From the IMG/VR virus record IMGVR_UViG_2563366824_000007: a stretch of 43,405 bases of DNA, one strand, 5' to 3'. Position numbers and translations under genes: made by a program. This document shows, one piece after another, positions 1 through 43,405 of this stretch. This DNA is from a virus. Taxonomy: Duplodnaviria > Heunggongvirae > Uroviricota > Caudoviricetes. Under the pieces are notes generated by a model that saw only the letters and a program-made list of their open reading frames with translations, did not search any database and had not been told where the DNA came from. Positions within the stretch are counted from its first letter, which is position 1, and every line of letters begins with the position of its first letter.

Positions 1-933
1 ATGGACAACGACAAAATTGATCAACACAGCGACGAAATTGAAGTTGAGAGCGAAGAAAAAGAGCGCGGCAAAAAAATAGAAATAGATGAAGACCGACTCC
101 CCTCCCGGGCGATGGCAATTCATGAGCATATCCGCCAGGATGGTGAAAAAGAGCTGGAACGCGACGCAATGGCACTACTGTGGTCAGCCATTGCGGCGGG
201 TCTGTCGATGGGCGCTTCATTACTGGCAAAAGGGATATTTCATGTAGAACTGGAAGGCGTGCCGGGCAGCTTCTTGCTGGAGAATCTCGGTTATACCTTT
301 GGTTTTATTATCGTCATTATGGCCCGCCAGCAATTATTTACCGAAAACACCGTGACTGCGGTACTACCCGTCATGCAAAAACCGACAATGAGCAACGTTG
401 GCTTACTTATGCGGTTATGGGGCGTCGTGCTGCTGGGTAATATTCTCGGGACAGGTATTGCGGCGTGGGCATTTGAATATATGCCAATCTTCAATGAAGA
501 AACTCGCGATGCATTTGTCAAAATCGGCATGGATGTGATGAAGAACACCCCCAGCGAGATGTTTGCCAACGCGATCATTTCCGGCTGGCTGATCGCCACT
601 ATGGTATGGATGTTTCCTGCAGCGGGTGCGGCAAAGATTGTGGTGATTATATTGATGACCTGGCTTATTGCACTGGGTGACACCACTCACATCGTTGTCG
701 GTTCTGTAGAAATCCTCTATCTGGTGTTTAACGGCACGCTGCACTGGAGCGATTTCATCTGGCCCTTCGCACTACCTACTTTAGCGGGGAACATCTGCGG
801 CGGCACCTTTATCTTCGCGTTAATGAGTCATGCACAGATTCGTAACGACATGAGCAACAAGCGCAAAGCAGAAGCACGCCAAAAAGCAGAACGTGCGGAA
901 AACATTAAGAAAAATGATAAAAACCCGGCATAA
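1..933 (+). CDS. yfdC: Inner-membrane protein YfdC (formate/nitrite transporter family)
   Basis: 310-aa ORF starting at window base 1; hydrophobic multi-TM sequence recognised as the gene that flanks argW in E. coli K-12-type chromosomes. Confidence 0.85.
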   Translation: MDNDKIDQHSDEIEVESEEKERGKKIEIDEDRLPSRAMAIHEHIRQDGEKELERDAMALLWSAIAAGLSMGASLLAKGIFHVELEGVPGSFLLENLGYTFGFIIVIMARQQLFTENTVTAVLPVMQKPTMSNVGLLMRLWGVVLLGNILGTGIAAWAFEYMPIFNEETRDAFVKIGMDVMKNTPSEMFANAIISGWLIATMVWMFPAAGAAKIVVIILMTWLIALGDTTHIVVGSVEILYLVFNGTLHWSDFIWPFALPTLAGNICGGTFIFALMSHAQIRNDMSNKRKAEARQKAERAENIKKNDKNPA

Positions 934-1008
934 ATGGCGAGGGTTTAAGCAATCGAGCGGCAGCGTACTTACCCCGCAGTCCATTAGCGGGTATACTCAT
1001 GCCGCATT

Positions 1009-1083
1009 GTCCTCTTAGTTAAATGGATATAACGAGCCCCTCCTAAGGGCTAATTGCAGGTTCGATTCCTGCAGGGGACACCA
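1009..1083 (+). tRNA. argW: tRNA-Arg (anticodon CCU)
   Basis: 75-nt sequence GTCCTCTTAGTTAAATGG...GGTTCGATTCCTGCAGGGGACACCA; CCT anticodon in the CTCCTAA loop, T-arm GGTTCGATTCC, encoded CCA end. Confidence 0.92.
1069..1083. repeat. attL core, 15-bp CTGCAGGGGACACCA (3' end of argW)
   Basis: Exact 15-mer repeated at 41702..41716; integrase gene lies immediately adjacent. Confidence 0.8.
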
Positions 1084-1244
1084 TTTATCAGTTCGCTCCC
1101 ATCCGTACCAGTCCGCAAAATCCCCTGAATATCAAGCCTTCCGTATATTCACGGTTCGTCATGGTTCGCGTCAGATCGTTGACAGCCGCACACCATGACG
1201 GGTAAAAAGTGGATAAAATAATTTTACCCACCGGATTTTTACCC

Positions 1245-2402
1245 ATGCTCACCGTTAAGCAGATTGAAGCAGCAAAGCCGAAAGAAAAACCATACCGCCT
1301 TCTCGATGGTAATGGCCTGTACCTTTATGTCCCTGTATCCGGGAAAAAGGTATGGCAGCTTCGCTACAAGATTGACGGTAAGGAGAAAATACTGACCGTC
1401 GGAAAATATCCGCTTATGACTTTGCAAGAGGCAAGGGATAAAGCATGGACTGCGAGGAAAGACATCTCGGTTGGCATCGATCCGGTAAAGGCGAAAAAGG
1501 CTTCGTCTAACAACAATTCCTTTAGTGCGATTTACAAGGAATGGTACGAGCATAAGAGGCAAGTCTGGTCAGCCGCCTATGCGACTGAACTTGCAAAAAT
1601 GTTTGATGACGACATTTTACCTATCATCGGCGGCCTTGAAATTCAGGATATTGAGCCGATGCAACTGCTGGAAGTAATCCGCAGATTTGAAGATCGCGGG
1701 GCAATGGAGCGAGCCAACAAAGCACGCAGAAGATGCGGCGAGGTTTTCCGTTACGCTATTGTCACCGGAAGGGCTAAATATAACCCGGCACCTGACCTTG
1801 CTGACGCCATGAAGGGATACCGCAAGAAGAACTTCCCGTTTTTACCTGCCGACCAGATCCCGGCATTCAACAAAGCACTTGCAACATTTTCAGGAAGTAT
1901 CGTATCTCTCATTGCGACCAAAGTTTTACGCTACACAGCACTAAGAACAAAAGAGCTTCGTTCCATGCAATGGAAGAACGTCGATTTTGAAAACAGGATT
2001 ATCACCATCGAGGCCAGTGTGATGAAGGGACGCAAGATTCATGTGGTTCCGATGTCGGACCAGGTTGTTGAACTTCTCACTACGCTAAGCTCCATCACTA
2101 AACCAGTATCAGAGTTTGTTTTTGCCGGGCGCAACGATAAGAAGAAGTCAATCTGCGAGAACGCGGTATTGCTTGTGATCAAACAAATCGGCTATGAGGG
2201 TCTGGAAAGCGGTCACGGATTCAGGCATGAATTCAGCACAATTATGAACGAGCACGAATGGCCTGCTGACGCTATTGAAGTGCAACTGGCACATGCCAAC
2301 GGCGGATCTGTGCGTGGTATTTACAACCATGCTCAGTATCTCGATAAGCGCAGAGAAATGATGCAGTGGTGGGCGGACTGGCTTGATGAAAAGGTGGAGT
2401 GA
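1245..2402 (+). CDS. intS: P4-type tyrosine integrase (IntS-like)
   Basis: N-terminal arm-binding region and C-terminal catalytic motifs (HGFRH ... Y); sits directly 3' of the tRNA; track ORF begins at GTG 1209, in-frame ATG at 1245 preferred. Confidence 0.9.
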   Translation: MLTVKQIEAAKPKEKPYRLLDGNGLYLYVPVSGKKVWQLRYKIDGKEKILTVGKYPLMTLQEARDKAWTARKDISVGIDPVKAKKASSNNNSFSAIYKEWYEHKRQVWSAAYATELAKMFDDDILPIIGGLEIQDIEPMQLLEVIRRFEDRGAMERANKARRRCGEVFRYAIVTGRAKYNPAPDLADAMKGYRKKNFPFLPADQIPAFNKALATFSGSIVSLIATKVLRYTALRTKELRSMQWKNVDFENRIITIEASVMKGRKIHVVPMSDQVVELLTTLSSITKPVSEFVFAGRNDKKKSICENAVLLVIKQIGYEGLESGHGFRHEFSTIMNEHEWPADAIEVQLAHANGGSVRGIYNHAQYLDKRREMMQWWADWLDEKVE

Positions 2403-2551
2403 CCCACCTTAAATACCGAAGAGCACAAAGCCTTGCAATCCAGTGCAAAGCTTTGCGTACCAGAGTTTTTCCTCATCAACTACCGCAAGTATCGATCGAT
2501 TGAGACTTGGATGATAGACTTCATGCCTTTCAGAACTCATTGATTAAATAA

Positions 2552-2914
2552 ATGTTAAATATATTTGCAAGGTACACCTCGATTGGTGTGCTGAACACAC
2601 TTATACACTGGGTGGTTTTTGGTGTATGTATCTATGCCGCGCATACCAATCAGGCTCTGGCAAACTTCGCAGGTTTCGTTGTGGCTGTGAGTTTTAGCTT
2701 CTTCGCGAATGCAAAATTCACATTCAAAGCATCAACTACAACGATGCGCTACATGTTATATGTCGGGTTCATGGGAACACTGAGTGCTACTGTTGGATGG
2801 GCTGCTGATAGATGCGCACTTCCTCCGATGATAACTCTTGTCACCTTCTCCGCCATCAGCCTGGTGTGCGGTTTCGTCTATTCAAAGTTCATTGTCTTTA
2901 GGGATGCGAAATGA
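2552..2914 (+). CDS. gtrA: GtrA-family bactoprenol-linked glucose translocase (flippase)
   Basis: 120-aa small 4-TM protein, first gene of a three-gene operon next to int; overlaps the next gene by 4 nt. Confidence 0.85.
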
Positions 2915-3828
2915 AAATTTCTTTAGTCGTTCCGGTCTTTAACGAAGAGGCCACGATACCTATTTTTTATAAAACCGTGCGCGAATTTGAAGGGCTTCAG
3001 CAGCATGAAGTCGAGATAGTCTTCATAAACGATGGCAGCAAAGACGCTACAGAATCAATTATCAACGAGCTTGCTGTTGCCGACCCGCTTGTGGTTTCGC
3101 TGTCGTTCACACGTAACTTCGGCAAAGAACCTGCCCTGTTCGCAGGTCTGGACCATGCTACCGGGGAGGCAATTATCCCGATTGACGTTGATCTGCAAGA
3201 CCCTATCGAAGTTATTCCTCACTTGATAGAGAAATGGCAGGCCGGTGCAGATATGGTTCTGGCTAAACGCTCTGACCGCTCCACTGACAGCAGGCTGAAG
3301 CGTAAATCTGCTGAGTGGTTCTATAAACTTCATAACAAAATCAGCACCCCTCAGATAGAAGAGAATGTTGGCGACTTCCGGCTCATGTCTCGCGAAGTAG
3401 TGGAAAACATTAAGCTCATGCCAGAACGAAACCTGTTTATGAAGGGTGTGCTGAGCTGGGTTGGTGGTCGAACCGAAGTCGTAGAATATGCGCGAGCAGA
3501 ACGCGTTGCAGGAAGCACAAAGTTCAATGGATGGAAGCTCTGGAACTTGGCGCTGGAAGGGATCACTAGCTTCTCAACATTCCCGCTGCGCATGTGGACC
3601 TATATTGGGTTATTTATTGCATGTATATCATTTACATACGGTTCATGGATGATAATTGATAAATTAATTTTTGGTAATAATGTACCTGGATACCCTTCAA
3701 TTCTTGTATCAATATTATTTCTTGGCGGCATCCAGTTAATTGGTATTGGAGTGCTAGGTGAGTACATAGGGCGTATCTACGTTGAGGTTAAGCAGCGTCC
3801 AAAGTATATATTAAAGGATAATAAATAA
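2911..3828 (+). CDS. gtrB: GtrB-family bactoprenol glucosyltransferase (GT2)
   Basis: 305 aa with GT2-like N-terminal region (VVPVFNEE ... DGSKD ... DVDLQDP) and two C-terminal TM helices; stop overlaps the gtrC ATG. Confidence 0.9.
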
Positions 3829-5285
3829 TGATTTTCAAAAAACAAATTAAATTTATATTCGTAATTTTATTATTTGCGTCATTATTTATGCTATATCACT
3901 TTGCCAGCTTAAACATATTCCCACCAAATACAGATGCGGCAACAGTGCTTTTGCTTGGTAAGGATATGTCAGAAGGTAATTACTTACTTCATGGATGGAT
4001 GCTATCCACGGTTCCTTTTTACTTTACAGAAGTATCTTTTTATGCGATCGCCTCTATATTATTTGGCTACAGCAGTGAGCTTGCATATATAATACCACCA
4101 GCGATGTATGCTACTGTGATATTTTTGATATACAGGCTGTCTACAAATAAATCATTAGCATTAGCGCTAATTATATTCTACTTTGTTTTTCCTGCTGACA
4201 TGGCTGTTACATCAATGCTTTCAGCGTGCATTCACATGGGTACATACATATTTATCATTGGATGCTTAATATTTACAGAAAAGTATATTAAAACAGAAAA
4301 AATATTATTTGTATACTTTTCAACCATACTGTCCTCTATGGCTATTTTTAGCGATAATATCTCAGTCTATATATACGTTGCACCGCTAACATTAGCAGCA
4401 ATGTTTTTGTTGCACAAGGAAAGAAAAAAGAAATACCTTATTATAATGGCTGGATTGTTTTCTTCATATTTAATTTCCAAGGCGATCGGTTTTTTGTTTT
4501 TAAACCTTGGAAGCTTTACATTGCCAGGACTAACAGATGTAAAGATTGTTGAGTATGACAATATTTTAGTTAATATAAATACCGCAGTAAGTGGAACTTT
4601 ATTGTTTTTTAATGCAGACATATTTGGTGAGCAGATAACACCATCACTGCATCTATTATCTAAAGCAATACGCTTTGCTGGTGTTGTTGCATTAATTTAC
4701 TTCACTTTCAGAAATCTTTTTAAAAACAGAAGCGTTATTGATATATGTTTGTCATTGTCTATTTTAATCATGACATCTGCTTATATTGGTAGTAACCTCC
4801 CAAGAAATATATGGACAATAAGATACCTTGTTCCCGTCTTCATTATGGCAGTAATTCTTTTGTCAAGATCTAAATTTAATAAAAAAAGCATTATTTTATT
4901 AATAGCTTTTTTGGGCATCATATCAGGAATTAAAACAATAAATATTAATGGCTCCACTGATAATAGATACAATCAGATATCATGTATTAGAGAAAAAATC
5001 AACGAGCACAAAGTGAATTATGGATATGCCCCTTTTGCATTTACCAACTCTGTTGGTGTGAATGGAGACATAAAAATAGCAAATATACTTTTTGATAACA
5101 ATGAAATTAAAAGAGACAACTGGCTTACAAATAGCGAATGGTATAACAAAGGAAATAATTTCTTTATTCTTGAGAATAAAGAACAATTGAATATTGTGAA
5201 GAAAATTTATGGTCAACCTGAAGATATTGAAAGTGTGTGTGATGTGATTTTTGTCAAATACAGAAACCACATTTACGTCAAATAA
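3828..5285 (+). CDS. GtrC-type serotype-specific O-antigen glucosyltransferase (specificity unknown)
   Basis: 485-aa polytopic membrane protein in the third position of the gtr operon; AT-rich relative to flanking genes; translationally coupled to gtrB. Confidence 0.65.
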   Translation: MIFKKQIKFIFVILLFASLFMLYHFASLNIFPPNTDAATVLLLGKDMSEGNYLLHGWMLSTVPFYFTEVSFYAIASILFGYSSELAYIIPPAMYATVIFLIYRLSTNKSLALALIIFYFVFPADMAVTSMLSACIHMGTYIFIIGCLIFTEKYIKTEKILFVYFSTILSSMAIFSDNISVYIYVAPLTLAAMFLLHKERKKKYLIIMAGLFSSYLISKAIGFLFLNLGSFTLPGLTDVKIVEYDNILVNINTAVSGTLLFFNADIFGEQITPSLHLLSKAIRFAGVVALIYFTFRNLFKNRSVIDICLSLSILIMTSAYIGSNLPRNIWTIRYLVPVFIMAVILLSRSKFNKKSIILLIAFLGIISGIKTININGSTDNRYNQISCIREKINEHKVNYGYAPFAFTNSVGVNGDIKIANILFDNNEIKRDNWLTNSEWYNKGNNFFILENKEQLNIVKKIYGQPEDIESVCDVIFVKYRNHIYVK

Positions 5286-5557
5286 TTATTTTACCCTGAA
5301 GGAGAAGGTTTATTAAAAGAATTTTCCTTCAGGGTAACATGTATAAGTACATAAATTCGCTACATTTTCGCCTAATAATTTGTTTTACTTCAATGATTAA
5401 TAAACGAAAATAAATTTAAAGTCTAAGTATTAGTACCGTAAGCTCTTTTCCTCGTAGATGTGGTTATGTTCCACCAAACAGGAAGGCCGAGCGTTGTATC
5501 GTAGTATTCAACTGGCACAATTGAAGAGACAGGCCTCTGCGCAGTTGTACCATATAA

Positions 5558-5707
5558 CAAAGATGTCAACGGAGAAATGCAGGCCGCAAACTGACTGATG
5601 ATGAAAAAACGCGGCTGAATGCGGTACTCGACTACATCGACGCAGTGACAGCAGTTGATGCTGACGCTGCGCCTGATATCAACTGGCCCGCTCCCCCGGT
5701 TGCGTAG
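5558..5707 (+). pseudogene. Tail fiber assembly (Tfa) 3' remnant, tfaS-like
   Basis: Open frame with no start translating to ...[40 protein letters not shown], which resembles Tfa C-termini; convergent with and overlapping the intact tfa 3' end. Confidence 0.5.
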
Positions 5708-6083
5708 GCCACTCTATTTCGGGTGCCGCTGAGGTATCAACACGGTTCAGCAGTACCCTGTATTTTTTCCACGCCAGCAGTAACGCCTGTTCATCGTCTG
5801 TCGCCATTTCCAAATCAACGGCATCCTGCAGCGGTGCTATTGTGTTATTTGCTACGGTCAGTAGTGCTGATTTCTGCAGCTCAGCCTCCGCAACTAACGC
5901 GTTGTGAGAGCGTTCTGGGGGAGGTGGCGCGGTAAATACTCCGTCTGAATATGACCAACCGATGCCAGCATCGCCGTTTAACGGAACTAAATTACCAGCC
6001 TCTGGTTTCCATTCAGAAATTCCGTCCCAGATAATGACATTAATAACAACGTTATTATCAACAACTGCATAGATATCATTCAT
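5679..6083 (-). CDS. Tail fiber assembly protein (Tfa family)
   Basis: 134 aa; C-terminus ...[25 protein letters not shown] typical of Tfa chaperones; directly downstream of the tail fiber gene. Confidence 0.8.
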
Positions 6084-7016
6084 TTACATGTACTCCCGAA
6101 TTACCAGCACGCCATTAGCTCCGTGCCCGCCACGTCCTGACGTGTGTGAATAGCTATTATCGTATGCACCCCCGCCGCCGGAGCCAGAGCAAACTCCAGG
6201 ATTACCGCTCAGTTGCCCAGCGCGGCCGCCGCCACCCCAATAGCTCGATGCCCCATTGCCTACTAATAGCGCCTGGCCCGCCTGTCCGTCTGAACCGTCT
6301 CCGCCTTGTTCTGTTTTATAACCGCCAGAGCCTGAGCCACCGCGCCCGCCAGCGGTATTTGTAGCGCCGCCCCATTGCCCACCCTGGCCGCCGAGCGCAG
6401 TTAATGTCATGAACGAACTATTACCGCCATTATTTCCAGACCCTGGCCCATTGGCACCACTACCACCGCTACCAATTGTCACTGTATAGGTCCCTGGCCC
6501 GGCATCGTTGTCTGTCGCATAAATAGTGGCAAAAACAGTACCTCCGGCTCCTCCGCCAGCCCCTGAAAATGTCTGATTTGCGTTCTCCGCGTTACATCCA
6601 CCGCCACCGCCGCCCGCCGCAGTCAGAATAACGTCAATTCGTTTTACGTCAGCTGGCCACGTATATGAACCCGACGATGAAAAAACGACAGTTTTGCTGT
6701 AACGCCCCGAGCCATCTCCCAAACCAAGGTTTTCGAGAGCCGTTTTCACCGTGCCATCCGATTTGATATCGCCAAACGGATTCTTGCGGCTTAACAGCAG
6801 CGCGCGAAGCGCGGTAAGTAGCTGGTCGTGCCGCCCCTTATCCAAGCTGGCACCGGACGCCTCCACAACGCTGCAAAGCTCCTCCTGCAACATGTCAAAG
6901 TAGTCATCATCCAGATCGGTGGCAGGCGTGCAGGTCTGGGGGTTACCACGGGTAAAACCGTTCTTACCCGCGCCGAACTTATCCTTCTGCGCGGTTTTCG
7001 TGTCTATACGATGCAT
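6084..7016 (-). CDS. Tail fiber protein (glycine-rich)
   Basis: 310 aa with extensive GGxGG / GSGG repeats; located between a baseplate gene and tfa. Confidence 0.7.
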
Positions 7017-7019
7017 GGA

Positions 7020-7604
7020 TTACTCCGGATATTTAAAAATTACGTAGGTATGCGACGGGCAGAGTTTGTTAAGCACACACTCGACAACGGTGTCGCCCCA
7101 GATACGCAGTGCGGAATCACAGGGATCGCCACATGTCATCCAGGTGGTGTTGGTGGCAGCTGGCATGTTGACCTGCCAGTAATACCGCCATTCCGGCGCA
7201 TTCACCGCGTCAGTACAGGCCGATGAGCAGGTGAACGTGCTTTTGTCGTATCGCGTGATGTTGGCATCTGGTCTGCCCAGGGCAGCAAGCTGTGCAAGAT
7301 AAAAATTCTCGTTGATGCTGCCCGCCAGGTTAACCTTCGCATCCAGCCGTTGCTGACGCTGACGAAGGGTCTGTGTCCCTGCGGGAATACATTCATCCGG
7401 CAGACCGCACAGACGCTCCCAGCGGTTTATCAGTTCAGTGGTGGTGCGCGGATCCAGCTCCCGCATCAGGGCATCCGCACGCTGATGAACACGGGTTAAT
7501 GACGGTGCCGCACCGGCAATCGCCGGATCGCTGGCTGACCACGCCGGACCGGGGGGCAACAGTGCCGACAACAGACGGATGTAATCATCGTTTGTCACGT
7601 CCAT
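7020..7604 (-). CDS. Mu gp48-like tail/baseplate protein (DUF2313-like)
   Basis: 194-aa ORF downstream of the baseplate J-like gene in conserved Mu-like order. Confidence 0.65.
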
Positions 7605-8653
7605 GAAATCGTCCCCAGAACCGCCAGTTCATTTTTTGCAATGGAGATATTGTCTGCCGGTGCAAGCAACTGATGGCTGTATTCCCCGTTCGCACCGGAA
7701 ATCGCCTCACTGATACGCGATACCTTCAGTTCTCCCTGCGGATAACCATCACGCAGCAGGAACGAACGCAACTCCGCGGTGATGGCAGCCCGTATTTCCG
7801 GTGTGTCCGGCGTCACGCGGATATGAAAATCCACCGTATGTGCCACCGGCCTGAACACATACAAATCAGAGCCTGCCACCGGGGCCAGTGGCTCGATATG
7901 TTGTCTTGCCGCCGTTTCCGTTGATTCTTCCGGAATGGGATTAATCAGGTCACTGCTGGCAATCATCACACCGACAGTTCCCGTTCCCATCCAGTGACGG
8001 TATGTCCATGCGCGGGTAATGCCGGGCACTTCTTTAGCCCAGACGACATAGTCCCCGTCAGCCCCGCCCTGAGGCGTCCAGTAATACCGCTCAATGACGC
8101 GGGCGCGCCACGTTTCCAGCTCTTCAGTATCAAATCCACCTGTCAGGGTATCTGCCACGCCGGAAGACGGCAGACCATTCACCGGCGTGACCAGGATTAA
8201 TGACGTACCGTCGTCAGCGTTACCGACCGCGCCTGCACTTGAGCAGGCGATCGGCACGCGCAGGACACCACCGGAGCTGGTTGCATCGGCAGTTGCCGTG
8301 TACTGAACCAGGTCATCGCGCTGAATCACGCTCCCGGCAGTCACCTTCAGGCCATCGCTGACACCTTCCCAGCGCATATACCCGCTGGCAGCCGTGGCCC
8401 CCTTGCGCGGACACCGTTTCATCGCAGCATGTCGCGCCAGCCAGGACTCATCGCACAGGTCAGGCAGCATATTCATTGCCAGATAATCGATGTACCCGTA
8501 AACCGTATGCAGCGCCGCCGCATACACCTTTGCCCGCACGTCTTCATCCATGCGCCGGAGCGTGTCGCTGACGTCCAGCCTGGCGAATAAATCGTTACGG
8601 AGCATACTGATATTTTCTGCCAGCGTCGGGCGCTGAAATTCACTGTCCGCCAT
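7595..8653 (-). CDS. Baseplate J-like protein (Mu gp47-like)
   Basis: 352 aa; position and size in the Mu-like baseplate block; overlaps neighbouring genes. Confidence 0.75.
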
Positions 8654-9068
8654 GCGTTATCGCACTCCACAGATCATCAAAAGAAATCATTACCGGTCCG
8701 TCACGACGCCAGAGAGTGATACTGTTACCCAGTTCATTAATCCCGGTGCGGCGGATATCCAGATCAATACGGGACACCACGCCGTCATCAATCATCCATT
8801 GCAGGCATTCGCGGATATACCCCTTTACCGTCTGCACCAGCTGATTGGTCAGTTTGCTGCGCTGAAGCAGCCACAGCCGGGAGCCGTAACGGTCATTCTG
8901 TACCGCAGGCCAGGTATCCCCCCACCATCCCATCGGGACGTCGGCGTTGTCATCAGGCTCCGCCCGCCGCCAGGTAAACAGGGAAATCACCACGGCGCGG
9001 GTCAGCGGATCCAGCGGTGCGCTGGCGCAGGTGCGTTTACCGTTCACCGTCAGCCACAGTTCCATCAT
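8640..9068 (-). CDS. Mu gp46-like baseplate protein
   Basis: 142 aa; synteny between the gp45-like and gp47-like genes. Confidence 0.65.
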   Translation of the reverse strand: MMELWLTVNGKRTCASAPLDPLTRAVVISLFTWRRAEPDDNADVPMGWWGDTWPAVQNDRYGSRLWLLQRSKLTNQLVQTVKGYIRECLQWMIDDGVVSRIDLDIRRTGINELGNSITLWRRDGPVMISFDDLWSAITHGGQ

Positions 9069-9613
9069 GCCTCCATCGCTTTATCAGGTTTGTCGGTGTT
9101 ACTGCCCTGACCGTTCTCTCTGTGACGATGCCCGTTATAGGCAAGCCGCATCGCTGACATGGTGGTGCCGCCGGAGTCGCACAGGTCTTTCACCTGTCCT
9201 GTCACTTCCAGGTCCATTTCAAAACGTGCTTTAGGTGAATTGCGAAACGTGATCGTTTTACCTGCACCGTCCACCACGATCCCCTCCCGGGTCAGCGTCA
9301 CGGACTGCCCCTGATCGTCATAGACAGCCACCTCACCCGTCTGCAGCCCTTTCAGGCGGTAGCGCCGGTCCGACACCGTAACAACCACCGCATGAGAACG
9401 GTCGCCATCCGGAAACAACACCACCGCTTCCGCACCGCTGTTTGCCCTTGAGGTAAAACCGTAGGGTTCAAGATGTTCAACCCCTGCTTTGGGTTCACCG
9501 GCAATCAGGGACACATCCACGGTCTGACATTTCGTGGCGGCACTGATGCTTTTCACCACGGCCCGCCCAATCAGGCCGAGGAGTTGTCGCTGCATGGCTT
9601 CAATCGTCCTCAT
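9065..9613 (-). CDS. Baseplate assembly protein V / spike (Mu gp45-like)
   Basis: 182 aa; synteny, translationally coupled. Confidence 0.7.
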   Translation of the reverse strand: MRTIEAMQRQLLGLIGRAVVKSISAATKCQTVDVSLIAGEPKAGVEHLEPYGFTSRANSGAEAVVLFPDGDRSHAVVVTVSDRRYRLKGLQTGEVAVYDDQGQSVTLTREGIVVDGAGKTITFRNSPKARFEMDLEVTGQVKDLCDSGGTTMSAMRLAYNGHRHRENGQGSNTDKPDKAMEA

Positions 9614-10692
9614 CAGAACGGGTCCTCCTGTACTCTGGCTTTTTTCTTTTTCCGCGCGCTGGGGGCTTCGGGTTCAGGCAGATAAGCATCAGGTGGGCCG
9701 ACACGGATTTCCGTCAGGGTGCCGTTCTGGTCCTGAGTAAACGTGACTTCCGAAACAAGCAGTTCGGTATTGTCGAAACCACAGACCGGATCAAAGACAA
9801 TCACCCGCTGGTTGGGCTGCCACAGCGTACCGTTACCCTGTCGCCAACCCTGCACCACATAGGTGGTTTCATCCGTCCGCGCCGCCCGTTGTCGGGCTTC
9901 AAAGTCCGCACGGGCAATACAGCCTGCCCCCGTAGCCTGCCCTGTCTGCCTGATATACATCGGACGGTAACGGGCAATAAATGCGTCCTCTGTGCGGGCC
10001 CGCAGCGCGGTGGTGGTGGCCTCACCGAAATCATCGTCGTTTCCGGCACGCTGCCCCGCCACCTGGTAAACAGAAAACCGCTCCCGGATACTCTTCTCCG
10101 TATCACAGGAAAGGATGTTTTCCCCAAGTACCAGCGCGGTATGTGCCCGCGTTGAGCCAATACCACCAATCACCAGCCTGCCGTGCGGGTCGTCATAAGC
10201 CAGCGCCTGCTGCTGACCGAGTATTTTGTTGATCACCTCAATCACCGTTTCACCGTGATCAGGCTGGACATCCGGAATAACACCCGACGGCGCATCGCTG
10301 TTCACCACCTCAATGCCGAAAGGCGCAGCAAGCGCCTGCGCAATCTGTACCAGCGATCGTCCGTTAAACTGTGTCGGTTCGGCTGCACAGTCAATCAGGT
10401 CAGCAGTCAGACTACGTCCGGCAATACCGGTGCTGACCGAACGGGCATCGTAACGAACGGGGGTCGCCTCCACCCAGCCGGTGATCACCAGCTCATCACC
10501 AATCAGCACTTCCACTTTTGAACCATTTTTAATGCGCGGCTGAAGCGTGGTGATACCCTCATCTCCCGGCCACTGGCGGGTGATCTCCACACTGAAATCC
10601 CGCGCCAGCCGTTCAATACCGGCACCGATGCGCACCGATGTCCAGCCATTCCACTCCCGGCCATTTACCCGTAGCGTGACATTGTCGTTCAT
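9613..10692 (-). CDS. Baseplate hub / tail protein (Mu gp44 P-like, gpD-like)
   Basis: 359 aa; synteny downstream of the DNA circulation gene. Confidence 0.7.
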   Translation of the reverse strand: MNDNVTLRVNGREWNGWTSVRIGAGIERLARDFSVEITRQWPGDEGITTLQPRIKNGSKVEVLIGDELVITGWVEATPVRYDARSVSTGIAGRSLTADLIDCAAEPTQFNGRSLVQIAQALAAPFGIEVVNSDAPSGVIPDVQPDHGETVIEVINKILGQQQALAYDDPHGRLVIGGIGSTRAHTALVLGENILSCDTEKSIRERFSVYQVAGQRAGNDDDFGEATTTALRARTEDAFIARYRPMYIRQTGQATGAGCIARADFEARQRAARTDETTYVVQGWRQGNGTLWQPNQRVIVFDPVCGFDNTELLVSEVTFTQDQNGTLTEIRVGPPDAYLPEPEAPSARKKKKARVQEDPF

Positions 10693-12017
10693 TGCACTGG
10701 CACCTTCAGAGGGATCACCGGCACAAAGCCGGGATGCGTAATGGCATTACGCCGGATAATGTCCGCGTCACGCGCCGCGTTATCAAACCAGGTCGCCGCC
10801 AGCACCAGTGCGGGTAAAACCTCATCCGGTGTGCGCTGAATGATCCGTGCAGACTGTTCAAGGCGCGTGTTGATATCCGCATTCAGATCTGCTTTCACCC
10901 GGCGCAGCGCCAGAAACAGCGCATCGCTGGTTGTACGGGACAACTCCTTATCAATTGCCGTATTCAGTATGTCGCGAATGTCAGTCAGTTCTTCCCACGT
11001 CGGCAGGTCAACCGTGTTTTTCACCGCCGGTGCATTGTTCAGTGCCGAATGCGTGACGGAAGGCCAGCCACTGCTCTGCGCGGGTGTTGTTGTCTGCCCC
11101 ACTGCGGAATTCTGCATCACCGCGAAAGTTGTTGGCGCAGGCAATCGGGTAACGGCATACGCCGCTTCGCTGATTGCGGTCGTACGAAGAGTGCTGGCAA
11201 CCACGTTACGCTGCTGCGTCGCCGTGGCGGTGGTTTTACTGTCCGTTTTCCAGACGCCGCGCGGTTGCAGATCGCTGCCGAGGCTGACACCGGAAAGCGT
11301 TTTGATCATGGTGACCAGGTCGCTGGCGTTACCATAAAGGCGTTTCCCGGTACGCCACATTTTCTGCACCTGCTCAACGAAATTTTTGCCTGACGATGGC
11401 GGCGGCAGAAGTACCGAGATATCCCCCTGCAACAGCCTGGCGGCATCCGATACGGCAGAATCCACCACTTTCATCGCATCAGAAACATACCCCAGCATTA
11501 TGCTGGCATTACCGATAACGTCGTTCTGCACGAAATCCGCCACACCATCGATACTGAAACCGCTGAAGCTGTCACTGATGCAGTCATCCAGTGCAGAACA
11601 GGATGACATCAGCGTCTGCGCCGTCGCCGCACCTGATGTGGGGTAAGAGAGTTCTCCTGCTTCGACAAACTTCAGGTCAAAGCGGACAATACGCCCTTCA
11701 CTCTTCGATGTGCTGACCCGAACCTCTCCGTCAACACAGACTTTCAGCTCACCGTAAGTCGGATGGACAAGCGTGCCGGGACCGGGTTTATTCAGCGCGT
11801 CAATCAGGCGATCGCGCTGGTCAAAGCAGTCATCTCCCACCACATAAGCCGTGATGGACGGGCGGAAAGTGATTTTCCCCAGGTCTTCGGTATAGGGTTT
11901 GTCGCGGTTCGGGTATTCGTGCGTTTCCACACGACGACCGGTTCCCGCACTTTCTTCTTCAACCTTAAACGGCACGCCGCGAAATGACGCGCCCTGAAGT
12001 CTGTCTTTCCACGTCAT
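10689..12017 (-). CDS. DNA circulation protein (Mu gp43 N-like)
   Basis: Track ORF starts at 12059, but its first 14 codons translate a terminator hairpin; in-frame ATG at 12017 (MTWKDRLQGASF...) preferred. Confidence 0.75.
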   Translation of the reverse strand: MTWKDRLQGASFRGVPFKVEEESAGTGRRVETHEYPNRDKPYTEDLGKITFRPSITAYVVGDDCFDQRDRLIDALNKPGPGTLVHPTYGELKVCVDGEVRVSTSKSEGRIVRFDLKFVEAGELSYPTSGAATAQTLMSSCSALDDCISDSFSGFSIDGVADFVQNDVIGNASIMLGYVSDAMKVVDSAVSDAARLLQGDISVLLPPPSSGKNFVEQVQKMWRTGKRLYGNASDLVTMIKTLSGVSLGSDLQPRGVWKTDSKTTATATQQRNVVASTLRTTAISEAAYAVTRLPAPTTFAVMQNSAVGQTTTPAQSSGWPSVTHSALNNAPAVKNTVDLPTWEELTDIRDILNTAIDKELSRTTSDALFLALRRVKADLNADINTRLEQSARIIQRTPDEVLPALVLAATWFDNAARDADIIRRNAITHPGFVPVIPLKVPVQ

Positions 12018-12030
12018 ATAAACTCCGGAT

Positions 12031-12053
12031 ATAAAAAAACCCGCCGAAGCGGG
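12031..12053 (-). terminator. Rho-independent terminator after the lipoprotein moron
   Basis: Minus-strand hairpin CCCGC-ttcg-GCGGG followed by a 7-T run, 18 nt downstream of the lipoprotein stop. Confidence 0.65.
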
Positions 12054-12070
12054 TTTCATTAAATTATCGC

Positions 12071-12748
12071 TTATCTAAAGTTACTTATTACCCGATACCT
12101 TATGCTTTGGTTACTCGCATCAAGTACTTCGAATTTAGCCCCTTTATAGCCAATTGTTTTAGACTCCGCGAGATCATACTCAACATCGTTGTTGAAGGCC
12201 GGGCGTGCTGTATTCGATGAAAATTCACGATATCCAATGTTGATTTTGTTTCCGACCCTTCCGTTGTAAAGCAGAGCTTGCTGGAAAGATGAATCACCAC
12301 TGATATTCAGAGTAACCTTTTCGATAGGCATGTTAGTTTCACAGTTGGTAACACCGAAAACTGTTATTACACATAAGGCATTCTTTTTCTTTTCTACCAT
12401 GATGCCCTGCCACATATCGGCAAGGGCTGCCTTTTCCACATTGGCTGAATCAGCACCGTTTGTGAGAAAGTAATAATCAGCCTTGTTATCCTCACCAACC
12501 TTTTTCAGCATCCCCGGAGTGATCGTATACGCCCAGGAAATTCTCGCAGGAGCATTAACCTTCAGACCTTCAAACCTCTGTGACACCCCCTGCTTAATCA
12601 TTGAATCACCGACATAAGCTGTATTAATGCTTCCTACAGGAGGTTCACTATAATTTTCTGTTTTTGGTAAATAATTGTACTTCGGAGAGGTACATCCCCC
12701 GAGTAAAAGAGCCATGCCGACAACTGAATAAATTGTTAAGACTTTCAT
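12071..12748 (-). CDS. Lipoprotein of unknown function (moron in tail module)
   Basis: Start at ATG 12748 gives MKVLTIYSVVGMALLLGGC..., a signal peptide with lipobox LLGGC; AT-rich relative to neighbouring tail genes; has its own terminator. Confidence 0.7.
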   Translation of the reverse strand: MKVLTIYSVVGMALLLGGCTSPKYNYLPKTENYSEPPVGSINTAYVGDSMIKQGVSQRFEGLKVNAPARISWAYTITPGMLKKVGEDNKADYYFLTNGADSANVEKAALADMWQGIMVEKKKNALCVITVFGVTNCETNMPIEKVTLNISGDSSFQQALLYNGRVGNKINIGYREFSSNTARPAFNNDVEYDLAESKTIGYKGAKFEVLDASNQSIRYRVISNFR

Positions 12749-12829
12749 ATCCCTATTCCCATCATTAAAGTATCGGACTAATCCTACCAAGAACCTGCTA
12801 AACGACAAAACCCGTGTTTAAGCGGGGTA

Positions 12830-14671
12830 TCAGCCCCCCATACCAAATCGGGTGTAGCCAACGTCGTGATTCACGTCGATACCGCTGGATCGCGTTTCCA
12901 TAACCCGCATACCCGGAGGCGAATTCACAAAAGAGACCTTGATCTCACCGTCAACTTTTGGCGCAGAAGCTTTGTTAATCATGAAGGGATTCGGGCCTGT
13001 GGCATCGGAGGCGTTGTTTGCCTGAGCCGGATCCATGGCCGGATAAGGTGTGTATCCCCGCGCCGGGAATCCCGTCCCATAAGCATCATAAGCACCCGCG
13101 CCCCACTGCGCAGAGTTAATGGCATCGACCGTGTCACCGGAACTGTCGGTAAACCACTCAATAATTGGCTTCAGCTTGTCCCACATATCCTGAAACCACT
13201 TAACAACCGGTCCCCAGTTATTGATTACCATCCCCAGCGGCGACCAGGCAAAAACCTTCTTCAGAAGTTCCCAGCCAGCCTCAAAATAAGGACCAATGGT
13301 TTCCCAGAGCTTCTTGAAATAAGGTCCGACAACATCCCAGTTAGTGATAATTAATCCCGCAGCCAGGGCTATCGCCGTCGCAATCATTCCAATCGGCGTC
13401 ATCGACATGATCCTGCTGACAATACTGATGGCCCCGCCAACGCCCATCAATCCCAGTTTCAGAATCGCAAGACCGGCAGCAAGCCCGACGACGCCGCGAA
13501 TAACCCGGGGATTTTCATCCGCAAACTTCGTGAATTTTTCCCCTAACTCCCCCAGCCATTGCGTGATATTTTTGGCGTCACCAGAAAATGCGCCGCCAAT
13601 AGCCGCAAGGCCGTTAGTTGCGGTCCCCGTCATTGCCTCCCACAGGTTGGACAGCGTACCAAGCTGGGCCTGAACACGTTTATTCAGGCTGGCCTGTTTA
13701 TTCATCTTCTGCTGGATCTGATCGTAGCCATCCTTTCCTTTATCGATTAGTGCATTGACCACCTGAAGGGTTTCGGCATCATCACCAAATATTGCCTTAA
13801 GTACACCTGTTCGCTTAACGTCGGTCAGTTTTCGCAGCTTTGCCAGTTGCCTGAACATGTTATCAAGACCGCCAAAACTTCCTTTGCCGTCAGTAAAATC
13901 GAGCTGTACCCCGAGTTTCTGGCGGGCCATGACTTTATTGACGTCCCTGATTTTCTTAACGCTTAATCCGGACTGGATAACTTTTCGCAGGGCATTACCT
14001 GCCGACTCCCCGTTCATCCCCATCTGATCCATCATGACGCTGATGGGGGCAAGGCTCTGTGCAGCCTGAAGACCCTCCTTGTTCACCATCTTCAGAACAG
14101 AACTGGTTTTAGTGAAGAAGGACAACATGTTGGTATCGTCAACGCCCAGATAAAACGCCTTCTGGATAGTGTCGAACAGCCCCATCATGTCTTCTGACGC
14201 CGTTCCGGTAGCATCCTGCATCTTTGCAGCAAACTCAGCAGCCGCTTCCGGTGTTTTTTTCAGTTGTACCGCAAGATAAGCTGTCGCTTTACCCACACCA
14301 CCCAGAATGTTTTCTGCCGGGATCCCCTGACGCACCAGCATCTGCATCATGTTCTGGAAATCAGCCGTTGTACCGGGTAGCTGGTTACCCAGACCAATAG
14401 CCAGTTTATTGATGTCCTGAAAGCTCTTTCCAACCTCGCCGTTCGCATCCATCATGGCGACTTTCAGCCCGGTGGCGGCGTTTTCCTGATCGGCATAAGA
14501 TTTCAGGGAAAGCGTCAGACCCGCAGCCAGTCCGCCACCAAGCGCCAGCCCACCCTGTGACGCTTCTTCCGCCTGGCGTTTAAATCCCCGGATTTTCTTT
14601 TGCATTTTCGACAGCGCGGGAGAAAGCCTGTCGACACCGGTGATCAACGCCTTAAGCTCAAATTCAGCCAT
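12830..14671 (-). CDS. Tail tape measure protein
   Basis: 613 aa, Ala/Gly-rich with helical N-terminus and hydrophobic central segment; downstream of the chaperone frameshift pair. Confidence 0.85.
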   Translation of the reverse strand: MAEFELKALITGVDRLSPALSKMQKKIRGFKRQAEEASQGGLALGGGLAAGLTLSLKSYADQENAATGLKVAMMDANGEVGKSFQDINKLAIGLGNQLPGTTADFQNMMQMLVRQGIPAENILGGVGKATAYLAVQLKKTPEAAAEFAAKMQDATGTASEDMMGLFDTIQKAFYLGVDDTNMLSFFTKTSSVLKMVNKEGLQAAQSLAPISVMMDQMGMNGESAGNALRKVIQSGLSVKKIRDVNKVMARQKLGVQLDFTDGKGSFGGLDNMFRQLAKLRKLTDVKRTGVLKAIFGDDAETLQVVNALIDKGKDGYDQIQQKMNKQASLNKRVQAQLGTLSNLWEAMTGTATNGLAAIGGAFSGDAKNITQWLGELGEKFTKFADENPRVIRGVVGLAAGLAILKLGLMGVGGAISIVSRIMSMTPIGMIATAIALAAGLIITNWDVVGPYFKKLWETIGPYFEAGWELLKKVFAWSPLGMVINNWGPVVKWFQDMWDKLKPIIEWFTDSSGDTVDAINSAQWGAGAYDAYGTGFPARGYTPYPAMDPAQANNASDATGPNPFMINKASAPKVDGEIKVSFVNSPPGMRVMETRSSGIDVNHDVGYTRFGMGG

Positions 14672-14846
14672 GTGTGCGTTTCTCCTGCTCTATCCTGTTT
14701 GCCTGACTGACCAGCAAGGGAATTTCACTGATCGGCATATTCAGCAATTCGAAGGGATTAATGCGCCAGTAGCTGGCGCAGTCAAAGAAGCGATCAGTGA
14801 GGTATTCAGCCGTCAGGCCTGGAGGAAAAAACCAGCCACAAGCCAC
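14664..14846 (-). CDS. -1 frameshift extension of the tail assembly chaperone
   Basis: Overlapping -1 frame ORF passes through the same TTTTTTC site (plus-strand 14825..14831) and ends at the tape measure start; lacks its own ATG (track start is GTG). Confidence 0.5.
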   Translation of the reverse strand: MACGWFFPPGLTAEYLTDRFFDCASYWRINPFELLNMPISEIPLLVSQANRIEQEKRTHG

Positions 14847-15082
14847 GCCGCTGCATTCAGGTCTGCCGGAGACATCTGGTCGACAGAGCTTTGCGGCACT
14901 TTCGCCAGCCGCACAATGTATTTCGACACCACATGCGCCAGAAGTCTGACGGACTCATCCTGATTCATCTGGTAGGGATACCCCAGCTCGCGGACATCTT
15001 TCCCGGTGGGCTCATCAAACTCCAGTACGGAGAGTGTCTCGCCATGAGCGGTAATCGGTTTCTTTAACTCAAGCTCTTTCAT
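14813..15082 (-). CDS. Tail assembly chaperone (Mu gp41-like)
   Basis: 89-aa ORF between the tube and tape measure genes; contains slippery heptamer T_TTT_TTC near its 3' end. Confidence 0.7.
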   Translation of the reverse strand: MKELELKKPITAHGETLSVLEFDEPTGKDVRELGYPYQMNQDESVRLLAHVVSKYIVRLAKVPQSSVDQMSPADLNAAAWLVAGFFLQA

Positions 15083-15438
15083 TACTGGTAATCCCCTTCT
15101 TCACCGTGGAACTCAAGATCGACCGTGCCTTCTTCGGCATTATGGTTCGCTTCGCCGTGCAGCCAGGCAGACGACAGTACATAGACCTGACCGTTCGCCA
15201 GCTCGGCAGTGATGGTCATCTCATCAGACGAGGTGATTTTGCTCACCGGAAAATTCTTCGGCACCTTGAAGGTCCCTTTGACATAAGGCGCACGGTGAGT
15301 TTCCTTGCGGTCCACTGAACCGTCCAGGCCGATGATGTCATCATTGACCGTCCTGTTCATGGGCACCTCAATGCCGCCGGTCAGCGATAGCTGCTGACCG
15401 TCAATTTTGAAATAACAGGTTCCCCCGATACGGGCCAT
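15082..15438 (-). CDS. Tail tube protein (Mu gp40-like)
   Basis: 118 aa directly downstream of the sheath gene; stop/start coupled. Confidence 0.8.
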   Translation of the reverse strand: MARIGGTCYFKIDGQQLSLTGGIEVPMNRTVNDDIIGLDGSVDRKETHRAPYVKGTFKVPKNFPVSKITSSDEMTITAELANGQVYVLSSAWLHGEANHNAEEGTVDLEFHGEEGDYQ

Positions 15439-16934
15439 TATGCGGACTCCTCTGAATACTGAAGACGGAACTGGTTAACCACGGCAAAGACACGCAACTG
15501 GTTAACATAGTCAGGCGGGAACAGCGTGTTCAGGCGGTTCGGATCGCTGGCATCACGCTCCACAACCAGGTACTGCTTGAACAGTTCGTAGTTTTCCACG
15601 ATCCCCGCACGCTCAAGCTGACGGTAGGTTGCCAGCAGTTCCCCTTTGATCACCGCCGGGGTGACAATCGCCTGACCGGGACCAAAGCGGGTACCGTCAC
15701 TGGCAAGCTTGTGACGCCCGTACTTACTGGTAATGACGGATTTCAGTTTGCGCAGCACATACGCGCTGGTATGCAGCGTCTCGCTGTCGAGGTAGCTGTT
15801 ATCCGCAACCCCGTAAGCATTTTTCCTGTACGTGGTGACATCACGCTGAATGCGCAGTACCCCGCTTTCGACATACGCCGTTGCCACGCCATGAGACAGC
15901 AGGGTCTGCTGCTCGGTCATCGTGAACCGTTTCCCCTTCGGCGCAGGCAGCATACCCACCAGCTCACCGGTCTGCGTGGGACGTGCCGGATCGTTGCGGA
16001 TAAACACCGCTGCGCGGGCGGTACGGCTTGCCGCCAGCTCGTCGGCAGGTGTCTGGGTTTCTTTTTCGTACCCCGCCAGGGTAATGTGCTGCTGGTTAAA
16101 CTGGTCACCTGCGGTCACCAGTTCTGACAGCGTACCGGTCTTTGCCGTATACACATGACCATACAGCTGACGCGCATAGCTCCAGCGACCGCTGGTATCG
16201 TTCATCTCGGTCACCAGCGTGTTAACGGAGGCCGTGTCGTTGAACGGCAGACCGATATAATCAAACGGCTCATCCGCCATTGCAGCCACCGCACCGGTGA
16301 GAACAGGAGCGCCCGTTCCGGCGGTACCCGTCGCCACAGCAATCTGTACACCCGCTGGCAGCACTTCGCCCCCACCAAAGCCGTAGTAATTGAGGCTGAC
16401 AGGAATTTCATTCCCGCAAAGTCCCTTATGACGCGCGGTCAGTGTGACCACGCCAGCCGAAAATGAGGCCGTAAACGGCAGGGCCGGAACGGCATTGATA
16501 GCATCCTGGATACTGCTGGCAATGGTCGCGACGTTATCGCCGTTGGTCACCGGTGCCTGCACGCGGGTACGTCCCACATACACATTCACCGTGCCGGTTT
16601 CGGTTGCCGCCCCGGTCACCGTCAGAGTAACCGTTGCCGCCGCGCCTGTGGCTTCCGGAACGGCAATCACATACAGCTCGCCAAACGGGTCGGTCTGGCG
16701 ATAAGCCTCGACCATACGCGCCAGCTGACTTCCCGCACCACAAATCTGGCGTGCATAGTCTGCCGACGGCATCAGCACCAGACTGTTGGCAACAATCTCT
16801 GCACCGTTATTGGCGTGACCAATCAGCAACGATGCTCCGCTGTCCTGTGCAGTATTCGCCGCCTGGTTATCCATTTCCGCATAAAACAACGGAACCAGCG
16901 TATTCGACGGAATGGTGTTAAAGCTTATCGTCAT
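15438..16934 (-). CDS. Contractile tail sheath protein (Mu L-like)
   Basis: 498 aa; N-terminus MTISFNTIPSNTLVPLFYAEMDN typical of myovirus sheath proteins. Confidence 0.88.
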   Translation of the reverse strand: MTISFNTIPSNTLVPLFYAEMDNQAANTAQDSGASLLIGHANNGAEIVANSLVLMPSADYARQICGAGSQLARMVEAYRQTDPFGELYVIAVPEATGAAATVTLTVTGAATETGTVNVYVGRTRVQAPVTNGDNVATIASSIQDAINAVPALPFTASFSAGVVTLTARHKGLCGNEIPVSLNYYGFGGGEVLPAGVQIAVATGTAGTGAPVLTGAVAAMADEPFDYIGLPFNDTASVNTLVTEMNDTSGRWSYARQLYGHVYTAKTGTLSELVTAGDQFNQQHITLAGYEKETQTPADELAASRTARAAVFIRNDPARPTQTGELVGMLPAPKGKRFTMTEQQTLLSHGVATAYVESGVLRIQRDVTTYRKNAYGVADNSYLDSETLHTSAYVLRKLKSVITSKYGRHKLASDGTRFGPGQAIVTPAVIKGELLATYRQLERAGIVENYELFKQYLVVERDASDPNRLNTLFPPDYVNQLRVFAVVNQFRLQYSEESA

Positions 16935-17088
16935 CGGTATTCACCTTTTTATTCACGCGCCGGATATCACCCGCTGCTTCACGGCGCAGCCAGTAGTTGT
17001 TCTCGTCAACATTTCGCCCTTCGGCGGGCAAAAGGTCGCCGCGGGCAGGGTCAGGCACTGACCGCCCTTTAACAGGTTTCACAAACAT
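16918..17088 (-). CDS. Small basic protein preceding the sheath gene (Mu gp38-like position)
   Basis: 56-codon ORF MFVKPVKGRSVPDPARGDLLPAEG... with GAGGA ribosome-binding site; below the ORF-track length cutoff. Confidence 0.4.
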   Translation of the reverse strand: MFVKPVKGRSVPDPARGDLLPAEGRNVDENNYWLRREAAGDIRRVNKKVNTDDDKL

Positions 17089-17096
17089 GAGGATCC

Positions 17097-18913
<1,817 letters not shown>

Positions 18914-18917
<4 letters not shown>

Positions 18918-19420
18918 CTGTGTCGTCGCTCCGGCTTCAGTGATTTACGCAATTCCCGCGCCAGAAAATAGCGTGTCCAGCTGCGGTTCTTTTCAAGAGT
19001 TTCCACCATAAAGTTATTACGTGGAGCCAGCCGCCAGCCGCTGCCACCGGATGCACCACGATGATGGCTACGACGACGTTTTGCTCCTCCCCGGACACCA
19101 AAAAACAGAAACGCCGGATAGAAGTCACCAGAGATCATCCGGTTCCCCTTCCCGTTGCGCTGGTTAGGGGCAATGCGTGTCATAAAACCGGCTCGCTTTT
19201 TACTGGCTCTCGGCACCATGTAACCAATCGAACGAGCCAGACGTCCGGTCTGATAACCGGGATTTTCACCCGGTGCCGACCGCGCACGGCGCATCACCAG
19301 CCGACGGGCATCACGCATATGACGCTGCCCAATCGTGACAAACGCCCGCCGGACACGGGCGCGGTTAAAGCGCATCTCCGCGGGCTGCTGAACATCAACG
19401 TGAAAAAAGGGAGTCGCCAT
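18914..19420 (-). CDS. HK97 gp10-like head-tail morphogenesis protein
   Basis: 168-aa ORF with GGAGG ribosome-binding site; synteny in the head-tail joining block. Confidence 0.6.
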
Positions 19421-19805
19421 TGCTGCCTCCGTGACTCTGCGTAAATTCGCCCAGTTCCGTACACTCCAGCAGCAGAAAGCGCCGCGCCCCGTTCAGATCG
19501 CGCTGACGTTTCACCCGGTACACACTGTCACCGCAGACCACCTCATAATCAGCGGTGATCCCCCGGCGGTAGCGAATGGTGATGTAATGGGTGATGGCGT
19601 CTCCAGTCTGCGCGGTTTCCTGCCAGGTGGTGGCACTGGTCTGGATAACCTTCGCCCATGTCCGGAACGTAACCGGGTATTGATGCTCCACGCCAAAGTT
19701 ATCCGCGGGCATATCCACCCGCTGGCGGATCAGGACGCGTTTATTCAGTTCACCGGGGTCCGGCAGAATGTAGGTTGCGCTGGTCTGCGCCTGACGAATT
19801 TTCAT
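19395..19805 (-). CDS. Head-tail adaptor / head closure protein
   Basis: 136 aa; ATGA-coupled to the upstream gene; position after the connector-like gene. Confidence 0.6.
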   Translation of the reverse strand: MKIRQAQTSATYILPDPGELNKRVLIRQRVDMPADNFGVEHQYPVTFRTWAKVIQTSATTWQETAQTGDAITHYITIRYRRGITADYEVVCGDSVYRVKRQRDLNGARRFLLLECTELGEFTQSHGGSNGDSLFSR

Positions 19806-20125
19806 TGCGGAAAGTACCTGTACGGGCCGACAAGCCAGCCAAAACTCTGCGGCATGTCGAGTTTCTCCACTTCCGTAACCGACGAGCGGTTTTCGTAAAA
19901 ATGGCTGATAAGCATCAGCATCCCCAGACGAATATCATCCGGCAGGTGCAGCCCGTCCGGATCGCTGTCCGGAATGGTTTCATCCGGTGCATAGAGCTTC
20001 CGGTTCAGATACGTTTCCGTCCGCTTTTGCGCCGCACAGGCCAGCAGTTGCAGATGGCGGTCATCAGCATCGAAATCCTCATCCAGCCGGAGTTGGGCTT
20101 TAATCTCTTCCATTGTCAGAAGCAT
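19802..20125 (-). CDS. gp6-like head-tail connector protein
   Basis: 107-aa acidic protein immediately after the capsid module. Confidence 0.6.
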   Translation of the reverse strand: MLLTMEEIKAQLRLDEDFDADDRHLQLLACAAQKRTETYLNRKLYAPDETIPDSDPDGLHLPDDIRLGMLMLISHFYENRSSVTEVEKLDMPQSFGWLVGPYRYFPQ

Positions 20126-20127
20126 AC

Positions 20128-20328
20128 TCAGCCCTCTTTACTGGTCGTGGCTTTTTTCTCTTTTGCCGCTTTACTGCTTTTTGTACTGATTCCGCGCTCT
20201 GCTAACCCGGCCTGAAGTGCAATCTCCTGCACCCGGGCAGGAAGCGCCCCGTCGTCATACTCACCGGCCCGAATGACCTCAACACGCATACCGTCCGGTG
20301 ACCATTTCAGATCTTGTTTCAGGATCAT
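20128..20328 (-). CDS. Small hypothetical protein downstream of the major capsid gene
   Basis: 66-aa ORF with ATG start and Lys-rich C-terminus; tightly packed between the capsid and connector genes. Confidence 0.45.
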   Translation of the reverse strand: MILKQDLKWSPDGMRVEVIRAGEYDDGALPARVQEIALQAGLAERGISTKSSKAAKEKKATTSKEG

Positions 20329-20376
20329 GATTCTTCACCCGTCAGAACAGGGGCGCGGTTCCGCGCCCCTGAGTGA

Positions 20377-21582
20377 TTACGCCGCTGCAATCTTCAGCAG
20401 TTTGATGGCCTGCGAATCGACCAGCATCCCGCCGGTGCGCTTGGTGGTATAAAAACCGACAAACGGTTTATTGGTGTACGGGTCACGCAGAATGCGGGTG
20501 CCGATACGGTCAACGATGGTGTAACCCCGTTTGAAGTTACCAAATGCAATGGCTTTCGCATCAGCGGCGATATCCGGCATCTGTTCGTTTTCAGCGATAC
20601 CGTAACCCGCCAGAGAGGACGGCTGCCCCAGTTCCAGCCCCGGACGCCACAGATAGTTACCCTCGGTGTCTTTCAGCAGACGGATGGCAAACAGGCTGTT
20701 GTTGTTCATCATGAACTTCGCGCCAGTGCGGTGTGCCTTACGCAGCGTGTAAATCAGTTTGATAATGGCGTCTGCGGTCACCGCCGTCGCTTCGCCGGAT
20801 ACAATATGCTGAAGTTTGCCGAACGCCCGGACCTTATCGGTTTCATCAGTGGATTCATACGCCAGGAACCCTTTCGGCTTCTTGGTACCATCGCCGGTGG
20901 TAAAGGCAATTTCTTCCTGTTCGGCAAATTCGGTTGCCAGCTCGCTGTTGATCCATGCTTCCACGTTGAAAAAGGCATCATCCAGCATTTTCTGGGTAGC
21001 CTGCGGGTTACCGTAGATTTCCCCCATGAAAGGTTCAATCAGTCCCAGTTTTGAGGTGGCAGTCTGGGAGCGCGCGTCAGTCTCGCCAACCCATCCGGAA
21101 GCCGTGCCGCCCAGATTCACCAGTTTTTTGTAGTCGGAACCGCCAACGGTGATCACCGTGGCTTCCTGGCGCATCACCACTTCATCTTTCAGCAGGGTAA
21201 GAATGTTGCGATCCAGTGCTTCCGGCACGGCATAGCCGCCGTCTTCATCGGTGCCCACCTGTAATGCCTTGCGCTCCAGATCGCGCAGACCATCTTCACG
21301 GCCTTTACGCAGGAAGCCCACAAACGCTTCTTTATGCTCGGTGGCCAGTTTATTTTGCGCACCACCTGCCGGACGTTTCAGCTCAAGAAGCTCTTTTTCA
21401 AGATCGCTTTTGAGGTTTTCCAGCTCGCTGAGTTTCCCGTTCAGGGTTTCCACCTGCCCGGCAAGTTTGCCTTTTTCCTGCTCAATCGCATCCACGCGCT
21501 TGTCGTTCTTTGCTTTGAAGTCGTCAAACTTCTGCTGCAGCTCCTGCGCGACCTGTTCGACATCTTTAATATCAACCGCCAT
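20377..21582 (-). CDS. Major capsid protein, HK97 family
   Basis: 401 aa with N-terminal coiled-coil delta domain followed by a capsid fold-sized region; AGGAGA ribosome-binding site; follows the prohead protease. Confidence 0.9.
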   Translation of the reverse strand: MAVDIKDVEQVAQELQQKFDDFKAKNDKRVDAIEQEKGKLAGQVETLNGKLSELENLKSDLEKELLELKRPAGGAQNKLATEHKEAFVGFLRKGREDGLRDLERKALQVGTDEDGGYAVPEALDRNILTLLKDEVVMRQEATVITVGGSDYKKLVNLGGTASGWVGETDARSQTATSKLGLIEPFMGEIYGNPQATQKMLDDAFFNVEAWINSELATEFAEQEEIAFTTGDGTKKPKGFLAYESTDETDKVRAFGKLQHIVSGEATAVTADAIIKLIYTLRKAHRTGAKFMMNNNSLFAIRLLKDTEGNYLWRPGLELGQPSSLAGYGIAENEQMPDIAADAKAIAFGNFKRGYTIVDRIGTRILRDPYTNKPFVGFYTTKRTGGMLVDSQAIKLLKIAAA

Positions 21583-21596
21583 CGTATTTCTCCTGA

Positions 21597-22283
21597 TTAG
21601 AAGTTCAGATTTTTCAGTGCATTCAGTGCAGAGCCCACATCCTCAGCGTCGCGCAGGGACAGTGCGCCATAGCCCCCGGCCATGAATGCTTTGGCCTGGG
21701 TACGGGAGAGTCCGACATCACGCAGGACTCTTTCGATTTTTTTCTGTTCGGGGATTTCCCCGCGGGCCAGTGCGTTCTTGACGTCGCTGATCCGCGCCTC
21801 GTCGTTAGACGGGAACGTCACCAGGCTGACTTCCCAGAGGTCGATTTCTTTCAGCAGAAAGGCTTCTTTGCTCCGGTCGTATTCCCAGTCTTTCAGGACA
21901 TACCCAATAGAAAGGCCGGTTAACGAACCGGCCTTCATGTGTGCATGTGCGCGTTTTGCGAGGGGATCATCATCAATAAGCAACCGTCCCCTGACGTAAA
22001 GCCCGACATCGTCTTCCTTCATTTCGGTGTAAACACCGATGGGTTCATCCATGCGGTGCTGCCAGAGCAGCGCAGGTAACGCTTTTCTGTCACTCCACGC
22101 CCGCAGGGAAGCAGCAAATGCCCCGGACATCACCACATCATCGTGGCTGTCCTTTACACCAAAGACGGAGCCATACCCTTCAAACTCACCGGAGTCACTG
22201 ACAGATTTCAGACTCAGCGGTACATCAAGACGTTGTTTCGTCTGCATTGGCGTTATCCTTCTGCTTACCGGCTTTACTGCCAT
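21597..22283 (-). CDS. Prohead maturation protease (HK97 family)
   Basis: 228 aa between the portal and capsid genes in canonical HK97 order. Confidence 0.85.
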   Translation of the reverse strand: MAVKPVSRRITPMQTKQRLDVPLSLKSVSDSGEFEGYGSVFGVKDSHDDVVMSGAFAASLRAWSDRKALPALLWQHRMDEPIGVYTEMKEDDVGLYVRGRLLIDDDPLAKRAHAHMKAGSLTGLSIGYVLKDWEYDRSKEAFLLKEIDLWEVSLVTFPSNDEARISDVKNALARGEIPEQKKIERVLRDVGLSRTQAKAFMAGGYGALSLRDAEDVGSALNALKNLNF

Positions 22284-23466
22284 CGGAGGGTTTCGTGGTC
22301 ATGTTCATCGGTGTGAGATAGACATCCCCACCGGGACGCGGATTCATATCTTCCAGGTCGCGGCAGTCATTGGGAGAGTAAATTCCCCAGTTGATCCCGG
22401 TAGCGTAGGCTTCAAAACGGGACTTCATATCCCCGCGCAGTAAGGCCCCGGCGTTAAATTTGGCGTAATAAACGCCCTGCTTACTTTTTCGTACCAGTCC
22501 GGTGTTGATCCGCTGCTCAATGCGGGTCAGATACGGCACCAGTGAATAGTTGATAAATCCCAGCCCCAGCTCTTCGATATTGTTGAAGGTGGCGCGATCG
22601 GTGTTCTGCACCATGTGCAATGGCACACGGAACAGACGACAGATTTCTTCAAGCTGAAACTTGCGGGTTTCCAGGAACTGGCTGTCCTCTGCGTTCAACG
22701 CCATCGACTTCCAGTCCAGCCCCATCTCAAGGATCATCGGGCGGTGAGCATTGCCAAGCCCGGTGTGACGCTCCTCAAAATCTTTCTTCAGACGCTCATA
22801 AGCCTGATCCGACAGCGTCTGCTCTGTACGCAACACACCGGACGTCACCGCACCATTGCTGAACAGTCTGGCCCCGTGCTCTTCGGTCGCCGCTGCCAGC
22901 GATATTGCCTCGCGGGCATAGGCGATGGGATTCAGTCCCACCAGACCGTCCAGCGTCAGCGTGCGCACATGCCAGATATCCTCCTGGGTCAGCACATCCG
23001 TGGAGCCGTCCGGGAATGTGACCTGATAGACCGGCTCCCAGCTACTGTTAAGCTTCGGTACCACACAGCCGGGATCGACGGGCAGCAGTTCAGCCACTTC
23101 GCCAAATGCTTTCACTTTGTAGGCGTAAAAGTTTCCCCGCAGGCACAGACAGGTGACCACCAGCTCCCAGAACTCCTGCGGCGTCATATAGCCATTGGGA
23201 TGCGTGGAGATCAGCTTATGCAGACGTTCGCCAGTGGCTCTCTGCTTCAGGCTGCCGTTCAGGTGATACAGGTTGCAGGGCAACATCCCGACCGACTCCG
23301 CCAGCACCCTGACGCAGGAAAAAACCGCCGTCAGTCGCATGGCCCGCTGGCTGCTGATCTGCTTTCCGGTATAGGTGTCGTAGGACAACCCGATAGCATC
23401 CGCCAGCTCTGCTGGCGTGGTCACCGGTGCGTCACTTTTTCGTTGAAATAATCCCGAAAAGAACAC
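22225..23466 (-). CDS. Portal protein (HK97 family)
   Basis: 413 aa; follows the terminase large subunit; track start is GTG. Confidence 0.88.
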   Translation of the reverse strand: MFFSGLFQRKSDAPVTTPAELADAIGLSYDTYTGKQISSQRAMRLTAVFSCVRVLAESVGMLPCNLYHLNGSLKQRATGERLHKLISTHPNGYMTPQEFWELVVTCLCLRGNFYAYKVKAFGEVAELLPVDPGCVVPKLNSSWEPVYQVTFPDGSTDVLTQEDIWHVRTLTLDGLVGLNPIAYAREAISLAAATEEHGARLFSNGAVTSGVLRTEQTLSDQAYERLKKDFEERHTGLGNAHRPMILEMGLDWKSMALNAEDSQFLETRKFQLEEICRLFRVPLHMVQNTDRATFNNIEELGLGFINYSLVPYLTRIEQRINTGLVRKSKQGVYYAKFNAGALLRGDMKSRFEAYATGINWGIYSPNDCRDLEDMNPRPGGDVYLTPMNMTTKPSDGSKAGKQKDNANADETTS

Positions 23467-23648
23467 TATTTACCTCCGCCGACAGACGACTGTGTACGGT
23501 CGAGATATCGCGCCACCAGCCACGACCAGAACAGGCACAACGCCCCGGCAACAACAAACCCCGCCGGGGGATAAATCAGCCAGGCACCATACGCCAGCAA
23601 AAGCACCCCCAGCACGCCCACCAGAGGCGCGAGAATCAGCATGATCAT
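23466..23648 (-). CDS. Small two-TM membrane protein between terminase and portal
   Basis: 60-aa hydrophobic ORF with GAGGT ribosome-binding site, packed between the TerL stop and the portal start. Confidence 0.45.
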
Positions 23649-23659
23649 AATTACCTCAG

Positions 23660-25393
23660 TTAAAGCGAGCGGATCCCGTAGGACTCAATGTGGTCGGACA
23701 GCGTGTCTTCTTTCTCATACAGCATGGCTCTGCCAACCGCCATAATCAGCGCAACTGCACCATCGATTTTGTTTTCCGCCTGCTCTTTGACGGGCTTCAC
23801 CACATCATCGTTACCCGGAATGGTTTTGCCGACCACGTTGCCGATACACCAGGTCATGATGGGATTGCCATCATGATGAAAGCGCCCCGATTCAATTGCC
23901 GCTTCCAGCTCTTTCATCGGGTCGGACATGTTGGTGTAGTTCTGAATGATGGTGATGGGATTCAGGTCTTCATCAGCAAGGTCATGTGACAGCCCGGTCG
24001 CCCCGAAGGGGTCGATGGGTGACTCGCTGACCGGGCTGATTTTGTTCGCCGCTTTGGCCTCTTCGAGGATGTAGCGATAATCCACCTCTGCACCATCGGT
24101 AACGGTCAGGACGCCCATTTCCACCCATTTCTGAAAGCGTTCGGCTGTCCGGCGATCTTCATTTTTCTCGACGCTGTACACCGTGTCATACGGTACCCAG
24201 AAACGCGGGGCCACACTGTAGTAATGCGTTTTACCGTCAATCTCGCGGGTATAAAGTCGCGCCATGCTGTTCATATCCAGCTTACGGGCCAGGTCAAAGG
24301 CCAGAATGCACGGCTGCCCCTCGAACTGCTCAAGGGTCAGTGATTTATCCTCGCAGCTCTGCCAGCTCACCAGGTTGAAATACGCCGAACGCGCCGACAC
24401 CCAGATATTGAGGTGTTTTGTTTTAAAGACGTTTGCCAGACGGGCGTTATTTTTCGCACGCTGCTGCTGACTTAACAAAAATTCGCGATAAACCGACACG
24501 CCAATATTCGGGTTAGCTTTTTCCAGCACCTGCGGGTCGGTCCAGTCATCGCCTTCGTCAACGGTATAGATAATCCCGAACAGTTCATCGTTGGGTACCG
24601 ACCCGTTGAGCATCTCGATAACTTCCCGTCGCTTGTCGTAGCACGGCCCCTCAATGTTGTACCCGGCAGTAGTAATGGCCCACATCAGTGGCTGACGTCG
24701 CGCCCCCATCCCGGTAAGCATCGTGGTGTAAAGCGCATCGGTGGCGTGCTCGTGATATTCATCCACCACCGCACAGTGGGGTGATGAACCATCACCGGGG
24801 TTACCGATCAGCGGTTCAAACCGCGCGCCATCCTCCGGACGATTCATGTTTGAGGCGTTAACCTCAATCCCGAACGCTTCCGTCAGCATGGGTGTGCGTT
24901 TACACATCAGTCGCGCCGGGCGAAAGACTTCCCACGCCTGTTTCTCTGTCGTGGCACCGGAATACACTTCCGCGCCAAACTCGTTATCACAGGCAAAACA
25001 ATACAGGGCGACACCGGCAGAGATTGCCGATTTGCCGTTCTTACGGGGGATTTCAGTATACACCTCCCGGAAGCGGCGCAGCCGGGAGCCTTTATTGACC
25101 CAGCCAAACGCGCAGCAGATCACAAAGAGCTGCCACGGCTCCAGCGTGATGGGCATCCTCTTGAATGCCCACTCCCCCTTGGTGTGCGGCAACAGCTGAA
25201 TAAATTTCGCGGCCCGTTCAGCCAGGTCCTTGTCGAAGCGGTAACGAAACGACTTACTTTTTTCCGCCATCAGGTCATCAAGATGGCGCTGGCAGGCCTG
25301 AATCACAAACTGGCAGGCCACAATCTTTCCGCGCACAACATCACGGGCATACTGATTGGCAGCATTTACGTTGGGGTAAGATTTCCGGCTCAT
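23660..25393 (-). CDS. Terminase large subunit
   Basis: 577 aa with ATPase-like N-terminal half and nuclease-like C-terminal half; ATGA-coupled to the small subunit. Confidence 0.9.
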
Positions 25394-25884
25394 GACTCGA
25401 TGATTTTCAGAAACGGGTTAGTGGCTTTCTTCTTCCCCGCCAGGCCAATCAGACGCTGGCGGCTGCTGGGGTCGAGTCCGAGCATTGCCCCCGTACTGCT
25501 CATCTCGGACTCCTGTTCTTTTTTGGCGGTCAGCTCCGGATTTTTGACCATACCGCCCATTGCACCGGTGATGGTGTTGCCCTGTCTGGCAATATTTTTC
25601 ACGGCACGTCGCCAGAACTCGTAGGCCACGCACCACCGCTCAAGCACCGCGAGGTCAGTCACGCACAGCAGGCCCTGACCGCAGAGTTCTTTGGTTGTCA
25701 GTTGCCACATGATCGTGGCGAGAGGGAGATCTTCTTCAGCGAACCACTCCGGTGGCTCAACACCTTTGATGGGCGTAAAAACAGGTTCATCTTTATTCAG
25801 GGCTCGCTTGCCGGGGTTTCCGGCCAGCGCCTTGCGCGCCGTTGGCTTGGGGCGACGCCCGGAACGCCCCGCCGTTCCAGCCAT
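25390..25884 (-). CDS. Terminase small subunit (P27-like)
   Basis: Basic N-terminus [14 protein letters not shown]; ATG at 25884 with AGGAG ribosome-binding site preferred over track GTG 25893. Confidence 0.8.
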
Positions 25885-26009
25885 ATGCGGCACTCCTGGT
25901 TAAATTTCATTTTTCGCGGGTATAAAAAAACGATGGGGCGGGCAGTCCGGAAGACGTCAGGTCACAGGGATTTGACCCGTCCCTCCCCTCTGGCAGTGGG
26001 AACTGGTTC

Positions 26010-26360
26010 TTACTTCAACCGTTCACGGGCCGTCTTCGCCTTATGACACGGCCAGCACAGGCTCTGCAGATTGCTGTCGGCATCAGTGCCGCCATGCGCT
26101 TTAGGGATGATGTGGTCAACGGTTTTCGCCTCACGTACCACACCACCACGCAGACATAACTGACACAGTCCTTTGTCACGCTTGAGCACACGTTCACGGA
26201 TAACATCCCATTTCGAACCATAACCGCGCTGGTGTCTGGACTGGCCCGGCTTGTATTGCTTCCAGCCTTCACTTTTGTGGCTTTCGCAATAGCCTGACGG
26301 GTCAGTTGTGGTATGGCGGCAGCCGCGAACACGGCAGGCTTTTGGGGTTCGTGGTGGCAT
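26010..26360 (-). CDS. HNH endonuclease (packaging-associated)
   Basis: Cys/His-rich HNH motifs (CxxC ... DHIIPKAHGG ... CWPCH); ATG at 26360 with GGAG ribosome-binding site preferred over track start 26429. Confidence 0.82.
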   Translation of the reverse strand: MPPRTPKACRVRGCRHTTTDPSGYCESHKSEGWKQYKPGQSRHQRGYGSKWDVIRERVLKRDKGLCQLCLRGGVVREAKTVDHIIPKAHGGTDADSNLQSLCWPCHKAKTARERLK

Positions 26361-26425
26361 GCTGGCTCCAATAAAAAGCCCCGCGACGCGAGGCTTAGAC
26401 AGAAAAAACACCGGATAAGATCTGG

Positions 26426-26629
26426 TCATTCTTCCTTTTTAATAATGACTTCTCGAGGGCGCAATTGTTGGATAGCACGACAAATACAATATGGAATAAC
26501 TGCCCATGCTACTCCCATTGCTGCACCTGCAGCCTGTTGTGGAGCACTCTGAGCACCGAAAACCCCGAGGATTCCTTCAATAAATCCAATAGCACTACAC
26601 AAAAGACTGATGACCCAGAGAATTTTCAT
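26426..26629 (-). CDS. Small membrane protein of unknown function
   Basis: 67-aa ORF with ATG start, two hydrophobic segments and a charged C-terminus; AT-rich. Confidence 0.4.
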   Translation of the reverse strand: MKILWVISLLCSAIGFIEGILGVFGAQSAPQQAAGAAMGVAWAVIPYCICRAIQQLRPREVIIKKEE

Positions 26630-26746
26630 AAACCCAAACTCCTTTTAAATAAACACATTACTAGGATAATTCTCATAAAATGTTAGTAAAGTATTTTCAG
26701 GAAAATAGCGTATCACTGCCTATTTTTGACACTGATGCTGGGATAA

Positions 26747-27121
26747 TTATTCCGATCGCTGGAGTTGCTCATGATGATACAGAGCGAGAATCAGGTCATA
26801 AGACCCTTGCCTGTCTTTGTAACCAGTTTTATCAACCAATTCAGCTTTACTGATTCCGGGTAAATCAAGAATCAGATTCGCAACTTCAATTGCCCTTTGG
26901 TACAACTTACCGCCTTTTTTCTCCCCATGCAGTGGTTTTACATTCTTCAGGTAACCGCTATCCGCCAGGGCGAGAAATGTTGCCCTTGGGCATATCTTCT
27001 TTCTTGACGATTCGCTTTCTGTAACCTCTGCGATAGCTGCATCCCATGCATCACGAGGAGTCATTGAGCTATCAGCCACCAAATGATAAGCGATTAAAGC
27101 AACGTGAGCGTATTGAGACAT
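26747..27121 (-). CDS. Hypothetical protein between the lysis and packaging modules
   Basis: ATG at 27121 (MSQYAHVALIAYHL...) in frame with the longer track ORF that starts at GTG 27172; AT-rich; no recognised family. Confidence 0.5.
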   Translation of the reverse strand: MSQYAHVALIAYHLVADSSMTPRDAWDAAIAEVTESESSRKKICPRATFLALADSGYLKNVKPLHGEKKGGKLYQRAIEVANLILDLPGISKAELVDKTGYKDRQGSYDLILALYHHEQLQRSE

Positions 27122-27159
27122 AATGCATCCATATACAAAAATCTTATGATAAGACTTTT

Positions 27160-27603
27160 CTAATATGAACACTGTGATCTCACATATTCTTGCAGGCCAT
27201 TCAATTGGTTAGTTATGGTTTCGATGCGCTCTCTGAGAACGAAATAATCCCGTTGAGCGGTGTCAGTAAGTCTGGGGCTGGAAGCATCATCCACGCCGGA
27301 GGCGGCGGTGGTTTTATGCTTGTCCGGACAGACTGCTTTGACGTGCAGCCACTTACGACCAGCAGAAACATCAGCACGAAGACTTTCGATAGTCGCGTTA
27401 GCATCAGCAAGCTCCTTTGTGTATCTGGCGTCGAGTTCAGCTACATCATGTTGACGCTTCTGCATGTCAGCGATGATGGATGTGGCTTTGTCGCGCTGTT
27501 CTTTGTAGGTCATGGCGTTATCACGGTAATGATTAACAGCCCATGACAGGCAGACGATGATGCTGATAACCAGAGCGGAGATAATCGCGGTTACTCTACT
27601 CAT
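27160..27603 (-). CDS. Rz-like i-spanin
   Basis: N-terminal TM anchor followed by coiled-coil periplasmic domain; ATG 27603 overlaps the endolysin stop (ATGA); contains the embedded Rz1 frame. Confidence 0.75.
27213..27404 (-). CDS. Rz1-like o-spanin (lipoprotein, embedded in Rz)
   Basis: +1-frame ORF inside Rz; [20 protein letters not shown] lipobox signal and proline-rich mature part (PPPPPAW). Confidence 0.7.
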
Positions 27604-28097
27604 TGTTGCCCCCACAAACAGACTTCACGCTCAATCTCACGGCGAGTCATCAGCCCTTTCCATTGCTTACCGCCAGCGTATGTCCAGCGCCGTAGCTGAT
27701 CACATGCGCCTTTGATATCGCCCTGGTTTATTTTGCGAAGAAGTGTCGATGTTCTGAAATTTCCAGCACCAACGTTGTAAACGAACGAGTAAAGAGCGCC
27801 GCGCGTTGTTTCCGGTATATCGACTTTGATGTACGGGTTAATTTGTCTGGCGACAGTGGCAAGGTCTTTATTCAGGAGGGCTTTGCATTCTGCTTCGGTA
27901 TACGTTTTACCGAGCATAATGTCTTTTCCGGTATGCCCGTAACATACAGTCCATACACCAACGATATCTTTATATGGTATGTAGCTGACGCCTTCCAGAC
28001 CATCGTTACCACTTGGGCCAGTGATTAACACAGATGCTATAGCAATAGCCCCGCCACCAATAGCCGCAGCAACGGCTTTTCGTAATGATGGAGGCAT
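27600..28097 (-). CDS. SAR endolysin (phage-21 R-like lysozyme)
   Basis: 165 aa; N-terminal weakly hydrophobic Gly/Ala-rich signal-anchor-release domain followed by a lysozyme-like region (E-D-T motif area); directly follows the pinholin. Confidence 0.85.
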
Positions 28098-28312
28098 TAT
28101 TCACCTCTCGCAGCCTTGCGCTTATCTTCTTTAATCTTGAAATAAAGGTTTGTCAGGTACGTCAGCAGGCCAAATACCAGGCTACCCAGCACACCTATTG
28201 CTGCCCACTGTGAGGGCGTGACTTTATCGAGCAGCTGTAAAAACCAGTAGCCAGCACTGCCTGCGGAGGTGCCGTAGGCAATGCCCGTTGTTAACTTATC
28301 CATAGATTTCAT
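28097..28312 (-). CDS. Pinholin (phage-21 S-like class II holin)
   Basis: 71 aa [26 protein letters not shown]... with two TM domains, dual-start motif (Met1/Met4) and C-terminal KAARGE. Confidence 0.85.
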
Positions 28313-28500
28313 AGCCTCACCTCCGCAAATAACGGATGGTGTACACGGTTCGGAACGAAGAGGAAAGGTATAGAAGTTACATTAGCGTAAGGCTTGAACA
28401 TCTATTCAAAAAGAAAAACGCCAGCGATTATTCTGGCGTAGCTGAAAGCATCATACAATTATCAAATACGAAAATTACAAAATCATTAAAACGCATCACG

Positions 28501-29232
28501 TTACATCATGTCTTTTTCTAAAAAAAATCTTGATGAATATTGATGGGGAGGAACACCAAAATATCTTCTGAAAACACTCACAAAATATGACGTGTTTTCA
28601 TAACCGCATATCTCAGCAACTTTTCCAACAGAATATAAATTGTAACTTAATAACCTTTCCGCCATCACCATTCGCTCTTCAAGAATTAACTTACTAAATG
28701 ATAAGCCTTCGTGCTTTAATTTTCTTTTTAACAGACTTTCACTCAGATACAGTCTTGAAGATATATCACAAAGTCTCCATGCTGCAGATATATCCGTGTG
28801 AATAATAGCCTTAACTTTACTTCCTAAACTATTAAGACATCCAAATAAAAAACTTTGCACTATTTTCTCTGAAGATAAGATAGCAAGACATGCAAGTGAT
28901 ATTTGATTTCTAACAAAATCCACAGTTCTGCCATCACAATTCAAGCATGCAATCAAGTTCTTTAACAATGAAAAATCTTCACATTCCACCATCAAGTATG
29001 CCGGATAAAACCTTCTTACAGAAAAAGGTGAGAGTGTGTTGCTTTTAAAGAAATCATTAACTGTTTTCTCTTCAACATCTACGATCATTACATGATCTAT
29101 ATTTGATGAAAAAAAATCTTTTAAATTGTAATCAATGAGAACAGCACTTCCTTTTTTAAACAAAATATCTTCTTTACCAATTCGGACATCAAACGAGTTC
29201 AACACCAAAATGATAGAACATATGTATGGCAT
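28501..29232 (-). CDS. AraC/XylS-family transcriptional regulator
   Basis: C-terminal AraC-type HTH (...GKVAEICGYENTSYFVSVFRRYFGVPP...); very AT-rich; ATG at 29232 with AGGTGG ribosome-binding site preferred over track GTG 29241. Confidence 0.8.
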   Translation of the reverse strand: MPYICSIILVLNSFDVRIGKEDILFKKGSAVLIDYNLKDFFSSNIDHVMIVDVEEKTVNDFFKSNTLSPFSVRRFYPAYLMVECEDFSLLKNLIACLNCDGRTVDFVRNQISLACLAILSSEKIVQSFLFGCLNSLGSKVKAIIHTDISAAWRLCDISSRLYLSESLLKRKLKHEGLSFSKLILEERMVMAERLLSYNLYSVGKVAEICGYENTSYFVSVFRRYFGVPPHQYSSRFFLEKDMM

Positions 29233-29583
29233 ATTATCCACCTGATATCATTGGGGTTACACCAGGTAAGTATAGGTGGAAAATCAATATTCGCCAGTTC
29301 AACAATAAGGAAAATTTCATTGCATCACAAGTATAAAATTATGTATTTAACTCACAAAGACAAATTATTAAACCAATCTGTTATATTATATATAGCTGCG
29401 TGGAATCATAATATTATATATTTTGACTGGCATGTTTACCAACTTTAAGTTGCATCTCAATTGTTTCTTCAGCGTAAACAGAGTTTTTATACAAACTGAC
29501 ACTCTGGGTATCATAGTGTAGTTTTTACGATTGTAAATATCCTGCATGCAGGAACTCATCCTTTTGGATGATATCGCATACAA

Positions 29584-30543
29584 TTAATTTACCATCAGTC
29601 TTAGAGCCAGTTCGTCCGGATAGGGATCGAAGTAATTCTGTGTAAGCAAGTAATCATTAGGATACTCACCCAGATAATGCTTCAGCAGAGTCAACGGCGC
29701 AAGAAGAGGTAATGTGCCAGAACGATAGTTAAGTATAACCTCGCTCAACTCTTTACGCTGGCGTGTACTTAAGTAGTTACTAAAATACCCCTGTATATGC
29801 ATCAGCACATTCGTGTGATTTTTACGTGATGCAGGTTTTCTGAGAATCGCCATCAGCTTATCACGATACACCTCAAAGTATGATTCAAGGTCCGCCCACT
29901 CGTGTATTGCAGCCACAAATGGTCCCATATCTTTATAGCCTGCCTGACTATGCGCCAACAACTGAAGCTTATAACGACTATGAAAAGCTAATAACTCTCT
30001 TCTTGATAATTTCTCCTTGTAAAGGTGATTGAGCTCATGCAAAGCAAAAACTCTTTCAACAAAATTCTCACGAAGCACTGGATCATGTAATCGCCCATCC
30101 TCTTCAACCGGTAGCCAGGAAAACTTTTCCATCAAAGTACTCGTAAATAGTCCCACTCCATCTTTACGACCTCGATTACCATTTTCATCATAGACACGCA
30201 CGCGCTCCATGCCACAGCTGGGAGATTTAGCACAAACCACAACCCCCGATACATCCTTTAATTTGTCCATATAAGAACGACTAAACTCTGTCATTCTCTC
30301 TGTCACATCCTCATTCTGGTCGTGGCTGAAACACATCCGTATATTTCCTTGCGTCGAGCGCACAAGACGTAGAGCAGGACGCGGAACTGGCAGCCCTATA
30401 GCCATTTCCGGACATACTGGTCTGAATGTTACCCATTCCACTAATTTGTCCATTAAAAAGTCAGCTCTTTTGTGACCACCATCAAAACGAACAGCAGAAC
30501 CGGCCAAACAACCGCTGATTCCAATCACAGGTTTTTTTATCAT
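29584..30543 (-). CDS. DUF523 (TudS-like) - DUF1722 (YbgA-like) fusion protein
   Basis: 319 aa; N-terminal Cys-containing motifs (GISGCL ... CPE ... CAKSPSCG) consistent with a TudS-type Fe-S domain, YbgA-like C-terminal half; GGGGGAG ribosome-binding site. Confidence 0.65.
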   Translation of the reverse strand: MIKKPVIGISGCLAGSAVRFDGGHKRADFLMDKLVEWVTFRPVCPEMAIGLPVPRPALRLVRSTQGNIRMCFSHDQNEDVTERMTEFSRSYMDKLKDVSGVVVCAKSPSCGMERVRVYDENGNRGRKDGVGLFTSTLMEKFSWLPVEEDGRLHDPVLRENFVERVFALHELNHLYKEKLSRRELLAFHSRYKLQLLAHSQAGYKDMGPFVAAIHEWADLESYFEVYRDKLMAILRKPASRKNHTNVLMHIQGYFSNYLSTRQRKELSEVILNYRSGTLPLLAPLTLLKHYLGEYPNDYLLTQNYFDPYPDELALRLMVN

Positions 30544-30735
30544 ATTCTCCCCCTTGACTAATTCATTAACACATAAACTGTGTAGTGCACGGAATAAATT
30601 GCCTTTCTGGCGTCATCACTGACAATTTTTCTGTTATGGACTATTCCTAATATAGTATGAAAGTTCTTTAAGTGATCGGTCGTAATCATCTATCTTTCAT
30701 ACTTACTCTCAACTATCAAAAGTACAGGATTTATT

Positions 30736-31260
30736 ATGAAGTTATGGCCTGTGTTGACTGGCATTGCACTCTCTTTCACTCTTATAGCATGTAAGGCCCC
30801 GACACCACCTAAAGGTGTGCAGCCGATTACAAATTTTGACGCCAACCGCTACCTCGGAAAATGGTATGAAATAGCTCGCCTCGAGAACCGGTTCGAACGT
30901 GATCTGGAACAGGTCAGCGCTACTTATGGAAAACGGAACGACGGAGGGATTCGTGTACTTAACCGTGGATACGATCCAACGAAAAATAAATGGAGCGAGA
31001 GCGAAGGTAAAGCATACTTTACTGGAGATACTAAAACTGCAGCATTGAAGGTTTCGTTTTTTGGCCCCTTCTATGGTGGCTATAATGTAATCAAACTGGA
31101 TGATGAGTATAAGTATGCTCTTGTCAGTGGTCCGAACAGAGAATACCTATGGATTCTGGCAAGGACCCCAACTATTCCAGATAAAGTAAAAGCAGACTAT
31201 GTGCGAACCGCTCAAAAGTTGGGATTCAATGTCAATGAATTATTATGGGTTAAACAATAA
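30736..31260 (+). CDS. blc: Outer-membrane lipocalin Blc paralog
   Basis: 174 aa; lipoprotein signal (LIAC) and lipocalin motifs (NFDANRYLGKWYEIARLENRFER ... FFGPFYGGYNVI ... YLWILAR) closely resembling E. coli Blc. Confidence 0.85.
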   Translation: MKLWPVLTGIALSFTLIACKAPTPPKGVQPITNFDANRYLGKWYEIARLENRFERDLEQVSATYGKRNDGGIRVLNRGYDPTKNKWSESEGKAYFTGDTKTAALKVSFFGPFYGGYNVIKLDDEYKYALVSGPNREYLWILARTPTIPDKVKADYVRTAQKLGFNVNELLWVKQ

Positions 31261-31288
31261 AATCCCTACCCGAAATAATACTTATTAG

Positions 31289-31315
31289 AAAAAAACCAGC
31301 CTTTGGGGAGGCTGG
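31289..31315 (-). terminator. tR'-like intrinsic terminator downstream of the late promoter
   Basis: Minus-strand hairpin CCAGCC-loop-GGCTGG followed by a 7-U run; about 60 nt downstream of the putative late start. Confidence 0.55.
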
Positions 31316-31374
31316 CTAAATCAGGAAACAAGCTGTTATATGGTAATAACTACGTTGCGATTCCAACATTTAAA

Positions 31375-31403
31375 ATGTTAGACTAATGACAATCAGACAG
31401 CAA
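31375..31403 (-). promoter_or_regulatory. Putative Q-dependent late promoter (PR'-like)
   Basis: Minus-strand TTGCTG -17 nt- TAACAT beginning 13 nt after the Q stop codon. Confidence 0.4.
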
Positions 31404-31415
31404 CTTTTCCTTTAA

Positions 31416-31793
31416 TTATTTCGAACAATCAGCATCCATCTCCAATCGGAGATCCAACACCATCAGCATACCCTCCACTACGCCCTCAGCTTTCTGGAGC
31501 ATCCTGCCAACCCAACAATCAGATCGCCCATGCTTACGTGCAAGCGCCATAAAAGTCATGCCGCCGACATAATAGTCCACCAATAAATCATGCAAATCGC
31601 TGTTGTTCTTTTTCAGACGGGCCATGCACCCGCAAATGATCATCGCGTCATCGTCACAACATTGTGGGCGAGATTTTACTTTTGAAGGAATTAATCCCTT
31701 AAAACCGGCGGCAATGGACGACCAGGTCACATCTTCATGATTATTAGCCGCCCACGCTCCCCAACGCTCAAGAACCATCTGAATATCACGCAT
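31416..31793 (-). CDS. Antitermination protein Q (QuuD-like)
   Basis: [33 protein letters not shown]... with Cys cluster ([12 protein letters not shown]), recognised as DLP12 QuuD-type Q; ATG 31793 preferred over track TTG 31808. Confidence 0.75.
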
Positions 31794-31810
31794 CAACTTT
31801 CTCCACAAAA

Positions 31811-32806
31811 TCAGGCCAGCACGCCAGTTGCCAGCGCACGATCGATAAAACGAAATATCAACTCCAGCTGGGAGCCATACTTCTCTTCAAATGCCGCGGT
31901 ATCCGCATGCAGCTCGTCGTGATGCTTTCTGCACAAAGGCAATACAAAGAGGTCATGCGCTTTTGTACCCATTCCGCCCTGACCGTGGCCTATCAGGTGG
32001 TGGGGATCATCAGCAGGCTTTCCACAACATGCACACGGCTGTGTCTTAACCCAGCGCGTGTACTTTTCGTTAACCCAGCGGCGACGTTTTGGGCGTAACA
32101 TAAAAGACTCCGGCGACTCCGGATCCACTTTCAGCGCCAGCACCTTTTTCACTTTATCCTGGATGATGCTGGTGGCAGGAACCGAAGGAACAAGGTCACT
32201 TTCCCGGGTGACAGACGGCACAACAGGCTTCGGTAATCTCAGTGCCTTACGGGCTGCACTTTCCGGCAAGGCTCCCGCCAGGTCATTACGAACCAGCCAC
32301 CAGCACAGTTCCGGCATTGTCACAACGTGACTGTCATCAAAACCGAGATCCCGACGCACAACAGACAACACCCAGCGGGCACAGTTATCCGTTGCCATTG
32401 ATTCCAGCCGTTCCGTGAACTGATCGCGCAGCTGGTTATCACAGTGCCAGCACAGACGGATTGCACCCGGCGCGTGTCGCATTGTGGTCATGTTCTCGCT
32501 GTGCCAGTCGGAATGAGGCCACTGGCAGCCTTTTTCACGAAGTAACCAGCTTTCAAGACATTCCACGCCACCAGCACGACGGATCACTGCCTCATTGCGG
32601 AACACGGCCCGAACGGCAGGATCATCCGCCAGCGGTTGTGATACCGCCGGAACGGCACCACTGGCGAAAGATGAATAACGCTCCGGCTCAGGCTCCAGCA
32701 GGACACGCCCCTGCATAAACAGGGGCATCAGCTCTGAACCGGGTCTGAACAATACGATCCCCATACGCGGGGCAATTTCAGGGGTCAGTAGTGCTCTCAC
32801 GGTCAC
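31811..32806 (-). CDS. DUF968-like protein with C-terminal Cys/His cluster (putative nuclease)
   Basis: 331 aa; C-terminal CxxC ... HHLIGHG ... CRKHH motif; start uncertain (track GTG 32806, in-frame ATG 32764). Confidence 0.6.
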
Positions 32807-32807
32807 C

Positions 32808-33617
32808 TCAATGAACGGTATCGAGCAGCTTTAACAGCTCAGGGAATCGGGATTCGAAGAAGTGTGGCTGCGTCTCGCGCGGATTTGCGGGACTGGTGAT
32901 GTTCTTGCCGAACATGCAGCCTTTCGCTGTCAGCGACCAGAATTTTTTGATGTTGTTAATCGCGGTACGGCTGTATCGTTCGCGCTGCTCGACGATCCCC
33001 AGCTTCACCATCTGGTGATATGCCTGATTAGCCGTCAGGCGGATACCATACTGTTTCAACAGTGCACTCAGTGACAGTGTCGGGCGACTTGAGCCATCGT
33101 GTGCATCAGCAGGAGCATCAATGGCATAGCGCGGTGCCAGATTCGGTAAGCCAACAGCCTCCTGGAGTTTCTGACAGGCACCAAGCACTGATGAGTTAGA
33201 CAGGTTTAATTCCCGGCGCATAAAGTCCAGCAGGATCACACCAGCCTGCATCTTGTCAGCAGCCTGCCCGGATAATTTTTCCGGTGCGCTGGTTACCATA
33301 TCGAAAGTACGGATTACCTTCAGATGGAATGACGGGCTGATCCACATTGCATAGGCATACACCAGTTCTTTGCAGACATACGTCCCCTGGTTATTTCCGC
33401 CATTAATGACGCTAACTGGTTGATTTTGTTCCAGAGGCGGAATTCCACCCTCGGTGAAAAGTTGTTCAATCAATTCACAGGTTTGCTTATTGGAGATCCA
33501 GTATTTCGGGCGGTTTTTTTGTTCTCCCCCGGCTGCCCTGTGCAGATCGTTCAGGCTGTAACGCCCATAAGCATCACGACGAACTTCAATACCATCAATG
33601 ACCATCAGATTATTCAT
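32808..33617 (-). CDS. KilA-N domain protein
   Basis: 269 aa; N-terminal region typical of KilA-N DNA-binding domains in lambdoid early operons. Confidence 0.6.
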   Translation of the reverse strand: MNNLMVIDGIEVRRDAYGRYSLNDLHRAAGGEQKNRPKYWISNKQTCELIEQLFTEGGIPPLEQNQPVSVINGGNNQGTYVCKELVYAYAMWISPSFHLKVIRTFDMVTSAPEKLSGQAADKMQAGVILLDFMRRELNLSNSSVLGACQKLQEAVGLPNLAPRYAIDAPADAHDGSSRPTLSLSALLKQYGIRLTANQAYHQMVKLGIVEQRERYSRTAINNIKKFWSLTAKGCMFGKNITSPANPRETQPHFFESRFPELLKLLDTVH

Positions 33618-33636
33618 ACTTCGTTTCTCCTCTTAA

Positions 33637-34026
33637 TCAGGCGGCTGCACCCGCCGTTTTCTCGTACTTACTGATAGTTATCTCGACCTTCCCTTCCGGG
33701 ATAACCGGTCCCCACTCCACCAGCATTCTTTTCACCTGGCTGTCGTCTTCCCACACACCCGCGTGGGTCAGGGCGTCAAACAGCGCCTTGTTATAGTTGT
33801 CCAGATCGCGGATCCGGTTATCCGGAGGAAACAACACGATCTCCACTGAAGCAGGTGCCGACGTTGGTTTTGGCAGACGACGTAACTGCTCAACTATTGC
33901 TGCACACGCCGCGCTCTGGAATTTTCGCCCCGCCGCGCTTATCAGGCTCTTACCTGCAAACGCCCCTTTGTTGGGGTGTCGCCAGTACGTGTTCACGCTG
34001 GGCGGAAAAGGCAGTATCAGCTTCAT
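33637..34026 (-). CDS. rusA: Holliday junction resolvase RusA
   Basis: 129 aa with RusA hallmarks (PPSVNTYWRH ... RDLDNYNKALFDAL ... DDSQV). Confidence 0.85.
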   Translation of the reverse strand: MKLILPFPPSVNTYWRHPNKGAFAGKSLISAAGRKFQSAACAAIVEQLRRLPKPTSAPASVEIVLFPPDNRIRDLDNYNKALFDALTHAGVWEDDSQVKRMLVEWGPVIPEGKVEITISKYEKTAGAAA

Positions 34027-34349
34027 ACTTTCAGGCCTCTCTCATGTAACCAGTGAGCTGCACGCAGCCTGGCGTTCACCTCACCGGCAAGCAGTGCGCG
34101 GATAATCCCGGCCGCCTCGCTGTCGTCGTCCTTCACTGCGGTATAAAGCGTGATACCCCGGGCCACACCACGCTTTATCGTGATGACGCCTTTTTTCTCC
34201 AGAGCTCGAAGATGCTCCACCGCTGCATTCACTGAACGGTATCCCAGCATGGTTGCCACCTCCTGATTGGTTGGCGGGAAGCCACGTTCTTTCTGATAAG
34301 AAATCAGCATATCCAGCACCTGCTGCTGGCATTGAGTTAACGTCGTCAT
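34023..34349 (-). CDS. LexA-like winged-helix DNA-binding protein
   Basis: Resembles the LexA N-terminal domain (QQQVLDMLISYQKERGFPPTNQEVATMLGYRS...); ATG 34349 preferred over track GTG 34382. Confidence 0.55.
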   Translation of the reverse strand: MTTLTQCQQQVLDMLISYQKERGFPPTNQEVATMLGYRSVNAAVEHLRALEKKGVITIKRGVARGITLYTAVKDDDSEAAGIIRALLAGEVNARLRAAHWLHERGLKV

Positions 34350-34837
34350 TAAGCCCCCACGTAATTCCCTGACAGATACCACTCATCACCCGATGCAGCG
34401 CGCTTGCTGCTTTTCCGTAAGCACCGCTCACGACGCGCAAGAAAATTGTTTCGCTCTTGCTGGGAGTGGCTTTCACGGAATGCCGCCATCCACACCGTTG
34501 CAGCACGACGGTATAAGCCCCTTGACTCCAGTTCTTCAGCCTGGCGGGTCAGGCACAAAATCACCCGGAGATCGTTAGTGCCGACATAGAAATTGCGCAC
34601 AGGTCTGGTTTCACGAACTGGTTGTGGTTCCGGCTCCTGCGCTCTCTCAGTCAGGCGCGGGAAATGTCTGCGTGTATCTCCTTCACAACGGTGAGCCACA
34701 CGCCCACTCTGACGTAACTTGCTTGCTGACTGCAGAACGCGCTGCCGTGAGTAACCTGCAAAAGCATCCGCAACGTCTCCGGAAGTACACCCCGGATGGG
34801 CTTCAATGAATTTCTGAACGTCATTTAACAGACTCAT
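34349..34837 (-). CDS. Hypothetical early protein, possibly DNA-binding
   Basis: Basic Arg-rich ORF translationally coupled in the early operon; ATG 34837 preferred over track GTG 34843. Confidence 0.5.
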   Translation of the reverse strand: MSLLNDVQKFIEAHPGCTSGDVADAFAGYSRQRVLQSASKLRQSGRVAHRCEGDTRRHFPRLTERAQEPEPQPVRETRPVRNFYVGTNDLRVILCLTRQAEELESRGLYRRAATVWMAAFRESHSQQERNNFLARRERCLRKSSKRAASGDEWYLSGNYVGA

Positions 34838-34839
34838 GA

Positions 34840-35781
34840 TCACCCCCTGAATCCTGCCGGGATCTGGCTGTAGTCCACGTTGTCGTAACTGGATTTGAAG
34901 TACGGGTCTTCGCGTTTTTCGGTGTACGTGCTGACGGACGGTGATAAGCGCAGGGAAAGCTCATCCCATTTTTCCCGCAACTTCGACGGGCTGAGCACGT
35001 TACGGCACCAGAACGGATCGCGGTTGACGCGGCTGTACATCTCGCAGATTTGTTTGTGAGTACGACCATCCTGCACACACATCAGGCGAATTTCGTTTGC
35101 CCAGGCTGTCCAGTTCGGTTCTTTGGGACGAACCACCTCGCCGTCACATTCGGCGGCCTGCTCGTACAGGGCGATGATTTTTTTCCAGAGCCACTGTGCG
35201 CAGGTCAAATCATCCTGCGTTCCCCACTGGCGCTTTTTAGGGCTGAATACAACCGCATCAGGATGGCGAGTTAAAAACTCCTGTTCAGCCGTCTGCGTGT
35301 CCGGTTGCGAAGCGTCCGGACGAGAAGTATTTTTATCTGACGGATCATGTTTTGATTTTACTGACGGATCCCCGCCAGATTCTGACGGGTGAAAACCCGC
35401 TTTTTTGCCAGATTTCGACGCATCAAATTTTGACGGGTCAGATTTTGATGCGTCAGATTTTGACGGGTCAGAATCTGACAGTTGAGAAAATGCCGCTGCC
35501 TGAAGCTTCGCAACGTTAAGCTGATAAACATTCGACGCATTGCGGTTACCCTGGCGACGCGCCTTACGCGTTAACCAGCCTTCTGCTTCCAGCCGTGCGA
35601 TAGCCGTTCTGACGGTACTCATCCCCGCGCCAATCTGGCGGGCAATGGTTTCAATTGATGGCCAGCACACACCTTCGTCATTACTGAAATCAGCCAGGCG
35701 GGCCATAATTGCCACGCTGGATAACTTCATGCCTGATGCAGCGCAACCATCCCATACATAGCCGGTTAATTTAGTGCTCAT
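34840..35781 (-). CDS. Replication initiation protein (lambda O-like organiser)
   Basis: N-terminal HTH region, central repetitive linker (DPSKSDASKSDPSKFDASKS) encoded by iteron-like DNA repeats, conserved C-terminal domain. Confidence 0.75.
   Translation of the reverse strand: MSTKLTGYVWDGCAASGMKLSSVAIMARLADFSNDEGVCWPSIETIARQIGAGMSTVRTAIARLEAEGWLTRKARRQGNRNASNVYQLNVAKLQAAAFSQLSDSDPSKSDASKSDPSKFDASKSGKKAGFHPSESGGDPSVKSKHDPSDKNTSRPDASQPDTQTAEQEFLTRHPDAVVFSPKKRQWGTQDDLTCAQWLWKKIIALYEQAAECDGEVVRPKEPNWTAWANEIRLMCVQDGRTHKQICEMYSRVNRDPFWCRNVLSPSKLREKWDELSLRLSPSVSTYTEKREDPYFKSSYDNVDYSQIPAGFRG
35351..35482. repeat. Iteron array (putative replication origin) inside the O-like gene
   Basis: About 7 tandem ~15-bp units of consensus CAGATTTTGACGGGT, e.g. 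35375..35390, 35424..35438, 35439..35453, 35454..35468. Confidence 0.7.
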
Positions 35782-35790
35782 GACCGACCT

Positions 35791-36129
35791 CTATTTCCCT
35801 GAATTTACGACGAAACTGTTCGAGCGGGCTGAAGCACTCATGCTCATAGCCTTCGCGGAGGTAGATAACTCGTTGTGTTTCCGGCTCCCAACGAATGACT
35901 CTGACGGGCACTCCGTAGTGATCTTTGAACCAGCGGTTAACTTGTCGCAAAGGACTGTCTCCTTCTGCCGGTTGAAATCACCCACAGCCCACTCAGCAAA
36001 GCTGTGGGTTACAATTTCCCTGTCACCTGGTACATTAACTGCATAGCAATACTCCACCTTCGCTTTTCCACCCGGTACAGGAAGCGCAATCAGTTGCGAG
36101 CGACGGTAGTGTGTTGTTAAACTGTTCAT
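35791..36129 (-). CDS. Hypothetical early protein
   Basis: 112-aa ORF whose ATG overlaps the upstream gene stop (ATGA), ending 10 nt before the O-like gene. Confidence 0.5.
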
Positions 36130-36734
36130 GCGTTAGTTTCTCCACAGTCACGACACGCCACGGCGCCCGGAGCTGCACACTCGCGGGCGTCATTACTTTC
36201 TGAAATGCAAAAGATTTTGTAGACCAGTGCTGCATGCTCCTGCAGCTTCGAAATTGAGAGATACAGCTCGTCGTTAATTGCTGTCTTCTCATGCGGTTCC
36301 ACCACACCGTCTTCGATTGCCGAACGAATCTGTCTGGAATAACTGCCAATCTGTTCAATGACTTCCAGCAGGCGCTGGTTAATATCCGCGTTGTCCACAT
36401 CCTCGACGTCAGGAAGAGACACAAAGACGCCATTTGCAGACTGCGCCACAGCGTCAGCAATGAAGTGAGTTCCACCAGCACGTTGCAAAATCATTGCCCA
36501 TCCCAGCGGGAAAATCTGATCGCCATCGGCACGAAGGCGGTTAAATAATGCGTTTTCTGTTACATCCAGCCAGTCAGCTGCTTCAGCGTAACCACCCGGC
36601 AACGCTGCGATAGTTTTTCTGACAGCTTTCACGTACCACTCAGGCTGTTTTTCTACTTTCCAGTGATGCTTACCCACGGTTAGCCTCATCGTTCTGTGGT
36701 TTCTGTTAATCGATTTATCCATTAGATTTTTCAT
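36126..36734 (-). CDS. Early regulatory-region protein at the cII/YdaT position (function uncertain)
   Basis: Track ORF 36126..36791 starts at GTG; in-frame ATGs at 36734 and 36722; no clear ribosome-binding site; follows the cro-like gene. Confidence 0.45.
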
Positions 36735-36915
36735 AAAGCTCAGGTTTAAATGGCAACCGTCCGCAAGTTCTATATGCAGCTTCTGCTGCACGTCCTTTTG
36801 GAATTAACTGGCCCGGACGGTTTCGCCACTGATAAACGGCTTCAGTTGTTATGCCGAAAAAAGCAGCAACTTTCTCAATACTGCCGAAGTAGCTTTCGAT
36901 ATCGTCAGTTGTCAT
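36715..36915 (-). CDS. Cro-like HTH regulator (YdaS/Cro family)
   Basis: 66 aa with HTH (VAAFFGITTEAVYQWRNR); GGAGGG ribosome-binding site; divergent from cI. Confidence 0.75.
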   Translation of the reverse strand: MTTDDIESYFGSIEKVAAFFGITTEAVYQWRNRPGQLIPKGRAAEAAYRTCGRLPFKPELYEKSNG

Positions 36916-36925
36916 ACGCCCTCCA

Positions 36926-36990
36926 AACTAAGTTTTATTAGATGCTAATTACAAATCTATCTTTGGTCAATAAAAACTAAGATTACTTAG
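36926..36990. promoter_or_regulatory. OR-like operator/promoter region between cro and cI
   Basis: Palindromes ATTAGatgCTAAT (36937..36949) and CTAAGattaCTTAG (36977..36990) plus an AACTAAG half-site; minus-strand TTGACC -17- TAGCAT promoter overlaps the first palindrome. Confidence 0.6.
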
Positions 36991-37012
36991 CAATTCAAGA
37001 AATGGTGCTCCT

Positions 37013-37639
37013 ATGGAAACGGTTGGTCAGCGTATAAAAGCTCTGAGAAGAGTTACCGGAACGTCCCAGAAAGAATTGGGTAAATTTTGTGGAGTAAGCG
37101 ACGTTGCTGTGGGGTACTGGGAGAAAGACATCAATACTCCTGGTGGGGAGGCACTTTCGAAATTAGCGAAGTTCTTCAATACGTCAATAGATTACATTCT
37201 TTATGGTGCTGAGTTTGAAGGCAAACTCGTCACAAACATGCGCAGAGTTCCTGTAATATCGTGGGTTCAGGCTGGGCAGTTTACTGAGTGCAGGGCAGCA
37301 GAAGTGTTTAGTGAAGTGGACAAGTGGGTAGATACATCATTAAAGATTGGTGATAACTCATTTGCATTAGAGGTTAAAGGTGACTCCATGACTAACCCTA
37401 ATGGCCTCCCAACAATACCAGAAGGCGCAACAGTGATTGTAGATCCAGATGCAGAACCTCGTCATGGAAAAATAGTCATCGCTCGACTTGATGGAACAAA
37501 CGAAGCTACAGTAAAAAAATTAGTCATCGATGGCCCTCAAAAGTTTTTAGTGCCATTAAATCCTCGGTATCCCAACATCCCTATCAATGGTAATTGCCTT
37601 ATCATTGGTGTAGTCAAAGGAGTTCAATACGAACTCTAA
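37013..37639 (+). CDS. CI-like repressor (HTH plus S24 LexA-type autopeptidase domain)
   Basis: 208 aa; N-terminal HTH (QKELGKFCGVSDVAVGYWE), C-terminal peptidase region with GDSM serine motif and a downstream Lys. Confidence 0.88.
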   Translation: METVGQRIKALRRVTGTSQKELGKFCGVSDVAVGYWEKDINTPGGEALSKLAKFFNTSIDYILYGAEFEGKLVTNMRRVPVISWVQAGQFTECRAAEVFSEVDKWVDTSLKIGDNSFALEVKGDSMTNPNGLPTIPEGATVIVDPDAEPRHGKIVIARLDGTNEATVKKLVIDGPQKFLVPLNPRYPNIPINGNCLIIGVVKGVQYEL

Positions 37640-37653
37640 GACCTCTCTTCTCT

Positions 37654-37721
37654 AACTAAGGCACCGAACTAAGAAAAGTTTGGTGTTTTCTCTTGCCATA
37701 ATAACTAAGTTAAGTTAGATT
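37654..37721 (+). promoter_or_regulatory. OL/PL-like operator-promoter downstream of cI
   Basis: Three further AACTAAG repeats (37654, 37667, 37703) and a rightward TTGCCA -17- TAGATT promoter (37693..37721) with half-sites in the spacer. Confidence 0.5.
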
Positions 37722-37845
37722 TTATATCAAAGATAACGAACAGGCAGGACGCCCACGAAGTAGCCGCCTGGGGCATATGACGTCCAGGATGATTCGTTGA
37801 GTCATGTTGTGCCACCAGGCACTCATGTTAAAGCAGGTGTATGAA

Positions 37846-38121
37846 ATGAAAGTCCAGATTTTAAACAATAACTGTGAAGTCGTTTGGTCATACGACATAG
37901 CCGCCCCTGTAGATCAGAGCGGCGATAGCTGGACCAATGGGAAACATCAGATTATGGCTGGAGTTGTGTTCTCTTTACGCCGTGCTTTGGAACAGGCTGA
38001 AGTATTTCCATCAGACCCTGAATGGAAATGGCCTTTTTCTATTTGTCCAAATTCGGAGAGCACATTTCAGAAAATTGGTCAGAAAGTCGCACTCGAAGAG
38101 CATCAGCCAACTGTTTCCTGA
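37846..38121 (+). CDS. Hypothetical protein, first ORF downstream of cI
   Basis: 91-aa ORF from ATG 37846 with AGGTG ribosome-binding site (track start 37804 lacks one); AT-rich; no recognised family. Confidence 0.5.
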   Translation: MKVQILNNNCEVVWSYDIAAPVDQSGDSWTNGKHQIMAGVVFSLRRALEQAEVFPSDPEWKWPFSICPNSESTFQKIGQKVALEEHQPTVS

Positions 38122-38284
38122 TTTTTTCAGGTAACTCGTCGGCATCGCAGAAACAACAACGCTCGATCATGTTGAAAGCCGATTCGTAGAACTGTTTCTG
38201 CTGAGTGTCGCTGAGACAGGAAAAGAGCGACGTTACGATGATTTTATTAATTGCATTATCAAGTTCTTTTTCATCAAAAGTCAT
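38039..38284 (-). CDS. Hypothetical acidic protein, convergent with and overlapping the previous ORF
   Basis: 81-aa ORF with ATG and AAGGA ribosome-binding site; 3' end overlaps the plus-strand ORF by 83 nt; Cys pair CCFC; AT-rich. Confidence 0.45.
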   Translation of the reverse strand: MTFDEKELDNAINKIIVTSLFSCLSDTQQKQFYESAFNMIERCCFCDADELPEKIRKQLADALRVRLSDQFSEMCSPNLDK

Positions 38285-38539
38285 TTGATTTTCCTTTTAT
38301 GTATACGGGCTTAAAAGGATACCACCGAGCCTGAAGTGGTGAAAAGACAGGCACATAACAGCTAAGTATTTTCAACCAAAGAGAATCCTTAGCGTTGTGG
38401 TGAATGCGGCTCAGCGCACGCGGGTTAAGGTTGAGGCTGACAGTCGACCTTCTGTGGATACCCACCCGCCTGGTGTGCAACCTTCGCCAGGCACCGGGAG
38501 GCACCCGGCACCACAACTTTATGCTGTGTGTAGTCTTGG

Positions 38540-38584
38540 CGGTACCAGCTTATACCCTTGCTTCCGGCTGGTACCGTCCTTTTT
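38540..38584 (+). terminator. Intrinsic terminator in the early leader (tL1-like)
   Basis: 10-bp GC-rich stem CGGTACCAGC / GCTGGTACCG with 17-nt loop, followed by CC-TTTTT. Confidence 0.6.
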
Positions 38585-38673
38585 ACAAAACAGAGAAGAG
38601 CATCACCGGACGACGGGCTCATAACCCAATCCATCCGGGCGGCAGTCACCGCAGGTGTTCTTCTCTGTTTTGT
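38585..38673 (+). other. Long perfect inverted repeat (15-19 bp stem, about 50-nt spacer) upstream of yfdP
   Basis: ACAAAACAGAGAAGA at 38585..38599 pairs perfectly with TCTTCTCTGTTTTGT at 38659..38673; the stem extends with G-U pairs. Confidence 0.6.
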
Positions 38674-38721
38674 GGAGAAACTAACCGACCTTGCAGGGTC
38701 GATATGATGAGGAGCAGCAAA

Positions 38722-39084
38722 ATGGCTAGCGAACGCAGTACTGATGTGCAGGCATTTATCGGGGAGCTGGACGGCGGCGTATTTGAAACCAAAATCGGCG
38801 CAGTTCTCAGTGAAGTCGCTTCCGGTGTGATGAACACGAAAACCAAAGGTAAGGTCTCGCTCAACCTGGAAATCGAACCGTTTGATGAGAACCGAGTGAA
38901 AATCAAACACAAACTCTCATATGTTCGCCCGACTAACCGCGGGAAAATTTCCGAAGAAGACACCACCGAAACGCCGATGTATGTCAATCGCGGTGGTCGC
39001 CTGACTATTCTGCAGGAAGACCAGGGACAGTTACTGACTCTTGCCGGTGAACCTGACGGAAAACTCCGCGCAGCAGGTCGTTAA
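38722..39084 (+). CDS. yfdP: YfdP-like early protein
   Basis: 120 aa from ATG 38722 with GAGGAG ribosome-binding site; the track ORF's 5' extension from 38404 is Arg/Cys-rich and covers the structured leader. Confidence 0.7.
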   Translation: MASERSTDVQAFIGELDGGVFETKIGAVLSEVASGVMNTKTKGKVSLNLEIEPFDENRVKIKHKLSYVRPTNRGKISEEDTTETPMYVNRGGRLTILQEDQGQLLTLAGEPDGKLRAAGR

Positions 39085-39149
39085 TATCGTTTTTAATTAA
39101 CTGATTATTTATCTCATCACTGAATATCTTTATATAGTGAGGACTTATT

Positions 39150-39974
39150 ATGTCTCAGAACTTAGACGCAACCGCAATTAATCAAATCCATGCCCTTATT
39201 TCTGCTCAGGGTGTTAATGAAATTATCAGTAATATTGGTGCCGATGCTGTGGCATTGCCTGAGAATTTCCGCATTCATGATCTGGAAAAATTTAATTTAA
39301 ATCGCTTCCGTTTCCGTGGTGCGCTTTCCACTGCCAGCATCGATGACTTTACCCGTTATTCTAAAGATCTTGCAGATGAAGGCACCCGCTGCTTTATCGA
39401 TGCTGATAATATGCGTGCCGTCAGTGTGCTTAACCTGGGTACTATTGATGAACCAGGTCACGCAGATAACACCGCCACACTCAAACTGAAAAAGACAGCA
39501 CCGTTCTCTGCTCTGTTGTCTGTTAACGGCGAGCGTAACTCCCAGAAGTCACTGGCAGAATGGATTGAAGACTGGGCCGACTATCTTGTGGGCTTTGATG
39601 CTAATGGTGACGCTATTCAGGCAACAAAAGCGGCTGCGGCTGTCCGTAAAATCACGATTGAAGCAAACCAGACCGCTGATTTTGAAGATAATGACTTCAG
39701 CGGCAAACGCTCCCTGATGGAGTCTGTCGAAGCGAAGACCAAAGACATTATGCCAGTGGCATTTGAATTTAAATGCGTTCCGTTTGAAGGTCTGAAAGAA
39801 CGTCCGTTTAAATTACGCCTCAGTATTATCACTGGCGATCGTCCTGTACTGGTTCTGCGCATTATTCAGCTGGAGGCGGTGCAGGAAGAAATGGCTAAAG
39901 AATTTCGTGATCTGCTTGTTGAGAAATTCAAGGACAGCAAAGTAGAAACCTTTATTGGTACTTTCACCGCCTGA
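39150..39974 (+). CDS. yfdQ: YfdQ-like protein (DUF2303)
   Basis: 274 aa, the size of K-12 YfdQ; GTGAGGA ribosome-binding site. Confidence 0.75.
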
Positions 39975-40101
39975 TTTCATTACTGCAAATGCCCCTGCGG
40001 GGGCATTTATGGAAACGTAATTTACTCAATAATCGCCGGATGGTGAGGGATTCTTTTTACCAGAATTCAGCGCGGTGCAGCGCATATACGTGGAGAACAA
40101 A

Positions 40102-40638
40102 ATGTCATTTATTAAAACTTTTTCCGGGAAGCATTTTTATTATGACAGGATAAATAAAGACGACATCGATATTAACGATATCGCGGTTTCCCTTTCAAAT
40201 ATCTGTCGCTTTGCCGGTCATCTTTCGCACTTCTACAGCGTCGCCCAACATGCGGTTCTTTGCAGCCAGCTGGTGCCGCAGGAATTTGCTTTTGAAGCGT
40301 TAATGCATGATGCAACAGAAGCGTATTGCCAGGACATTCCCGCACCACTGAAACGCCTTCTTCCTGACTATAAACAAATGGAAGAAAAAATAGACGCCGT
40401 AATCCGTGAGAAATACGGGTTACCCCCAGTTATGAGTACGCCCGTGAAATATGCCGATCTCATCATGCTGGCAACCGAACGCCGCGATCTCGGGCTTGAT
40501 GATGGCTCTTTCTGGCCTGTACTGGAAGGTATCCCGGCAACAGAGATGTTCAACGTGATTCCACTGGCACCGGGCCATGCCTACGGGATGTTTATGGAAC
40601 GCTTTAACGAGTTATCGGAGTTACGCAAATGCGCATGA
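40102..40638 (+). CDS. yfdR: HD-domain 5'-deoxynucleotidase YfdR-like
   Basis: 178 aa from ATG 40102; HD-type metal-binding motif (H ... HD ... D); track start is GTG 40075. Confidence 0.75.
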   Translation: MSFIKTFSGKHFYYDRINKDDIDINDIAVSLSNICRFAGHLSHFYSVAQHAVLCSQLVPQEFAFEALMHDATEAYCQDIPAPLKRLLPDYKQMEEKIDAVIREKYGLPPVMSTPVKYADLIMLATERRDLGLDDGSFWPVLEGIPATEMFNVIPLAPGHAYGMFMERFNELSELRKCA

Positions 40639-40991
40639 ATGTTTTCGAAATGGAAGGGTTTCTTCGTGGGAGATGTGTACCGCGAGATCTGAAAGTAAAT
40701 GAAACAGATGCTGAATACCTAGTGCGTAAATTCGATGCGCTTGAAGCTAAATGTGCAGCACAGGAAAACAAAGTAATACCAGTGTCAACTGAACTGCCAC
40801 CAGCAAATGAAAGTGTTTTGTTATTCGATGCTAACGGAGAAGGCTGGCTAATTGGCTGGCGTTCTCTCTGGTACACCTGGGGACAAAAAGAAACCGGAGA
40901 ATGGCAGTGGACATTTCAGGTCGGGGACCTTGAAAACGTCAATATAACTCACTGGGCAGTAATGCCAAAAGCACCGGAGGCTGGAGCATAA
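40629..40991 (+). CDS. yfdS: YfdS-like protein
   Basis: 120 aa; overlaps the yfdR stop; Trp-rich C-terminus. Confidence 0.7.
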   Translation: MRMNVFEMEGFLRGRCVPRDLKVNETDAEYLVRKFDALEAKCAAQENKVIPVSTELPPANESVLLFDANGEGWLIGWRSLWYTWGQKETGEWQWTFQVGDLENVNITHWAVMPKAPEAGA

Positions 40992-41296
40992 TGACCACTT
41001 TTACCGACAAAGAACTGATTAAAGAAATTAAAGAGCGTATCAGCAGCCTTGACGTGCGAGACGATATTGAGCGCCGTGCTTATGAAATCGCACTCCTATC
41101 TCTGGAAGTAGAACCAGATGAACGCGAAGCTTATGAATTATTCATGGAAAAGCGTTTCGGTGACTTAGTAGATCGTCGGAGAGCAAAAAACGGCGATAAC
41201 GAATACATGGCATGGGATATGACTCTCGGTTGGATCGTCTGGCAGCAACGAGCTGGTATCCATTTTTCAACAATGTCACAGCAAGAGGTGAAATAA
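40991..41296 (+). CDS. yfdT: YfdT-like protein
   Basis: 101 aa; start overlaps the yfdS stop. Confidence 0.7.
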   Translation: MTTFTDKELIKEIKERISSLDVRDDIERRAYEIALLSLEVEPDEREAYELFMEKRFGDLVDRRRAKNGDNEYMAWDMTLGWIVWQQRAGIHFSTMSQQEVK

Positions 41297-41352
41297 TGGA
41301 GCCATACAGCCTCACACTCGATGAGGCCTGTCAGTTTCTTAAAATATCCTGA
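41296..41352 (+). pseudogene. Truncated AlpA/Xis-like excisionase remnant (ypdJ-like)
   Basis: 18-codon ORF MEPYSLTLDEACQFLKIS* resembling the N-terminus of AlpA-family excisionases, cut short by a stop. Confidence 0.45.
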
Positions 41353-41392
41353 TCTACCATCGCCGTCATAGAGCGTATTTTTATTACCTGAT

Positions 41393-41408
41393 TTGCAGGT
41401 TCGATTCC
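41393..41408 (+). repeat. Orphan 16-bp copy of the argW T-arm segment (TTGCAGGTTCGATTCC)
   Basis: Exact match to tRNA positions 1045..1060, located about 300 bp inside attR just upstream of torI. Confidence 0.6.
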
Positions 41409-41427
41409 CTATTCGGAGATAGCACTC

Positions 41428-41628
41428 ATGCAACACGAACTACAGCCTGATTCACTGGTTGATTTGAAATTCATCATGGCTGATACTGGCTTTGGTAAAA
41501 CCTTCATCTATGACCGGATTAAGTCCGGCGACCTGCCAAAAGCCAAAGTTATCCACGGGCGAGCAAGATGGTTATATCGTGACCATTGTGAATTCAAAAA
41601 TAAGCTCTTAAGCCGCGCCAATGGGTAA
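41428..41628 (+). CDS. torI: Excisionase / recombination directionality factor TorI
   Basis: 66 aa MQHELQPDSLVDLKFIMADTGFGKTFIYDRIKSGDLPKAKVIHGRARWLYRDHCEFKNKLLSRANG (winged-helix Xis-like); GGAG ribosome-binding site; adjacent to attR. Confidence 0.85.
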   Translation: MQHELQPDSLVDLKFIMADTGFGKTFIYDRIKSGDLPKAKVIHGRARWLYRDHCEFKNKLLSRANG

Positions 41629-41701
41629 AATAGCGGGTAAAATATTTCTCACATCTAAAAAACACCATTCCAATCAATCCCCTGCTGCTTCAAGTAGATG
41701 T

Positions 41702-41716
41702 CTGCAGGGGACACCA
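41702..41716. repeat. attR core, 15-bp CTGCAGGGGACACCA
   Basis: Exact direct repeat of the argW 3' end (1069..1083); flanking bases differ. Confidence 0.8.
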
Positions 41717-42157
41717 GATACCCTTCAAACCAAATCTACCTTCACCCCGTAAAAGATGGGTTTAGCAGCGCACTTGCCCTATATCTACTCATTTTTACTG
41801 CAACAGGTTGAAATCTCAGCACTGTCAGAAAGCGCTGATGACTAAACAGCCCTGGGCCGGGAGATGTAACCATCATACAGAATCCTGATAGCGAAATATG
41901 GCGTGACTCGATACTTCACTCTGCAATGCATTCCTTGATGAATTCGCAGGCCCGTGATACTCGGGACAGGTCGCTGAATGACGACAATGTCCTGGAAATC
42001 AGCGAACCGCGTATCCGGAGTACATTTGAGCGACTGTACCAGAACATGAATGAGGCGTTTGGATTAGGTGATTATTAGTTGGGCTAAGCATTTTTGTATT
42101 ATTATTTTCCGGTTGAGGGATATGGAGATATCGACAACAACCGGAAAAAGTTTACGT

Positions 42158-43405
42158 CTATATTGCTGAAGGTACAGGCGTTTCCATAACTATTTGCTCG
42201 CGTTTTTTACTCAAGAAGAAAATGCCAAATAGCAACATCAGGCAGACAATACCCGAAATTGCGAAGAAAACTGTCTGGTAGCCTGCGTGGTCAAAGAGTA
42301 TCCCAGTCGGCGTTGAAAGCAGCACAATCCCAAGCGAACTGGCAATTTGAAAACCAATCAGAAAGATCGTCGACGACAGGCGCTTATCAAAGTTTGCCAC
42401 GCTGTATTTGAAGACGGATATGACACAAAGTGGAACCTCAATGGCATGTAACAGCTTCACTAATGAAATAATCCAGGGGTTAACGAACAACGCGCAGGAA
42501 AGGATACGCAACGCCATAATCACAACACCGATAAGTAATGCATTTTTTGGCCCTACCCGATTCACAAAGAAAGGAATAATCGCCATGCACAGCGCTTCGA
42601 GTACCACCTGGAATGAGTTGAGATAACCATACAGGCGCGTTCCTACATCGTGTGATTCGAATAAACCTGCATAAAAGACAGGAAAGAGTTGTTGATCAAA
42701 AATGTTATAGAAAGACCACGTCCCCACAATAAATATGACGAAAACCCAGAAGTTTCGATCCTTGAAAACTGCGATAAAATCCTCTTTTTTTACCCCTCCC
42801 GCATCCGCCGCTACACACTGGTGACCCTTATCTTTAAAACGCATGTTGATCATCATAAATACAGCGCCAAATAGCGAGACCAGCCAGAAGTTGATATGGG
42901 GACTGATACTAAAAAATATGCCGGCAAAGAACGCGCCAATAGCATAGCCAAAAGATCCCCAGGCGCGCGCTGTTCCATATTCGAAATGAAAATTTCGCGC
43001 CATTTTTTCAGTGAAGCTGTCAAGCAAACCACATCCCGCCAGATACCCCAGGCCAAAAAAGAGCGCCCCCAGAATTAGACCTACAGAAAAATTGCTTTGC
43101 AGTAACGGTTCATAAACGTAAATCATAAACGGTCCGGTCAAGACCAGAATGAAACTCATACACCAGATGAGCGGTTTCTTCAGACCGAGTTTATCCTGAA
43201 CGATGCCGTAGAACATCATAAATAGAATGCTGGTAAACTGGTTGACCGAATAAAGTGTACCTAATTCCGTCCCTGTTAATCCTAGATGTCCTTTCAGCCA
43301 AATAGCGTATAACGACCACCACAGCGACCAGGAAATAAAAAAGAGAAATGAGTAACTGGATGCAAAACGATAGTACGCATTTCTGAATGGAATATTCAGT
43401 GCCAT
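42158..43405 (-). CDS. cscB: Sucrose permease (LacY-family MFS oligosaccharide:H+ symporter)
   Basis: 415-aa 12-TM protein starting MALNIPFRNAYYRFASSYSFLFF...; ATG at the window end; csc genes are known to sit at the argW locus in some E. coli. Confidence 0.75.
   Translation of the reverse strand: MALNIPFRNAYYRFASSYSFLFFISWSLWWSLYAIWLKGHLGLTGTELGTLYSVNQFTSILFMMFYGIVQDKLGLKKPLIWCMSFILVLTGPFMIYVYEPLLQSNFSVGLILGALFFGLGYLAGCGLLDSFTEKMARNFHFEYGTARAWGSFGYAIGAFFAGIFFSISPHINFWLVSLFGAVFMMINMRFKDKGHQCVAADAGGVKKEDFIAVFKDRNFWVFVIFIVGTWSFYNIFDQQLFPVFYAGLFESHDVGTRLYGYLNSFQVVLEALCMAIIPFFVNRVGPKNALLIGVVIMALRILSCALFVNPWIISLVKLLHAIEVPLCVISVFKYSVANFDKRLSSTIFLIGFQIASSLGIVLLSTPTGILFDHAGYQTVFFAISGIVCLMLLFGIFFLSKKREQIVMETPVPSAI

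Follow-up and report, generated by a model that had tools for sequence, protein, structure and literature searches.

A gtrC allele of an argW prophage is one of several interchangeable alleles in the Escherichia coli O17/O44/O73/O77/O106 complex

Introduction

The Shigella flexneri serotype 1 glucosyltransferase GtrI of phage SfI acts on the S. flexneri Rha-Rha-Rha-GlcNAc backbone. In E. coli K-12, a gtr cluster lies in CPS-53/KplE1, a short remnant. The E. coli serogroups O17, O44, O73, O77, and O106 have the O-antigen backbone ->6)Man(a1-2)Man(a1-2)Man(b1-3)GlcNAc(a1-> in common. The members of this complex differ only by glucose side branches that originate from prophage gtr genes, and the gtr set has been identified for O44 only (PMC7685785, PMC10304059, PMC13188871). 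This published set, gtrA-gtrB-wbbG, is located at the ybhB/lambda att site. O73 and O106 have two glucose branches each, and the transferases are unassigned (PMC10304059). Since the five serogroups have one O-antigen gene cluster, sequence-based serotyping lumps them as 'O77g' (PMC13188871, PMC13094856), a group to which both the widespread ST69 lineage and the strain of a 2025 HUS outbreak in France belong. Agglutination of the 18 French outbreak isolates was obtained with none of the five antisera (PMC13094856).

The DNA analysed here (the window, 43,405 nucleotides) contains a prophage gtr cluster of which the third gene, gtrC, encodes a protein of 485 amino acids labelled 'hypothetical protein' in RefSeq. 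The cluster is a true serotype-converting cassette of an ordinary kind, and leaves the accepted view of the Gtr system unchanged. Judged from sequence, what is new is an uncharacterised GtrC allele that is confined, among the hosts checked, to strains of the O17/O44/O73/O77/O106 complex.

The Prophage and Its gtr Operon

The prophage is SfII/SfV-like, and its phage genes are 97% identical to those of SfII, SfI, SfIV, and SfV. The 15-mer that ends argW has one further copy in the window (Table 1), which places the prophage at about 1069-41716, a length of ~40.6 kb; a search for attR with 23 nt did not find the site, and the repeat is visible with the 15-nt core. The integrase gene, labelled 'prophage integrase IntS' in the identical RefSeq locus, has an open frame that reaches further upstream, to a GTG at 1209. 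The product of the excisionase gene presumably resembles TorI of KplE1/CPS-53. argW and intS lie directly upstream of the gtr genes, and the cassette therefore adjoins the integrase and the att site.

Table 1. Positions of the gtr genes and associated features in the window
Feature	Position	Strand	Basis or remark
tRNA-Arg (CCT), argW	1009..1083	+	ARAGORN
attL core	1069-1083	+	final 15 nt of argW, CTGCAGGGGACACCA
intS, prophage integrase IntS (tyrosine recombinase)	1245..2402	+	Pfam Phage_integrase, Phage_int_M, Arm-DNA-bind_3
gtrA, small membrane protein, proposed undecaprenyl-phosphate-glucose flippase	2552..2914	+	PF04138, PHROG 2224
gtrB, GT2 bactoprenol glucosyltransferase (UDP-Glc to Und-P)	2911..3828	+	PF00535, PHROG 841/34335
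gtrC allele, 485-aa GT-C-fold, GtrI-family putative serotype-specific glucosyltransferase	3828..5285	+	RefSeq WP_001544764.1
swapped cassette	3847..5424	+	gtrC from ~codon 7 and ~140 bp downstream, 30.7% GC
strong stem-loop	5287..5341	+	just past the gtrC stop, within the swapped cassette
torI-like excisionase gene	41428..41628	+	right end of the prophage; translation
attR core	41702-41716	+	exact 15-mer copy of the argW 3' end

gtrA, gtrB, and the 485-aa gene form one overlapping gtrABC operon in the canonical position. The original prediction of a conserved gtrA and gtrB followed by a translationally coupled third gene is borne out by the coordinates, the overlaps, and the Pfam and PHROG matches. 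The gtrA stop and the gtrB start share ATGA (2911-2914); the gtrB stop and the gtrC start overlap by one base in TAATG (3826-3830), with AAGGA 9 nt upstream. The gtrA product matches PF04138 (E 2e-13) and PHROG 2224 'GtrA-like O-antigen conversion' (E 3e-69), and is 77-97% identical to the GtrA proteins of P22, the Sf phages, and K-12 (97% for K-12 YfdG and 87% for SfI/SfV GtrA). The gtrB product matches PF00535 (E 4e-30) and PHROG 841/34335 'GtrB' (E 1e-165 for PHROG 841), with 86-89% identity to GtrB of P22, SfI, SfII, SfIV, SfV, HF4s, and K-12.

The 149-nt spacer between intS and gtrA has no sigma-70-like promoter that a search could find, and with a single GATC it probably does not fit phase variation of the P22 gtr kind. 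The stem-loop behind gtrC (RNAfold dG -24.3 kcal/mol, z -6.2; 0 of 200 shuffles as stable) may be a transcript end or a transcript stabiliser; it has no U tract and was not called in the terminator scan.

Sequence of the gtrC Allele

The third gene had been described as an AT-rich frame for a 485-aa polytopic membrane protein, and the reading frame is confirmed, with 30.9% GC (GC3 29%) and about 11 helices in the structure model. gtrAB has 45% GC and the whole window 50%. At the composition of gtrC, 485 codons would stay open by chance with a probability of ~1e-17, and the product has homologues along its full length. The homologues from Salmonella arizonae (86%) and Enterobacter hormaechei (52%) are likewise encoded directly after gtrA-gtrB.

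The reference set comprises seven proteins: GtrI, GtrII, GtrIV, GtrV, P22 GtrC, HF4s GtrC, and K-12 YfdI. The predicted divergence of the window protein is real, as in BLASTP GtrI is its only detectable match in this set (24% identity over 431 aa, E 2.5e-5). The finding named beforehand as one that would count against a divergent allele, near-identity to a typed GtrC, is absent: the closest serotype-linked allele, from O44:H18 strain 042, has 31% identity, and it is one of the two closest E. coli alleles (31-32%). The seven reference genes are mostly without detectable mutual similarity, and all have 28-38% GC, so low GC was rejected as a mark of something unusual. Divergence and low GC are the rule among gtrC genes and are not special to the window allele. 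In tblastn the protein has no match among 50,697 phage records, and a literature search found no paper that mentions WP_001544764.

Family, Fold, and Conserved Residues

By homology and predicted fold, the 485-aa protein is a relative of GtrI and a membrane glycosyltransferase of the GT-C fold. An AlphaFold run with an alignment of 3 sequences was unusable (pLDDT 39); with 92 diverse homologues from an exhaustive HMMER search the model is usable, reaching pLDDT 95.1 and pTM 0.93, and consists of about 11 transmembrane helices and a C-terminal domain. The family profile aligns to SfI GtrI with an hhalign probability of 99.3% (E 7e-21, 450 columns); the probabilities for GtrII and P22 GtrC are 11% and 5%, respectively. 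The profile has no match at E<=10 among PDB sequences, and Foldseek against viral models returns weak matches only, to unnamed proteins.

D36 and N51 are invariant across the 92 homologues, and G50, W57, H136, D176, P186, R332, and Y333 are conserved in at least 90% of them; the window protein retains all family-invariant residues. D36 is located between helix 1 (2-30) and the next membrane helix, and would thus be a conserved acidic residue in the first periplasmic loop. The topology is drawn from the model helices and from charge (a Lys-rich N-terminus and Lys/Arg-rich loops at 196-203, 295-302, and 346-354). It is proposed that the polar conserved residues are on the periplasmic side and that the C-terminal domain is periplasmic. 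The donor would be a polyprenyl-phosphate-linked sugar, given an adjacent GtrB that is 86-89% identical to bactoprenol glucosyltransferases.

Genes named gtrC also include acetyltransferases, as in Salmonella family II, and the third gene could in principle encode an acyltransferase-type or other O-antigen modifier. Among the 92 distant homologues, one has a weak Acyl_transf_3 match. A Pfam search of the window protein itself yields no match at E<=1, hence neither PF14264 nor Acyl_transf_3, whereas the PF14264 controls GtrII, P22 GtrC, and K12a GtrC all match that model. With a confident GT-C fold and homology to the glucosyltransferase GtrI in addition, this already disfavoured explanation has a vanishingly small probability. 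The GtrI-like family has more than 1200 cluster representatives and no Pfam model, and no NCBIfam model matches the window protein, which is why annotation pipelines label such genes as hypothetical.

Host Distribution and Allele Swapping

The window gtrC is present in 14 of 5426 complete E. coli genomes. The wzx/wzy genes of the O17/O44/O73/O77/O106 cluster were found in all 13 of these 14 hosts that were checked, against a background of 94 of 5426 genomes (1.7%); the association is partly clonal, and the 14 genomes are therefore not independent events. For the host G4/9, no phenotypic serotype was found in the Symbioflor literature.

An IS3-family element splits the tail-terminator gene of the prophage, which shows prophage decay, and leaves the gtr genes untouched. 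The gtrC gene might accordingly be carried along unexpressed or without activity in a degenerating prophage, and confer no phenotype on its present hosts; the broken tail gene and the lack of a promoter-like site upstream of gtrA would fit, as would the indels in the G4/9 copy (1443 of 1458 nt aligned), in an assembly rich in frameshifts. However, 13 other genomes, of human, poultry, cattle, and wastewater origin, have an unbroken frame with 98-100% conservation, and the family-invariant residues are all present. Moreover, such a long open frame in 31%-GC DNA would be lost without selection. Inactivity is thus quite improbable.

At argW of the O17 reference strain K12a lies the same prophage (97-98% identity), in which gtrC is unrelated and of the PF14264 type. 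In blastn, the window matches K12a at 1-3846 (98.4%) and 5425-12021 (97.8%), with nothing between, and the gap is the only stretch of the left 12 kb that is non-homologous to the K12a prophage. Only this cassette has therefore been swapped. The same boundaries are obtained against MZ1211 and M7424, where the matches cover 2422-3826/3846 and resume from 5435/5481. The two alleles with 31-32% identity to the window allele lie at the ybhB site and are bordered by the same conserved sequences. Four gtrC alleles are found in the complex, namely the O17 reference type, the 042 (O44) type, the M7424/outbreak type (WP_000174193.1), and the window allele; at least four, the window allele included, are thus interchangeable there. 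The window allele was also considered as the O17 or the O44 determinant; both assignments were rejected, as the O17 reference strain and strain 042 each hold a different allele.

Proposed Function

The region 2552-5285 is probably the serotype-conversion module of an SfII/SfV-like phage at argW, with a third protein that glucosylates the host O-antigen. We infer the donor sugar, acceptor, linkage, expression, and phenotype of the window allele as follows. GtrB would make undecaprenyl-phosphate-glucose at the cytoplasmic face of the inner membrane, and GtrA would carry it to the periplasmic face, where the 3828-5285 product would attach the glucose to a single defined sugar in the O-antigen chain under assembly. 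Every checked host genome makes the Man3-GlcNAc backbone given above, which is hence the most probable acceptor. The added glucose branch would differ from those of O17 and O44 and so give a different serotype; if the Shigella and Salmonella systems are a guide, the receptor used by phages may change as well.

An active GT-C transferase could instead use an acceptor other than O-antigen, such as enterobacterial common antigen, LPS core, or capsule. The fold is silent on the acceptor, and the protein closest in structure, ArnT, has lipid A as its target. In addition, Salmonella GtrC families II and IV cause no visible LPS change even when expressed (PMC3688519), so that position in the operon does not by itself establish that a gtrC acts on O-antigen. 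A universal E. coli glycan is nevertheless hard to reconcile with a single O-antigen genotype in 13 of 13 hosts against 1.7%, and the nearest function-linked relatives, GtrI and the 042 (O44) allele, act on O-antigen, which makes this explanation highly unlikely.

Within O-antigen glucosylation, the gene probably sets one glucose side branch that sequence-based serotyping cannot yet separate. This branch could be a known one, one of the two in O73 or O106; only the gene-to-structure assignment would then be new, and not the modification. Both serogroups are doubly branched with unassigned transferases (PMC10304059), a second gtr cluster, with an M7424-type allele, is present in eight of the 14 hosts (EcPF15 for example), as double branching needs, and the O17-type and O44-type alleles never occur together with the window allele. 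On the other hand, six hosts, 10035776-3 and WP8-S18-ESBL-07 among them, have the window allele alone (at megablast sensitivity), and in WP8-S18-ESBL-07 a single gtrAB place is seen. The outbreak isolate CNREC_004-43 has the M7424-type allele, and together with the non-agglutinating outbreak isolates (PMC13094856) this means that the alleles are not simply mapped onto the five named serogroups. Assignment to O73 or O106, a sub-case of O-antigen glucosylation, is a serious candidate that stays somewhat short of an even chance. Tentatively, the position or linkage of the branch might lie outside all five named serogroups, which is possible and rather doubtful; the complex would then contain one or two members that serology has yet to recognise, defined by the allele alone (6 genomes) or by its combination with the M7424-type allele (8).

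Significance

The placement of four gtrC alleles and their co-occurrence provide concrete markers to split O77g from genome data, and also single out a small set of constructs for structural study. The window allele is itself a candidate for marking a complex variant that is so far unassigned or unnamed. If the branch is new, gtrC typing would split the group beyond wzx/wzy genotyping and, for some strains, beyond existing antisera.

Comparison with Known Systems

The window GtrC belongs with GT-C superfamily proteins such as ArnT (PDB 5f15), PglB/STT3, ALG, and PMT, with which it has ~10% sequence identity; it has about 11 helices in contrast to 13, and a smaller periplasmic domain. The K-12 CPS-53/KplE1 region (yfdC-argW-intS-yfdG-yfdH-yfdI) resembles the locus in its insertion site, integrase family, and gtrAB (GtrA 97%, GtrB 86%). 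In contrast, K-12 YfdI is of the GtrIV family (40% to GtrIV) and unrelated to the window GtrC, and the region is far shorter than the ~40.6-kb prophage. The K12a gtrC (WP_000561375.1) occupies the same slot with the same low GC (0.31), whereas its product, like the other PF14264 proteins GtrII and P22 GtrC, has no detectable sequence relationship to the window protein.

SfI GtrI has the same operon position, its phage has structural genes 97% identical to the window prophage, and both proteins fall below the threshold of every Pfam model. The acceptors differ, with Man-Man-Man-GlcNAc in the window hosts and Rha-Rha-Rha-GlcNAc for GtrI, and at only 24% identity no specificity is transferable. 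The 042/MZ1211 allele (WP_001673698.1) is a full-length homologue of the window GtrC (31% identity, E 3e-76; hhalign E 4e-75 against the window family profile) and, from its location and strain 042, would be the published WbbG. It has the same gtrAB upstream (98%), the same tail-fibre-assembly flank downstream (98%), and a host with the same O-antigen genotype; it was never found to share a genome with the window allele, and lies at the ybhB/lambda att site whereas the window allele is at argW.

The gtr operon and its prophage

The left end of the window is best explained as an ordinary Gtr system. Its third component would be a GtrI-related glucosyltransferase of the GT-C type, so far uncharacterised, with the Man3-GlcNAc O-antigen as acceptor. 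On sequence grounds the identity of GtrA and GtrB is unambiguous: GtrA shares 77–97% and GtrB 86–89% identity with their counterparts from P22, SfI, SfII, SfIV, SfV, HF4s, and K-12. The genes gtrA and gtrB overlap in an ATGA (2911–2914), while gtrB and the third open reading frame share a TAATG (3826–3830) with AAGGA 9 nt upstream. GC content is 30.9% in the third frame, versus 45% in gtrAB and 50% in the whole window, and the chance of an open frame of this length at that composition is about 1e-17. The initial observation of the cassette is confirmed.

P22 and Salmonella gtr operons undergo phase variation through paired Dam/OxyR sites (PMC2909390). Such sites are not evident in the intS–gtrA spacer (2403–2551), because it is only 149 nt long and contains a single GATC, at 2494. 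No sigma-70-like promoter is called within this spacer.

The final 15 nt of argW (CTGCAGGGGACACCA, 1069–1083) occur once more at 41702–41716, and the prophage is thus about 40.6 kb and lies entirely within the window. The LacY-family gene just past attR is outside the prophage and marks the right chromosomal flank. A 16-nt piece of the argW T-arm (TTGCAGGTTCGATTCC, 41393–41408) sits just upstream of the excisionase-like gene, ~300 bp ahead of the true attR core, and may be a relic of earlier integration. To the right of the gtr genes are phage genes, with a structural module 97% identical to those of SfII, SfI, SfIV, and SfV, the serotype-converting phages of Shigella flexneri. An IS3-family insertion sequence (17334–18591; transposase frame 17537–18583; inverted ends TGTAGTGG...) is not present in the prophage of the O17 reference strain K12a, which is elsewhere 97–98% identical. 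This element interrupts the tail-terminator gene, so tails can probably not be produced from this prophage. A second segment without homology to the K12a prophage spans 12022–12840, where K12a has a gene for an OB-fold protein instead. Cargo-like genes occupy 28501–31260.

Features of the window and of locus L021 (E. coli M7424)
Feature	Coordinates	Strand	Remarks
yfdC	1–933	+	
argW	1009–1083	+	tRNA-Arg CCT
intS	1245–2402	+	
gtrA	2552–2914	+	PF04138, PHROG 2224
gtrB	2911–3828	+	PF00535, PHROG 841/34335
Third ORF (putative gtrC)	3828–5285	+	485 codons
245-aa ORF	12071–12808	-	within 12022–12840; no Pfam match
AraC-type regulator	28501–29241		cargo-like
2-thiouracil desulfurase/DUF1722 protein	29584–30543		cargo-like
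Lipocalin	30736–31260		cargo-like
Excisionase-like small gene	41428–41628		just before the 41702–41716 repeat
LacY-family sugar/proton symporter	42158–43405		415 aa; PF01306, E 7e-193
M7424-type gtrC, WP_000174193.1	4776–6242 of L021 (E. coli M7424)		ybhB site

Predicted structure and conservation of the third protein

The 485-aa protein (RefSeq WP_001544764.1, 'hypothetical protein') matches no Pfam or NCBIfam model. A word-indexed search returns only three clusters, namely the protein itself and two homologues, one from Salmonella enterica subsp. arizonae (86%) and one from Enterobacter hormaechei (52%). Both homologues lie directly after gtrA-gtrB. An exhaustive HMMER search seeded with these three sequences retrieves 1238 cluster representatives with E<=1e-3, of which 497 reach E<=1e-10. 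None of the 92 aligned relatives has a relevant Pfam match. In this alignment D36 and N51 are invariant, and conservation is 90% or higher at G50, L54, W57, H136, D176, P186, R332, and Y333. A silent gene is a less likely explanation, as it fits poorly with a conserved frame and the retention of all invariant residues.

The AlphaFold model built on that alignment has a pLDDT of 95.1 and a pTM of 0.93. Topology was taken from the model helices and the charge distribution; about 11 membrane helices are predicted, because the N-terminus and the loops 196–203, 295–302, and 346–354 are rich in Lys/Arg. The conserved polar residues would then lie on the periplasmic side, and residues ~370 to 485 would form a periplasmic domain. 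An acyltransferase is ruled out by the modelled fold. PHROG 13688 (201 positions, unknown function) matches residues 285–485 only (E 7e-99); as it covers just the C-terminal 200 residues, some prophage annotations apparently include this gene in truncated or split form.

Host genomes and O-antigen background

Of 5426 complete E. coli genomes, 14 have the window allele of gtrC (98.1–100% identity). The first host examined has the wzx and wzy of the O17/O44/O73/O77/O106 family, a cluster present in 94 of the 5426 genomes. Among the 60 listed of these 94 matches are nine of the 14 hosts, and strains 135, G4/9, T-HYM1, and CE0007a, checked directly, all have it. The check took in every host except HYM1, the sister of T-HYM1; the cluster occurs in 13 of 13 against a background of 1.7%, an association far beyond chance even though the genomes are non-independent. 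An acceptor other than the O-antigen is less likely, as it fits poorly with this strict host association.

The five serogroups have a common backbone, ->6)Man(a1-2)Man(a1-2)Man(b1-3)GlcNAc(a1->, and differ only in glucose branches from prophage gtr genes, of which the O44 set at the ybhB-ybhC site is the sole one identified so far (PMC7685785, PMC10304059). As of 2026 they are still indistinguishable by sequence (PMC13188871).

Allelic series of gtrC

K12a (O17:H18) has the same prophage at argW, with 98.4% identity over 1–3846 and 97.8% from 5425 on, whereas 3847–5424 is replaced. Its gtrC product, WP_000561375.1, is an unrelated PF14264 protein, which rules out the window allele as the O17 determinant; this O17-type allele occurs in 35 genomes but in no host of the window allele. 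The O44-type allele (WP_001673698.1), which adjoins ybhB, shares 31% identity with the window protein. It is found in 12 genomes, again none of the 14, and these include strain 042, which is O44:H18, so the window allele is likewise ruled out as the O44 determinant. The M7424-type allele (WP_000174193.1), also adjoining ybhB and 32% identical, is a further uncharacterised GtrI-family gtrC. Its 25 genomes include Australian stx2d ST69-lineage strains and the French outbreak isolate CNREC_004-43; 18 isolates from the 2025 French HUS outbreak agglutinated with none of five O77-group antisera (PMC13094856). Eight of the 14 hosts have both this and the window allele, in the other six megablast detects only the window allele, and strain 2018-05-2CC combines the M7424-type and O17-type alleles.

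In every case homology to the window ends at the gtrB/gtrC junction and restarts 140–200 bp past the gtrC stop. A very stable hairpin directly 3' of that stop (5287–5341; dG -24.3 kcal/mol, z -6.2), with no U tract on either strand, moves along with the swapped cassette. The window gtrC could encode one of the two transferases of O73 or of O106, or could define an unnamed variant of the serogroup complex. The finding is mechanistically unsurprising, but of use in telling apart the members of this clinically interesting complex.

Comparison with typed GtrC proteins

Reference GtrC proteins are mostly unrelated to each other and their genes have 28–38% GC, so 'divergent' and 'AT-rich' fit gtrC genes generally. 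GtrII, P22 GtrC, and the O17-strain GtrC match PF14264, while GtrI and its relatives match no Pfam model above threshold. GtrII and P22 GtrC also find no match to the window-protein family profile in hhalign. The expected divergence from the typed set is borne out: in BLASTP against GtrI, GtrII, GtrIV, GtrV, P22 GtrC, HF4s GtrC, and K-12 YfdI, only GtrI is detected (24% identity over 431 aa, E 2.5e-5). The initial interpretation as a gtrABC cassette also holds, with a GtrI-family protein in third position. GtrI matches the family profile over its full length (hhalign probability 99.3%, E 7e-21).

Follow-up and report, generated by a model that had tools for sequence, protein, structure and literature searches.

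The window analysed here is a 43,405-nt stretch of viral DNA, and its feature of interest is a minus-strand gene for a 225-aa prolipoprotein (12071..12748), which was delineated from its open reading frame and translation, RefSeq, and PHROG 1353. The frame opens with an ATG at 12748, runs for 225 codons, and closes with a TAA at 12073-12071, and the N-terminus of the product reads MKVLTIYSVVGMALLLGGC. A program-made ORF listing gives a 245-aa form that begins in the same frame at a TTG (12808), an alternative start upstream of this ATG, while RefSeq annotates the 225-aa form (WP_000866660.1) at the identical locus. The gene lies between two tail genes of the same strand, the tape-measure gene (12830..14671; 613 aa; Pfam PhageMin_Tail and tape-measure PHROGs) and a Mu gp43-like DNA-circularisation/baseplate hub gene (10689..12017; 442 aa; DNA_circ_N at E 2e-33), the latter matching PHROG 184, a baseplate hub family.

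The host element is an SfV/SfII-like serotype-converting E. coli prophage at argW. Its RefSeq annotation includes a Q antiterminator, an HK97-type head, IntS/argW, and gtrABC, and the phage is lambdoid and SfV/SfII-like with a Mu-type contractile tail; the term "Mu-like" used in the preliminary description is thus right for the tail and wrong for the phage overall. Other envelope-modifying cargo in the same prophage comprises gtrABC and a lipocalin gene.

The spacer between the tape-measure and DNA-circularisation genes is 812 nt here. In the phages SfII, SfV, and SfI, the flanks are 97% identical and 758 bp fewer are present at the insertion site, and these three phages and an O157 prophage have a 60-nt spacer, i.e., an empty site. 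The same empty site was found in about half of an even 40-row sample of 1,102 related E. coli prophage records, in line with the earlier statement that the two tail genes are normally adjacent. Across 5,426 E. coli genomes, the flanks occur in 1,094 and the lipoprotein gene in 53-54, and about 95% of the related E. coli prophages lack it; three different other cargo genes use the same slot in related prophages. The locus is therefore a single-gene cassette of about 0.76 kb inserted into the 60-nt tape-measure/DNA-circularisation spacer.

The cassette also stands out by composition. In 400-nt windows, the GC content over the lipoprotein gene is 0.395-0.448 versus 0.52-0.59 on both sides; the coding sequence itself has 41.6% GC and its flanks about 55%, and the homologues in other hosts have 38-45%. 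Two marks of a moron after Juhala/Hendrix, extra DNA between genes that are adjacent in relatives and a deviant GC content, are present. Because of this extra DNA relative to 97%-identical phages, the deviant GC, and a flanking terminator, the insertion is of the moron type, as had been proposed for an AT-rich gene inside the tail operon. The gene is under purifying selection, with a dN/dS of 0.06-0.12 against relatives of 95% and 88% identity; a pseudogene or junk reading was discarded, as dN/dS is about 0.1.

An intrinsic terminator (12033..12057, minus strand), identified by a terminator scan and RNA folding, is separated by 13 nt from the preceding lipoprotein stop codon and by 15 nt from the start of the DNA-circularisation gene. 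It consists of a 9-bp stem (12057-12036), a UUCG loop, and a U7 tail, and folds at -14.9 kcal/mol (z = -4.4; 0/200 shuffles fold as well). The preliminary description had called it the gene's own strong terminator. Its strength is confirmed, but it is not demonstrably the gene's own, because an equivalent hairpin is found at the same position in empty sites, as well as in sites with other cargo, and the GenBank record of SfII annotates a terminator at the corresponding position. Terminators nonetheless follow the lipoprotein gene in other contexts too, and similar hairpins do so in other phages. The search against Rfam returned only sub-threshold matches, which were driven by the terminator.

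With regard to the upstream region, an extended -10-like element, TGgTAGGAT, is a putative promoter located 33 nt before the ATG (12781..12789, minus strand). Fourteen distinct upstream regions from different phage contexts all contain TG-n-TAGGAT without variation, while their sequences further upstream are unrelated. A two-hexamer sigma-70 scan gave no match at the upstream region. It is the conserved TGnTAGGAT element, and not a strong sigma-70 consensus, that suggests that the gene may be transcribed independently. A Shine-Dalgarno-like TAGGG (12751..12755, minus strand), read from the sequence, lies 3-7 nt before the ATG, and relatives conserve ATAGGGATATG in the Shine-Dalgarno region. 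The tape-measure stop codon is followed immediately by a weak hairpin with a T-run (12807..12826, minus strand), which folds no better than shuffled sequences (z = 0.1). It aligns with AAACCCGCTTAACTGCGGGTTTTG, located upstream of the homologue in L013, and is a decayed version of the better hairpin found ahead of the gene in a Klebsiella siphophage. A conserved 5'-UTR hairpin had been suspected by eye and was dropped for want of RNAalifold support.

From these signals, the expression of the gene can be pictured with high confidence as follows. In the lysogen, transcription would start at the gene's own weak extended -10 promoter (TGnTAGGAT) and be halted by the terminator before it reaches the baseplate genes; in the lytic cycle, late transcription antiterminated by Q would pass through both the lipoprotein gene and the terminator.

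The signal peptide and lipobox, L-G-G-C, occupy 12692..12748 (minus strand, read from the sequence), and the earlier reading of a 225-aa lipoprotein with a signal sequence holds in the frame of the ATG at 12748. The signal, LLGG|C19, is canonical: the signal peptide is MKVLTIYSVVGMALL-LGGC, the codon of the lipidation-site Cys19 is at 12694-12692, and Thr and Ser follow at positions +2 and +3. The lipobox pattern applied was [LVI][ASTVI][GAS]C, to which the LGGC of the prolipoprotein was assigned; a lipobox is present in 234 of 250 family members, none of which (0/234) has Asp at +2. Asp at +2 is the inner-membrane retention signal in Enterobacteriaceae. Judged from these residues, the protein very probably carries its lipid on Cys19 and is delivered to the outer membrane, where it would face the periplasm.

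Exactly two further Cys residues are found in 201 members of the 250-member set. C19, C126, and C136 do not vary in the family alignment, and 42 family sequences share 41 invariant columns. Three loops, GYREF, ARPAFNN, and VEYD, are extremely conserved across phyla. An AlphaFold2 (AF2) model (mean pLDDT 87.8) contains 18 strands and predicts that the mature lipoprotein is an all-beta protein. In this model, strands 125-129 and 133-137, which are neighbours in a hairpin, contain C126 and C136, respectively, and ARPAFNN is located between strands in lower-confidence blocks (pLDDT 75-78), which fits an exposed loop. With high confidence, the product would be a two-part beta protein with one disulfide (C126-C136) and an outer-membrane tether of about ten residues. 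The structure prediction that had been proposed as a check thus yielded a beta model, for which Foldseek found no match in the PDB and BFVD at E < 0.01.

It had also been stated that the protein belongs to no recognised family. This is correct for annotated families; however, the protein is a full-length member of PHROG 1353 (E 1.5e-98; residues 1-225 versus 1-227 of 230 profile positions), and the family comprises 3,019 clusters at 50% identity (E <= 1e-3). PHROG 1353 is its only annotation and lists the function as unknown, so that membership adds no functional information. No match was found in Pfam at E <= 1, and 0 families of the PADLOC v2 models matched at E <= 10. Single chance matches were obtained from NCBIfam (17 bits versus a cut-off of 138) and from a profile search of PDB sequences (E 0.5), and a PHROG scan at E <= 1 returned PHROG 1353 and three weak unknown families, none of them a tail PHROG. 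When 37 distant family members were compared with Pfam, only incidental single matches appeared. Literature searches found no publication on the lipoprotein, STM2726, WP_000866660, or PHROG 1353. Identity with the "lipoprotein" defence gene of Vassallo et al. (PMC9519451) is unlikely in view of the missing PADLOC match.

Identity within the family is held at 45-50% from E. coli to Geobacter, Acinetobacter, Nitrospirota, and Planctomycetes. The hosts of the homologues include Proteobacteria, marine bacteria, and free-living Geobacter, most of the family is environmental, and every host phylum found is diderm. Even if it did not block phage entry, the family would merit a Pfam entry as a new lipoprotein family. 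It is large, conserved across phyla, and carried as a self-contained cassette, with no relative in Pfam, the defence database, or among solved structures.

The gene moves between phages, an integrative and conjugative element (ICE), an integron, plasmids, and genomic islands. In Vibrio, the homologue is a cassette within a cassette array, and in the ICE it is cargo next to Shedu SduA. In a Geobacter island that also contains reverse-transcriptase and PRTase genes, it is the first gene after the integrase. P2-like phages carry the homologue at the A/Q hotspot, a documented defence hotspot (PMC9519451); its neighbour there is AIPR in Fels-2 and a reverse transcriptase in Klebsiella phage 4LV2017.

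A recurrent partner gene was not found by all-against-all clustering of 1,251 neighbour ORFs from 78 genomes, in which the most recurrent clusters were an ABC ATPase (10 loci) and integrases (9 loci). The immediate neighbours in the 78 species genomes are mostly unrelated, including housekeeping genes and a handful of defence genes. In a comparison of 143 immediate neighbours with Pfam, each family was listed only once, and PADLOC gave a few restriction/modification and candidate-system matches for these neighbours, without quantifiable enrichment. Because the neighbours are mostly unrelated and few are defence genes, the association with defence is anecdotal, not statistical.

The association with tape-measure genes is of a different kind. 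A long same-strand ORF is present within 2.5 kb of the lipoprotein gene in 11 of 16 evaluable viral-contig lineages; these long ORFs form seven clusters below 40% identity, and five of six cluster representatives match tape-measure Pfam families (TMP_2, TMP_3, PhageMin_Tail). Tape-measure-adjacent placement was also observed in Providencia and Klebsiella prophages. The phage-borne gene is thus found beside the tape-measure gene far above the expectation for uniform placement.

Prophage moron genes are a main source of phage-exclusion and host-conversion functions, and most of them are unannotated. The preliminary description had compared the protein with Cor (phi80/N15/HK022) and Llp (T5), FhuA-inactivating lipoproteins of about 8 kDa with genetic linkage to receptor-binding genes. 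Like these, it would be a phage outer-membrane lipoprotein encoded by an accessory gene in or near the tail cluster. Receptor blocking of the Cor/Llp type is nevertheless a poor fit: the protein has no sequence relationship with Cor or Llp (Pfam and PHROG at E <= 1), is three times larger, and is linked to tape-measure genes, and its family keeps 45-50% identity across phyla and reaches far beyond bacteria with FhuA-type receptors. This level of identity across phyla points instead to a target that is common to diderm envelopes, or that lies on the phage side, rather than to FhuA-like receptors.

On these grounds, the reading that we tentatively favour, at somewhat less than an even chance, is that the lipoprotein may be an outer-membrane-anchored exclusion factor that acts after adsorption, and not a receptor blocker like Cor and Llp. 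The case for exclusion is one of context and analogy. With moderate to low confidence, the protein might act alone in the envelope, shielding the lysogen and the mobile element against incoming phages that have already adsorbed. The most plausible block would be on the tail tip, the tape-measure protein, or DNA crossing the periplasm or peptidoglycan, and the interaction site would be the very conserved, exposed Y-R-E / ARPAFNN / E-Y-D surface; both steps carry the same moderate to low confidence.

The proposed mechanism is that of Ltp of Streptococcus phage TP-J34, which acts at DNA injection via the incoming tape-measure protein. Ltp comes from a Gram-positive host, where it is exposed at the surface of the cytoplasmic membrane; its gene lies in the lysogeny module and not next to the tape-measure gene, and its sequence is unrelated. 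Ltp has been reported as a prophage lipoprotein that mediates superinfection exclusion (PMC3952083).

The functional analogue, again with moderate to low confidence, would be HK97 gp15, which is also tape-measure-adjacent, rather than Cor or Llp. In HK97, the moron gene 15 separates the tail chaperone gene from the tape-measure gene, and its product blocks genome entry while the receptor is untouched, with a specificity that maps to the incoming tail (PMC3594210; superinfection exclusion by Cumby et al. 2012, as summarised there). It was also reported that most gp15 homologues are bacterial and not phage-borne (PMC3594210). The two genes have in common that each is a lone, GC-deviant moron beside the tape-measure gene with an envelope protein as its product. 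On the other hand, gp15 is small, resides in the inner membrane, belongs to the YebO family, and is confined to Enterobacteriaceae, whereas the protein studied here is a 225-aa, outer-membrane-type lipoprotein from an unrelated many-phyla family with no Pfam match.

Against exclusion, the lipoprotein is nearly invariant and the adjacent tape-measure proteins are from unrelated families, which argues against a lock-and-key relationship with the neighbouring tape measure. The tape-measure adjacency may simply mark a permissive moron site, as the slot takes three other cargos. If the lipoprotein does block entry, it would represent a portable one-gene barrier that bears on phage-therapy host range among prophage carriers of E. 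coli, Klebsiella, and Acinetobacter, and would make the poorly understood passage of the genome through the periplasm more accessible to study.

A bolder version of post-adsorption exclusion, which we regard as doubtful, is that the family might constitute a new, widespread single-protein envelope immunity with a fold not in the PDB, which blocks the penetration of the tail tip and tape measure through the peptidoglycan and periplasm. Were it true, the linkage to tape-measure genes in unrelated phages would be explained by a shared entry step, and a broad post-adsorption, pre-cytoplasmic layer of defence would be added to the known repertoire.

An anti-phage role may be absent altogether. The protein could be a fitness or virulence factor of lysogenic conversion that alters the envelope for the benefit of the host (serum or complement resistance, adhesion, stress), as do lambda Bor and plasmid TraT, which are expressed from the resident element and, in enterics, are associated with serum resistance and surface exclusion. 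Its make-up is the same, namely a lone outer-membrane lipoprotein gene on mobile elements, and gtrABC and the lipocalin are envelope-modifying companions in the same prophage. Many family members also stand alone among ordinary chromosomal genes, and a general function in the envelope would account for the environmental homologues just as plausibly as phage defence. The protein is, however, no sequence member of the Bor or TraT families, since it has no Pfam match at E <= 1, and homologues in free-living Geobacter, Nitrospirota, Planctomycetes, and marine bacteria exclude a host-animal-specific role such as serum resistance family-wide. This explanation, which we consider unlikely, also leaves the repeated placement beside tape-measure genes and at the P2 hotspot unaccounted for.

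The conserved loops invite another explanation, which appears quite unlikely: a periplasmic inhibitor or immunity protein, following a logic like that of the lysozyme inhibitors MliC/PliC, directed at envelope-attacking enzymes that reach the cell from outside, such as lysozymes, lytic transglycosylases, type VI amidase effectors, and bacteriocins. The conservation of GYREF, ARPAFNN, and VEYD would suit binding to a universal active site or to cell-wall material, the modelled position of ARPAFNN (pLDDT 75-78) is consistent with an exposed loop, and the gene is a lone one that needs no partner and occurs in the Vibrio cassette array. Such an inhibitor would overlap with phage exclusion if the inhibited enzyme were a phage tail lysin.

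Because the late operon contains the gene in the sense orientation, the lipoprotein could also be mainly a lytic-cycle protein, i.e., a T5 Llp-like helper made from the late transcript that stops progeny or late superinfecting virions from being wasted on the dying cell and its debris. The gene would be read by Q-modified polymerase, its promoter consensus is weak, and in most phages it adjoins and is co-oriented with the tape-measure gene. We nevertheless judge this highly unlikely, as the gene also occurs in an integron cassette, an ICE, islands, and isolated chromosomal positions where there is no phage late transcription; the conserved TGnTAGGAT element and the flanking terminators indicate autonomous expression, and the close relatives SfII, SfV, and SfI do without the gene.

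A role in the structure or assembly of the contractile tail, for example as an accessory of the baseplate or tape measure, has only the position between two tail genes in its favour and is effectively refuted: the viable, 97%-identical SfII, SfV, and SfI lack the gene, as do about 95% of related E. coli prophages, and the gene occurs also in siphoviruses, P2-like phages, ICEs, and integrons and encodes a lipoprotein signal that would export the product from the cytoplasm, where tails assemble. Homology to a structural tail component, which the preliminary description had named as counter-evidence to its own reading, was not found: Pfam and PHROG scans gave no tail match, and the three viable phages lack the gene. 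A spanin or other lysis role was set aside as well, since RefSeq annotates a holin, a lysozyme, and an Rz-type "lysis protein" elsewhere in the identical prophage.

A practical observation concerns the start of the downstream gene. The mechanically called DNA-circularisation ORF begins at an ATG (12059) within the terminator hairpin and reads MKPASAGFFISGVY-MTWKD..., which adds a spurious 14-codon N-terminal extension (12018..12059, minus strand). The true start is the ATG at 12017 given by RefSeq, with a GGAG at 12026-12023, and the Pfam DNA_circ_N alignment begins at residue 7 of the shorter form; the RefSeq start and this alignment bear out the earlier suggestion that the hairpin had been translated as the first 14 codons of the next gene. 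The GenBank SfII record contains the same over-extension across its own annotated terminator, so that the start of this gene has been mis-called both there and by mechanical ORF calling.

The lipoprotein gene runs on the minus strand from an ATG at 12748 to a TAA at 12073-12071 (225 codons). It lies between the tape-measure protein gene upstream (12830-14671) and a DNA-circularisation/baseplate hub gene of the Mu gp43 type downstream, whose true start is at 12017. The translated N-terminus, MKVLTIYSVVGMALLLGGC, comprises a positive charge, a hydrophobic core, and the lipobox L-G-G-C, which bears out the lipoprotein signal noted in the preliminary description. The codon of the lipidation-site Cys19 (12694-12692, minus strand) is followed by Thr-Ser, and the protein would, by the Enterobacteriaceae sorting rule, be sorted to the outer membrane. 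The coding sequence has a GC content of 41.6%, and sliding windows give 0.40-0.45 across the gene vs 0.52-0.59 in both flanks; these values and the identities of the neighbors agree with an AT-rich gene set between two tail genes. The moron encoding an outer-membrane-type lipoprotein is real and had been correctly described.

The identical locus is annotated in E. coli PS_131_S11, where the prophage is located at tRNA-Arg with IntS, gtrA/gtrB, and a third gene, and carries a Q antiterminator, HK97-type head genes, and a contractile tail of the Mu type. In the tail genes it shares 97% identity with the Shigella serotype-converting phages SfII, SfV, and SfI. The phage is lambdoid and SfV-like and has a Mu-like tail; a Mu-like phage overall is ruled out by the Q antiterminator, the HK97-type head, IntS, and the SfII/SfV/SfI-like tail genes.

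It had been stated that the tape-measure and DNA-circularisation genes are normally adjacent, and this holds: they are parted by a 60-nt spacer in an O157:H7 prophage, and SfII, SfV, and SfI lack 758 bp exactly at the site of the lipoprotein gene. The flanking tail genes occur in 1,094 of 5,426 complete E. coli genomes and the lipoprotein gene in 53-54 of them, in two allelic forms (≥99% and ~94%), with every copy in this slot. In 40 rows drawn evenly from the 1,102 matching records, the spacer was empty in 19, held the lipoprotein gene in 2, one of two other cargos of ~0.6 kb in 9, and an oppositely oriented OB-fold gene in 3, while 7 matched in the DNA-circularisation gene alone. The alternative cargos encode a 164-aa signal-peptide protein and a 176-aa protein with a hydrophobic N-terminal anchor, both AT-rich, and a tRNA_anti-like OB-fold protein. 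In SfV-like prophages, the spacer is a slot that takes at least four kinds of cargo (compared at window 12018-12829 and in retrieved loci L005 2018-2077, L006 2019-2702, L007 2018-2463, and L008 2018-2700). IS421 is annotated beneath the slot match in some genomes.

A terminator hairpin (12057-12033) with a 9-bp GC-rich stem, a UUCG loop, and seven U is located 13 nt past the lipoprotein stop codon; its fold of -14.9 kcal/mol (z = -4.4) was matched by no shuffle. The mechanical start of the DNA-circularisation ORF, ATG 12059, falls within this hairpin and adds a spurious 14-codon extension (12018-12059), as had been noticed from the sequence, whereas the start at 12017 has GGAG ahead of it, is used by RefSeq, and is backed by the Pfam alignment. 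The same over-extension is found in the GenBank record of SfII (SfII_17, 1,371 nt; L186 1639-1677), which places its annotated terminator within the CDS of SfII_17. A hairpin with a T-run is present just ahead of the DNA-circularisation ribosome-binding site in all slot variants, including the empty one, and in SfII it is called a "putative terminator" by the authors of that annotation. Hairpins of like kind also occur 3′ of the lipoprotein gene in unrelated siphophage contexts. The terminator is strong, as proposed, but that it is the gene's own does not follow, since empty sites have an equivalent hairpin; it may have been brought by the cassette or may be part of the phage backbone.

With regard to expression, a two-hexamer sigma-70 scan found no promoter ahead of the gene. 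About 50 nt preceding the ATG accompany the gene from one unrelated phage backbone to another, and within them TG-n-TAGGAT is invariant, 33-38 nt 5′ of the ATG, across 14 distinct upstream sequences of the myovirus and several siphovirus contexts (regions compared: those of the homologues in L013, L026, L027, L113, L116, and L119-L131, and that of the window, where it occupies 12789-12781 on the minus strand); the sequence farther upstream is unrelated. Compared with the extended -10 consensus TGnTATAAT, a promoter class that needs no -35 box, this element retains the critical A2 and T6. We infer that it may work as an extended -10 promoter, which predicts a transcription start near 12774. A 5′-UTR hairpin suspected downstream of the element received no support from RNAalifold. 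Directly past the tape-measure stop lies a decayed hairpin (12826-12807) that aligns with a good terminator-like hairpin 5′ of a Klebsiella phage homologue; because of this alignment and the candidate promoter, the cassette is likely a unit of hairpin, extended -10 promoter, gene, and terminator, the classic moron layout. The insertion need not disturb expression of the tail genes, since Q-antiterminated transcription in lambdoid late operons reads through terminators.

The protein belongs to a family that is large, unannotated, and structurally unmatched. Searches of Pfam, NCBIfam, and PADLOC returned nothing, in keeping with the earlier view that it has no recognised family, though that view needs a qualifier in that the protein matches PHROG 1353 ("unknown function"), its sole named family, end to end (E 1.5e-98) and has many relatives. 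A word-indexed search gave 1,067 clusters at 90% identity, and an exhaustive profile search (E <= 1e-3) gave 3,019 clusters at 50% identity, nearly all single-domain and about 225 aa long. Members from E. coli, Vibrio, Geobacter, and Acinetobacter share 45-53% identity, and 41 columns are invariant in a 42-sequence alignment, including C19, C126, C136, and the block SFQQ..Y.G.VG.KIN.GYRE.S...ARPAF.N.VEYD. In much more distant members, Y173 and E175 are invariant and R174, Y161, G163, Y191, D192, and Y201 nearly so. A lipobox is present in 234 of 250 full-length members and Asp at +2 in none; the number of further cysteines is exactly two in 201. The AlphaFold2 model built from the 42-sequence alignment is confident and all-beta (mean pLDDT 87.8, pTM 0.66), with a signal helix, a tether of ~10 residues, twelve strands in the stretch up to residue 149, and a further six between residues 155 and 222. 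C126 and C136 are modeled on opposite strands of one hairpin, which would fit a disulfide. The most conserved motif, ARPAFNN (181-187), is placed between strands, in blocks of lower confidence (pLDDT 75-78), as would suit an exposed loop.

The gene is mobile, autonomously organised, and strongly constrained, with dN/dS of 0.12 against a 95% relative and 0.06 against an 88% relative. It occurs in at least 193 viral contigs of IMG/VR. In one-genome-per-species data, the family was found in Gamma-, Beta-, Alpha-, and Deltaproteobacteria, Nitrospirota, Planctomycetes, Gemmatimonadetes, Verrucomicrobia, Omnitrophica, and Bacteroidota, every host being diderm. It lacks a conserved partner: no neighbor family recurred in more than ten loci (1,251 neighboring ORFs clustered, 78 species), and each Pfam family listed for 143 immediate neighbors was seen once; these families include aconitase, gyrase, methylases, and an integrase. 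In Vibrio parahaemolyticus, a homologue sits in an array of short cassettes that looks like a chromosomal integron. Another adjoins the Shedu SduA gene in the cargo region of an ICE, and in a Geobacter island, which also has a reverse-transcriptase/PRTase pair, the homologue is the first gene past the integrase. On V. parahaemolyticus plasmid P2 (L018 5423-6654), it is start/stop-coupled with a gene for a 185-aa outer-membrane beta-barrel (OMP_b-brl/OmpA-like), a hint that the lipoprotein may work with such a barrel; this was the only possibly coupled partner seen. A 27%-identical branch occupies the hotspot of P2-like phages between replication gene A and portal gene Q, a documented defence-gene hotspot (PMC9519451). 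There the homologue comes first after the replication gene region, followed by an AIPR abortive-infection gene in Fels-2 (L001 4947-7643) and by a reverse transcriptase in Klebsiella phage 4LV2017 (L187 4001-6936). The gene is not fully annotated in 4LV2017 and phage RE2010.

Linkage to the tape-measure gene extends beyond SfV-like phages. Eighty viral loci gave 17 lipoprotein clusters at 90% identity, 16 with enough flank to judge; of these, 11 have an ORF of 450 codons or more on the same strand at a distance of 2.5 kb or less, mostly no more than 700 nt downstream. The long ORFs group into seven clusters (<40% identity), and five of six representatives tested match tape-measure Pfam families of three kinds (TMP_3; TMP_2/TMP_4/lambda-C; PhageMin_Tail). 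The homologue precedes the tape-measure gene in a Klebsiella aerogenes prophage and follows it in a Providencia prophage, and both sit among antirepressor and HicAB cargo; in Acinetobacter Vieuvirus phages, it lies beside the tape-measure gene and adjoins a DUF4258/HTH pair. Uniform placement in a 40-kb genome would give such proximity in roughly 1 in 8 cases (a rough estimate), and the excess is suggestive only, because morons are not uniformly placed and the slot takes other cargo.

The best-supported role, held tentatively and somewhat short of even odds, is to protect the cell that carries it from incoming phages once they have adsorbed. This reading is favored because the carriers are temperate phages and other mobile elements; because abortive-infection, reverse-transcriptase, Shedu, and toxin-antitoxin genes are found in the same hotspots; because the gene adjoins that of the protein leading DNA across the envelope; and because HK97 gene 15, likewise a moron beside a tape-measure gene, blocks genome entry. 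HK97 gene 15 was the first moron described, and the specificity of its block is set by the tail (PMC3594210). The lipoprotein would act on its own, at the outer membrane or in the periplasm, and its target would be shared by many diderms or by many phages. That the protein stays invariant next to entirely unlike tape-measure families speaks against its being specifically matched to its neighbor. Defence genes near it are few, and the association remains anecdotal because most chromosomal neighbors are ordinary genes. No experiments or publications bearing on the family were found. The Cor/Llp-style block of one receptor, offered earlier as an analogy, appears unlikely, given the phylogenetic breadth of the family and its lack of similarity to Cor or Llp. 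An envelope fitness factor resembling Bor and TraT, outer-membrane lipoproteins of mobile elements, is a less probable alternative to post-adsorption protection; a protein that inhibits, or gives immunity to, toxins or wall-degrading enzymes of outside origin is slightly less probable still, and a late-expressed helper shielding progeny is improbable. A structural role in the tail can be excluded for practical purposes. The moron is a well-known kind of element and no surprise in itself; what is new is the protein family and its linkage to tape-measure genes, and the gene makes a good candidate for inexpensive experiments.

A 1,258-bp IS3-family element (17334-18591; HTH_Tnp_1 and rve ORFs, 3-bp target duplication) within the tail-terminator gene is the sole difference between the window and PS_131_S11, the remainder being 99.98-100% identical; tail assembly is probably not possible for this prophage copy, whose cargo genes are intact. 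The attachment end (1-5285) comprises yfdC, tRNA-Arg, intS, gtrA, gtrB, and, in the gtrC position, a 485-aa gene with no Pfam match, a set that marks an O-antigen-modifying (serotype-converting) phage of the SfII/SfV type. The prophage is a full-length relative of the K-12 CPS-53 remnant. Further accessory cargo, a YbgA-like DUF1722/2-thiouracil-desulfurase gene (29584-30543) and a lipocalin-family gene on the strand opposite to the late genes (30736-31260), lies between the Q antiterminator and the lysis genes, and a LacY-family sugar symporter gene (Pfam LacY_symp, E 7e-193) is found at the far end of the window (42158-43405).

Follow-up and report, generated by a model that had tools for sequence, protein, structure and literature searches.

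Long-tailed dsDNA phages reportedly share a conserved frameshift cassette for their tail assembly chaperones, said to have been described by Xu, Hendrix and Duda in 2004. In lambda, the G/GT pair is located between the major tail (tube) gene and the tape measure gene, and a -1 slip near the end of the first ORF generates two products with a common N-terminus, with a ratio of roughly 1 in 30 and with roles that have been proposed for both G and GT (PMC5009743). In the contractile-tail phage P2, a -1 frameshift at T_TTT_TTG has been reported to give rise to the E/E+E' pair (Christie et al., 2002, cited in PMC3091744); the latter account describes the P2 frameshift and points out that P2 has no downstream structure. 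Mu has been reported to use a -2 shift, and its gp41 protein (Mup41, 144 aa) belongs to PF23746 (Gp41_Mu). Tandem slippage on an X_XXY_YYZ heptamer is also used by the IS3-family orfA/orfB genes and by dnaX. The dnaX and IS3/IS911-type signals are stimulated by a stable hairpin or pseudoknot that starts about 5-9 nt downstream of the heptamer and/or by a Shine-Dalgarno-like sequence located 6-17 nt ahead of it.

We have analyzed a stretch of 43,405 nt (hereafter, the window) that carries an SfV/SfI-like prophage with a Mu-type contractile tail. As judged from sequence comparisons, the tail assembly chaperone gene of this prophage very probably forms a programmed -1 ribosomal frameshift cassette.

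Anatomy of the chaperone cassette

The cassette is embedded in a Mu-like tail module that comprises DUF2635, sheath, tube, tape measure and DNA circulation protein genes. The genes considered here are encoded on the minus strand. The sheath gene (498 aa; 15438..16934; PF04984, PF17482 and PF17481) provides the context, and the tube gene (118 aa; 15082..15438; PF10618, E=2.4e-33; phrog_185) is located immediately 5' of two overlapping ORFs that separate it from the tape measure gene (613 aa; 12830..14671; PF10145, E=3.8e-27). On the coding strand, a promoter and terminator scan of the interval that separates the tube gene from the tape measure gene found none.

According to the ORF list and its translation, the first of the two ORFs, named G here, encodes the zero-frame product of 89 aa (9.9 kDa) that the first-pass annotation had designated as a chaperone. 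It occupies 14813..15082 on the minus strand, starting with an ATG at 15082 that shares 1 nt with the stop codon of the tube gene (TAATG) and finishing with ...WLVAGFFLQA* at the TGA in 14815..14813. G matches the Pfam family PF10109 (Phage_TAC_7) with 60.3 bits (gathering cutoff 25; E=1.9e-16), its residues 4-86 covering profile positions 2-78 of 79, and it also matches the PHROGs family phrog_166, 'tail protein' (E=7e-24). PF10109 is the family of P2 gpE, Mu gp41 and 'gp14'. On family membership, and sited as it is between the tube and tape measure genes, G is assigned as the tail assembly chaperone gene.

The heptamer T_TTT_TTC, the proposed -1 slip site, lies at 14825..14831 (read on the minus strand from 14831 to 14825), where the codons GGT TTT TTC encode G84, F85 and F86 and place it in the X_XXY_YYZ phase of the G frame. 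The TTT codon (F85) is five codons 5' of the G stop, in agreement with the first-pass annotation, and three sense codons follow TTC. Translation of the -1 frame from 14831 gives the 55 sense codons that had been claimed, i.e., FF plus 53 residues (PPGLTAEYLTDRFFDCASYWRINPFELLNMPISEIPLLVSQANRIEQEKRTHG), up to the TGA in 14666..14664; we refer to this extension (14664..14831, minus strand) as the T part. The predicted frameshift fusion GT (14664..15082, minus strand) would consist of 86 zero-frame and 53 -1-frame residues (139 aa, 15.8 kDa), with ...AGFFPPGLTAEYLTDR as the predicted junction and FFDCASYWR and INPFELLNMPISEIPLLVSQANR as predicted T-specific tryptic peptides. The earlier statement that the -1 frame ends exactly at the tape measure start was essentially right, the GT stop and the tape measure ATG (14671..14669) overlapping by 8 nt (ATGGCTGA). 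The AGGAG ribosome-binding site of the tape measure gene (14686..14682) lies within the T coding region.

The closest described relative of this arrangement is the P2 E/E+E' system. P2 gpE matches PF10109, as G does, and the P2 site GGT TTT TTG (G83, F84, L85) falls at profile position 78, the same as G84, F85 and F86 of the window. The P2 products have 91 and 142 aa compared with 89 and 139 aa here, the P2 E+E' fusion overlaps the tape measure gene T by the same 8 nt, and both phages belong to the contractile-tail type. The heptamers differ in their last base, which is C in the window (T in the subgroup of SfIV, P27 and ST64B) and G in P2. From this profile alignment, we regard the slip site of the window as homologous to the P2 E/E+E' frameshift site. 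Lambda G/GT resembles the cassette in lying between the tube and tape measure genes, in having two products with a shared N-terminus and in the -1 slip near the end of the first ORF, but its heptamer is G_GGA_AAG and its tail is non-contractile; the description 'G/GT-type' given by the first-pass annotation thus holds as an analogy, not as a statement of closest kinship. The sheath and tube genes of the window are of Mu type, not of P2 type. A chaperone of the Mu gp41 type, with its -2 shift, is not supported: the window protein matches PF10109 only, with no match to PF23746, and the +1 (/-2) frame is closed after 16 codons. Mu gp41 itself weakly matches PF10109 (24.7 bits, just below the cutoff of 25).

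The T part matches phrog_32181 in PHROGs (E=4e-40); the T domain has no Pfam family, and no NCBIfam model matches either the T part or the GT fusion. Searched against the P2 E' family PF06528 (Phage_P2_GpE), the T part gave no match even at E up to 10, and the profile-profile comparison with P2 E' was colinear and weak (E=0.0007-0.0013, probability 18-26%), so that a remote homology between them is possible. A further reading, which we consider unlikely, is that the T domain is a tube-recruiting module in its own right, taken up in place of the P2 E' domain with the slip site retained. A GT profile searched against the sequences of solved structures gave nothing above noise (COP9 subunit 4, E about 1). 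The full-length fusions present in the protein database (P0001-P0006) were discarded, being assembly artefacts full of indels and not natural fusions.

Conservation of the slippery site and rival explanations

A slippery site not conserved in related prophages had been named as something that would refute the idea, and we have examined its conservation in 31 distinct divergent sequences from Enterobacterales, Derxia, a Methylococcales genome and the phages EPP-1, AH07, SfIV, phiP27, ST64B and YeP1. T_TTT_TTC or T_TTT_TTT (T_TTT_TTY) was kept at the homologous G/N/R/S/V-F-F codons in all 31. The first Phe codon was TTT in every one of them, and the preceding codon always ended in T (GGT in 24, AAT in 3, CGT in 2, AGT in 1 and GTT in 1). 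This wobble T is invariant though the amino acid varies, which amounts to a constraint on a silent site. The zero-frame tails beyond the site are unconserved, ranging from 5 to 28 codons among the relatives.

Protein conservation of the -1 frame starts exactly at the heptamer. The GT fusions of 7 divergent phages have 138-140 aa and align over their full length with gaps of only one or two residues; the fusions remain colinear down to 29% identity, a level down to which G is also conserved, and the T part carries the conserved motif A-x-x-[FW]-W-[RK]-[IL]-N-P. Among the relatives, the extension region is stop-free in the -1 frame only. Its codons vary at the third position in 37 of 45 columns compared with 14 of 45 at the second position, and 52% of the codon differences are synonymous when read in the -1 frame versus 9-11% in the other two frames. 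By these comparative measures, the -1 extension evolves as protein-coding sequence. The 8-nt overlap between the GT stop and the tape measure ATG is found in 20 of 27 relatives.

The IMG/VR scans with the P2 fusion and the GT alignment recovered near-identical copies only, and these served as the basis of a population check on 80 prophage copies. The canonical heptamer is kept in 77 of them and broken in the other three by GGG in place of GGT (two GGG TTT TTC and one GGG TTT TTT C). SfV, SfI and SfII, all of them isolated as phages, carry the same cassette, and free particles have been reported for SfI (PMC3636060). In the prophage of the window, an IS3 element is inserted in the tail terminator gene; because of this interruption, this copy is probably defective and its chaperone cassette may never be used, although the frameshift signal is intact. 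The window contains an IS3 copy with A_AAA_AAG.

These data bear on several other readings of the locus. It could be argued that the slippage is by RNA polymerase, rather than by the ribosome, at the T6 run (T7 in relatives), so that some of the mRNAs gain one U and are read as GT by ordinary translation. The conserved element is indeed a homopolymer run, and one near-identical relative (L150) keeps the T6 run one base out of ribosomal phase, but bacterial transcriptional slippage has been described for runs of 9 A or T (PMC5009743), longer than the run of 6 in the window. Moreover, all 31 divergent lineages keep the T run exactly in the phase of the ribosome, and at the homologous P2 site, TTTTTTG, the frameshift has been annotated and described as translational, which makes polymerase slippage very unlikely. 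Even less likely is that the -1 ORF is an independent small gene of 60 aa translated without any frameshift from its own start, the GTG at 14846, five codons 5' of the heptamer in the -1 frame. Such a gene would fit the GenBank record of phage vB_EcoM-689R6, where the ORF is annotated separately as a 'hypothetical protein', the fact that PHROGs treats the extension as a family of its own (phrog_32181) and the practice of NCBI, which likewise calls the P2 E' ORF separately as a 'GpE family phage tail protein'. However, 21 of 28 divergent lineages lack any ATG, GTG or TTG in the open -1 stretch 5' of the heptamer, and the start codons that do occur in the other lineages are not preceded by a Shine-Dalgarno sequence. 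This supports the view that the extension, for which most lineages have no separate start codon, depends on the start of G. The beginning of the protein conservation exactly at the heptamer also speaks against a separate gene, and an independent gene would not require the constraint observed at the silent sites of the heptamer.

The least likely explanation is a chance juxtaposition, or a disused relic, of a common heptamer and a fortuitously open frame. TTTTTTC occurs 24 times in the window versus 11 expected, and therefore the heptamer alone is not significant; furthermore, of 55 in-phase heptamers located in ORFs of at least 100 aa, 6 (about 1 in 9) are followed by a -1 frame that stays open for at least 50 codons. 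The IS3 insertion in the prophage and the loss of the canonical heptamer in 3 of 80 close relatives could also be read as signs of disuse. This reading is already contradicted by the comparative data, since relatives with as little as 29% identity in G still share the slip site as well as the frame, length and protein sequence of the extension, and the cassette is carried by the isolated phages SfV, SfI and SfII. On comparative grounds, the position between the tube and tape measure genes together with the conservation in relatives raises this site above chance, and a programmed -1 ribosomal frameshift is the reading that we adopt.

RNA structure and the expected slip frequency

The sequence downstream of the heptamer was analyzed by folding 100 nt, by a consensus fold of 12 relatives, by counting the pairs of two helices in 15 relatives and by folding the +1..+45 region of 31 relatives against shuffles. 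At the usual stimulator spacing, none of the folds showed a convincing structure. The +1..+45 fold has -6.2 kcal/mol with a z of about 0.3 and reveals no consistent structure across the 31 relatives, and a weak 4-bp hairpin located 5 nt downstream of the heptamer has a z of about 0. By eye, the 17 nt upstream of the heptamer show no Shine-Dalgarno-like sequence, and an Rfam scan of 14550-15150 yielded no hit, apart from a sub-threshold chance match to a CRISPR repeat. Unlike the IS3-family and dnaX signals, which carry nearby stimulators, the site of the window has none that is supported, and it shares with P2 the lack of any obvious stimulatory structure downstream.

Two more distant elements were predicted. 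The hairpin UGCGCCAG-CUA-CUGGCGCA (14762..14780, minus strand) begins 44 nt 3' of the heptamer, far beyond the usual 5-9 nt; it is 93% paired within the TTTTTTC subgroup, without compensatory change, and absent from the TTTTTTT subgroup. It is probably a by-product of the C-A-S-Y-W-R codons and not a frameshift stimulator. The long-range +24/+90 helix of 10 bp is only 63% paired across the relatives.

Given that no stimulatory RNA structure is evident, the slip would probably be driven by the heptamer and occur at low frequency. In E. coli, only one A-site motif is more slip-prone than U_UU.Y, and U_UUU_UUC without a stimulator gave 0.12% frameshifting, about twice the background (PMC4066793). 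This reporter value of about 0.1% for this heptamer without a stimulator (PMC4066793) is well below the ratio of about 1 in 30 of lambda (PMC5009743), and therefore useful amounts of GT might need an unconventional enhancer. One candidate would be the +44 hairpin (14780..14762), in which the silent C positions do not vary within the TTTTTTC subgroup; the others would be the +24/+90 helix and the nascent chaperone peptide. We consider it unlikely that one of these enhances the slip or that the T domain results from a module swap; if true, any such enhancer would represent a distal or non-canonical stimulator for -1 frameshifting in bacteria.

Proposed mechanism and annotation of the cassette

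From the anatomy of the locus, its conservation, the coding character of the extension and the homology with the P2 site, we infer that slippage takes place as follows. Most ribosomes would synthesize the 89-aa chaperone and terminate at the TGA in 14815..14813. A minority would slip back one base on U_UUU_UUC while tRNA-Phe is paired with UUU in the P site and with UUC in the A site, both tRNAs re-pairing with UUU after the slip, and would then translate 53 further codons in the -1 frame to produce the 139-aa fusion, with termination 8 nt past the start of the tape measure gene. If the two products act like those of lambda G/GT and P2 E/E+E', the N-terminal region common to both would coat the tape measure protein, and the T part, found only at the C-terminus of the rarer product, would bring in the tube protein, in a G:GT ratio that would be fixed by the slip frequency. 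All the support for the predicted fusion is of a comparative nature.

The 139-aa fusion is annotated in none of the GenBank/RefSeq entries inspected (SfV, SfI, SfII, SfIV, phiP27, ST64B, EPP-1, AH07 and YeP1), nor in the five RefSeq E. coli chromosomes inspected. In these records, the extension appears as an apparent gap of 84-141 nt or as a 60-aa 'hypothetical protein'. Among the papers searched, no report of this frameshift for SfV, SfI, SfII, SfIV, P27 or ST64B was retrieved, although the tables of Xu et al. (2004) may list SfV. The cassette has matches in 1,099 of 5,426 complete E. coli genomes.

Taken together, the cassette is an ordinary, unannotated member of the known class of tail-chaperone -1 frameshift cassettes. 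The value of this result lies mainly in annotation, and the understanding of frameshifting or of tail assembly is unchanged by it. It also makes a small point on module mixing, i.e., that a Mu-type tail module can carry a P2-type -1 site and not the -2 site of Mu.

Tail gene order and the chaperone cassette

On the minus strand the tail genes run in the order sheath (16934..15438; PF04984, PF17482, PF17481), tube (15438..15082; PF10618), an 89-aa ORF (15082..14813; PF10109), tape measure (14671..12830; PF10145) and DNA circulation protein (12059..10689; PF07157). The 89-aa ORF, hereafter G, scores 60.3 bits (cutoff 25) against PF10109, which Pfam describes as 'Phage tail assembly chaperone proteins, E, or 41 or 14'. 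The 3' end of G reads GGT TTT TTC CTC CAG GCC TGA and contains T_TTT_TTC at 14831..14825 in the phase X_XXY_YYZ, as the first-pass annotation had correctly located and described it. The -1 translation from 14831, FFPPGLTAEYLTDRFFDCASYWRINPFELLNMPISEIPLLVSQANRIEQEKRTHG, stops at the TGA 14666..14664, giving an 8-nt overlap with the tape measure gene (ATG 14671..14669), in agreement with the earlier claim that this frame stays open up to the tape measure start. The +1 frame is closed after 16 codons. The predicted products are the 89-aa G (9.9 kDa) and a 139-aa fusion, GT (15.8 kDa), carrying the -1 extension, T.

The TTTTTTC heptamer by itself is no more than chance: it occurs 24 times in the window, and of the 55 X_XXY_YYZ heptamers that lie in phase within ORFs of at least 100 aa, 6 precede 50 or more open -1 codons. 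The case for a putative frameshift site stands on the comparison with relatives. The cassette region is 98-99% identical to that of the Shigella/E. coli phages SfV, SfI, SfII, vB_EcoM-689R6 and SKA5, and it is matched by 1,099 of 5,426 complete E. coli genomes. Distant relatives came from a phage collection (EPP-1, AH07, SfIV, phiP27, ST64B, YeP1) and from a scan with one genome per species (38 loci), which extends to Edwardsiella, Citrobacter, Kosakonia, Mixta, Symbiopectobacterium, Arsenophonus, Derxia and a Methylococcales genome.

Conservation of the heptamer and of the -1 frame

Conservation of the slippery site in related prophages had been named beforehand as a test, and the heptamer is kept in all 31 distinct sequences (T_TTT_TTC in 19, T_TTT_TTT in 12), always at the same codon position and with TTT as its first Phe codon. 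The preceding codon is GGT in 24 sequences, AAT in three, CGT in two, and AGT and GTT in one each; the wobble T is fixed while the amino acid varies, a case of selection on a silent site. The zero-frame tails 3' of the heptamer are unconserved and range from 5 to 28 codons. The predicted fusions of seven phages (138-140 aa) align over their full length with gaps of one or two residues at identities down to 29%, and the invariant residues of their T parts include A103, W106, N109, P110, R130 and I131. Past the G stop the -1 frame alone has no stop codons, and in it 37 of 45 third codon positions are variable against 14 of 45 second positions; 52% of the codon differences are synonymous in this frame, compared with 9% and 11% in the remaining two. 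In 20 of 27 lineages the fusion stop and the start of the tape measure gene share an 8-nt overlap.

These conservation data exclude a chance juxtaposition of the heptamer and the open frame. Translation of T as a gene independent of G is contradicted by the lack of any ATG, GTG or TTG in the -1 frame 5' of the heptamer in 21 of 28 lineages; where such upstream starts are present (e.g., GTG 14846 in the window), no Shine-Dalgarno sequence precedes them, so the extension is generally not makeable alone. Slippage of the RNA polymerase on the T run is an unlikely alternative. The run is 6-7 T, compared with the 9 A or T of the bacterial transcriptional slippage described in PMC5009743, and all divergent lineages hold it in the ribosomal phase. 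A single variant with a T6 run out of this phase leaves the transcriptional process a low probability. It is one of three exceptions among 80 near-identical IMG/VR copies, 77 of which keep TTTTTTC. The three (L150, L181 and L187) have GGG for GGT at the equivalent of window position 14831, giving GGG TTT TTC twice and GGG TTT TTT C once, which breaks the canonical heptamer and leaves a U_UUY tetramer or the T6 run. They may represent prophage decay, sequencing errors or tolerated weaker sites. Six database proteins resembling a full-length fusion (P0001-P0006, from metagenome and Logan assemblies) were rejected as natural G-T fusions; they show many local frame errors, near the T run and elsewhere, and have the appearance of artefacts from homopolymer errors in noisy assemblies.

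Proposed slippage and the search for a stimulator

In the proposed ribosomal shift, two tRNA-Phe would slip in tandem from UUU-UUC to UUU-UUU, with each still on a cognate codon. For A-site motifs in E. coli the hierarchy is A_AA.G > U_UU.Y > C_CC.Y, and frameshifting without a stimulator, with the IS911 stimulators and with the IS3 pseudoknot amounts to 0.12%, 0.89% and 7.6% for U_UUU_UUC, 0.33%, 0.45% and 10.2% for U_UUU_UUU, and 0.12%, 0.25% and 0.77% for U_UUU_UUG, the P2 motif (PMC4066793). Folding, pairing across relatives and Rfam, which has no match in the cassette region, revealed no convincing stimulator, and thus the slip at T_TTT_TTC is probably heptamer-driven and low in frequency. 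The 45 nt directly 3' of the heptamer fold no better than shuffled sequences in most of the 31 relatives (-6.2 kcal/mol, z = 0.3 in the window). A perfect 8-bp hairpin, UGCGCCAG-CUA-CUGGCGCA (14780..14762, minus strand), lies within the T coding region 44 nt past the heptamer; it is 93% paired in the TTTTTTC subgroup and missing from the TTTTTTT subgroup, and pair counts across relatives gave no compensatory change or covariation. It overlies the conserved C-A-S-Y-W-R codons, and its paired silent C's (TGC and TAC wobble positions) are unchanged in all 15 TTTTTTC-subgroup sequences. A 10-bp helix (14800..14791 with 14734..14725) has a z-score of -3.4 in the window but is only 63% paired across relatives.

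Phage context and relation to known tail chaperones

Relative to SfV, the prophage carries a 1,258-bp IS3-family element (17334..18591, plus strand) with a 3-bp target duplication, orfA at 17370-17717, orfB reaching 18583 and its own -1 heptamer, A_AAA_AAG, at 17666. The element sits in the homologue of SfV orf9, the tail terminator protein (PF23840), of which a truncated 113-aa ORF is left (18576-18917), so the prophage is probably unable to build or complete tails; the frameshift cassette itself is intact. In E. coli WP8-S18-ESBL-07 (NZ_AP022261.1), which matches the window at 100% identity in the chaperone region, the neighbouring sheath gene is a RefSeq pseudogene with an internal stop, a further sign of decay in many such prophages. 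Between the genes for the tape measure and the DNA circulation protein, about 780 bp (12062-12843) take the place of 23 bp in SfV and encode a 245-aa ORF (12071-12808, minus strand). This ORF has no Pfam match, its N-terminus (MKVLTIYSVVGMALLLGGC...) carries a signal peptide and is lipobox-like, and it looks like an additional non-tail gene ('moron') that has entered the tail operon midway. On the plus strand, an integrase (1209-2402), GtrA (2552-2914), a GtrB-like family 2 glycosyltransferase (2911-3828) and a 485-aa ORF without Pfam match (3828-5285) form the module for O-antigen glucosylation (serotype conversion) that SfV, SfI and SfII typically carry; the serotype-specific Gtr would be the 485-aa protein.

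Like G, P2 gpE matches PF10109, and its annotated -1 site, GGT TTT TTG (G83-F84-L85), ends at profile position 78, as does G84-F85-F86 of the window. The sizes are also similar (E 91 aa and E+E' 142 aa in P2), and E+E' likewise overlaps the tape measure gene T by 8 nt. The P2 shift is described as occurring at TTTTTTG without downstream structure in the passage of PMC3091744 citing Christie et al. (2002) and Xu et al. (2004). The C-terminal parts belong to different families: P2 E' is PF06528, whereas the T part of the window has no counterpart among Pfam and NCBIfam models and matches only phrog_32181, a family of no assigned function. When profiles of 20 T and 21 E' sequences are compared, the alignment is colinear but weak (E about 1e-3, probability 18-26%) and brings together a motif A-x-x-F-x-W-x-P-x-E-L. 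The nearest models for the window's tail are the sheath and tube genes of Mu, for which a -2 shift is reported and whose gp41 belongs to PF23746; the window thus combines a Mu-type tail module with a P2-type slip site. As PMC5009743 describes for lambda, G forms a coat on the tape measure protein and GT, through its T part, recruits the tube subunit; by analogy, the two products predicted here would have the same roles.

No joined CDS is present at the cassette in the records of SfV, SfI, SfII, vB_EcoM-689R6, EPP-1, AH07, SfIV, phiP27, ST64B and YeP1, nor in the three RefSeq E. coli chromosomes inspected. The vB_EcoM-689R6 record gives a 60-aa ORF as hypothetical. Databases are inconsistent: they enter the P2 E' ORF separately as 'GpE family phage tail protein' (39-52 aa), list the SfV-type T ORF as a 'hypothetical protein' or omit it, and give fragments of the ST64B-type T frame at contig ends the name 'phage tail assembly protein, partial'; a joined CDS is given for none of these. 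In the literature searched we found no report of frameshifting for the SfV-type group, which Xu et al. (2004) may already list. Unsurprising to a specialist, the cassette is an unannotated member of a very well-known class.

Follow-up and report, generated by a model that had tools for sequence, protein, structure and literature searches.

Two real and mobile genes, each independent of the other, occupy the slot between the lysis cassette and the packaging module of an SfI-like lambdoid prophage. One of them encodes a protein of 67 residues and has, very probably, the architecture of an independent moron, with a predicted promoter and a terminator of its own. The other encodes a 124-residue protein of the DUF6979 family and is likewise cargo, yet not a self-contained unit. 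In kind, both genes are ordinary: uncharacterised cargo in a well-known variable slot. The locus is modestly interesting for its moron, which is clean, widespread and in part unannotated, and whose product is a conserved predicted membrane hairpin. We lean slightly towards an overall account in which the moron and a late-transcribed DUF6979 gene are independent cargo genes with the roles proposed below.

Results

The cargo slot of an SfI-like prophage

The window, that is the whole stretch of 43,405 nucleotides under analysis, is throughout an SfI-like prophage; it adjoins tRNA-Arg(cct) and carries an integrase together with gtrA, gtrB and gtr-specific genes. Over positions 26300-27300, it is 100% identical to SfI and to several E. 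coli chromosomes. Among 5426 complete E. coli genomes, 806 match this interval in part and 52 (~1%) contain the full locus. The host of the lambdoid prophage is E. coli or Shigella, and its cargo slot extends from the lysis cassette to the cos/packaging module. The genes in and around the slot are the following:

28097-28312, minus strand: P21-type holin, the true S21-type holin of the prophage (Pfam/PHROG)
27600-28097, minus strand: phage lysozyme (Pfam/PHROG)
27160-27615, minus strand: Rz i-spanin, end of the lysis cassette and upstream flank (Pfam Phage_lysis, E 2e-39; phrog_13)
27213-27410, minus strand: Rz1, embedded in Rz
26747-27121, minus strand: 124-residue gene, cytoplasmic all-helical protein of the DUF6979 family (ORF, Pfam PF22399, phrog_5039, AF2)
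26426-26629, minus strand: 67-residue gene, two-helix inner-membrane hairpin protein (phrog_12304), predicted N-in/C-in (ORF, PHROG, AF2)
26010-26360, minus strand: HNH endonuclease gene, 116-residue form, start of the packaging module (Pfam HNH, E 3e-16)

Both cargo genes are co-directional with the late operon, and a spacer of 117 nt lies between the two ORFs. Downstream on the minus strand follow HNH, terS and terL. The 116-residue form of HNH (GGAG at 26369-26366, ATG at 26360) has the start given in the SfI record, whereas a longer ORF of 139 residues contains the terminator of the 67-residue gene and is probably over-extended. The GC content amounts to 0.436 in the 67-residue gene (GC3 0.28) and 0.448 in the 124-residue gene (GC3 0.40), as against 0.55-0.59 in HNH, terS, terL and portal (GC3 0.56-0.68; 0.66-0.68 in terL and portal) and 0.499 in the window overall.

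A preliminary description of this DNA had recognised two genes between the lysis cassette and HNH/terminase, had called both more AT-rich than the surrounding structural genes and had considered their position typical of accessory genes. The minus-strand ORFs, the figures above and the variable cargo slot between Rz and packaging seen across 80 viral contigs bear this out. It had furthermore described a membrane protein and a soluble protein with no recognised domains, and had suggested structure prediction as a check. Such predictions (AF2) gave a two-helix hairpin for the 67-residue protein, in agreement with the membrane assignment, and a seven-helix fold for the 124-residue protein. The statement on domains holds for the former, which has no family in Pfam or NCBIfam, and fails for the latter, which belongs to Pfam DUF6979.

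The 67-residue gene as a self-contained unit

We refer to the 67-residue gene as a moron in the sense that reportedly goes back to Juhala et al. in 2000. Three candidate signals flank its ORF:

26663-26690, minus strand: promoter-like element, -35 TTTACT at 26690-26685, 16-nt spacer, -10 TATCCT at 26668-26663 (read from the sequence)
26639-26642, minus strand: GGAG ribosome-binding site, 9 nt 5' of the ATG, conserved in the family alignment
26372-26396, minus strand: intrinsic-terminator-like hairpin (AAGCCTCGC-GTC-GCGGGGCTT) and T-run (signal scan)

The promoter-like element agrees with the consensus at 8 of 12 positions and was missed by a consensus scan. The pattern TTTAC[TA]-N16-TAT..T nevertheless recurs in 41 of 57 distinct upstream sequences, which come from unrelated phage contexts, and it is the hexamers that are kept while the spacer varies. 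In many homologues the sequence GATAATG precedes the -35 hexamer; a reading of this motif as a Fur box was discarded, the window's copy being devoid of it.

The terminator-like hairpin lies 30 nt past the stop codon and has a predicted folding energy of -13.7 kcal/mol. Diverged homologues keep a hairpin and a T-run with other stems (AGCCGCC/GGCGGCT, ACCCCGC/GCGGGGT, ACCGCC/GGCGGT), and across the homologues, folded individually, the hairpins are predicted at -12 to -21 kcal/mol. RNAalifold returned no structure for the terminator alignment, in which MAFFT had shifted the stems out of register.

How large is the mobile unit? In an alignment of 78 distinct loci that took in 200 nt before and 120 nt after the gene, similarity extends only from approximately -75 to +260, counted from the ATG. 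The upstream ~75 bp, the ORF and the terminator hairpin thus shift horizontally as a block of ~340 bp, and mEp460, 4A7, SfII and SfIV share the flanks of the window yet are devoid of the gene. Morons are marked by deviant composition, a promoter and a terminator of their own, and presence or absence among related phages (PMC3594210). The 67-residue gene has its own terminator, a deviant base composition, and a presence/absence pattern in which homology ends at the unit borders. Together with the predicted promoter, these features make an independent moron architecture, as read from the sequence, very probable.

A conserved membrane hairpin

The 67-residue protein matches phrog_12304 (E 2e-44) and has no significant match in PADLOC. 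It has 45 cluster-level homologues with 52-97% identity in Enterobacterales (Escherichia, Enterobacter, Rahnella, Ewingella, Kluyvera, Pantoea, Yersinia and Morganella). Compared with homologues of ~77% identity, the gene shows a non-synonymous difference of 0.12-0.16 with saturated synonymous sites, giving a dN/dS of ~0.06-0.1. The 124-residue ORF is unbroken in 27 of 28 distinct phage variants and has a dN/dS of 0.21-0.30 in diverged pairs. To judge from these coding patterns, both ORFs are real genes, and the plus-strand ORFs that overlap them are accordingly shadow ORFs. PGAP calls the 67-residue gene in E. coli genomes, whereas the GenBank/RefSeq record of SfI does not contain it; the SfI reference thus needs correction, as it is short of one real gene.

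Within the family, the first hydrophobic segment is variable and the tail is charged. Between them lies a near-invariant core, A-x-S-A-P-Q-Q-A-A-G-A-A-M-G-x-A-W-A-V-I-P-Y-C, of which APQQAAxAA...VIPYC is invariant. The AF2 model (pLDDT 86) is a helical hairpin with helices at residues 2-25 and 29-55. From the positive-inside rule, given K2 at the start and R51, R57, R59, K64 and K65 in the tail, we infer that both ends are cytoplasmic and that the conserved turn is periplasmic. Two N-terminally extended homologues, a Zn-ribbon fusion in Dokdonella and a 107-residue form in a Bryobacteraceae genome, are compatible with a cytoplasmic N-terminus. Constraint is tightest on the periplasmic turn and along the face of helix 2 that carries small residues; this points to an oligomer or to a specific membrane partner.

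Profile searches of PDB chains with both families gave nothing at E <= 10, and Foldseek against BFVD gave no match at E <= 0.001. A T4SS_pilin identity for the 67-residue protein was rejected; its Pfam hit (E 0.059; 13.9 bits, cut-off 26.6) probably reflects composition.

A hairpin that is small and hydrophobic, has Gly/Ala-rich motifs for the packing of its helices and is encoded on mobile elements might conceivably depolarise membranes, either as an addiction peptide resembling type I toxin-antitoxin systems or as an abortive-infection effector. A weak, non-significant PADLOC match to the transmembrane portion of PycC (E 0.026) points the same way. However, typical type I toxins are shorter than this two-helix protein. 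Moreover, neither an antisense RNA family nor a long 5' UTR is apparent (Rfam gave only noise in 26200-27400), the ribosome-binding site is strong, the predicted promoter is probably constitutive, and no partner gene is conserved across contexts. A toxin is very unlikely on these grounds.

Distribution of the unit and its relation to lysis

The exact 67-residue sequence occurs on at least 1000 contigs, and the family ranges from Enterobacterales to Pseudomonas, Xanthomonadales and Acidobacteria. In the 80 viral contigs with the gene, lysis genes lie upstream on the same strand in 75 and packaging genes lie downstream in 60, the median distance to the latter being 348 nt. This arrangement would suit a lysis accessory made from the late transcript, such as a second holin-like protein, an antiholin or a timing regulator, that modulates the P21-type pinholin/endolysin/spanin pathway. 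The size and the predicted topology of the protein, which are those of class II holins, its charged C-terminal tail and its second helix rich in small residues are in keeping with this idea.

Most other observations speak against it. The protein matches no Pfam holin family at E <= 1, and a promoter-like element and a terminator of its own frame the gene. At least three unrelated endolysin types precede it, three terminase types follow, and widely differing genes separate the unit from Rz. Copies are also found away from lysis genes: in a tail-operon cargo slot of Pseudomonas taiwanensis and Buttiauxella, where homologous phrog_914 lipoprotein genes follow, on a Pantoea plasmid, in a Morganella primase island and beside icd of Ewingella. 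In Dokdonella and the Bryobacteraceae genome, homologues adjoin recombinase or integrase genes. Finally, most relatives of SfI (SfII, SfIV and SfV-type phages) and the HK97-type phages do without the gene. We regard a lysis accessory as distinctly unlikely.

The preliminary description had thought of lysis-regulatory or Bor-like genes. The first suggestion is unlikely to apply to the 67-residue gene, given its own promoter-like and terminator signals and its presence at sites without lysis genes. As to the finding it had named beforehand as contrary to its view, clear homology to known lysis accessory proteins, neither protein shows any. The second suggestion has to be abandoned. If the gene pair were a Bor-like cassette for serum resistance or virulence, its position would be fitting, lambda bor being located after Rz; this is the one point in its favour. 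Neither protein matches Lambda_Bor in Pfam at E <= 1, however, and the direction of both genes is that of the late operon. The 67-residue protein has no lipobox: its Cys11 is preceded by Leu-Leu (L-L-C rather than [ASTVI][GAS]C) and is not conserved. The 124-residue protein is a soluble helical member of DUF6979, and the two genes do not form a functional pair (see below). Such a cassette is extremely improbable. A lysis-related or Bor-like nature is quite probably to be dismissed.

The DUF6979 gene as separate cargo

The 124-residue protein is a full-length member of its family. It matches PF22399 with E 2.6e-28 (99.1 bits, cut-off 27), its residues 1-120 covering positions 1-126 of 127, and phrog_5039 with E 8e-69. 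A GTG-extended form of 141 residues would reach 27172; the DUF6979 profile begins at the ATG. The AF2 model (pLDDT 89) is all-helical, with seven helices. No signal peptide is present, and neither PADLOC nor NCBIfam yielded a significant match.

In 46 of 48 viral loci, the DUF6979 gene is closely tied to one Rz allele, which it always follows in phages of E. coli, Shigella and Salmonella. The Rz-DUF6979 block is 93-98% conserved, the 200 nt upstream of the DUF6979 gene included. The signal scan found neither a promoter nor a terminator proper to the gene on the minus strand. With no such signals and an association with a single Rz allele, the gene is probably made from the late transcript.

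Do the two genes nevertheless belong together? DUF6979 follows Rz without the 67-residue gene in mEp460, 4A7, D2, 1W and 3W. The genes co-occur only in the SfI-like lineage and at one further locus, where 2.6 kb lie between them. Co-occurrence essentially in a single lineage excludes a functional pair and leads us to regard the genes as independent cargo rather than as one cassette.

DUF6979 in other contexts

An exhaustive profile search assigned 524 representative clusters to DUF6979, nearly all of them stand-alone proteins of 120-140 residues. In the numbering of the 124-residue protein, Cys44 is invariant and Lys42, Pro45 and Trp26 are near-invariant; the first three lie in a basic segment, S-x-S-S-R-K-K-G-C-P-R, at the start of helix 4. 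The phage/enterobacterial branch departs from the common G-C-P-R...L-G-L-C-E motif in that the second Cys is replaced by Ala, and its C-terminal helix has diverged from the rest of the family.

On environmental contigs, proteins of the kind found in conflict systems recur in the vicinity of DUF6979. A fusion of DUF6979 to an AbiV-like HEPN domain is followed by a GIY-YIG gene. The neighbours further include a DUF7662 protein whose C-terminus is nuclease-like (7 loci), a related protein of 150 residues (5 loci), an SNase protein, a TIR protein and a large protein that has both TPR and ankyrin repeats and appears STAND-like by eye. A domain of ~60 residues is fused to DUF6979 in one protein (P0152) and encoded by an adjoining gene at three loci (L172, L174 and L176). 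None of these partner domains (the N-terminal domain of P0152, c38 and c24) is encoded in the window. The locus search behind these neighbourhoods used a narrower family alignment. Since the neighbourhoods are highly variable and most environmental contigs are short, guilt by association carries little weight for this family. A literature search with DUF6979, PF22399, the PHROG identifiers and peptide motifs of the proteins found no paper, and the SfI genome paper does not discuss the 124- and 67-residue ORFs.

Discussion

How might two such genes be expressed from one late operon? In the lysogen, the 67-residue gene would be transcribed from its own sigma-70-like promoter, and transcription would halt at its own terminator. 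Lytic growth poses a different situation. Lambdoid Q-antiterminated late transcription starts upstream of the holin gene and must cross both cargo genes and the terminator; thus modified by Q, it would read through the moron terminator into HNH and terminase.

We envision that the 67-residue product would form an N-in/C-in helical hairpin inserted in the inner membrane and would act at the envelope to the benefit of the lysogen, with the short periplasmic turn and helix 2 serving as its conserved surface. By analogy with HK97 gp15, T4 Imm and P22 SieA, we tentatively propose superinfection exclusion or envelope protection, directed against incoming DNA or a toxin, as the single most likely role. 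Possibly, the family represents unrecognised mobile inner-membrane hairpins that form a new class of exclusion or envelope-protection proteins, in which the invariant turn and helix 2 (APQQAAGAA...VIPYC) would act on a conserved membrane partner of the host. Searches of Pfam, NCBIfam and PADLOC revealed no significant similarity to known proteins of exclusion, immunity or defence, the superinfection-exclusion families YebO/gp15, Imm, SieB and Cor included.

Alternatively, the protein may raise host fitness in a manner apart from exclusion, be it as an orphan immunity protein against a pore-forming bacteriocin or a contact-dependent toxin, or as a small regulator of an inner-membrane transporter or a stress sensor. 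The moron architecture and the stand-alone chromosomal and plasmid copies would be in line with such a function, as would the peak of conservation in the periplasmic turn and helix 2, a hint at one specific membrane partner. In four non-lysis contexts, moreover, a gene for a secreted protein or lipoprotein comes next. Yet the families of these neighbours differ (phrog_914, phrog_13007 and phrog_1848), no toxin gene consistently adjoins the 67-residue gene, and the protein has no similarity to known immunity families. We consider this alternative unlikely and continue to favour exclusion or envelope protection, with due reserve.

For the DUF6979 protein, which would be cytoplasmic and expressed late, we tentatively favour a part in phage-host conflict, either regulatory or through binding of nucleic acid, because elsewhere the family is fused or adjacent to HEPN, nuclease-like and TIR/STAND proteins. 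The main alternative, which seems rather improbable, is a winged-helix-like protein that simply acts as a DNA-binding transcription factor on phage or host genes and takes no part in conflict systems. If a role for DUF6979 were defined, several hundred protein clusters would gain an annotation, and a new component of HEPN- or nuclease-type conflict systems might come to light.

It is chiefly through morons that temperate phages confer new traits on their hosts, and most small membrane morons are of no known function. The 67-residue moron is unusually clean and widespread, which makes it a convenient test case for prophage-encoded exclusion and envelope functions in E. coli and Shigella.

Comparison with known systems

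With lambda Bor, the two genes have in common that they are AT-rich cargo and occupy the variable slot that, in lambdoid phages, extends from Rz to cos. Bor, in contrast, is an outer-membrane lipoprotein and is transcribed against the late operon, whereas both genes described here run with it. Class II holins such as the pinholin S21 (Phage_holin_2_1) resemble the 67-residue protein in their ~70 residues, their two transmembrane helices, an N-in/C-in topology (predicted for the 67-residue protein), a charged C-terminus and helix packing through small residues. The 67-residue protein differs in giving no match to their profile, and its gene is not upstream of the endolysin gene and is also found away from lysis genes.

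T4 Imm is of a size comparable to the 67-residue protein and has two helices. P22 SieA is an inner-membrane protein that blocks injection (PMC10883804). Both are phage-encoded inner-membrane proteins that guard the infected or lysogenic cell, as the 67-residue protein might; as neither is homologous to it, the resemblance is one of kind only.

Gene 15 of HK97, the subject of moron work said to come from Cumby et al. in 2012, offers a further comparison. Its product gp15, an example of a moron, is a YebO-like inner-membrane protein for superinfection exclusion (PMC3594210). The 67-residue protein has no sequence relationship to gp15 and no YebO match in Pfam, and it is modelled with two membrane helices. 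Its gene mostly follows the lysis genes, outside the tail operon, with Pseudomonas and Buttiauxella as exceptions. In both cases a small protein of the inner membrane (so predicted for the 67-residue gene, as is the promoter) is the product of a promoter-gene-terminator unit that has a deviant composition and lies within a lambdoid late operon, and homologues occur outside prophages as well.

The gene for the predicted 67-aa membrane hairpin and its flanks

Within 26358-26429 of the window, the stop codon of the 67-aa gene overlaps, in an ATGA, the ATG of the longest HNH open reading frame (139 aa), and the intrinsic-terminator-like hairpin that follows the 67-aa gene falls within the N-terminal extension of this longer form. 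A 116-aa HNH form starts from a GGAG and ATG at 26369/26360 and is the form annotated in SfI; many genomes call the 139-aa form, which is probably over-extended. The 67-aa gene itself, although conserved, has no CDS in the SfI reference record (NC_027339; L001, locus 427-812), unlike in PGAP-annotated E. coli genomes, where it is called.

Homologues of the 67-aa protein occur in several other settings. In Buttiauxella (L018, 3540-4130) and Pseudomonas taiwanensis (L020, 5830-6930), the homologue lies in a phage tail operon, close to tail-tip genes and upstream of a J-like host-specificity gene, and is followed in both by a homologous lipoprotein (phrog_914, with an LSGC/LVGC lipobox); the pair may represent a two-gene envelope module. 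In Morganella morganii (L004-L007, 2530-5560), a 72-aa homologue within a P4-like primase island is flanked on one side by an 800-aa membrane-spanning protein and on the other by an overlapping gene, whose product is a secreted protein of 114 aa (phrog_13007). A Dokdonella fugitiva protein of 125 aa (L017, 5797-6510) fuses an N-terminal zinc-ribbon to the membrane-hairpin module; a HIRAN-domain protein comes next, and an integrase is close by.

The DUF6979 gene and its relatives

The nucleotide match between the window and a group of related lambdoid phages, mEp460 and 4A7 among them, ends some 48 nt short of the stop codon of the DUF6979 gene (window ~26747-26795), and the final ~15 residues of the protein differ (DLILALYHHEQLQRSE versus DIVLTLAQYGFLQRPQ). 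Taken together, the end of similarity and the divergent C-terminus indicate a recombination junction within the 3' end of the gene.

Elsewhere, environmental proteins of 424-425 aa carry DUF6979 fused to an AbiV-like HEPN domain (L114, 5001-6756; L119, 1455-2732), and at L114 a GIY-YIG nuclease gene directly follows the fusion. Another fused protein, P0152, bears N-terminal to DUF6979 a small domain without a Pfam family (residues 1-60; motif RAGD[IV]H..[LM]G...R.P.VC..L). At three DUF6979 loci, L172, L174 and L176 (5451-6035, minus strand, in L176; pairwise E 3e-9), the product of the neighbouring gene carries this domain at its C-terminus; the three loci also encode a TIR protein, together with a large protein that has TPR/ankyrin repeats.

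Cargo between Q and the holin

In the window, about 3 kb of AT-rich cargo (28400-31300; GC 0.30-0.45) separates the holin from the antiterminator Q.

Features of the Q-holin interval
31416-31808, minus strand: antiterminator Q
30736-31260, plus strand: lipocalin, in the cargo
29584-30543, minus strand: 2-thiouracil desulfurase/DUF1722 protein, in the cargo
28501-29241, minus strand: AraC-family regulator, in the cargo
28439-28418, minus strand: terminator-like hairpin directly upstream of the holin

The SfI reference, in contrast, has a tRNA-Asn/tRNA-Thr pair in place of this cargo.

Follow-up and report, generated by a model that had tools for sequence, protein, structure and literature searches.

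Which genes occupy the junction between the late antiterminator gene Q and the lysis genes of this prophage, where did they come from, and what could they do for phage or host? The locus lies in a window of 43,405 nucleotides, by which we mean the whole stretch of DNA analyzed and to which all positions refer. A preliminary description had placed there an AT-rich island with three genes, encoding an AraC-family regulator, a DUF523-DUF1722 fusion and a lipocalin, and had likened the site to the one that holds stx in Stx phages and nmpC in DLP12.

Position and limits of the cassette

Domain searches agreed with these gene identities. The Pfam scan identified Phage_antitermQ at 31416-31808(-), a P21-type holin at 28097-28312(-) and a lysozyme at 27600-28097(-), and the three ORFs between Q and the holin code for an AraC-type HTH protein, a PF04463+PF08349 fusion and a Lipocalin_2 protein. 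The AT-richness was likewise evident, with a GC content of 38.0% for the cassette against 52% for the prophage. Between 28500 and 31500 the values range from 30 to 44%, while both flanks reach 52-58%, and just 0.9% of the 3.1-kb windows within the 43 kb are as low in GC as the cassette, these all falling within the gtr cassette around 2.3-3.6 kb. Composition is also uneven inside the cassette, araC and its upstream region having 32% GC and rudS and blc 43-44%. The features are as follows, in the direction of late transcription.

31416..31793, minus strand: Q late antiterminator gene, 125 aa from the RefSeq ATG (mechanical ORF to 31808; PF06530, E=2.5e-51)
31375..31403, minus strand: candidate pR', a weak sigma-70-like TTGCTG-17-TAACAT just after the Q stop, read from the sequence
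31294..31317, minus strand: intrinsic terminator and candidate tR', 9-bp stem with 5 GC pairs, then T7
30736..31260, plus strand: blc-like gene for an outer-membrane lipocalin lipoprotein, 174 aa (PF08212, Lipocalin_2, E=1e-43; lipobox LIAC)
30544..30735, no strand: divergent blc/rudS intergenic region, with the block TACTATATTAGGAATAGTCC at 30638-30657
29584..30543, minus strand: rudS, TudS(DUF523)-DUF1722 fusion, 319 aa (Pfam PF04463 and PF08349)
29529..29596, minus strand: strong RNA hairpin without a U-tract, overlapping the rudS stop codon (fold of 29480-29600)
29233..29583, minus strand: spacer upstream of the AraC gene, 32% GC, with promoter-like TTGGTA-18-TATAAT (29442-29413) and TTTACA-16-TATGAT (29537-29510)
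28501..29232, minus strand: gene for a YdeO/AppY-like AraC/XylS-family regulator, 243 aa (HTH_18/HTH_AraC; RefSeq start 29232, ORF to 29241)
28418..28439, minus strand: intrinsic terminator between the AraC gene and the holin gene, some 105 nt ahead of the latter's start, 7-bp stem with 5 GC pairs and a T-rich tail
28097..28312, minus strand: holin gene (EssD / P21 S type), the first lysis gene (PF04971, E=2e-35; RefSeq essD)

The limits were set by comparison with phages that have the same flanks and carry nmpC/OmpD cargo (mEp332, Kati). DNA common to these phages ends at 28323, 11 nt ahead of the holin ATG, and starts again at 31434, within the last Q codons, so that the exchangeable unit is 28324-31433. 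This 3.1-kb unit, flanked by an antiterminator gene of the Q933/DLP12 type and by a P21-type holin, is slightly wider than the originally delimited 28313-31288 and takes in the region just downstream of Q. With Q/tR' on one side and the holin on the other, the cassette has flanks that enclose other cargo in related phages: its three genes form a conserved and mobile cargo (moron) unit in the swappable Q/pR'/tR'-to-lysis slot of Q933/DLP12-type lambdoid phages. A tRNA scan of the island was negative, in contrast to the situation in Stx phages, and an Rfam scan of 27900-32000 at E<=1 returned only sub-threshold chance matches, the best being the terminator hairpin itself. The prophage is integrated at argW, has a myovirus-type tail and shows IS damage.

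The analogies drawn with stx and nmpC proved correct. K-12 DLP12 reads quuD-nmpC-essD, with nmpC at the same Q-S slot, and phage 933W has the layout Q-pR'-terminators-tRNAs-stx2AB-S, to which the window corresponds with Q, a leader with promoter and terminator, cargo and holin. Q is 87.5% identical to K-12 QuuD and 80.8% identical to Q of the Stx2 phage 933W, and in all of these phages a few kb of cargo precede the holin. The cargo itself is unrelated: stx2 and nmpC have nothing in common with blc-rudS-araC, even though the flanks of the nmpC phages (DLP12, mEp332, Kati) are identical to those of the window. As with blc in the window, nmpC runs antisense to late transcription.

The fusion protein is RudS

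The 319-aa fusion is RudS, a tRNA 4-thiouridine (s4U) desulfidase. This identification follows from its domains, PF04463 (2-thiouracil desulfurase/DUF523) at residues 7-149 (E=6e-40) and PF08349 (DUF1722) at residues 192-309 (E=2e-40), from 93.1% identity over all 319 residues to the tested RudS_vir (H3V29_gp66, 319 aa, Escherichia phage 1H12), and from the conserved cysteines and catalytic residues. The [4Fe-4S] cluster ligands Cys12, Cys44 and Cys110 are all present, at the cluster Cys positions of RudS_vir and RudS_ST given in Table 1 of PMC11417400, and C12 and C44 align with C10 and C43 of TudS. Glu46, Arg55, Ser107 and Ser109 are also found (C44-P-E46, R55, S107-P-S109-C110), each as far from the Cys ligands as its RudS_KT counterpart (E51, R60, S111, S113); Ser107 and Ser109 were assigned by this spacing alone, while E46 and R55 align to TudS too. 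The desulfidase activity that the preliminary description had proposed is backed by published biochemistry for the RudS_vir allele, and for the present allele it is predicted. Salmonella STM1389 corresponds to ORF319.

Jamontas et al. 2024 (NAR, PMC11417400) reported that RudS_vir of phage 1H12 lowers tRNA 4-thiouridine. RudS_vir cut tRNA s4U less than some bacterial RudS proteins did, although it was well produced, and its lag on free 4-thiouracil was the shortest (PMC11417400), so that tRNA is its probable rather than certain preferred substrate in vivo. RudS overexpression is also reported there to lessen the UVA growth delay. The 1H12 locus has the same genomic slot, the same blc and AraC neighbors and the same TudS+DUF1722 architecture as the window; it differs in its phage backbone and belongs to another allele class, with DNA identities of 92% in rudS and 87% in araC.

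The lipocalin is a paralogue of chromosomal Blc

The lipocalin belongs to the Blc family, matching the NCBIfam Blc model NF007786 over its full length with 314.5 bits (cutoff 267) and PDB Blc chains at E=1e-67. It carries a lipoprotein signal (lipobox L-I-A-C19, Lys at +2), and its family membership suggests a lipid-binding lipoprotein of the outer membrane. The description of it as a second copy of Blc was right as to the family and wrong as to a duplication in E. coli. Chromosomal Blc (b4149, adjoining ampC) shares the Lipocalin_2 fold and the lipoprotein signal, yet the phage protein is just 59% identical to it and falls instead in a rudS-linked lineage, with 79-81% identity to the rudS-adjoining lipocalins of Enterobacter (81%), Leclercia and Citrobacter. 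It is 96.6% identical to the 1H12 copy. Mathieu et al. 2020 (PMC6969025) list phage blc as a frequent lambda moron, present in >50% of gut lambda phages; judged by its sequence, the window gene is this same phage gene.

The AraC-type protein is a distant relative of known regulators

Both PF12833 and PF00165 were identified at C-terminal residues 161-237, giving the double HTH of the AraC/XylS family. The protein matches the NCBIfam YdeO model over its full length, and scores below all equivalog cutoffs (YdeO 127.3 bits against 348, HilD 86.8 against 354, GadX 85.5 against 500), so that no regulon can be carried over. It also matches phrog_1450 at 360 bits and is 31.8% identical to AppY. By sequence it is accordingly a relative, and no ortholog, of the named regulators. 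Its homologues come almost exclusively from E. coli and E. coli phages, the others being metagenome sequences, and the homology search returned no relative with a named function.

AppY (DLP12), PatE and PsrB (EHEC) and the host proteins YdeO, GadX and GadW are likewise small AraC-family proteins of about 245 aa, and the three prophage-borne ones are, like the window gene, encoded in AT-rich phage accessory DNA. The AppY-type regulators are situated at the prophage end, the window gene at the Q-S junction. Precedents exist for prophage AraC regulators that control acid resistance, and going by its family the protein most likely feeds into host stress regulons as do AppY, PatE and PsrB. As a further link, orf10 of the APEC prophage phiv142-3 was considered and rejected, as the deletion-primer arms do not match the window.

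Origin of the cassette

A Blc homologue of about 80% identity is found divergent from rudS in about 40 of 64 chromosomal rudS loci. The enterobacterial order is blc, a MerR/MlrA-like regulator, a transthyretin-like protein and rudS; in Enterobacter the two middle genes thus stand between blc and rudS, which are directly adjacent in Citrobacter sedlakii. The Enterobacter/Leclercia/Citrobacter locus shares with the phage the divergent blc and rudS (RudS 66-76% identical) and a conserved upstream block: TACTATATTAGGAATAGTCC of the phage, which holds the inverted repeat ACTAT-N7-ATAGT and was also found as repeat D5, is homologous to ATTCGTAGTATATTGAGAnTATTCC, which closely precedes the MerR/MlrA-like gene in some 40 chromosomal loci. 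The phage cassette differs in that it has neither the MerR-like regulator nor the transthyretin-like gene, contains the AraC gene and places blc-rudS within a Q-dependent late operon. By its own criterion, the reading of the preliminary description would fail were the three genes common chromosomal neighbors elsewhere, and this holds for two of them, blc and rudS; no AraC homologue occurs in any of the 64 loci.

The cassette would therefore be a composite. One part, the divergent blc-rudS pair, was probably captured from an enterobacterial chromosomal locus, the phage copy dropping the MerR/MlrA-like regulator and the transthyretin gene and keeping the upstream block. The other, the very AT-rich YdeO/AppY-type AraC gene, appears to be a separate acquisition, since no chromosomal blc-rudS locus has it and its GC content differs. 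The phage blc and rudS genes have 43% GC against 47-62% in every sampled chromosomal homologue, and the donor search among the sampled species representatives found no rudS with >76% identity or <47% GC. Cross-talk with host BluR or MlrA was considered and rejected, the Enterobacter MerR-like regulator being just 36-40% identical to BluR/MlrA; the upstream block does not occur in the bluF-ycgZ intergenic region.

Neither the capture of blc-rudS with loss of its regulator nor the separate acquisition of the AraC gene was found in the literature searched. E. cloacae RudS is discussed in PMC11417400, whose text mentions no prophage, AraC gene or lipocalin, and the passages searched of Mathieu et al. 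(PMC6969025) do not link blc, rudS and the AraC gene into one cassette. The view that the combination is not a described phage module may hold for the three-gene linkage and does not hold for its parts, blc being a known moron and a phage RudS having been tested. The cassette is real and largely known already through RudS activity and the blc moron. For its identity, composition, origin and placement taken jointly, we put the probability of the reading given here at roughly 0.7.

Transcription across the junction

The candidate pR' falls below the promoter-scan threshold and its assignment is tentative. Its position relative to Q is that of the putative pR' annotated in 933W, but the two sequences do not align; the region downstream of Q was unalignable with 933W, DLP12 and mEp332 except for the short 'ATATAACAG' common to nmpC phages. 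The leader region folds with z = -4.15, in keeping with the candidate tR', and this terminator (31317-31294) and the one after the AraC gene (28439-28418) are both kept in the 1H12 and IdasGreatGrand alleles. A strong fold was also found at 29480-29600 (-36.9 kcal/mol, z = -5.5, none of 200 shuffles as stable). The promoter-like sites upstream of the AraC gene are weak consensus matches, and their count is not above that in shuffled sequence. No LexA box (CTGT-N8-ACAG, at most one mismatch) was found in the intergenic regions of the island, the single match in the island being inside the rudS coding sequence, with a mismatch.

The expectation that late transcripts must cross the island is in line with the gene order and with the two terminators. 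In a lysogen these would insulate the cargo from the lysis genes, and the cargo would probably be expressed from its own promoters. Upon induction, Q-modified RNA polymerase would have to read through the 3 kb of cargo, giving sense transcripts of rudS and araC, which are co-oriented with late transcription as is stx2 in 933W, and an antisense transcript of blc.

Distribution and selection

Among 5426 complete E. coli genomes, rudS was identified in 1136 (about 21%, on prophages), blc in 1135 and araC in 1034, while 979 have the full Q-to-holin arrangement. The cassette as such is present in some 20% of the complete E. coli genomes and in 12 sequenced phage genomes, its order being the same throughout. 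Gene order is identical in 73 out of 80 IMG/VR contigs, and one contig lacks the AraC gene. E. coli B/BL21 retains a remnant, blc with a rudS stub some 49 codons long. Purifying selection acts on all three genes: dN/dS is 0.07 for blc against the 1H12 allele, 0.11 for rudS and 0.26 for araC, the allele classes being 5-13% apart at the DNA level. Such selection is seen whether the prophage carrying the cassette is functional or defective, in accord with an advantage to the lysogen. The present prophage itself looks defective, with an IS3 insertion and a tail-sheath pseudogene.

Possible roles of the cassette

RudS, as a [4Fe-4S] desulfidase, would turn the 4-thiouridine that host tRNA carries at position 8 back into uridine and so take away the near-UV chromophore that cross-links tRNA and leads to growth delay and the stringent response. 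The net effect may be lysogenic conversion that gives UVA/photo-stress tolerance to E. coli otherwise without RudS. We hold this physiological role tentatively, at somewhat less than an even chance. Alternatively, rudS could be mainly a lytic-phase auxiliary gene, with bulk RudS made only after induction, often UV-triggered, where s4U removal would leave tRNA fit for charging and weaken the ppGpp response, allowing irradiated cells to make late phage proteins. The orientation of rudS and araC with late transcription between tR' and the holin, the same architecture for stx2 in 933W with its homologous Q, the loss of the cognate MerR-type regulator from the phage copy and the lessened UVA growth delay reported in PMC11417400 would suit such a role. 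We nevertheless regard it as unlikely, while giving it some weight: the island showed neither a LexA box nor any other element tied to induction, blc is antisense to the late transcript, and purifying selection in functional and defective prophages alike speaks for lysogeny. In the present copy it could not operate, given the apparent defects of the prophage. A bolder version, to which we give rather little credence, sees the cassette as an epitranscriptomic tool of the phage, with RudS freed from its ancestral MerR-type control, placed behind a Q-dependent late promoter and made upon induction to clear host tRNA of s4U. If true, a temperate coliphage would be using a tRNA-modification eraser as an auxiliary gene of its lytic phase, and we know of no described case of this.

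The near-constant company of the three genes, in fixed order, and the absence of the ancestral MerR/MlrA-like regulator could also mean that the AraC protein took its place as a dedicated local regulator of blc and rudS, making the island a self-contained regulated stress operon. The earlier suggestion of regulator-controlled cargo found no support here, however, and we consider this improbable: besides being absent from all 64 chromosomal rudS loci and having 32% GC against 43%, the AraC gene comes with an upstream region and a terminator of its own, its relatives (52% identity in mEp332 and ev099, 32% for AppY) occur at other places in phage genomes, without rudS or blc, and binding-site repeats common to its upstream region and the blc-rudS spacer amounted to short AT-rich matches of chance quality. 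Nor was support obtained for an anti-defence function. Lambdoid accessory slots often carry defence or anti-defence genes and RudS does act on tRNA, so that tRNA alteration might serve to escape or trigger tRNA-directed immunity. This is very improbable, as none of the three proteins matched a PADLOC family at E<=0.01, blc-rudS stems from a housekeeping-type chromosomal stress locus and no defence island, and s4U8 lies outside the anticodon loop, where tRNA-cleaving defence nucleases such as PrrC and RloC cut. Just as hard to credit is that the genes are decaying passengers without current function, riding with a successful Q-S module. Remnants such as that in E. coli B/BL21 and the IMG/VR contig without the AraC gene speak for this, but all three ORFs are intact in the window, about 1000 genomes retain all three genes, the close RudS_vir allele is enzymatically active, and the selection data across the allele classes largely refute it already.

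Implications

The value of these results lies mainly in annotation and context. PMC11417400 states that E. coli lacks RudS and explains species differences in UVA recovery thereby; contrary to this, about one fifth of complete E. coli genomes have a prophage-borne RudS, so that strain differences in s4U content, UVA growth delay and stringent response may depend on prophage content. The AraC-type regulator could in addition reshape host regulons for acid or stress responses, in the manner of AppY, PatE and PsrB. Phages 1H12 and IdasGreatGrand offer a tractable system for asking whether a tRNA-modification eraser helps the phage or the lysogen. More generally, the cassette would be an example of a pair of chromosomal stress genes captured, stripped of their regulator and moved into a phage late operon, at the slot of the Shiga toxin.

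Position and composition of the island

The late genes of the prophage lie on the minus strand, and three open reading frames (ORFs) were found between the antitermination gene Q and the holin gene. These are listed here in the order of late transcription, together with their flanks and the predicted signals.

31416-31808, minus strand: Phage_antitermQ protein (Q; Pfam)
31403-31375, minus strand: weak promoter-like hexamers TTGCTG-17-TAACAT after the Q stop, read from the sequence
31317-31294, minus strand: strong intrinsic terminator, 9-bp stem and T7, ~55 nt beyond the promoter-like hexamers
30736-31260, plus strand: Lipocalin_2 protein (blc; ORF and Pfam)
29584-30543, minus strand: 319-aa protein with PF04463 (2-thiouracil desulfurase/DUF523) and PF08349 (DUF1722) (rudS; ORF and Pfam)
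28501-29241, minus strand: AraC-type HTH protein (araC; ORF and Pfam; RefSeq start at 29232, giving 243 aa)
28439-28418, minus strand: second terminator, 3' of the AraC gene and ~105 nt before the holin
28097-28312, minus strand: P21-type holin (Pfam)
27600-28097, minus strand: phage lysozyme (Pfam)

The GC content is 30-44% over 28500-31500 and 52-58% on both flanks. For the cassette as a whole it is 38.0%, a value equally low in only 0.9% of same-size windows, all of which fall within the gtr O-antigen cassette near the other prophage end, where the window has its second AT-rich trough (30-36% GC at 3500-5500). The AT-rich island between Q and the holin, as proposed in the preliminary description, is hence borne out by both the Pfam-supported ORFs and the GC trough. 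A tRNA scan found no tRNA genes in the island.

In phages mEp332 and Kati, as well as in DLP12 of K-12, nmpC/OmpD is found between homologous Q and holin genes. The match of these relatives to the window breaks off 11 nt upstream of the holin start codon, at 28323, and restarts at 31434, within the final codons of Q. The part that is exchanged thus spans 28324-31433 and consists of the three genes and a short leader downstream of Q. The cassette is a further case of cargo at the lambdoid Q-S junction.

The Q protein of the window has 87.5% identity with QuuD (DLP12) and 80.8% with its counterpart in the Stx2 phage 933W. In the 933W record, a putative pR' overlaps the Q gene end; after it come a qut site, terminators, tRNA genes and stx2AB, with the holin at a distance of 5 kb. 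The late region holding the cassette is thus of Q933 type. A terminator lies at either end of the cassette, and both are kept in the other cassette alleles. Alignment with 933W or the nmpC phages gave no confirmation of the promoter after Q. The late transcript has the sense orientation for rudS and araC and the antisense one for blc. Gene order and terminators fit the earlier suggestion that late transcripts must cross the island, with the promoter placed where we infer it from the hexamers.

The cassette proteins

RudS was defined as a TudS-DUF1722 fusion that strips 4-thiouridine (s4U) from tRNA (Jamontas et al., NAR 2024, PMC11417400). One of the six enzymes tested in that study was RudS_vir, i.e. 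H3V29_gp66 of Escherichia phage 1H12, with the cluster ligands Cys12, Cys44 and Cys110. In E. coli, s4U levels in tRNA fell with every variant tested; the effect of RudS_vir was weaker than that of some others, and RudS_vir had the shortest lag on free 4-thiouracil. Mutagenesis of another enzyme, RudS_KT, identified E51, R60, S111 and S113 as catalytic residues, and its overexpression was shown to reduce the UVA growth delay (PMC11417400).

The Q-blc-rudS-araC-holin arrangement of the window is also present in 1H12, and the 319-aa protein is 93.1% identical to gp66 across all 319 residues, with cysteines at 12, 44 and 110. By spacing, its E46, R55, S107 and S109 match the four catalytic residues of RudS_KT, and C12, C44, E46 and R55 align with the solved TudS structure 6Z92. 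It is accordingly assigned to the RudS family, all of whose defining features that can be read from a sequence it displays, and its predicted enzymatic class is known through a 93%-identical tested protein. What had been put forward as possibly a thio-nucleotide desulfidase is correct, and was already established for the near-identical RudS_vir.

A very stable RNA hairpin (fold z = -5.5) spans the rudS stop codon at 29529-29596 on the minus strand, followed by a second at 29493-29524 on the same strand, neither of them with a U-tract. They may act as a 3'-end stabiliser or a processing site.

The phage lipocalin reaches 314.5 bits with the NCBIfam Blc model, whose cutoff is 267, carries the lipobox LIAC and matches solved Blc structures, which places it in the Blc family. 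Its identity to the chromosomal Blc of K-12, encoded next to ampC, is only 59%; lysogens therefore hold two lipocalins, the phage gene being no duplicate of the host gene; the "second copy of Blc" of the preliminary description is a second lipocalin in this sense only. Mathieu et al. 2020 (PMC6969025) had studied 19 gut lambda phages and named blc as one of the morons that over half of them carry. Phage 1H12 is one of the LR59xxxx lambda-type records carrying the cassette, a series that we take to be that collection.

The third protein aligns end to end with the YdeO model, at 127 bits versus a cutoff of 348; it falls into PHROG 1450 and shares 31.8% identity with AppY. Relatives with 52% identity are found in the lambdoid phages mEp332 and ev099, at other genome positions, and more distant ones in STEC phages. 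In a search of a large protein collection the named relatives came from E. coli only, the rest being metagenome or assembly sequences, and none had a named function. By these comparisons the regulator is an AraC/XylS protein related, but not orthologous, to YdeO and AppY. AppY, PatE and PsrB are prophage AraC regulators of this general type that control acid-resistance regulons; as orthology was not found, their regulons are not transferable to the island protein.

Distribution and selection

Of 5426 complete E. coli genomes searched by megablast, 1136 have rudS, 1135 the phage-type blc and 1034 araC, and 979 hold the entire Q-to-lysozyme segment in one piece. The cassette also occurs in 12 sequenced phages, including IdasGreatGrand, with 98% DNA identity over 27340-31835 and different sequence beyond, and the 1H12 group, with ~88% identity. 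Out of 80 IMG/VR contigs, 73 share the gene order of the window, with Q first, then blc in reverse, rudS, araC, the holin and lysozyme genes. Among the remaining seven, four end after blc-rudS or araC, as if at a contig end, two have a split AraC or Q match, and one has holin and lysozyme without an AraC match. Between the window and 1H12 alleles, dN/dS was 0.26 for araC, 0.11 for rudS and 0.07 for blc, similar to the lysis genes, and the cassette is thus conserved under purifying selection. Conserved order, low dN/dS and differing backbones together make it a stable selected unit that moves among phage backbones with its Q and holin flanks.

What is left of the cassette in laboratory strains of the E. 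coli B lineage seems to be truncated: in BL21 (TaKaRa) the match to rudS is limited to its first 147 nt (~49 codons), and the phage-type blc of BL21-RIPL is full-length (NZ_CP010816.1/NZ_CP083273.1, hits H64 and H107). The cassette is also carried by two short contigs of a 'Candidatus Nanosynbacter' MAG (JARKOR010000151.1 and JARKOR010000135.1; L058 and L063), where all six proteins from Q to lysozyme are 93-100% identical to those of the E. coli phage cassette. This is almost certainly binning contamination.

Origin of the cassette

Scanning one genome per bacterial species, we found RudS homologues with 66-76% identity on chromosomes of Citrobacter, Enterobacter, Leclercia, Kluyvera, Klebsiella, Lelliottia and Pectobacterium. 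In roughly 40 of the 64 chromosomal loci, rudS has upstream of it a divergent lipocalin gene whose product shows ~80% identity with the phage Blc. The blc-rudS interval of Enterobacter (1.45 kb) encodes a transthyretin-like protein and a regulator of the MerR family whose helical and C-terminal domains are of MlrA type, in agreement with the MerR-linked RudS noted in E. cloacae and Salmonella (PMC11417400). The two genes are directly adjacent in Citrobacter sedlakii, 188 bp apart, the phage spacing being 192 bp. In the blc-upstream alignment, the block ATTCGTAGTATATTGAGAnTATTCC just before the MerR gene is kept in nearly all (~40) enterobacterial loci. Its counterpart in the phage blc-rudS spacer, TACTATATTAGGAATAGTCC at 30638-30657, holds the inverted repeat ACTAT-N7-ATAGT and may represent an operator or promoter element that has been orphaned.

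No homologue of the AraC gene was found in the 64 chromosomal rudS loci, the GC content of this gene is 32%, compared to 43% for rudS and blc, and the MerR gene is absent from the phage. The island is therefore composite, i.e. a captured blc-rudS pair minus its own regulator, joined by an unrelated AraC gene, and its homologues assign the cassette a chromosomal ancestry. A direct donor was not found among the one-per-species genomes, every sampled homologue being less AT-rich (47-62% GC) than the phage genes. The rudS homologue of Citrobacter murliniae (CP163158.1) has an unusually low GC content of 47%, compared to 50-62% in the other chromosomal copies; it may have been horizontally acquired and be closer to the phage donor lineage.

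The idea of a regulator-controlled island found no support as regards dedicated AraC control of blc and rudS, given the chromosomal loci without an AraC homologue and no convincing shared repeats. Nor did a defence or anti-defence role, as a PADLOC scan of the three proteins gave no match.

State of the prophage and possible roles

The region 920-5300 holds the integration site of the prophage at tRNA-Arg(CCU) (1009-1083), intS and a cassette for O-antigen modification of gtrA/gtrB/gtrC-like type; the tail genes are of myovirus type. An IS3 copy at about 17334-18591, a 1258-bp insertion coding for InsE/InsF-like ORFs, interrupts a tail-region gene and is absent from the two closest genomes, which carry IS421 at a site matching 12825-12836. 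In the nearest RefSeq genomes the tail-sheath gene is annotated as a pseudogene; in L073, a near-identical prophage, it has an internal stop (25212-26708) and maps to about 16698-18194 of the window, a span split by the IS3 insertion. On these grounds this copy is probably defective, and any benefit of the cassette here must therefore fall in the lysogenic state. The early region encodes, beyond the CI/Cro pair, a PerC-family regulator and a short LexA-like repressor (34023-34382 and 34349-34843, minus strand; L073 8563-9383), the PerC-type protein being a candidate for a further host-directed regulator.

RudS could remove s4U from host tRNA in lysogens or induced cells, which would lower UVA-induced tRNA cross-linking, growth delay and ppGpp accumulation. 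During lysogeny the cargo would be transcribed from promoters of its own, in isolation from the lysis genes; upon induction, Q-modified polymerase would read rudS and araC, and the AraC protein may work on host regulons. Lysogenic conversion and a lytic-phase role are compatible, not exclusive, readings.

The feature is already known in its essentials, as near-identical copies exist in public phage genomes, the main enzyme was characterised in 2024 and blc was noted in 2020. The statement that this is not a described phage module thus fails for the rudS enzyme (PMC11417400) and the blc moron (PMC6969025), and holds for the three-gene unit as such: the literature searched, as far as its text was available, contained no description of it, of a derivation from a MerR-controlled chromosomal locus with regulator loss, or of its placement behind a Stx-type Q. 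E. coli has been stated to lack RudS (PMC11417400); contrary to this, RudS is present in ~21% of complete E. coli genomes.

Follow-up and report, generated by a model that had tools for sequence, protein, structure and literature searches.

Does the tandem repeat inside a phage replication initiator gene act as DNA, as part of an origin of replication, or does it only encode a repetitive peptide linker? The question is raised by a minus-strand ORF at 34840–35781 of the window, by which we mean the whole 43,405-nt stretch of Caudoviricetes DNA that was analyzed (IMG/VR record IMGVR_UViG_2563366824_000007). Its 313-aa product matches PHROG 391 (replication initiation O-like) end to end with an E value of 8.5e-136; PHROG 277 also matches, and an NCBIfam search gave no family-level match. 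The gene is 98–99% identical to genes of Shigella phages SfIV and SfII and of several E. coli temperate phages, where it is annotated as replication protein O or primosomal protein. It lies in a lambdoid early-right operon: a cI-like repressor gene (37013–37639, plus strand) and then a pR-like promoter are followed on the minus strand by cro-like and cII-like (Phage_CP76) genes, a small ORF, the initiator gene, and genes encoding PerC-like (34349–34843), LexA_DNA_bind-like (34023–34382), and RusA (33637–34026) proteins. A first-pass annotation of the sequence had likened the repeat to lambda, where origin iterons sit inside gene O. Comparison with related initiator genes bears out that likeness, with corrections to copy number, unit, and boundaries, and we put at roughly 0.8 the probability that the array supplies the iterons of a lambda-type replication origin located within the gene of its own initiator.

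Codons 1–99 of the gene (35485–35781, minus strand) encode an N-terminal winged-helix domain, the presumed reader of the iterons, with a Pfam HTH_36 match at residues 23–70 (E = 4e-11). Its AlphaFold2 (AF2) model contains four helices and a beta-hairpin wing at pLDDT 70–91, and the nearest solved folds are dimeric winged-helix DNA binders of the MarR/ArsR type, a weak match (E = 2e-3). PDB sequence searches also returned weak MarR matches for this domain and no match for the C-terminal tail. We did not detect a lambda O-type N-domain, since Pfam gave only HTH_36, GntR, and MarR-like winged helices and BLASTP found no N-terminal similarity to lambda O. Codons 165–280 (34942–35288, minus strand) encode a C-terminal domain, predicted by AF2 to be helical, whose residues ~167–278 share homology with lambda O and phi80 gp15. 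BLASTP gave E values of 5e-25 against lambda O, over residues 70–277 with the conserved part at 175–277, and 7e-25 against phi80 gp15; tblastn against lambda, 21, H-19B, and others gave an E value of 1e-17. Between the two domains, pLDDT falls below 50 at residues 103–164, in a model of only moderate overall confidence (pTM 0.36); the linker there is predicted to be disordered, and its codons are those of the repeats and of the elements that follow them.

Tandem Repeats Finder placed the repeat at 35409–35472, with a period of 15, 4.3 copies, 81% matches, and the consensus CAGATTTTGACGGGT; a super-period of 30 bp gives a marginally closer fit than 15 bp. It is the top-scoring repeat of the 43-kb window, with scores of 86 and 100 where all others reach at most 38. 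Read on the gene strand, the unit consists of an 11-bp palindromic core, TCARAWTYTGR, and a variable 4-nt spacer. The core occurs at five sites (nine strand matches) against 0.57 expected, all within 35375–35478 and nowhere else in the window, and none of 100 shuffled windows reached nine strand matches. When one mismatch is allowed there are six cores, five of them contiguous at 15-bp spacing and the sixth 33 bp further on, together spanning 35375–35478, which corresponds to codons 102–136 of the initiator gene. All lie on the minus strand: iteron 1 at 35468–35478 (TCAGATTCTGA, gene strand), iterons 2 and 3 at 35453–35463 and 35438–35448 (both TCAAAATCTGA), iteron 4 at 35423–35433 (TCAAAATTTGA), iteron 5 at 35408–35418 (TCGAAATCTGG, with one mismatch to the core), and iteron 6 at 35375–35385 (TCAGAATCTGG), which adjoins an AT-rich block and is part of the near-perfect 17-bp palindrome CCGTCAGAATCTGGCGG. 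The first-pass annotation had described about seven copies of a ~15-bp unit at 35351–35482. Its unit agrees with the Tandem Repeats Finder consensus and its interval does contain the array, but there are six full cores, five contiguous plus one, and 35351–35374 holds a related half-site box, GATCCGTCAG, in place of a full unit. The array lies inside coding sequence and yields a repetitive peptide, as had been stated: the gene encodes ..SDSDPSKSDASKSDPSKFDASKSG.. on the minus strand. A further core-like match, which would have been the seventh, lies at 35345–35355 (TCAAAACATGA, two mismatches), but its place within the AT-rich block and its lack of sequence conservation among relatives led us to reject it as an iteron.

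Iterons 5 and 6 are separated by an A6/T4 spacer at 35389–35409 (minus strand; GGCAAAAAAGCGGGTTTTCAC), which overlaps iteron 5 by 2 nt and could possibly bend the DNA. A step of 33 bp between the last contiguous unit and the final one is found in five of the seven diverged genes of the window's own type (group A, described below) and in all five relatives of a sister type, group A'; the group A exceptions are a Klebsiella phage, with 48 bp, and phiP27, which differs. A promoter and terminator scan picked out a terminator-like hairpin between iterons 5 and 6 at 35386–35399, on the plus strand and antisense to the gene, formed by CGGGTGAAAACCCG and then CTTTTTTG. A terminator role was set aside, the stem not being kept in relatives while the A-tract/T-tract alone is, and the segment is treated as spacer. 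An Rfam scan of 33000–38500 gave no structured RNA match.

Directly downstream of the iterons, in gene direction, lies the AT-rich block (35323–35370, minus strand), a candidate DNA-unwinding element. It includes the least stable 40-mer of the gene, 35323–35362, which has a GC content of 28% and a dG of −45.6 compared with a window mean of −55.4 (SD 4.8), about 2 SD below. Two GATCCGTCAG boxes occupy 35361–35370 and 35337–35346; each looks like a half-iteron preceded by GATC, and they are kept at the nucleotide level in 10–11 of 11 diverged relatives from nine genera. The GATC sites of the block are conserved across nine genera; group A has two of them and group A' three, spaced 18 bp apart (the relatives listed for this observation are loci L008, L010, L011, L012, and L016). 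In many relatives there is a dam gene at a distance of two to three genes downstream; the window and SfIV are without one there (PMC3851460). The conserved GATC sites may reflect Dam/SeqA control of the origin. The block is followed by a conserved right arm at 35299–35327 (minus strand; CTTCTCGTCCGGACGCTTCGCAACCGGAC) that contains the inverted repeat GTCCGG-N10-CCGGAC. In groups A, A', and B and in loci L013 and L018, this DNA comes directly after the repeats specific to each type, and L020 has a degenerate version of it; at the DNA level, the right-arm sequence is common to initiator genes with unrelated N-domains. Judged from these comparisons, the functional unit would reach beyond the coordinates first assigned to the array, to about 35299–35478.

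A repeat with a period of exactly five codons, in a region that AF2 predicts to be disordered, could have arisen as a by-product of a flexible low-complexity Ser/Asp/Lys linker built of DPSKS pentapeptides, expanding and contracting by slippage and having no function as DNA. Among close relatives the copy number ranges from 1 to ~9, always in frame, as that explanation would have it. What speaks against it is the pattern of substitution. We compared seven diverged group A genes: those of the window, Citrobacter phage phiNP, Klebsiella phage 1 LV-2017, Yersinia phage YeP1, phiP27, a Pantoea prophage (L007), and an uncultured Enterobacteriaceae metagenome assembly (L014). The copies found in an IMG/VR scan were only 98–100% identical and of no use for divergence tests. 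Four-fold degenerate sites in the N-domain show just 23–48% pairwise identity among the seven genes, and synonymous sites are therefore saturated. Despite this saturation, third codon positions within the core carry 1.3–1.65 bits, equal to positions 1 and 2, and the 4-nt spacer carries 0.4–1.0 bits; these values come from 46 units in seven genes, and units within and between genomes are statistically non-independent through concerted evolution and shared ancestry. The first core codon of 45 in-frame units is TCA in 36, CCA in five, TCG in three, and GCA in one, and TCA makes up 17% of the Ser codons elsewhere in the same genes. The encoded pentapeptides change (PSKSD, ASESD, TSKCD, APNFD, PSKFE, and others) while the palindromic core is kept, and one phiP27 unit retains the DNA core in a different reading frame, where it encodes TLQNL. 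A conserved core, a free spacer, and no three-base periodicity form the pattern predicted for a protein-binding DNA site and not for a peptide repeat. By this comparative evidence the repeat is constrained as DNA and not as peptide; in group A a peptide repeat is also produced, because the period is a multiple of three.

Group A' supplies a parallel observation. In L012 and L016 (Edwardsiella), at gene nt ~345–490, the half-site spacer flips between CCCC and GGGG with the YCAA-N3-TTGA core kept, and the flip switches the peptide between DPP/DPS and EGL/EGS, clear evidence that DNA symmetry, not the peptide, is maintained there. Sister initiator families moreover have arrays with periods of 22 and 23 bp, which makes peptide repeats impossible in them. 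Together with the third-position conservation and the out-of-frame unit, these arrays leave the linker by-product highly improbable in our judgment.

If the N-domain reads the iterons, a change of N-domain should be accompanied by a change of array. A scan taking one genome per species yielded 26 loci with the shared C-domain, which is fused to many different N-domains, each type having its own tandem array at codons ~96–175. Array periods across the types are 15, 21, 22, 23, and 24 bp, and most cores are dyad-symmetric. Group A, the window type, has the 15-bp unit TCTGACCCGTCAAAA, and its sister group A' a 15-bp unit with the core YCAA-N3-TTGA and CCCC/GGGG flanks. The mEp460-like group B has a 23-bp unit containing ..GGTCAAAATGA.., L018 a 22-bp unit (CCGCAGAATCGCGG..), L020 and L023 units of 24 bp, L026, which has a lambda-like N-domain, a 23-bp unit (TGTCACT..AGTGACA), and phi80 and L029 a 21-bp unit (CGGGAA..TTCCCG). 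The architecture of group A' is the same as that of group A, namely n contiguous 15-bp units, the 33-bp step, a last unit, and then GATCCGTCA. The two groups differ in the start of the recognition helix, TTVSAAI in group A' versus STVRTAI in group A, and in the core, YCAA-N3-TTGA versus TCAGA-N-TCTGA. The phiP27 N-domain is just 63% identical to that of the window gene, yet both STVRTAI and the core TCAGAATCTGA are kept. Iteron sequence thus co-varies with the type of initiator N-domain, both across the N-domain types and between groups A and A'. In phiNP, YeP1, and phiP27, the group A N-domain and its array are joined to other C-domains. The N-domain and array would be expected, on this comparative basis, to form a specificity module, a DNA-binding domain together with its cognate sites.

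Position and layout place the array alongside origins that are already annotated. The lambda RefSeq record gives four ori iterons at 39034–39118, corresponding to O codons 117–145, and the phi80 record gives four gp15 binding sites at codons 122–147 of gene 15. Residues 102–150 of the window protein face residues ~110–157 of lambda O in the BLASTP alignment, and the agreement of codon positions and alignment makes the array positionally equivalent to the annotated lambda and phi80 origins. Like the window gene, lambda O combines a homologous C-domain with dyad-symmetric iterons at equivalent codons in mid-gene, and in both, in the direction of transcription, the iterons precede an A-rich tract (CACAAAAGACACTATTACAAAAGAAAAAAGAAAAGATTATTCGTCAGAGAATTCTGG.. 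in lambda) and then a conserved right arm (PMC7466680). The two differ in several respects. The lambda N-domain is unrelated in sequence to the HTH_36 winged helix of the window protein; the window cores are 11 bp long at 15-bp phasing, whereas lambda iterons are 18–19 bp long at 20–24-bp spacing; lambda has four iterons and the window six sites, one set apart by 33 bp; and only in the window does the AT-rich block hold a pair of conserved half-site boxes with GATC, and only there is a P-like gene missing after the initiator. Gene 15 of phi80 shares the C-domain family and has palindromic sites, GGGAA..TTCCC, inside the gene. Its right arm is also similar, with AAAAGATCTTCGTCCG in phi80 compared with AGATCTTCTTGTCCGG in group A', and phi80 AAAAGATCTTCGTCCGAGAATTCTG.. 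resembles the group A' version AGATCTTCTTGTCCGGA. Unlike the window, phi80 has a different N-domain and iteron sequence, a 21-bp period, and the P-like gene 14 downstream.

More distant systems follow the same principle. In lambda, P22, and phage L alike, the initiator gene contains iterons of its own (bioRxiv 10.1101/2020.10.05.325894; PMC7466680), and gene 18 of phage L contains six imprecise 11-bp repeats (bioRxiv 10.1101/2020.10.05.325894). The P22 and phage L gene 18 products are distantly related ori-binding proteins with their own repeats in the coding region, like the window gene in principle but different in protein and repeat sequence. Origins with six iterons occur in the Stx phages 933W and P27, so that iteron number differs among related phages, and the extra iterons lengthen the O linker by residues (PMC7466680). 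The copy-number variants of the window type are analogous to this variation, but the six-iteron Stx-phage origins have lambda-type N-domains and lambda-type iterons, and the window gene shares just its last ~76 nt with some Stx-phage O genes. The arrangement described here is a textbook one, the known principle of lambda, phi80, P22, and L, in a subtype for which we found no origin description: the SfIV genome paper (PMC3851460) makes no mention of an origin, and a literature search, including SfV together with iterons, found no account of this subtype.

By analogy with the lambda paradigm (PMC7466680; bioRxiv 10.1101/2020.10.05.325894), winged-helix dimers of the N-domain would bind the six 11-bp palindromic cores and assemble an O-some-like complex, which would destabilize the adjoining AT-rich block at 35323–35370, and the lambda-O-like C-domain would then serve to load the host helicase, with transcription of the early-right operon passing through the site. 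Sites bound by a protein might also serve some purpose other than initiation, such as autoregulation or an early-right roadblock, copy control by handcuffing, or binding of another factor (the PerC-like protein, the LexA-DBD-like protein, or a host protein). Plasmid iterons do serve control functions as well, the sites are in transcribed DNA downstream of the pR-like promoter, and neighboring genes encode DNA-binding proteins. Against such uses, the array follows the initiator N-domain, and the neighboring genes are different ones in phiNP, YeP1, and phiP27; the layout of iterons, AT-rich block, and right arm, together with its position, matches the lambda and phi80 origins. There are also no DnaA boxes in the region of the kind that accompany the iterons of a plasmid-type origin: TTWTNCACA occurs just twice in the window, at 12432 and 28797, neither of them close to the initiator gene. 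We regard a non-origin function as quite improbable, and an origin as the better account of these sites.

The right arm bears on a further possibility, that the repeats are chiefly the sign of a recombination hot spot, or of a boundary between modules, in mosaic lambdoid genomes. The 97% homology of the window to mEp460_4F5 starts at the right arm and the 83% homology to phiNP ends there, with both breakpoints at 35303–35336, where the joint sequence is conserved. Because these homology limits fall in it, the right arm is the joint of the specificity half and the C-domain half of the gene. The breakpoints are, however, in the conserved right arm and not in the iteron array, and a recombination marker would leave both the palindromic cores and their co-variation with the N-domain unexplained. 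As the main role of the repeats this seems to us a very remote prospect. As a secondary property, a role in recombination is compatible with the origin reading, and the segment at 35299–35327 may serve at once as right arm of the origin and as a linker for recombination.

In practical terms, the origin reading places a probable origin for a very common prophage family of E. coli, Shigella, and Salmonella (one protein cluster has >5000 member sequences) and precisely defines a testable site by its core, spacing, AT-rich block, and right arm. The comparison also shows that many unrelated N-domain types obey the lambda rule: the specificity half, consisting of N-domain and iterons, can be swapped while the C-domain half stays common. 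Uses include annotation, the building of compatible replicons, and the prediction of replication incompatibility between prophages; the understanding of how such origins work stays unchanged.

Initiator homologs range from 274 to 337 aa, and the whole difference in length lies in the linker. Three short forms were followed at the DNA level, one with a single core (L115) and two with two cores (L114 and L116); in all three, the retained cores run in frame straight into the GATC/AT-rich block, the outcome expected of recombination between iterons. Deletion variants in other genomes always keep iteron 6 or a hybrid of iteron 6. The two-core form is widespread in Salmonella, with 151 database blocks, which implies either that most of the array is dispensable for something or that those prophages are defective. 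In lambda, the two iterons next to the AT-rich region are described as sufficient for unwinding and in vitro replication (Dodson 1986 and Wickner & McKenney 1987, cited in PMC7466680), and for that reason the short variants do not refute the origin model. The variants do show that the length of the array is under no tight constraint, and some of the short-form prophages may be defective.

Genes of the mEp460 type and related genes have a second array, of 12-bp A-rich repeats (ACAGAGAATACA, three to four copies), after their 23-bp iterons. It is present in L002 (nt 466–503 of the gene) and also in L013, L015, L017, L019, L021, and L022, and occupies the position of the GATC/AT-rich block of the window type. 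In mEp460-type genes this A-rich array is probably the unwinding element.

Helicase loading is where the window type may depart from lambda. The genes that come after the initiator gene encode the PerC-like, LexA_DNA_bind, and RusA proteins, and none of them is P-, DnaC-, or DnaB-like; phiP27, with a different C-domain, has DnaC- and DnaB-like genes. With no loader encoded by the phage, the conserved initiator tail, ..SQIPxGFRG, might recruit the host helicase directly. In a fuller version of this scheme, suggested by the GATCCGTCAG half-iterons with their Dam sites, the initiator would contact the unwinding element directly, Dam/SeqA would gate firing, and the tail would bring in the host helicase, so that the class would differ somewhat from lambda; we consider this combination speculative and rather unlikely. 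The last ~25 codons of the gene (34840–34915), which encode ..DNVDYSQIPAGFRG, match at 96–97% identity the 3′ ends of the O genes of many Stx phages, SfV, and mEp460, genes that differ elsewhere. Residues P308, G310, F311, and R312 are invariant across the initiator family. The tail may resemble the C terminus of E. coli DnaT, a likeness that could be the source of the "primosomal protein I" annotations.

Follow-up and report, generated by a model that had tools for sequence, protein, structure and literature searches.

A probable P22-type right operator built on CTAAG half-sites between the cro-like and cI genes of a temperate lambdoid phage

Results

Divergent cro-like and cI genes border a 97-bp gap

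In the window, by which we mean the whole 43,405-nt stretch of phage DNA analyzed here, a minus-strand open reading frame (positions 36715–36915) and a plus-strand open reading frame (37013–37639) diverge from a gap of 97 bp (36916–37012), whose position and length, given before by a first-pass annotation, are confirmed by the sequence and the reading frames. The GC content of this intergenic DNA is 32%, compared to 50% for the whole window. The minus-strand frame encodes a cro-like protein of 66 residues, which matches the Pfam family P22_Cro (PF14549) with 42.8 bits against a cut-off of 30.2 bits, and which among PDB structures matches N15 Cro (2hin; E = 9e-5) and P22 Cro (1rzs; E = 0.02). 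The Shine–Dalgarno sequence GGAGGG, read earlier as the ribosome-binding site of cro, is found on the minus strand at 36924–36919, 3 nt ahead of the ATG. Orthologues with a near-identical recognition helix, I[TS][TSP]EA[VFI]YQW, occupy the same position in 16 of 22 related loci.

The plus-strand frame encodes the repressor CI, a protein of 208 residues with the Pfam domains HTH_3 and Peptidase_S24. The N-terminal domain resembles that of P22 c2 (E = 2e-10, 38% identity), and the C-terminal domain resembles that of lambda CI (E = 1e-27), with the serine of the GDSM motif and the lysine of the KK motif aligned. A cI-type gene (HTH plus S24) and a cro gene thus stand back to back on either side of the gap, as in the right operator region (OR) of P22-type phages, and the gene families together with the motifs between them show that the general reading of an OR-like divergent control region was right. 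The immunity region is shared at 95–99.8% identity with the phages vB_EcoM-689R6, vB_EcoS-569R4, mEp460 and Kati, and at 77% with LLS.

We note that the gene after cro (36129–36680, minus strand) belongs to the Phage_CP76 (CII) family of Pfam and is called YmfL in relatives. The list of open reading frames gives a 221-residue, GTG-start frame here (36126–36791, minus strand) that overlaps the 3′ end of cro, and the records of related phages give a form of 184 residues (552 nt), so that the true start of this cII-like gene is uncertain.

An 18-bp unit recurs in the immunity region

Three motifs were listed for the gap by the first-pass annotation, and all of them are present: the palindromes ATTAGatgCTAAT (36937–36949, referred to as palindrome 1) and CTAAGattaCTTAG (36977–36990), and the heptamer AACTAAG (36926–36932). 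The unit that we recognize among them is CTAAG-N4-CTTAG, a 5-4-5 arrangement of two arms around a four-base-pair spacer, which extends to an 18-mer with the half-site A-n-C-T-A-A-G and an A/T-rich center of 4 bp. With at most one mismatch, CTAAG-N4-CTTAG has three matches in the 43.4 kb (starting at 36928, 36977 and 37705), where 0.52 are expected, and all three lie inside the immunity region: CTAAGttttATTAG (36928–36941), the perfect site at 36977–36990, and CTAAGttaaGTTAG (37705–37718). Because CTAAGttttATTAG is one of these three 5-4-5 matches, the orphan AACTAAG and the left arm of palindrome 1 make up one site with the same geometry as the perfect site.

The comparison set comprises 21 loci from Escherichia, Enterobacter, Kosakonia, Kluyvera, Serratia, Rahnella, Yersinia, Rouxiella, Providencia and Proteus, in which CI is 63–100% identical and its recognition helix is near-invariant (CGVS[DG]V[AST]VGYWE); these loci share ancestry, and counts across them are non-independent trials. 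A weight matrix trained on the relatives alone, with the window and mEp460 left out, yields the half-site A-n-C-T-A-A-G, and ranks the sites named O1, OL1, O3 and OL2 below as numbers 1, 2, 3 and 4 among 43,388 window positions. Across the 21 loci, the center-to-center spacing of O1 and O3 is fixed at 49 bp, and the information content is 1.74 bits for the O1 half-sites and 1.89 bits for the O3 half-sites, against 0.63–0.68 bits for the flanks. Cytosine is found at position 3 of 73 of the 76 half-sites of relatives, and the centers of the sites are A/T-rich (TTTT, ATTA, TTAA and AAAA). The CTAAG-type repeats are, on sequence grounds, the best operator candidates of the cro–cI gap.

Three candidate sites, two of them at the predicted promoter PR

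The leftward promoter reading into cro, PR, is given by the promoter scan as TTGACC (−35; 36965–36970, minus strand), a 17-bp spacer and TAGCAT (−10; 36942–36947, minus strand), and its activity is predicted from sequence. Both hexamers are located where the first-pass annotation had placed a strong leftward promoter (−35 at 36970–36965 and −10 at 36947–36942), but only nine of 12 positions match the consensus, and the word strong was therefore overstated. At the position of the −10 element, relatives have TAATAT (10 loci), TAGTAT (three) or TATTAT (three), and TAnnAT holds in 20 of 21 loci; TTGACC is found in 15 of 21. Transcription of cro is predicted to start at ~36935.

Site O1, the 18-mer AACTAAGttttATTAGAT (36926–36943), has its core at 36928–36941, with one mismatch to CTAAG-N4-CTTAG. 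It adjoins the PR −10 element and covers the predicted PR start point, in a position equivalent to OR1 of P22, and at least four of the five arm pairs are retained in 20 of 21 loci. Site O3, the 18-mer AACTAAGattaCTTAGCA (36975–36992), has a core at 36977–36990 that is a perfect palindrome and an exact match; the five arm pairs are complete in 17 of 21 loci, with four of them retained in the remaining four, and its position is equivalent to OR3. Between them, in the PR spacer and extending to the −35 element, we place a weak site, O2 (36950–36967), with the core CAAATctatCTTTG at 36952–36965, its center 24 bp from that of O1 and 25 bp from that of O3, in a position equivalent to OR2. The core of O2 matches the consensus at seven of ten positions. 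By score alone O2 is at background level in the window (rank 35 of 43,388; 41 positions observed versus 44 expected at that score), and the support for it thus comes from position and comparison. In sum, the gap has the three-site array of a P22-type OR, in which partly symmetric sites sharing one half-site recur at ~23–25 bp; O1 and O3 are strong and O2 is weak.

The inventory of operators in the first-pass annotation was correct in taking the repeats as candidates, but it overlooked the weak O2 and left the operator and promoter set downstream of cI unlinked to them.

A promoter for maintenance of cI, PRM, is predicted on the plus strand. Its −10 element would be TAAGAT (36978–36983), which lies inside O3 and is the same hexamer in the same place as the annotated P22 PRM −10. 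The predicted −35 element, ATCTAT (36955–36960), matches the consensus poorly, and only its positional homology with the annotated P22 PRM −35 (5 bp into OR2) recommends it; we looked for a convincing PRM −35 element and found none. The position of PRM, with its very poor −35 element, is thus one that we infer by analogy with P22. The cI transcript is predicted to start near 36989–36990, which gives a predicted leader of ~24 nt with the Shine–Dalgarno sequence GGTG five nt before the ATG.

Six related loci, of the Serratia and Rouxiella type (L009, L012, L013, L015, L016 and L025), have no cro orthologue beside cI, and other genes abut their operators; they may be defective prophages or have a different layout of the early region. 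Five of the six retain a good O1 and a good O3, and L016 has one strong site. Because sites are kept in relatives that lack a cro orthologue, their conservation argues for CI more directly than for Cro. An additional CTAAG-type site lies ~116 bp upstream of cI in L013, L015 and L025.

The layout coincides with the annotated operator region of P22

The annotated P22 record, in the same orientation, has OR1 at 826–843, the PR −10 at 842–847, OR2 at 849–866, the PR −35 at 864–869, OR3 at 874–891, the PRM −10 TAAGAT at 877–882, the PRM transcript start at 888 and the ATG of c2 at 892. The start of O1 is separated from the start of the PR −10 by 16 bp in both the window and P22, and the start of O2 from that of the PR −35 by 15 bp in both; the distance from the first to the second site is 24 bp in the window and 23 bp in P22, and that from the second to the third is 25 bp in both. 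TAAGAT begins 3 bp into the third site in both, and in P22 the transcript starts 6 nt downstream of it. The offsets of sites and promoter hexamers agree with those of the annotated P22 OR within 1 bp.

Also common to both are the divergent repressor and cro genes, a Cro of the P22_Cro family, and 18-bp sites that consist of 7-bp half-sites around a 4-bp A/T-rich center, with the dyad axis between base pairs. The differences lie in the half-site (A-n-C-T-A-A-G in the window versus A-T-T-T-A-A-G in P22), in the recognition helix of the repressor (SDVAVGYW versus SNVAISQW), in the PR spacer (17 bp versus 16 bp) and in the leader of the repressor transcript (~24 nt predicted for cI, whereas the c2 ATG follows the transcript start by 4 nt). 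We consider it highly probable that the gap, which would govern the choice between lysis and lysogeny, is the OR of a temperate lambdoid phage of E. coli, of the mEp460/vB_EcoM-689R6 type and built on the P22 plan. The P22 immC region, with OR1–OR3, OL, the c2 repressor and Cro, was reportedly described by Poteete et al. in 1980, and structures for this system are 2R1J and 1RZS.

A second operator set lies on the far side of cI

As in a P22-type immunity region, a second set of operators with an early promoter is found on the far side of cI. The promoter scan gives a PL-like promoter, TTGCCA-17-TAGATT (37693–37721, plus strand), and in both the window and P22 the PL −35 element is followed by 4 nt and then by an 18-mer operator whose end forms the −10 element. 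This operator, OL1 (AACTAAGttaaGTTAGAT, 37703–37720), overlaps the PL −10 and has a core with one mismatch. OL1 is identical in the window, mEp460, LLS and 689R6, and a core with at most one mismatch is found there in most of the related genome loci.

Directly after the stop codon of cI, a hairpin followed by a U-run (37658–37689, plus strand; −15.1 kcal/mol, z = −3.64) is probably the cI terminator; it is retained in relatives with the compensatory change of ACCGAAC/GTTTGGT to ATCAAAC/GTTTGAT. The candidate site OL2, AACTAAGaaaaGTTTGGT (37667–37684), is inside this hairpin, 36 bp from OL1 (the corresponding OL1–OL2 distance in P22 being 35 bp). Its CTAAG half-site, which extends from the upper stem into the loop, is conserved in this position; the right half may be shaped by the terminator stem instead of by repressor binding. 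The half-site conserved in stem and loop, together with the presence of P22 OL2 at the same distance, makes a double role as operator and terminator possible.

A third OL site (37654–37671, AACTAAGgcacCGAACTA) was considered and rejected, as it scores −1.5 (rank 49) and its AACTAAG is lost in mEp460 and LLS. To the right of ~37790 the sequence differs among the window, 689R6, mEp460 and LLS, which points to a variable region behind PL.

Half-sites covary with the recognition helix of the repressor

The P22 repressor binds an 18-bp site, in which it contacts positions 2–7 and 12–17 and reads the central four base pairs indirectly, with A/T favored (PMC4267663). When the T at position 3 is replaced by C, the repressor binds at least 16-fold more weakly, at the non-specific level (PMC4267663). 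In the P22 numbering the window sites read A1 n2 C3 T4 A5 A6 G7, and every strong half-site of the window has C3, so that none matches the imm P22 operator ATTTAAG-N4-CTTAAAT; nor does the repressor have the imm P22 helix SNVAISQW, as its own helix is SDVAVGYW in an N-terminal domain 38% identical to that of c2. Since C3 abolishes specific binding of the P22 repressor, the window belongs to a separate immunity class, and the differences in specificity lead us to expect that P22 and the window phage are heteroimmune.

Three pairings of helix and half-site are found in the family, all of them, including those of more distant relatives, on the same three-site plan. The helix S[NH]VAISQW goes with TTAAG-N4-CTTAA in P22, Photorhabdus and Xenorhabdus, where the 14-mer cores begin at distances of 65, 41 and 16 bp ahead of the ATG of the repressor gene; SDVAVGYW goes with CTAAG-N4-CTTAG in the class of the window; and NRVTVTGW goes with GTAGG-N4-CCTAC in Morganella and Proteus. 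This covariation is the strongest evidence, albeit indirect, that CI reads the half-sites. In the four Morganella and Proteus loci (L030 and L032–L034), where CI is 41–44% identical and has the helix NRVTVTGW, GTAGG-N4-CCTAC or GTAAG-N4-CCTAC occupies the same position, which looks like a further specificity class of the family.

For Cro proteins, alanine at position H3 of the recognition helix is correlated with A at +5, and glutamine at H6 with G at +6 (PMC6649833). The Cro of the window has the helix TTEAVYQW, and these two correlations are consistent with the register ACTAAGAT. The link between H1 and base pair 2 in the Cro code fails here, as relatives with proline at H1 retain C at +2.

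Alternative readings of the gap

The first-pass annotation regarded ATTAGatgCTAAT (5-3-5) and CTAAGattaCTTAG (5-4-5) as two separate operators and AACTAAG as an additional lone half-site, and the parse has some appeal, as both palindromes are perfect in the window and palindrome 1 overlaps the PR −10 element, a sensible location for a repressor. It would, however, require two different dimer geometries, one with the dyad on a base pair and one with the dyad between base pairs. Palindrome 1 (36937–36949), moreover, is fully paired in one of 21 loci, the window itself, and has at most three pairs in 13 of them; the right arm, for which relatives have TTAAT, TTAAA or ATATA, is accounted for by the PR −10 element with its conserved TAnnAT. 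A single perfect 5-3-5 palindrome is expected in 97 bp of such composition with P ~0.14, and the whole window has 53. The alternative 5-4-5 pairing of AACTAAG with ATTAG is the one retained in 20 of 21 loci, and it matches the geometry of O3, OL1 and P22. Palindrome 1, being unconserved and composed of the right half of O1 together with part of the PR −10, is therefore rejected as an operator, and we regard the two-palindrome parse as very improbable; the AACTAAG half-site, present as described, is not isolated and pairs with the left arm of palindrome 1 to form O1. We give a negligible probability to the view that the CTAAG repeats arose by chance, in intergenic DNA that is AT-rich (32% versus 50% GC) and in which short palindromes are common, or that they bind another factor: matches of at least 18 bits to the weight matrix trained on relatives number three in the window where 0.013 are expected (2.5e-6 per position under local composition), the positions of the sites are constant across genera from Escherichia to Proteus, and within the family half-site and CI recognition helix covary.

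With the 5-4-5 unit taken as the operator, the number of sites and the place of the maintenance promoter can each be read differently. Only O1 and O3 might be real, with the O2 stretch conserved merely as PR spacer and −35 element, and this two-site reading gains from the score of O2, which at seven of ten core positions and rank 35 is expected ~44 times per window, and from the overlap of part of its conservation with GGTCAA, which is the PR −35. Nonetheless, of the 26 registers possible between the outer sites, the one offset by 24 bp from O1 is the best in 16 of 21 loci, a count that is supportive but short of decisive, as the relatives are non-independent and it overstates the case for O2. 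At the same position Rahnella has a good site, CTAATctttATTAG (eight of ten), and Yersinia a perfect left half; O2 is exactly at the place of P22 OR2, and a middle site with this spacing is clearly seen in the P22-like relatives from Photorhabdus and Xenorhabdus. We thus consider a two-site OR unlikely. The same architecture could also go with a maintenance promoter elsewhere, either with TAGCAA (36988–36993) as the −10 element at the right edge of O3, in the manner of lambda with O2 near −42, or with an upstream establishment promoter only. The hexamer after O3 is TAGnnT or TAGnnA in all relatives and resembles the −10 of lambda PRM and that of the window PL, TAGATT, and TAAGAT as −10 would put O2 over the −35 element, which is unusual for an activator. 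Yet the TAAGAT arrangement is exactly that of P22, where the annotated PRM transcript begins 6 nt beyond the hexamer; all 21 loci have TAAGAT unchanged, down to two spacer bases that are unconserved in the other operators of the class, which differ in the spacer; TAGCAA lacks the final T; and conservation is low downstream of O3 (0.63 bits), as expected of a leader. Such a displaced promoter seems to us distinctly improbable, and we retain TAAGAT inside O3 as the predicted PRM −10.

Discussion

Proposed operation of the switch

By analogy with P22 and lambda, dimers of CI would occupy O1 and the weak O2, probably in a cooperative manner, and would thereby block leftward transcription from PR, as the edge of the −10 element and the start point lie under O1, and the spacer, as far as the −35, under O2. 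Because O3 holds the predicted −10 element of PRM, TAAGAT, its occupation by excess CI or by Cro would shut off cI. Given the S24 self-cleavage domain of CI, a response of the switch to the SOS signal is expected; upon induction CI would cleave itself under RecA stimulation, and Cro, of the P22_Cro fold, would then bind the same sites. That CI and Cro share these sites, as proposed at first, is inferred from homology, and the assignment of proteins to sites, the cooperativity, and the position and activation of PRM are drawn from the P22 analogy. On the other side of cI, OL1 and OL2 would control the PL-like promoter just after the gene.

A more ambitious reading, which we offer as tentative and think doubtful, combines two features: a natural re-targeting of a P22-type repressor, in which Asp at H1, Gly at H5 and Tyr at H6 read the C:G pair at position 3 with the three-site scaffold otherwise unchanged, and an OL2 palindrome extended into the cI terminator hairpin, so that one sequence would serve both as DNA operator and as RNA terminator. 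If true, this overlap of operator and terminator could couple read-through of cI with the control of PL.

Relation to lambda, N15 and phage 21

The logic of the lambda OR is shared by the window, with PR and a predicted divergent PRM, three sites that CI and Cro would both use, a self-cleaving S24 CI and a second set of sites at PL. Lambda sites are 17 bp long, with the dyad on a base pair, and the lambda array is located ~17 bp further upstream relative to PR. The hallmarks of a lambda-type OR, an odd-length site and an alpha+beta Cro, were not found in the window, whose sites are even-length (5-4-5) and whose Cro is of the P22_Cro/N15 kind. A lambda-style placement of the sites relative to PR is likewise rejected, as the array takes the P22 position. 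The fold of lambda Cro is alpha+beta (PMC6649833), whereas the Cro of the window matches the all-helical N15/P22 type.

N15 Cro is the best structural match for the window Cro, with the helix TPGAVYQW compared to TTEAVYQW. N15 and the window also agree in having the dyad between base pairs, and in both the pairing of Ala at H3 with A at +5 and of Gln at H6 with G at +6 is respected. N15 differs in its 16-bp site with the half-site TTATAGCT, in its prophage repressor, CB, and in its genome type (a linear plasmid prophage). The structure for N15 Cro and its OR sites is 6ON0.

The likeness to phage 21 (imm21) concerns the repressor: records with imm21-type repressors, such as DE3 and mEp235, have an N-terminal domain 39% identical to that of the window CI, and phage 21 represents a different specificity class. 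Phage 21 operators have been described together with those of P22.

A separate immunity class and its distribution

The window thus represents a separate immunity class on the known P22 scaffold, and no new kind of switch. In our literature search we found no paper with these operator sequences (the Cro and site catalogue of Hall, Lefevre and Cordes, 2005, was outside the search), and for mEp460 we found only listings by prophage finders. The analysis accordingly defines operator sequence and layout for an immunity type without experimental study in the searchable literature, and it offers a natural specificity variant for work on how repressors and Cro proteins of the P22 family read DNA.

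Of 5,426 complete E. coli genomes, 531 (~10%) carry the immunity region, and CI at 83–92% identity has been recorded in Citrobacter, Salmonella, Enterobacter, Klebsiella, Raoultella, Kluyvera and Leclercia. As the type also occurs in prophages of Citrobacter, Salmonella, Enterobacter, Klebsiella, Serratia, Yersinia and Proteus, knowledge of its operator class and distribution makes homo- and hetero-immunity among these prophages predictable. One further record, the 369-bp low-coverage contig JBLKRX010000118.1 from an assembly under the name Fredinandcohnia humi (a relative of Bacillus), codes for residues 28–150 of the window's cI with 98% identity and is most likely contamination by enterobacterial DNA.
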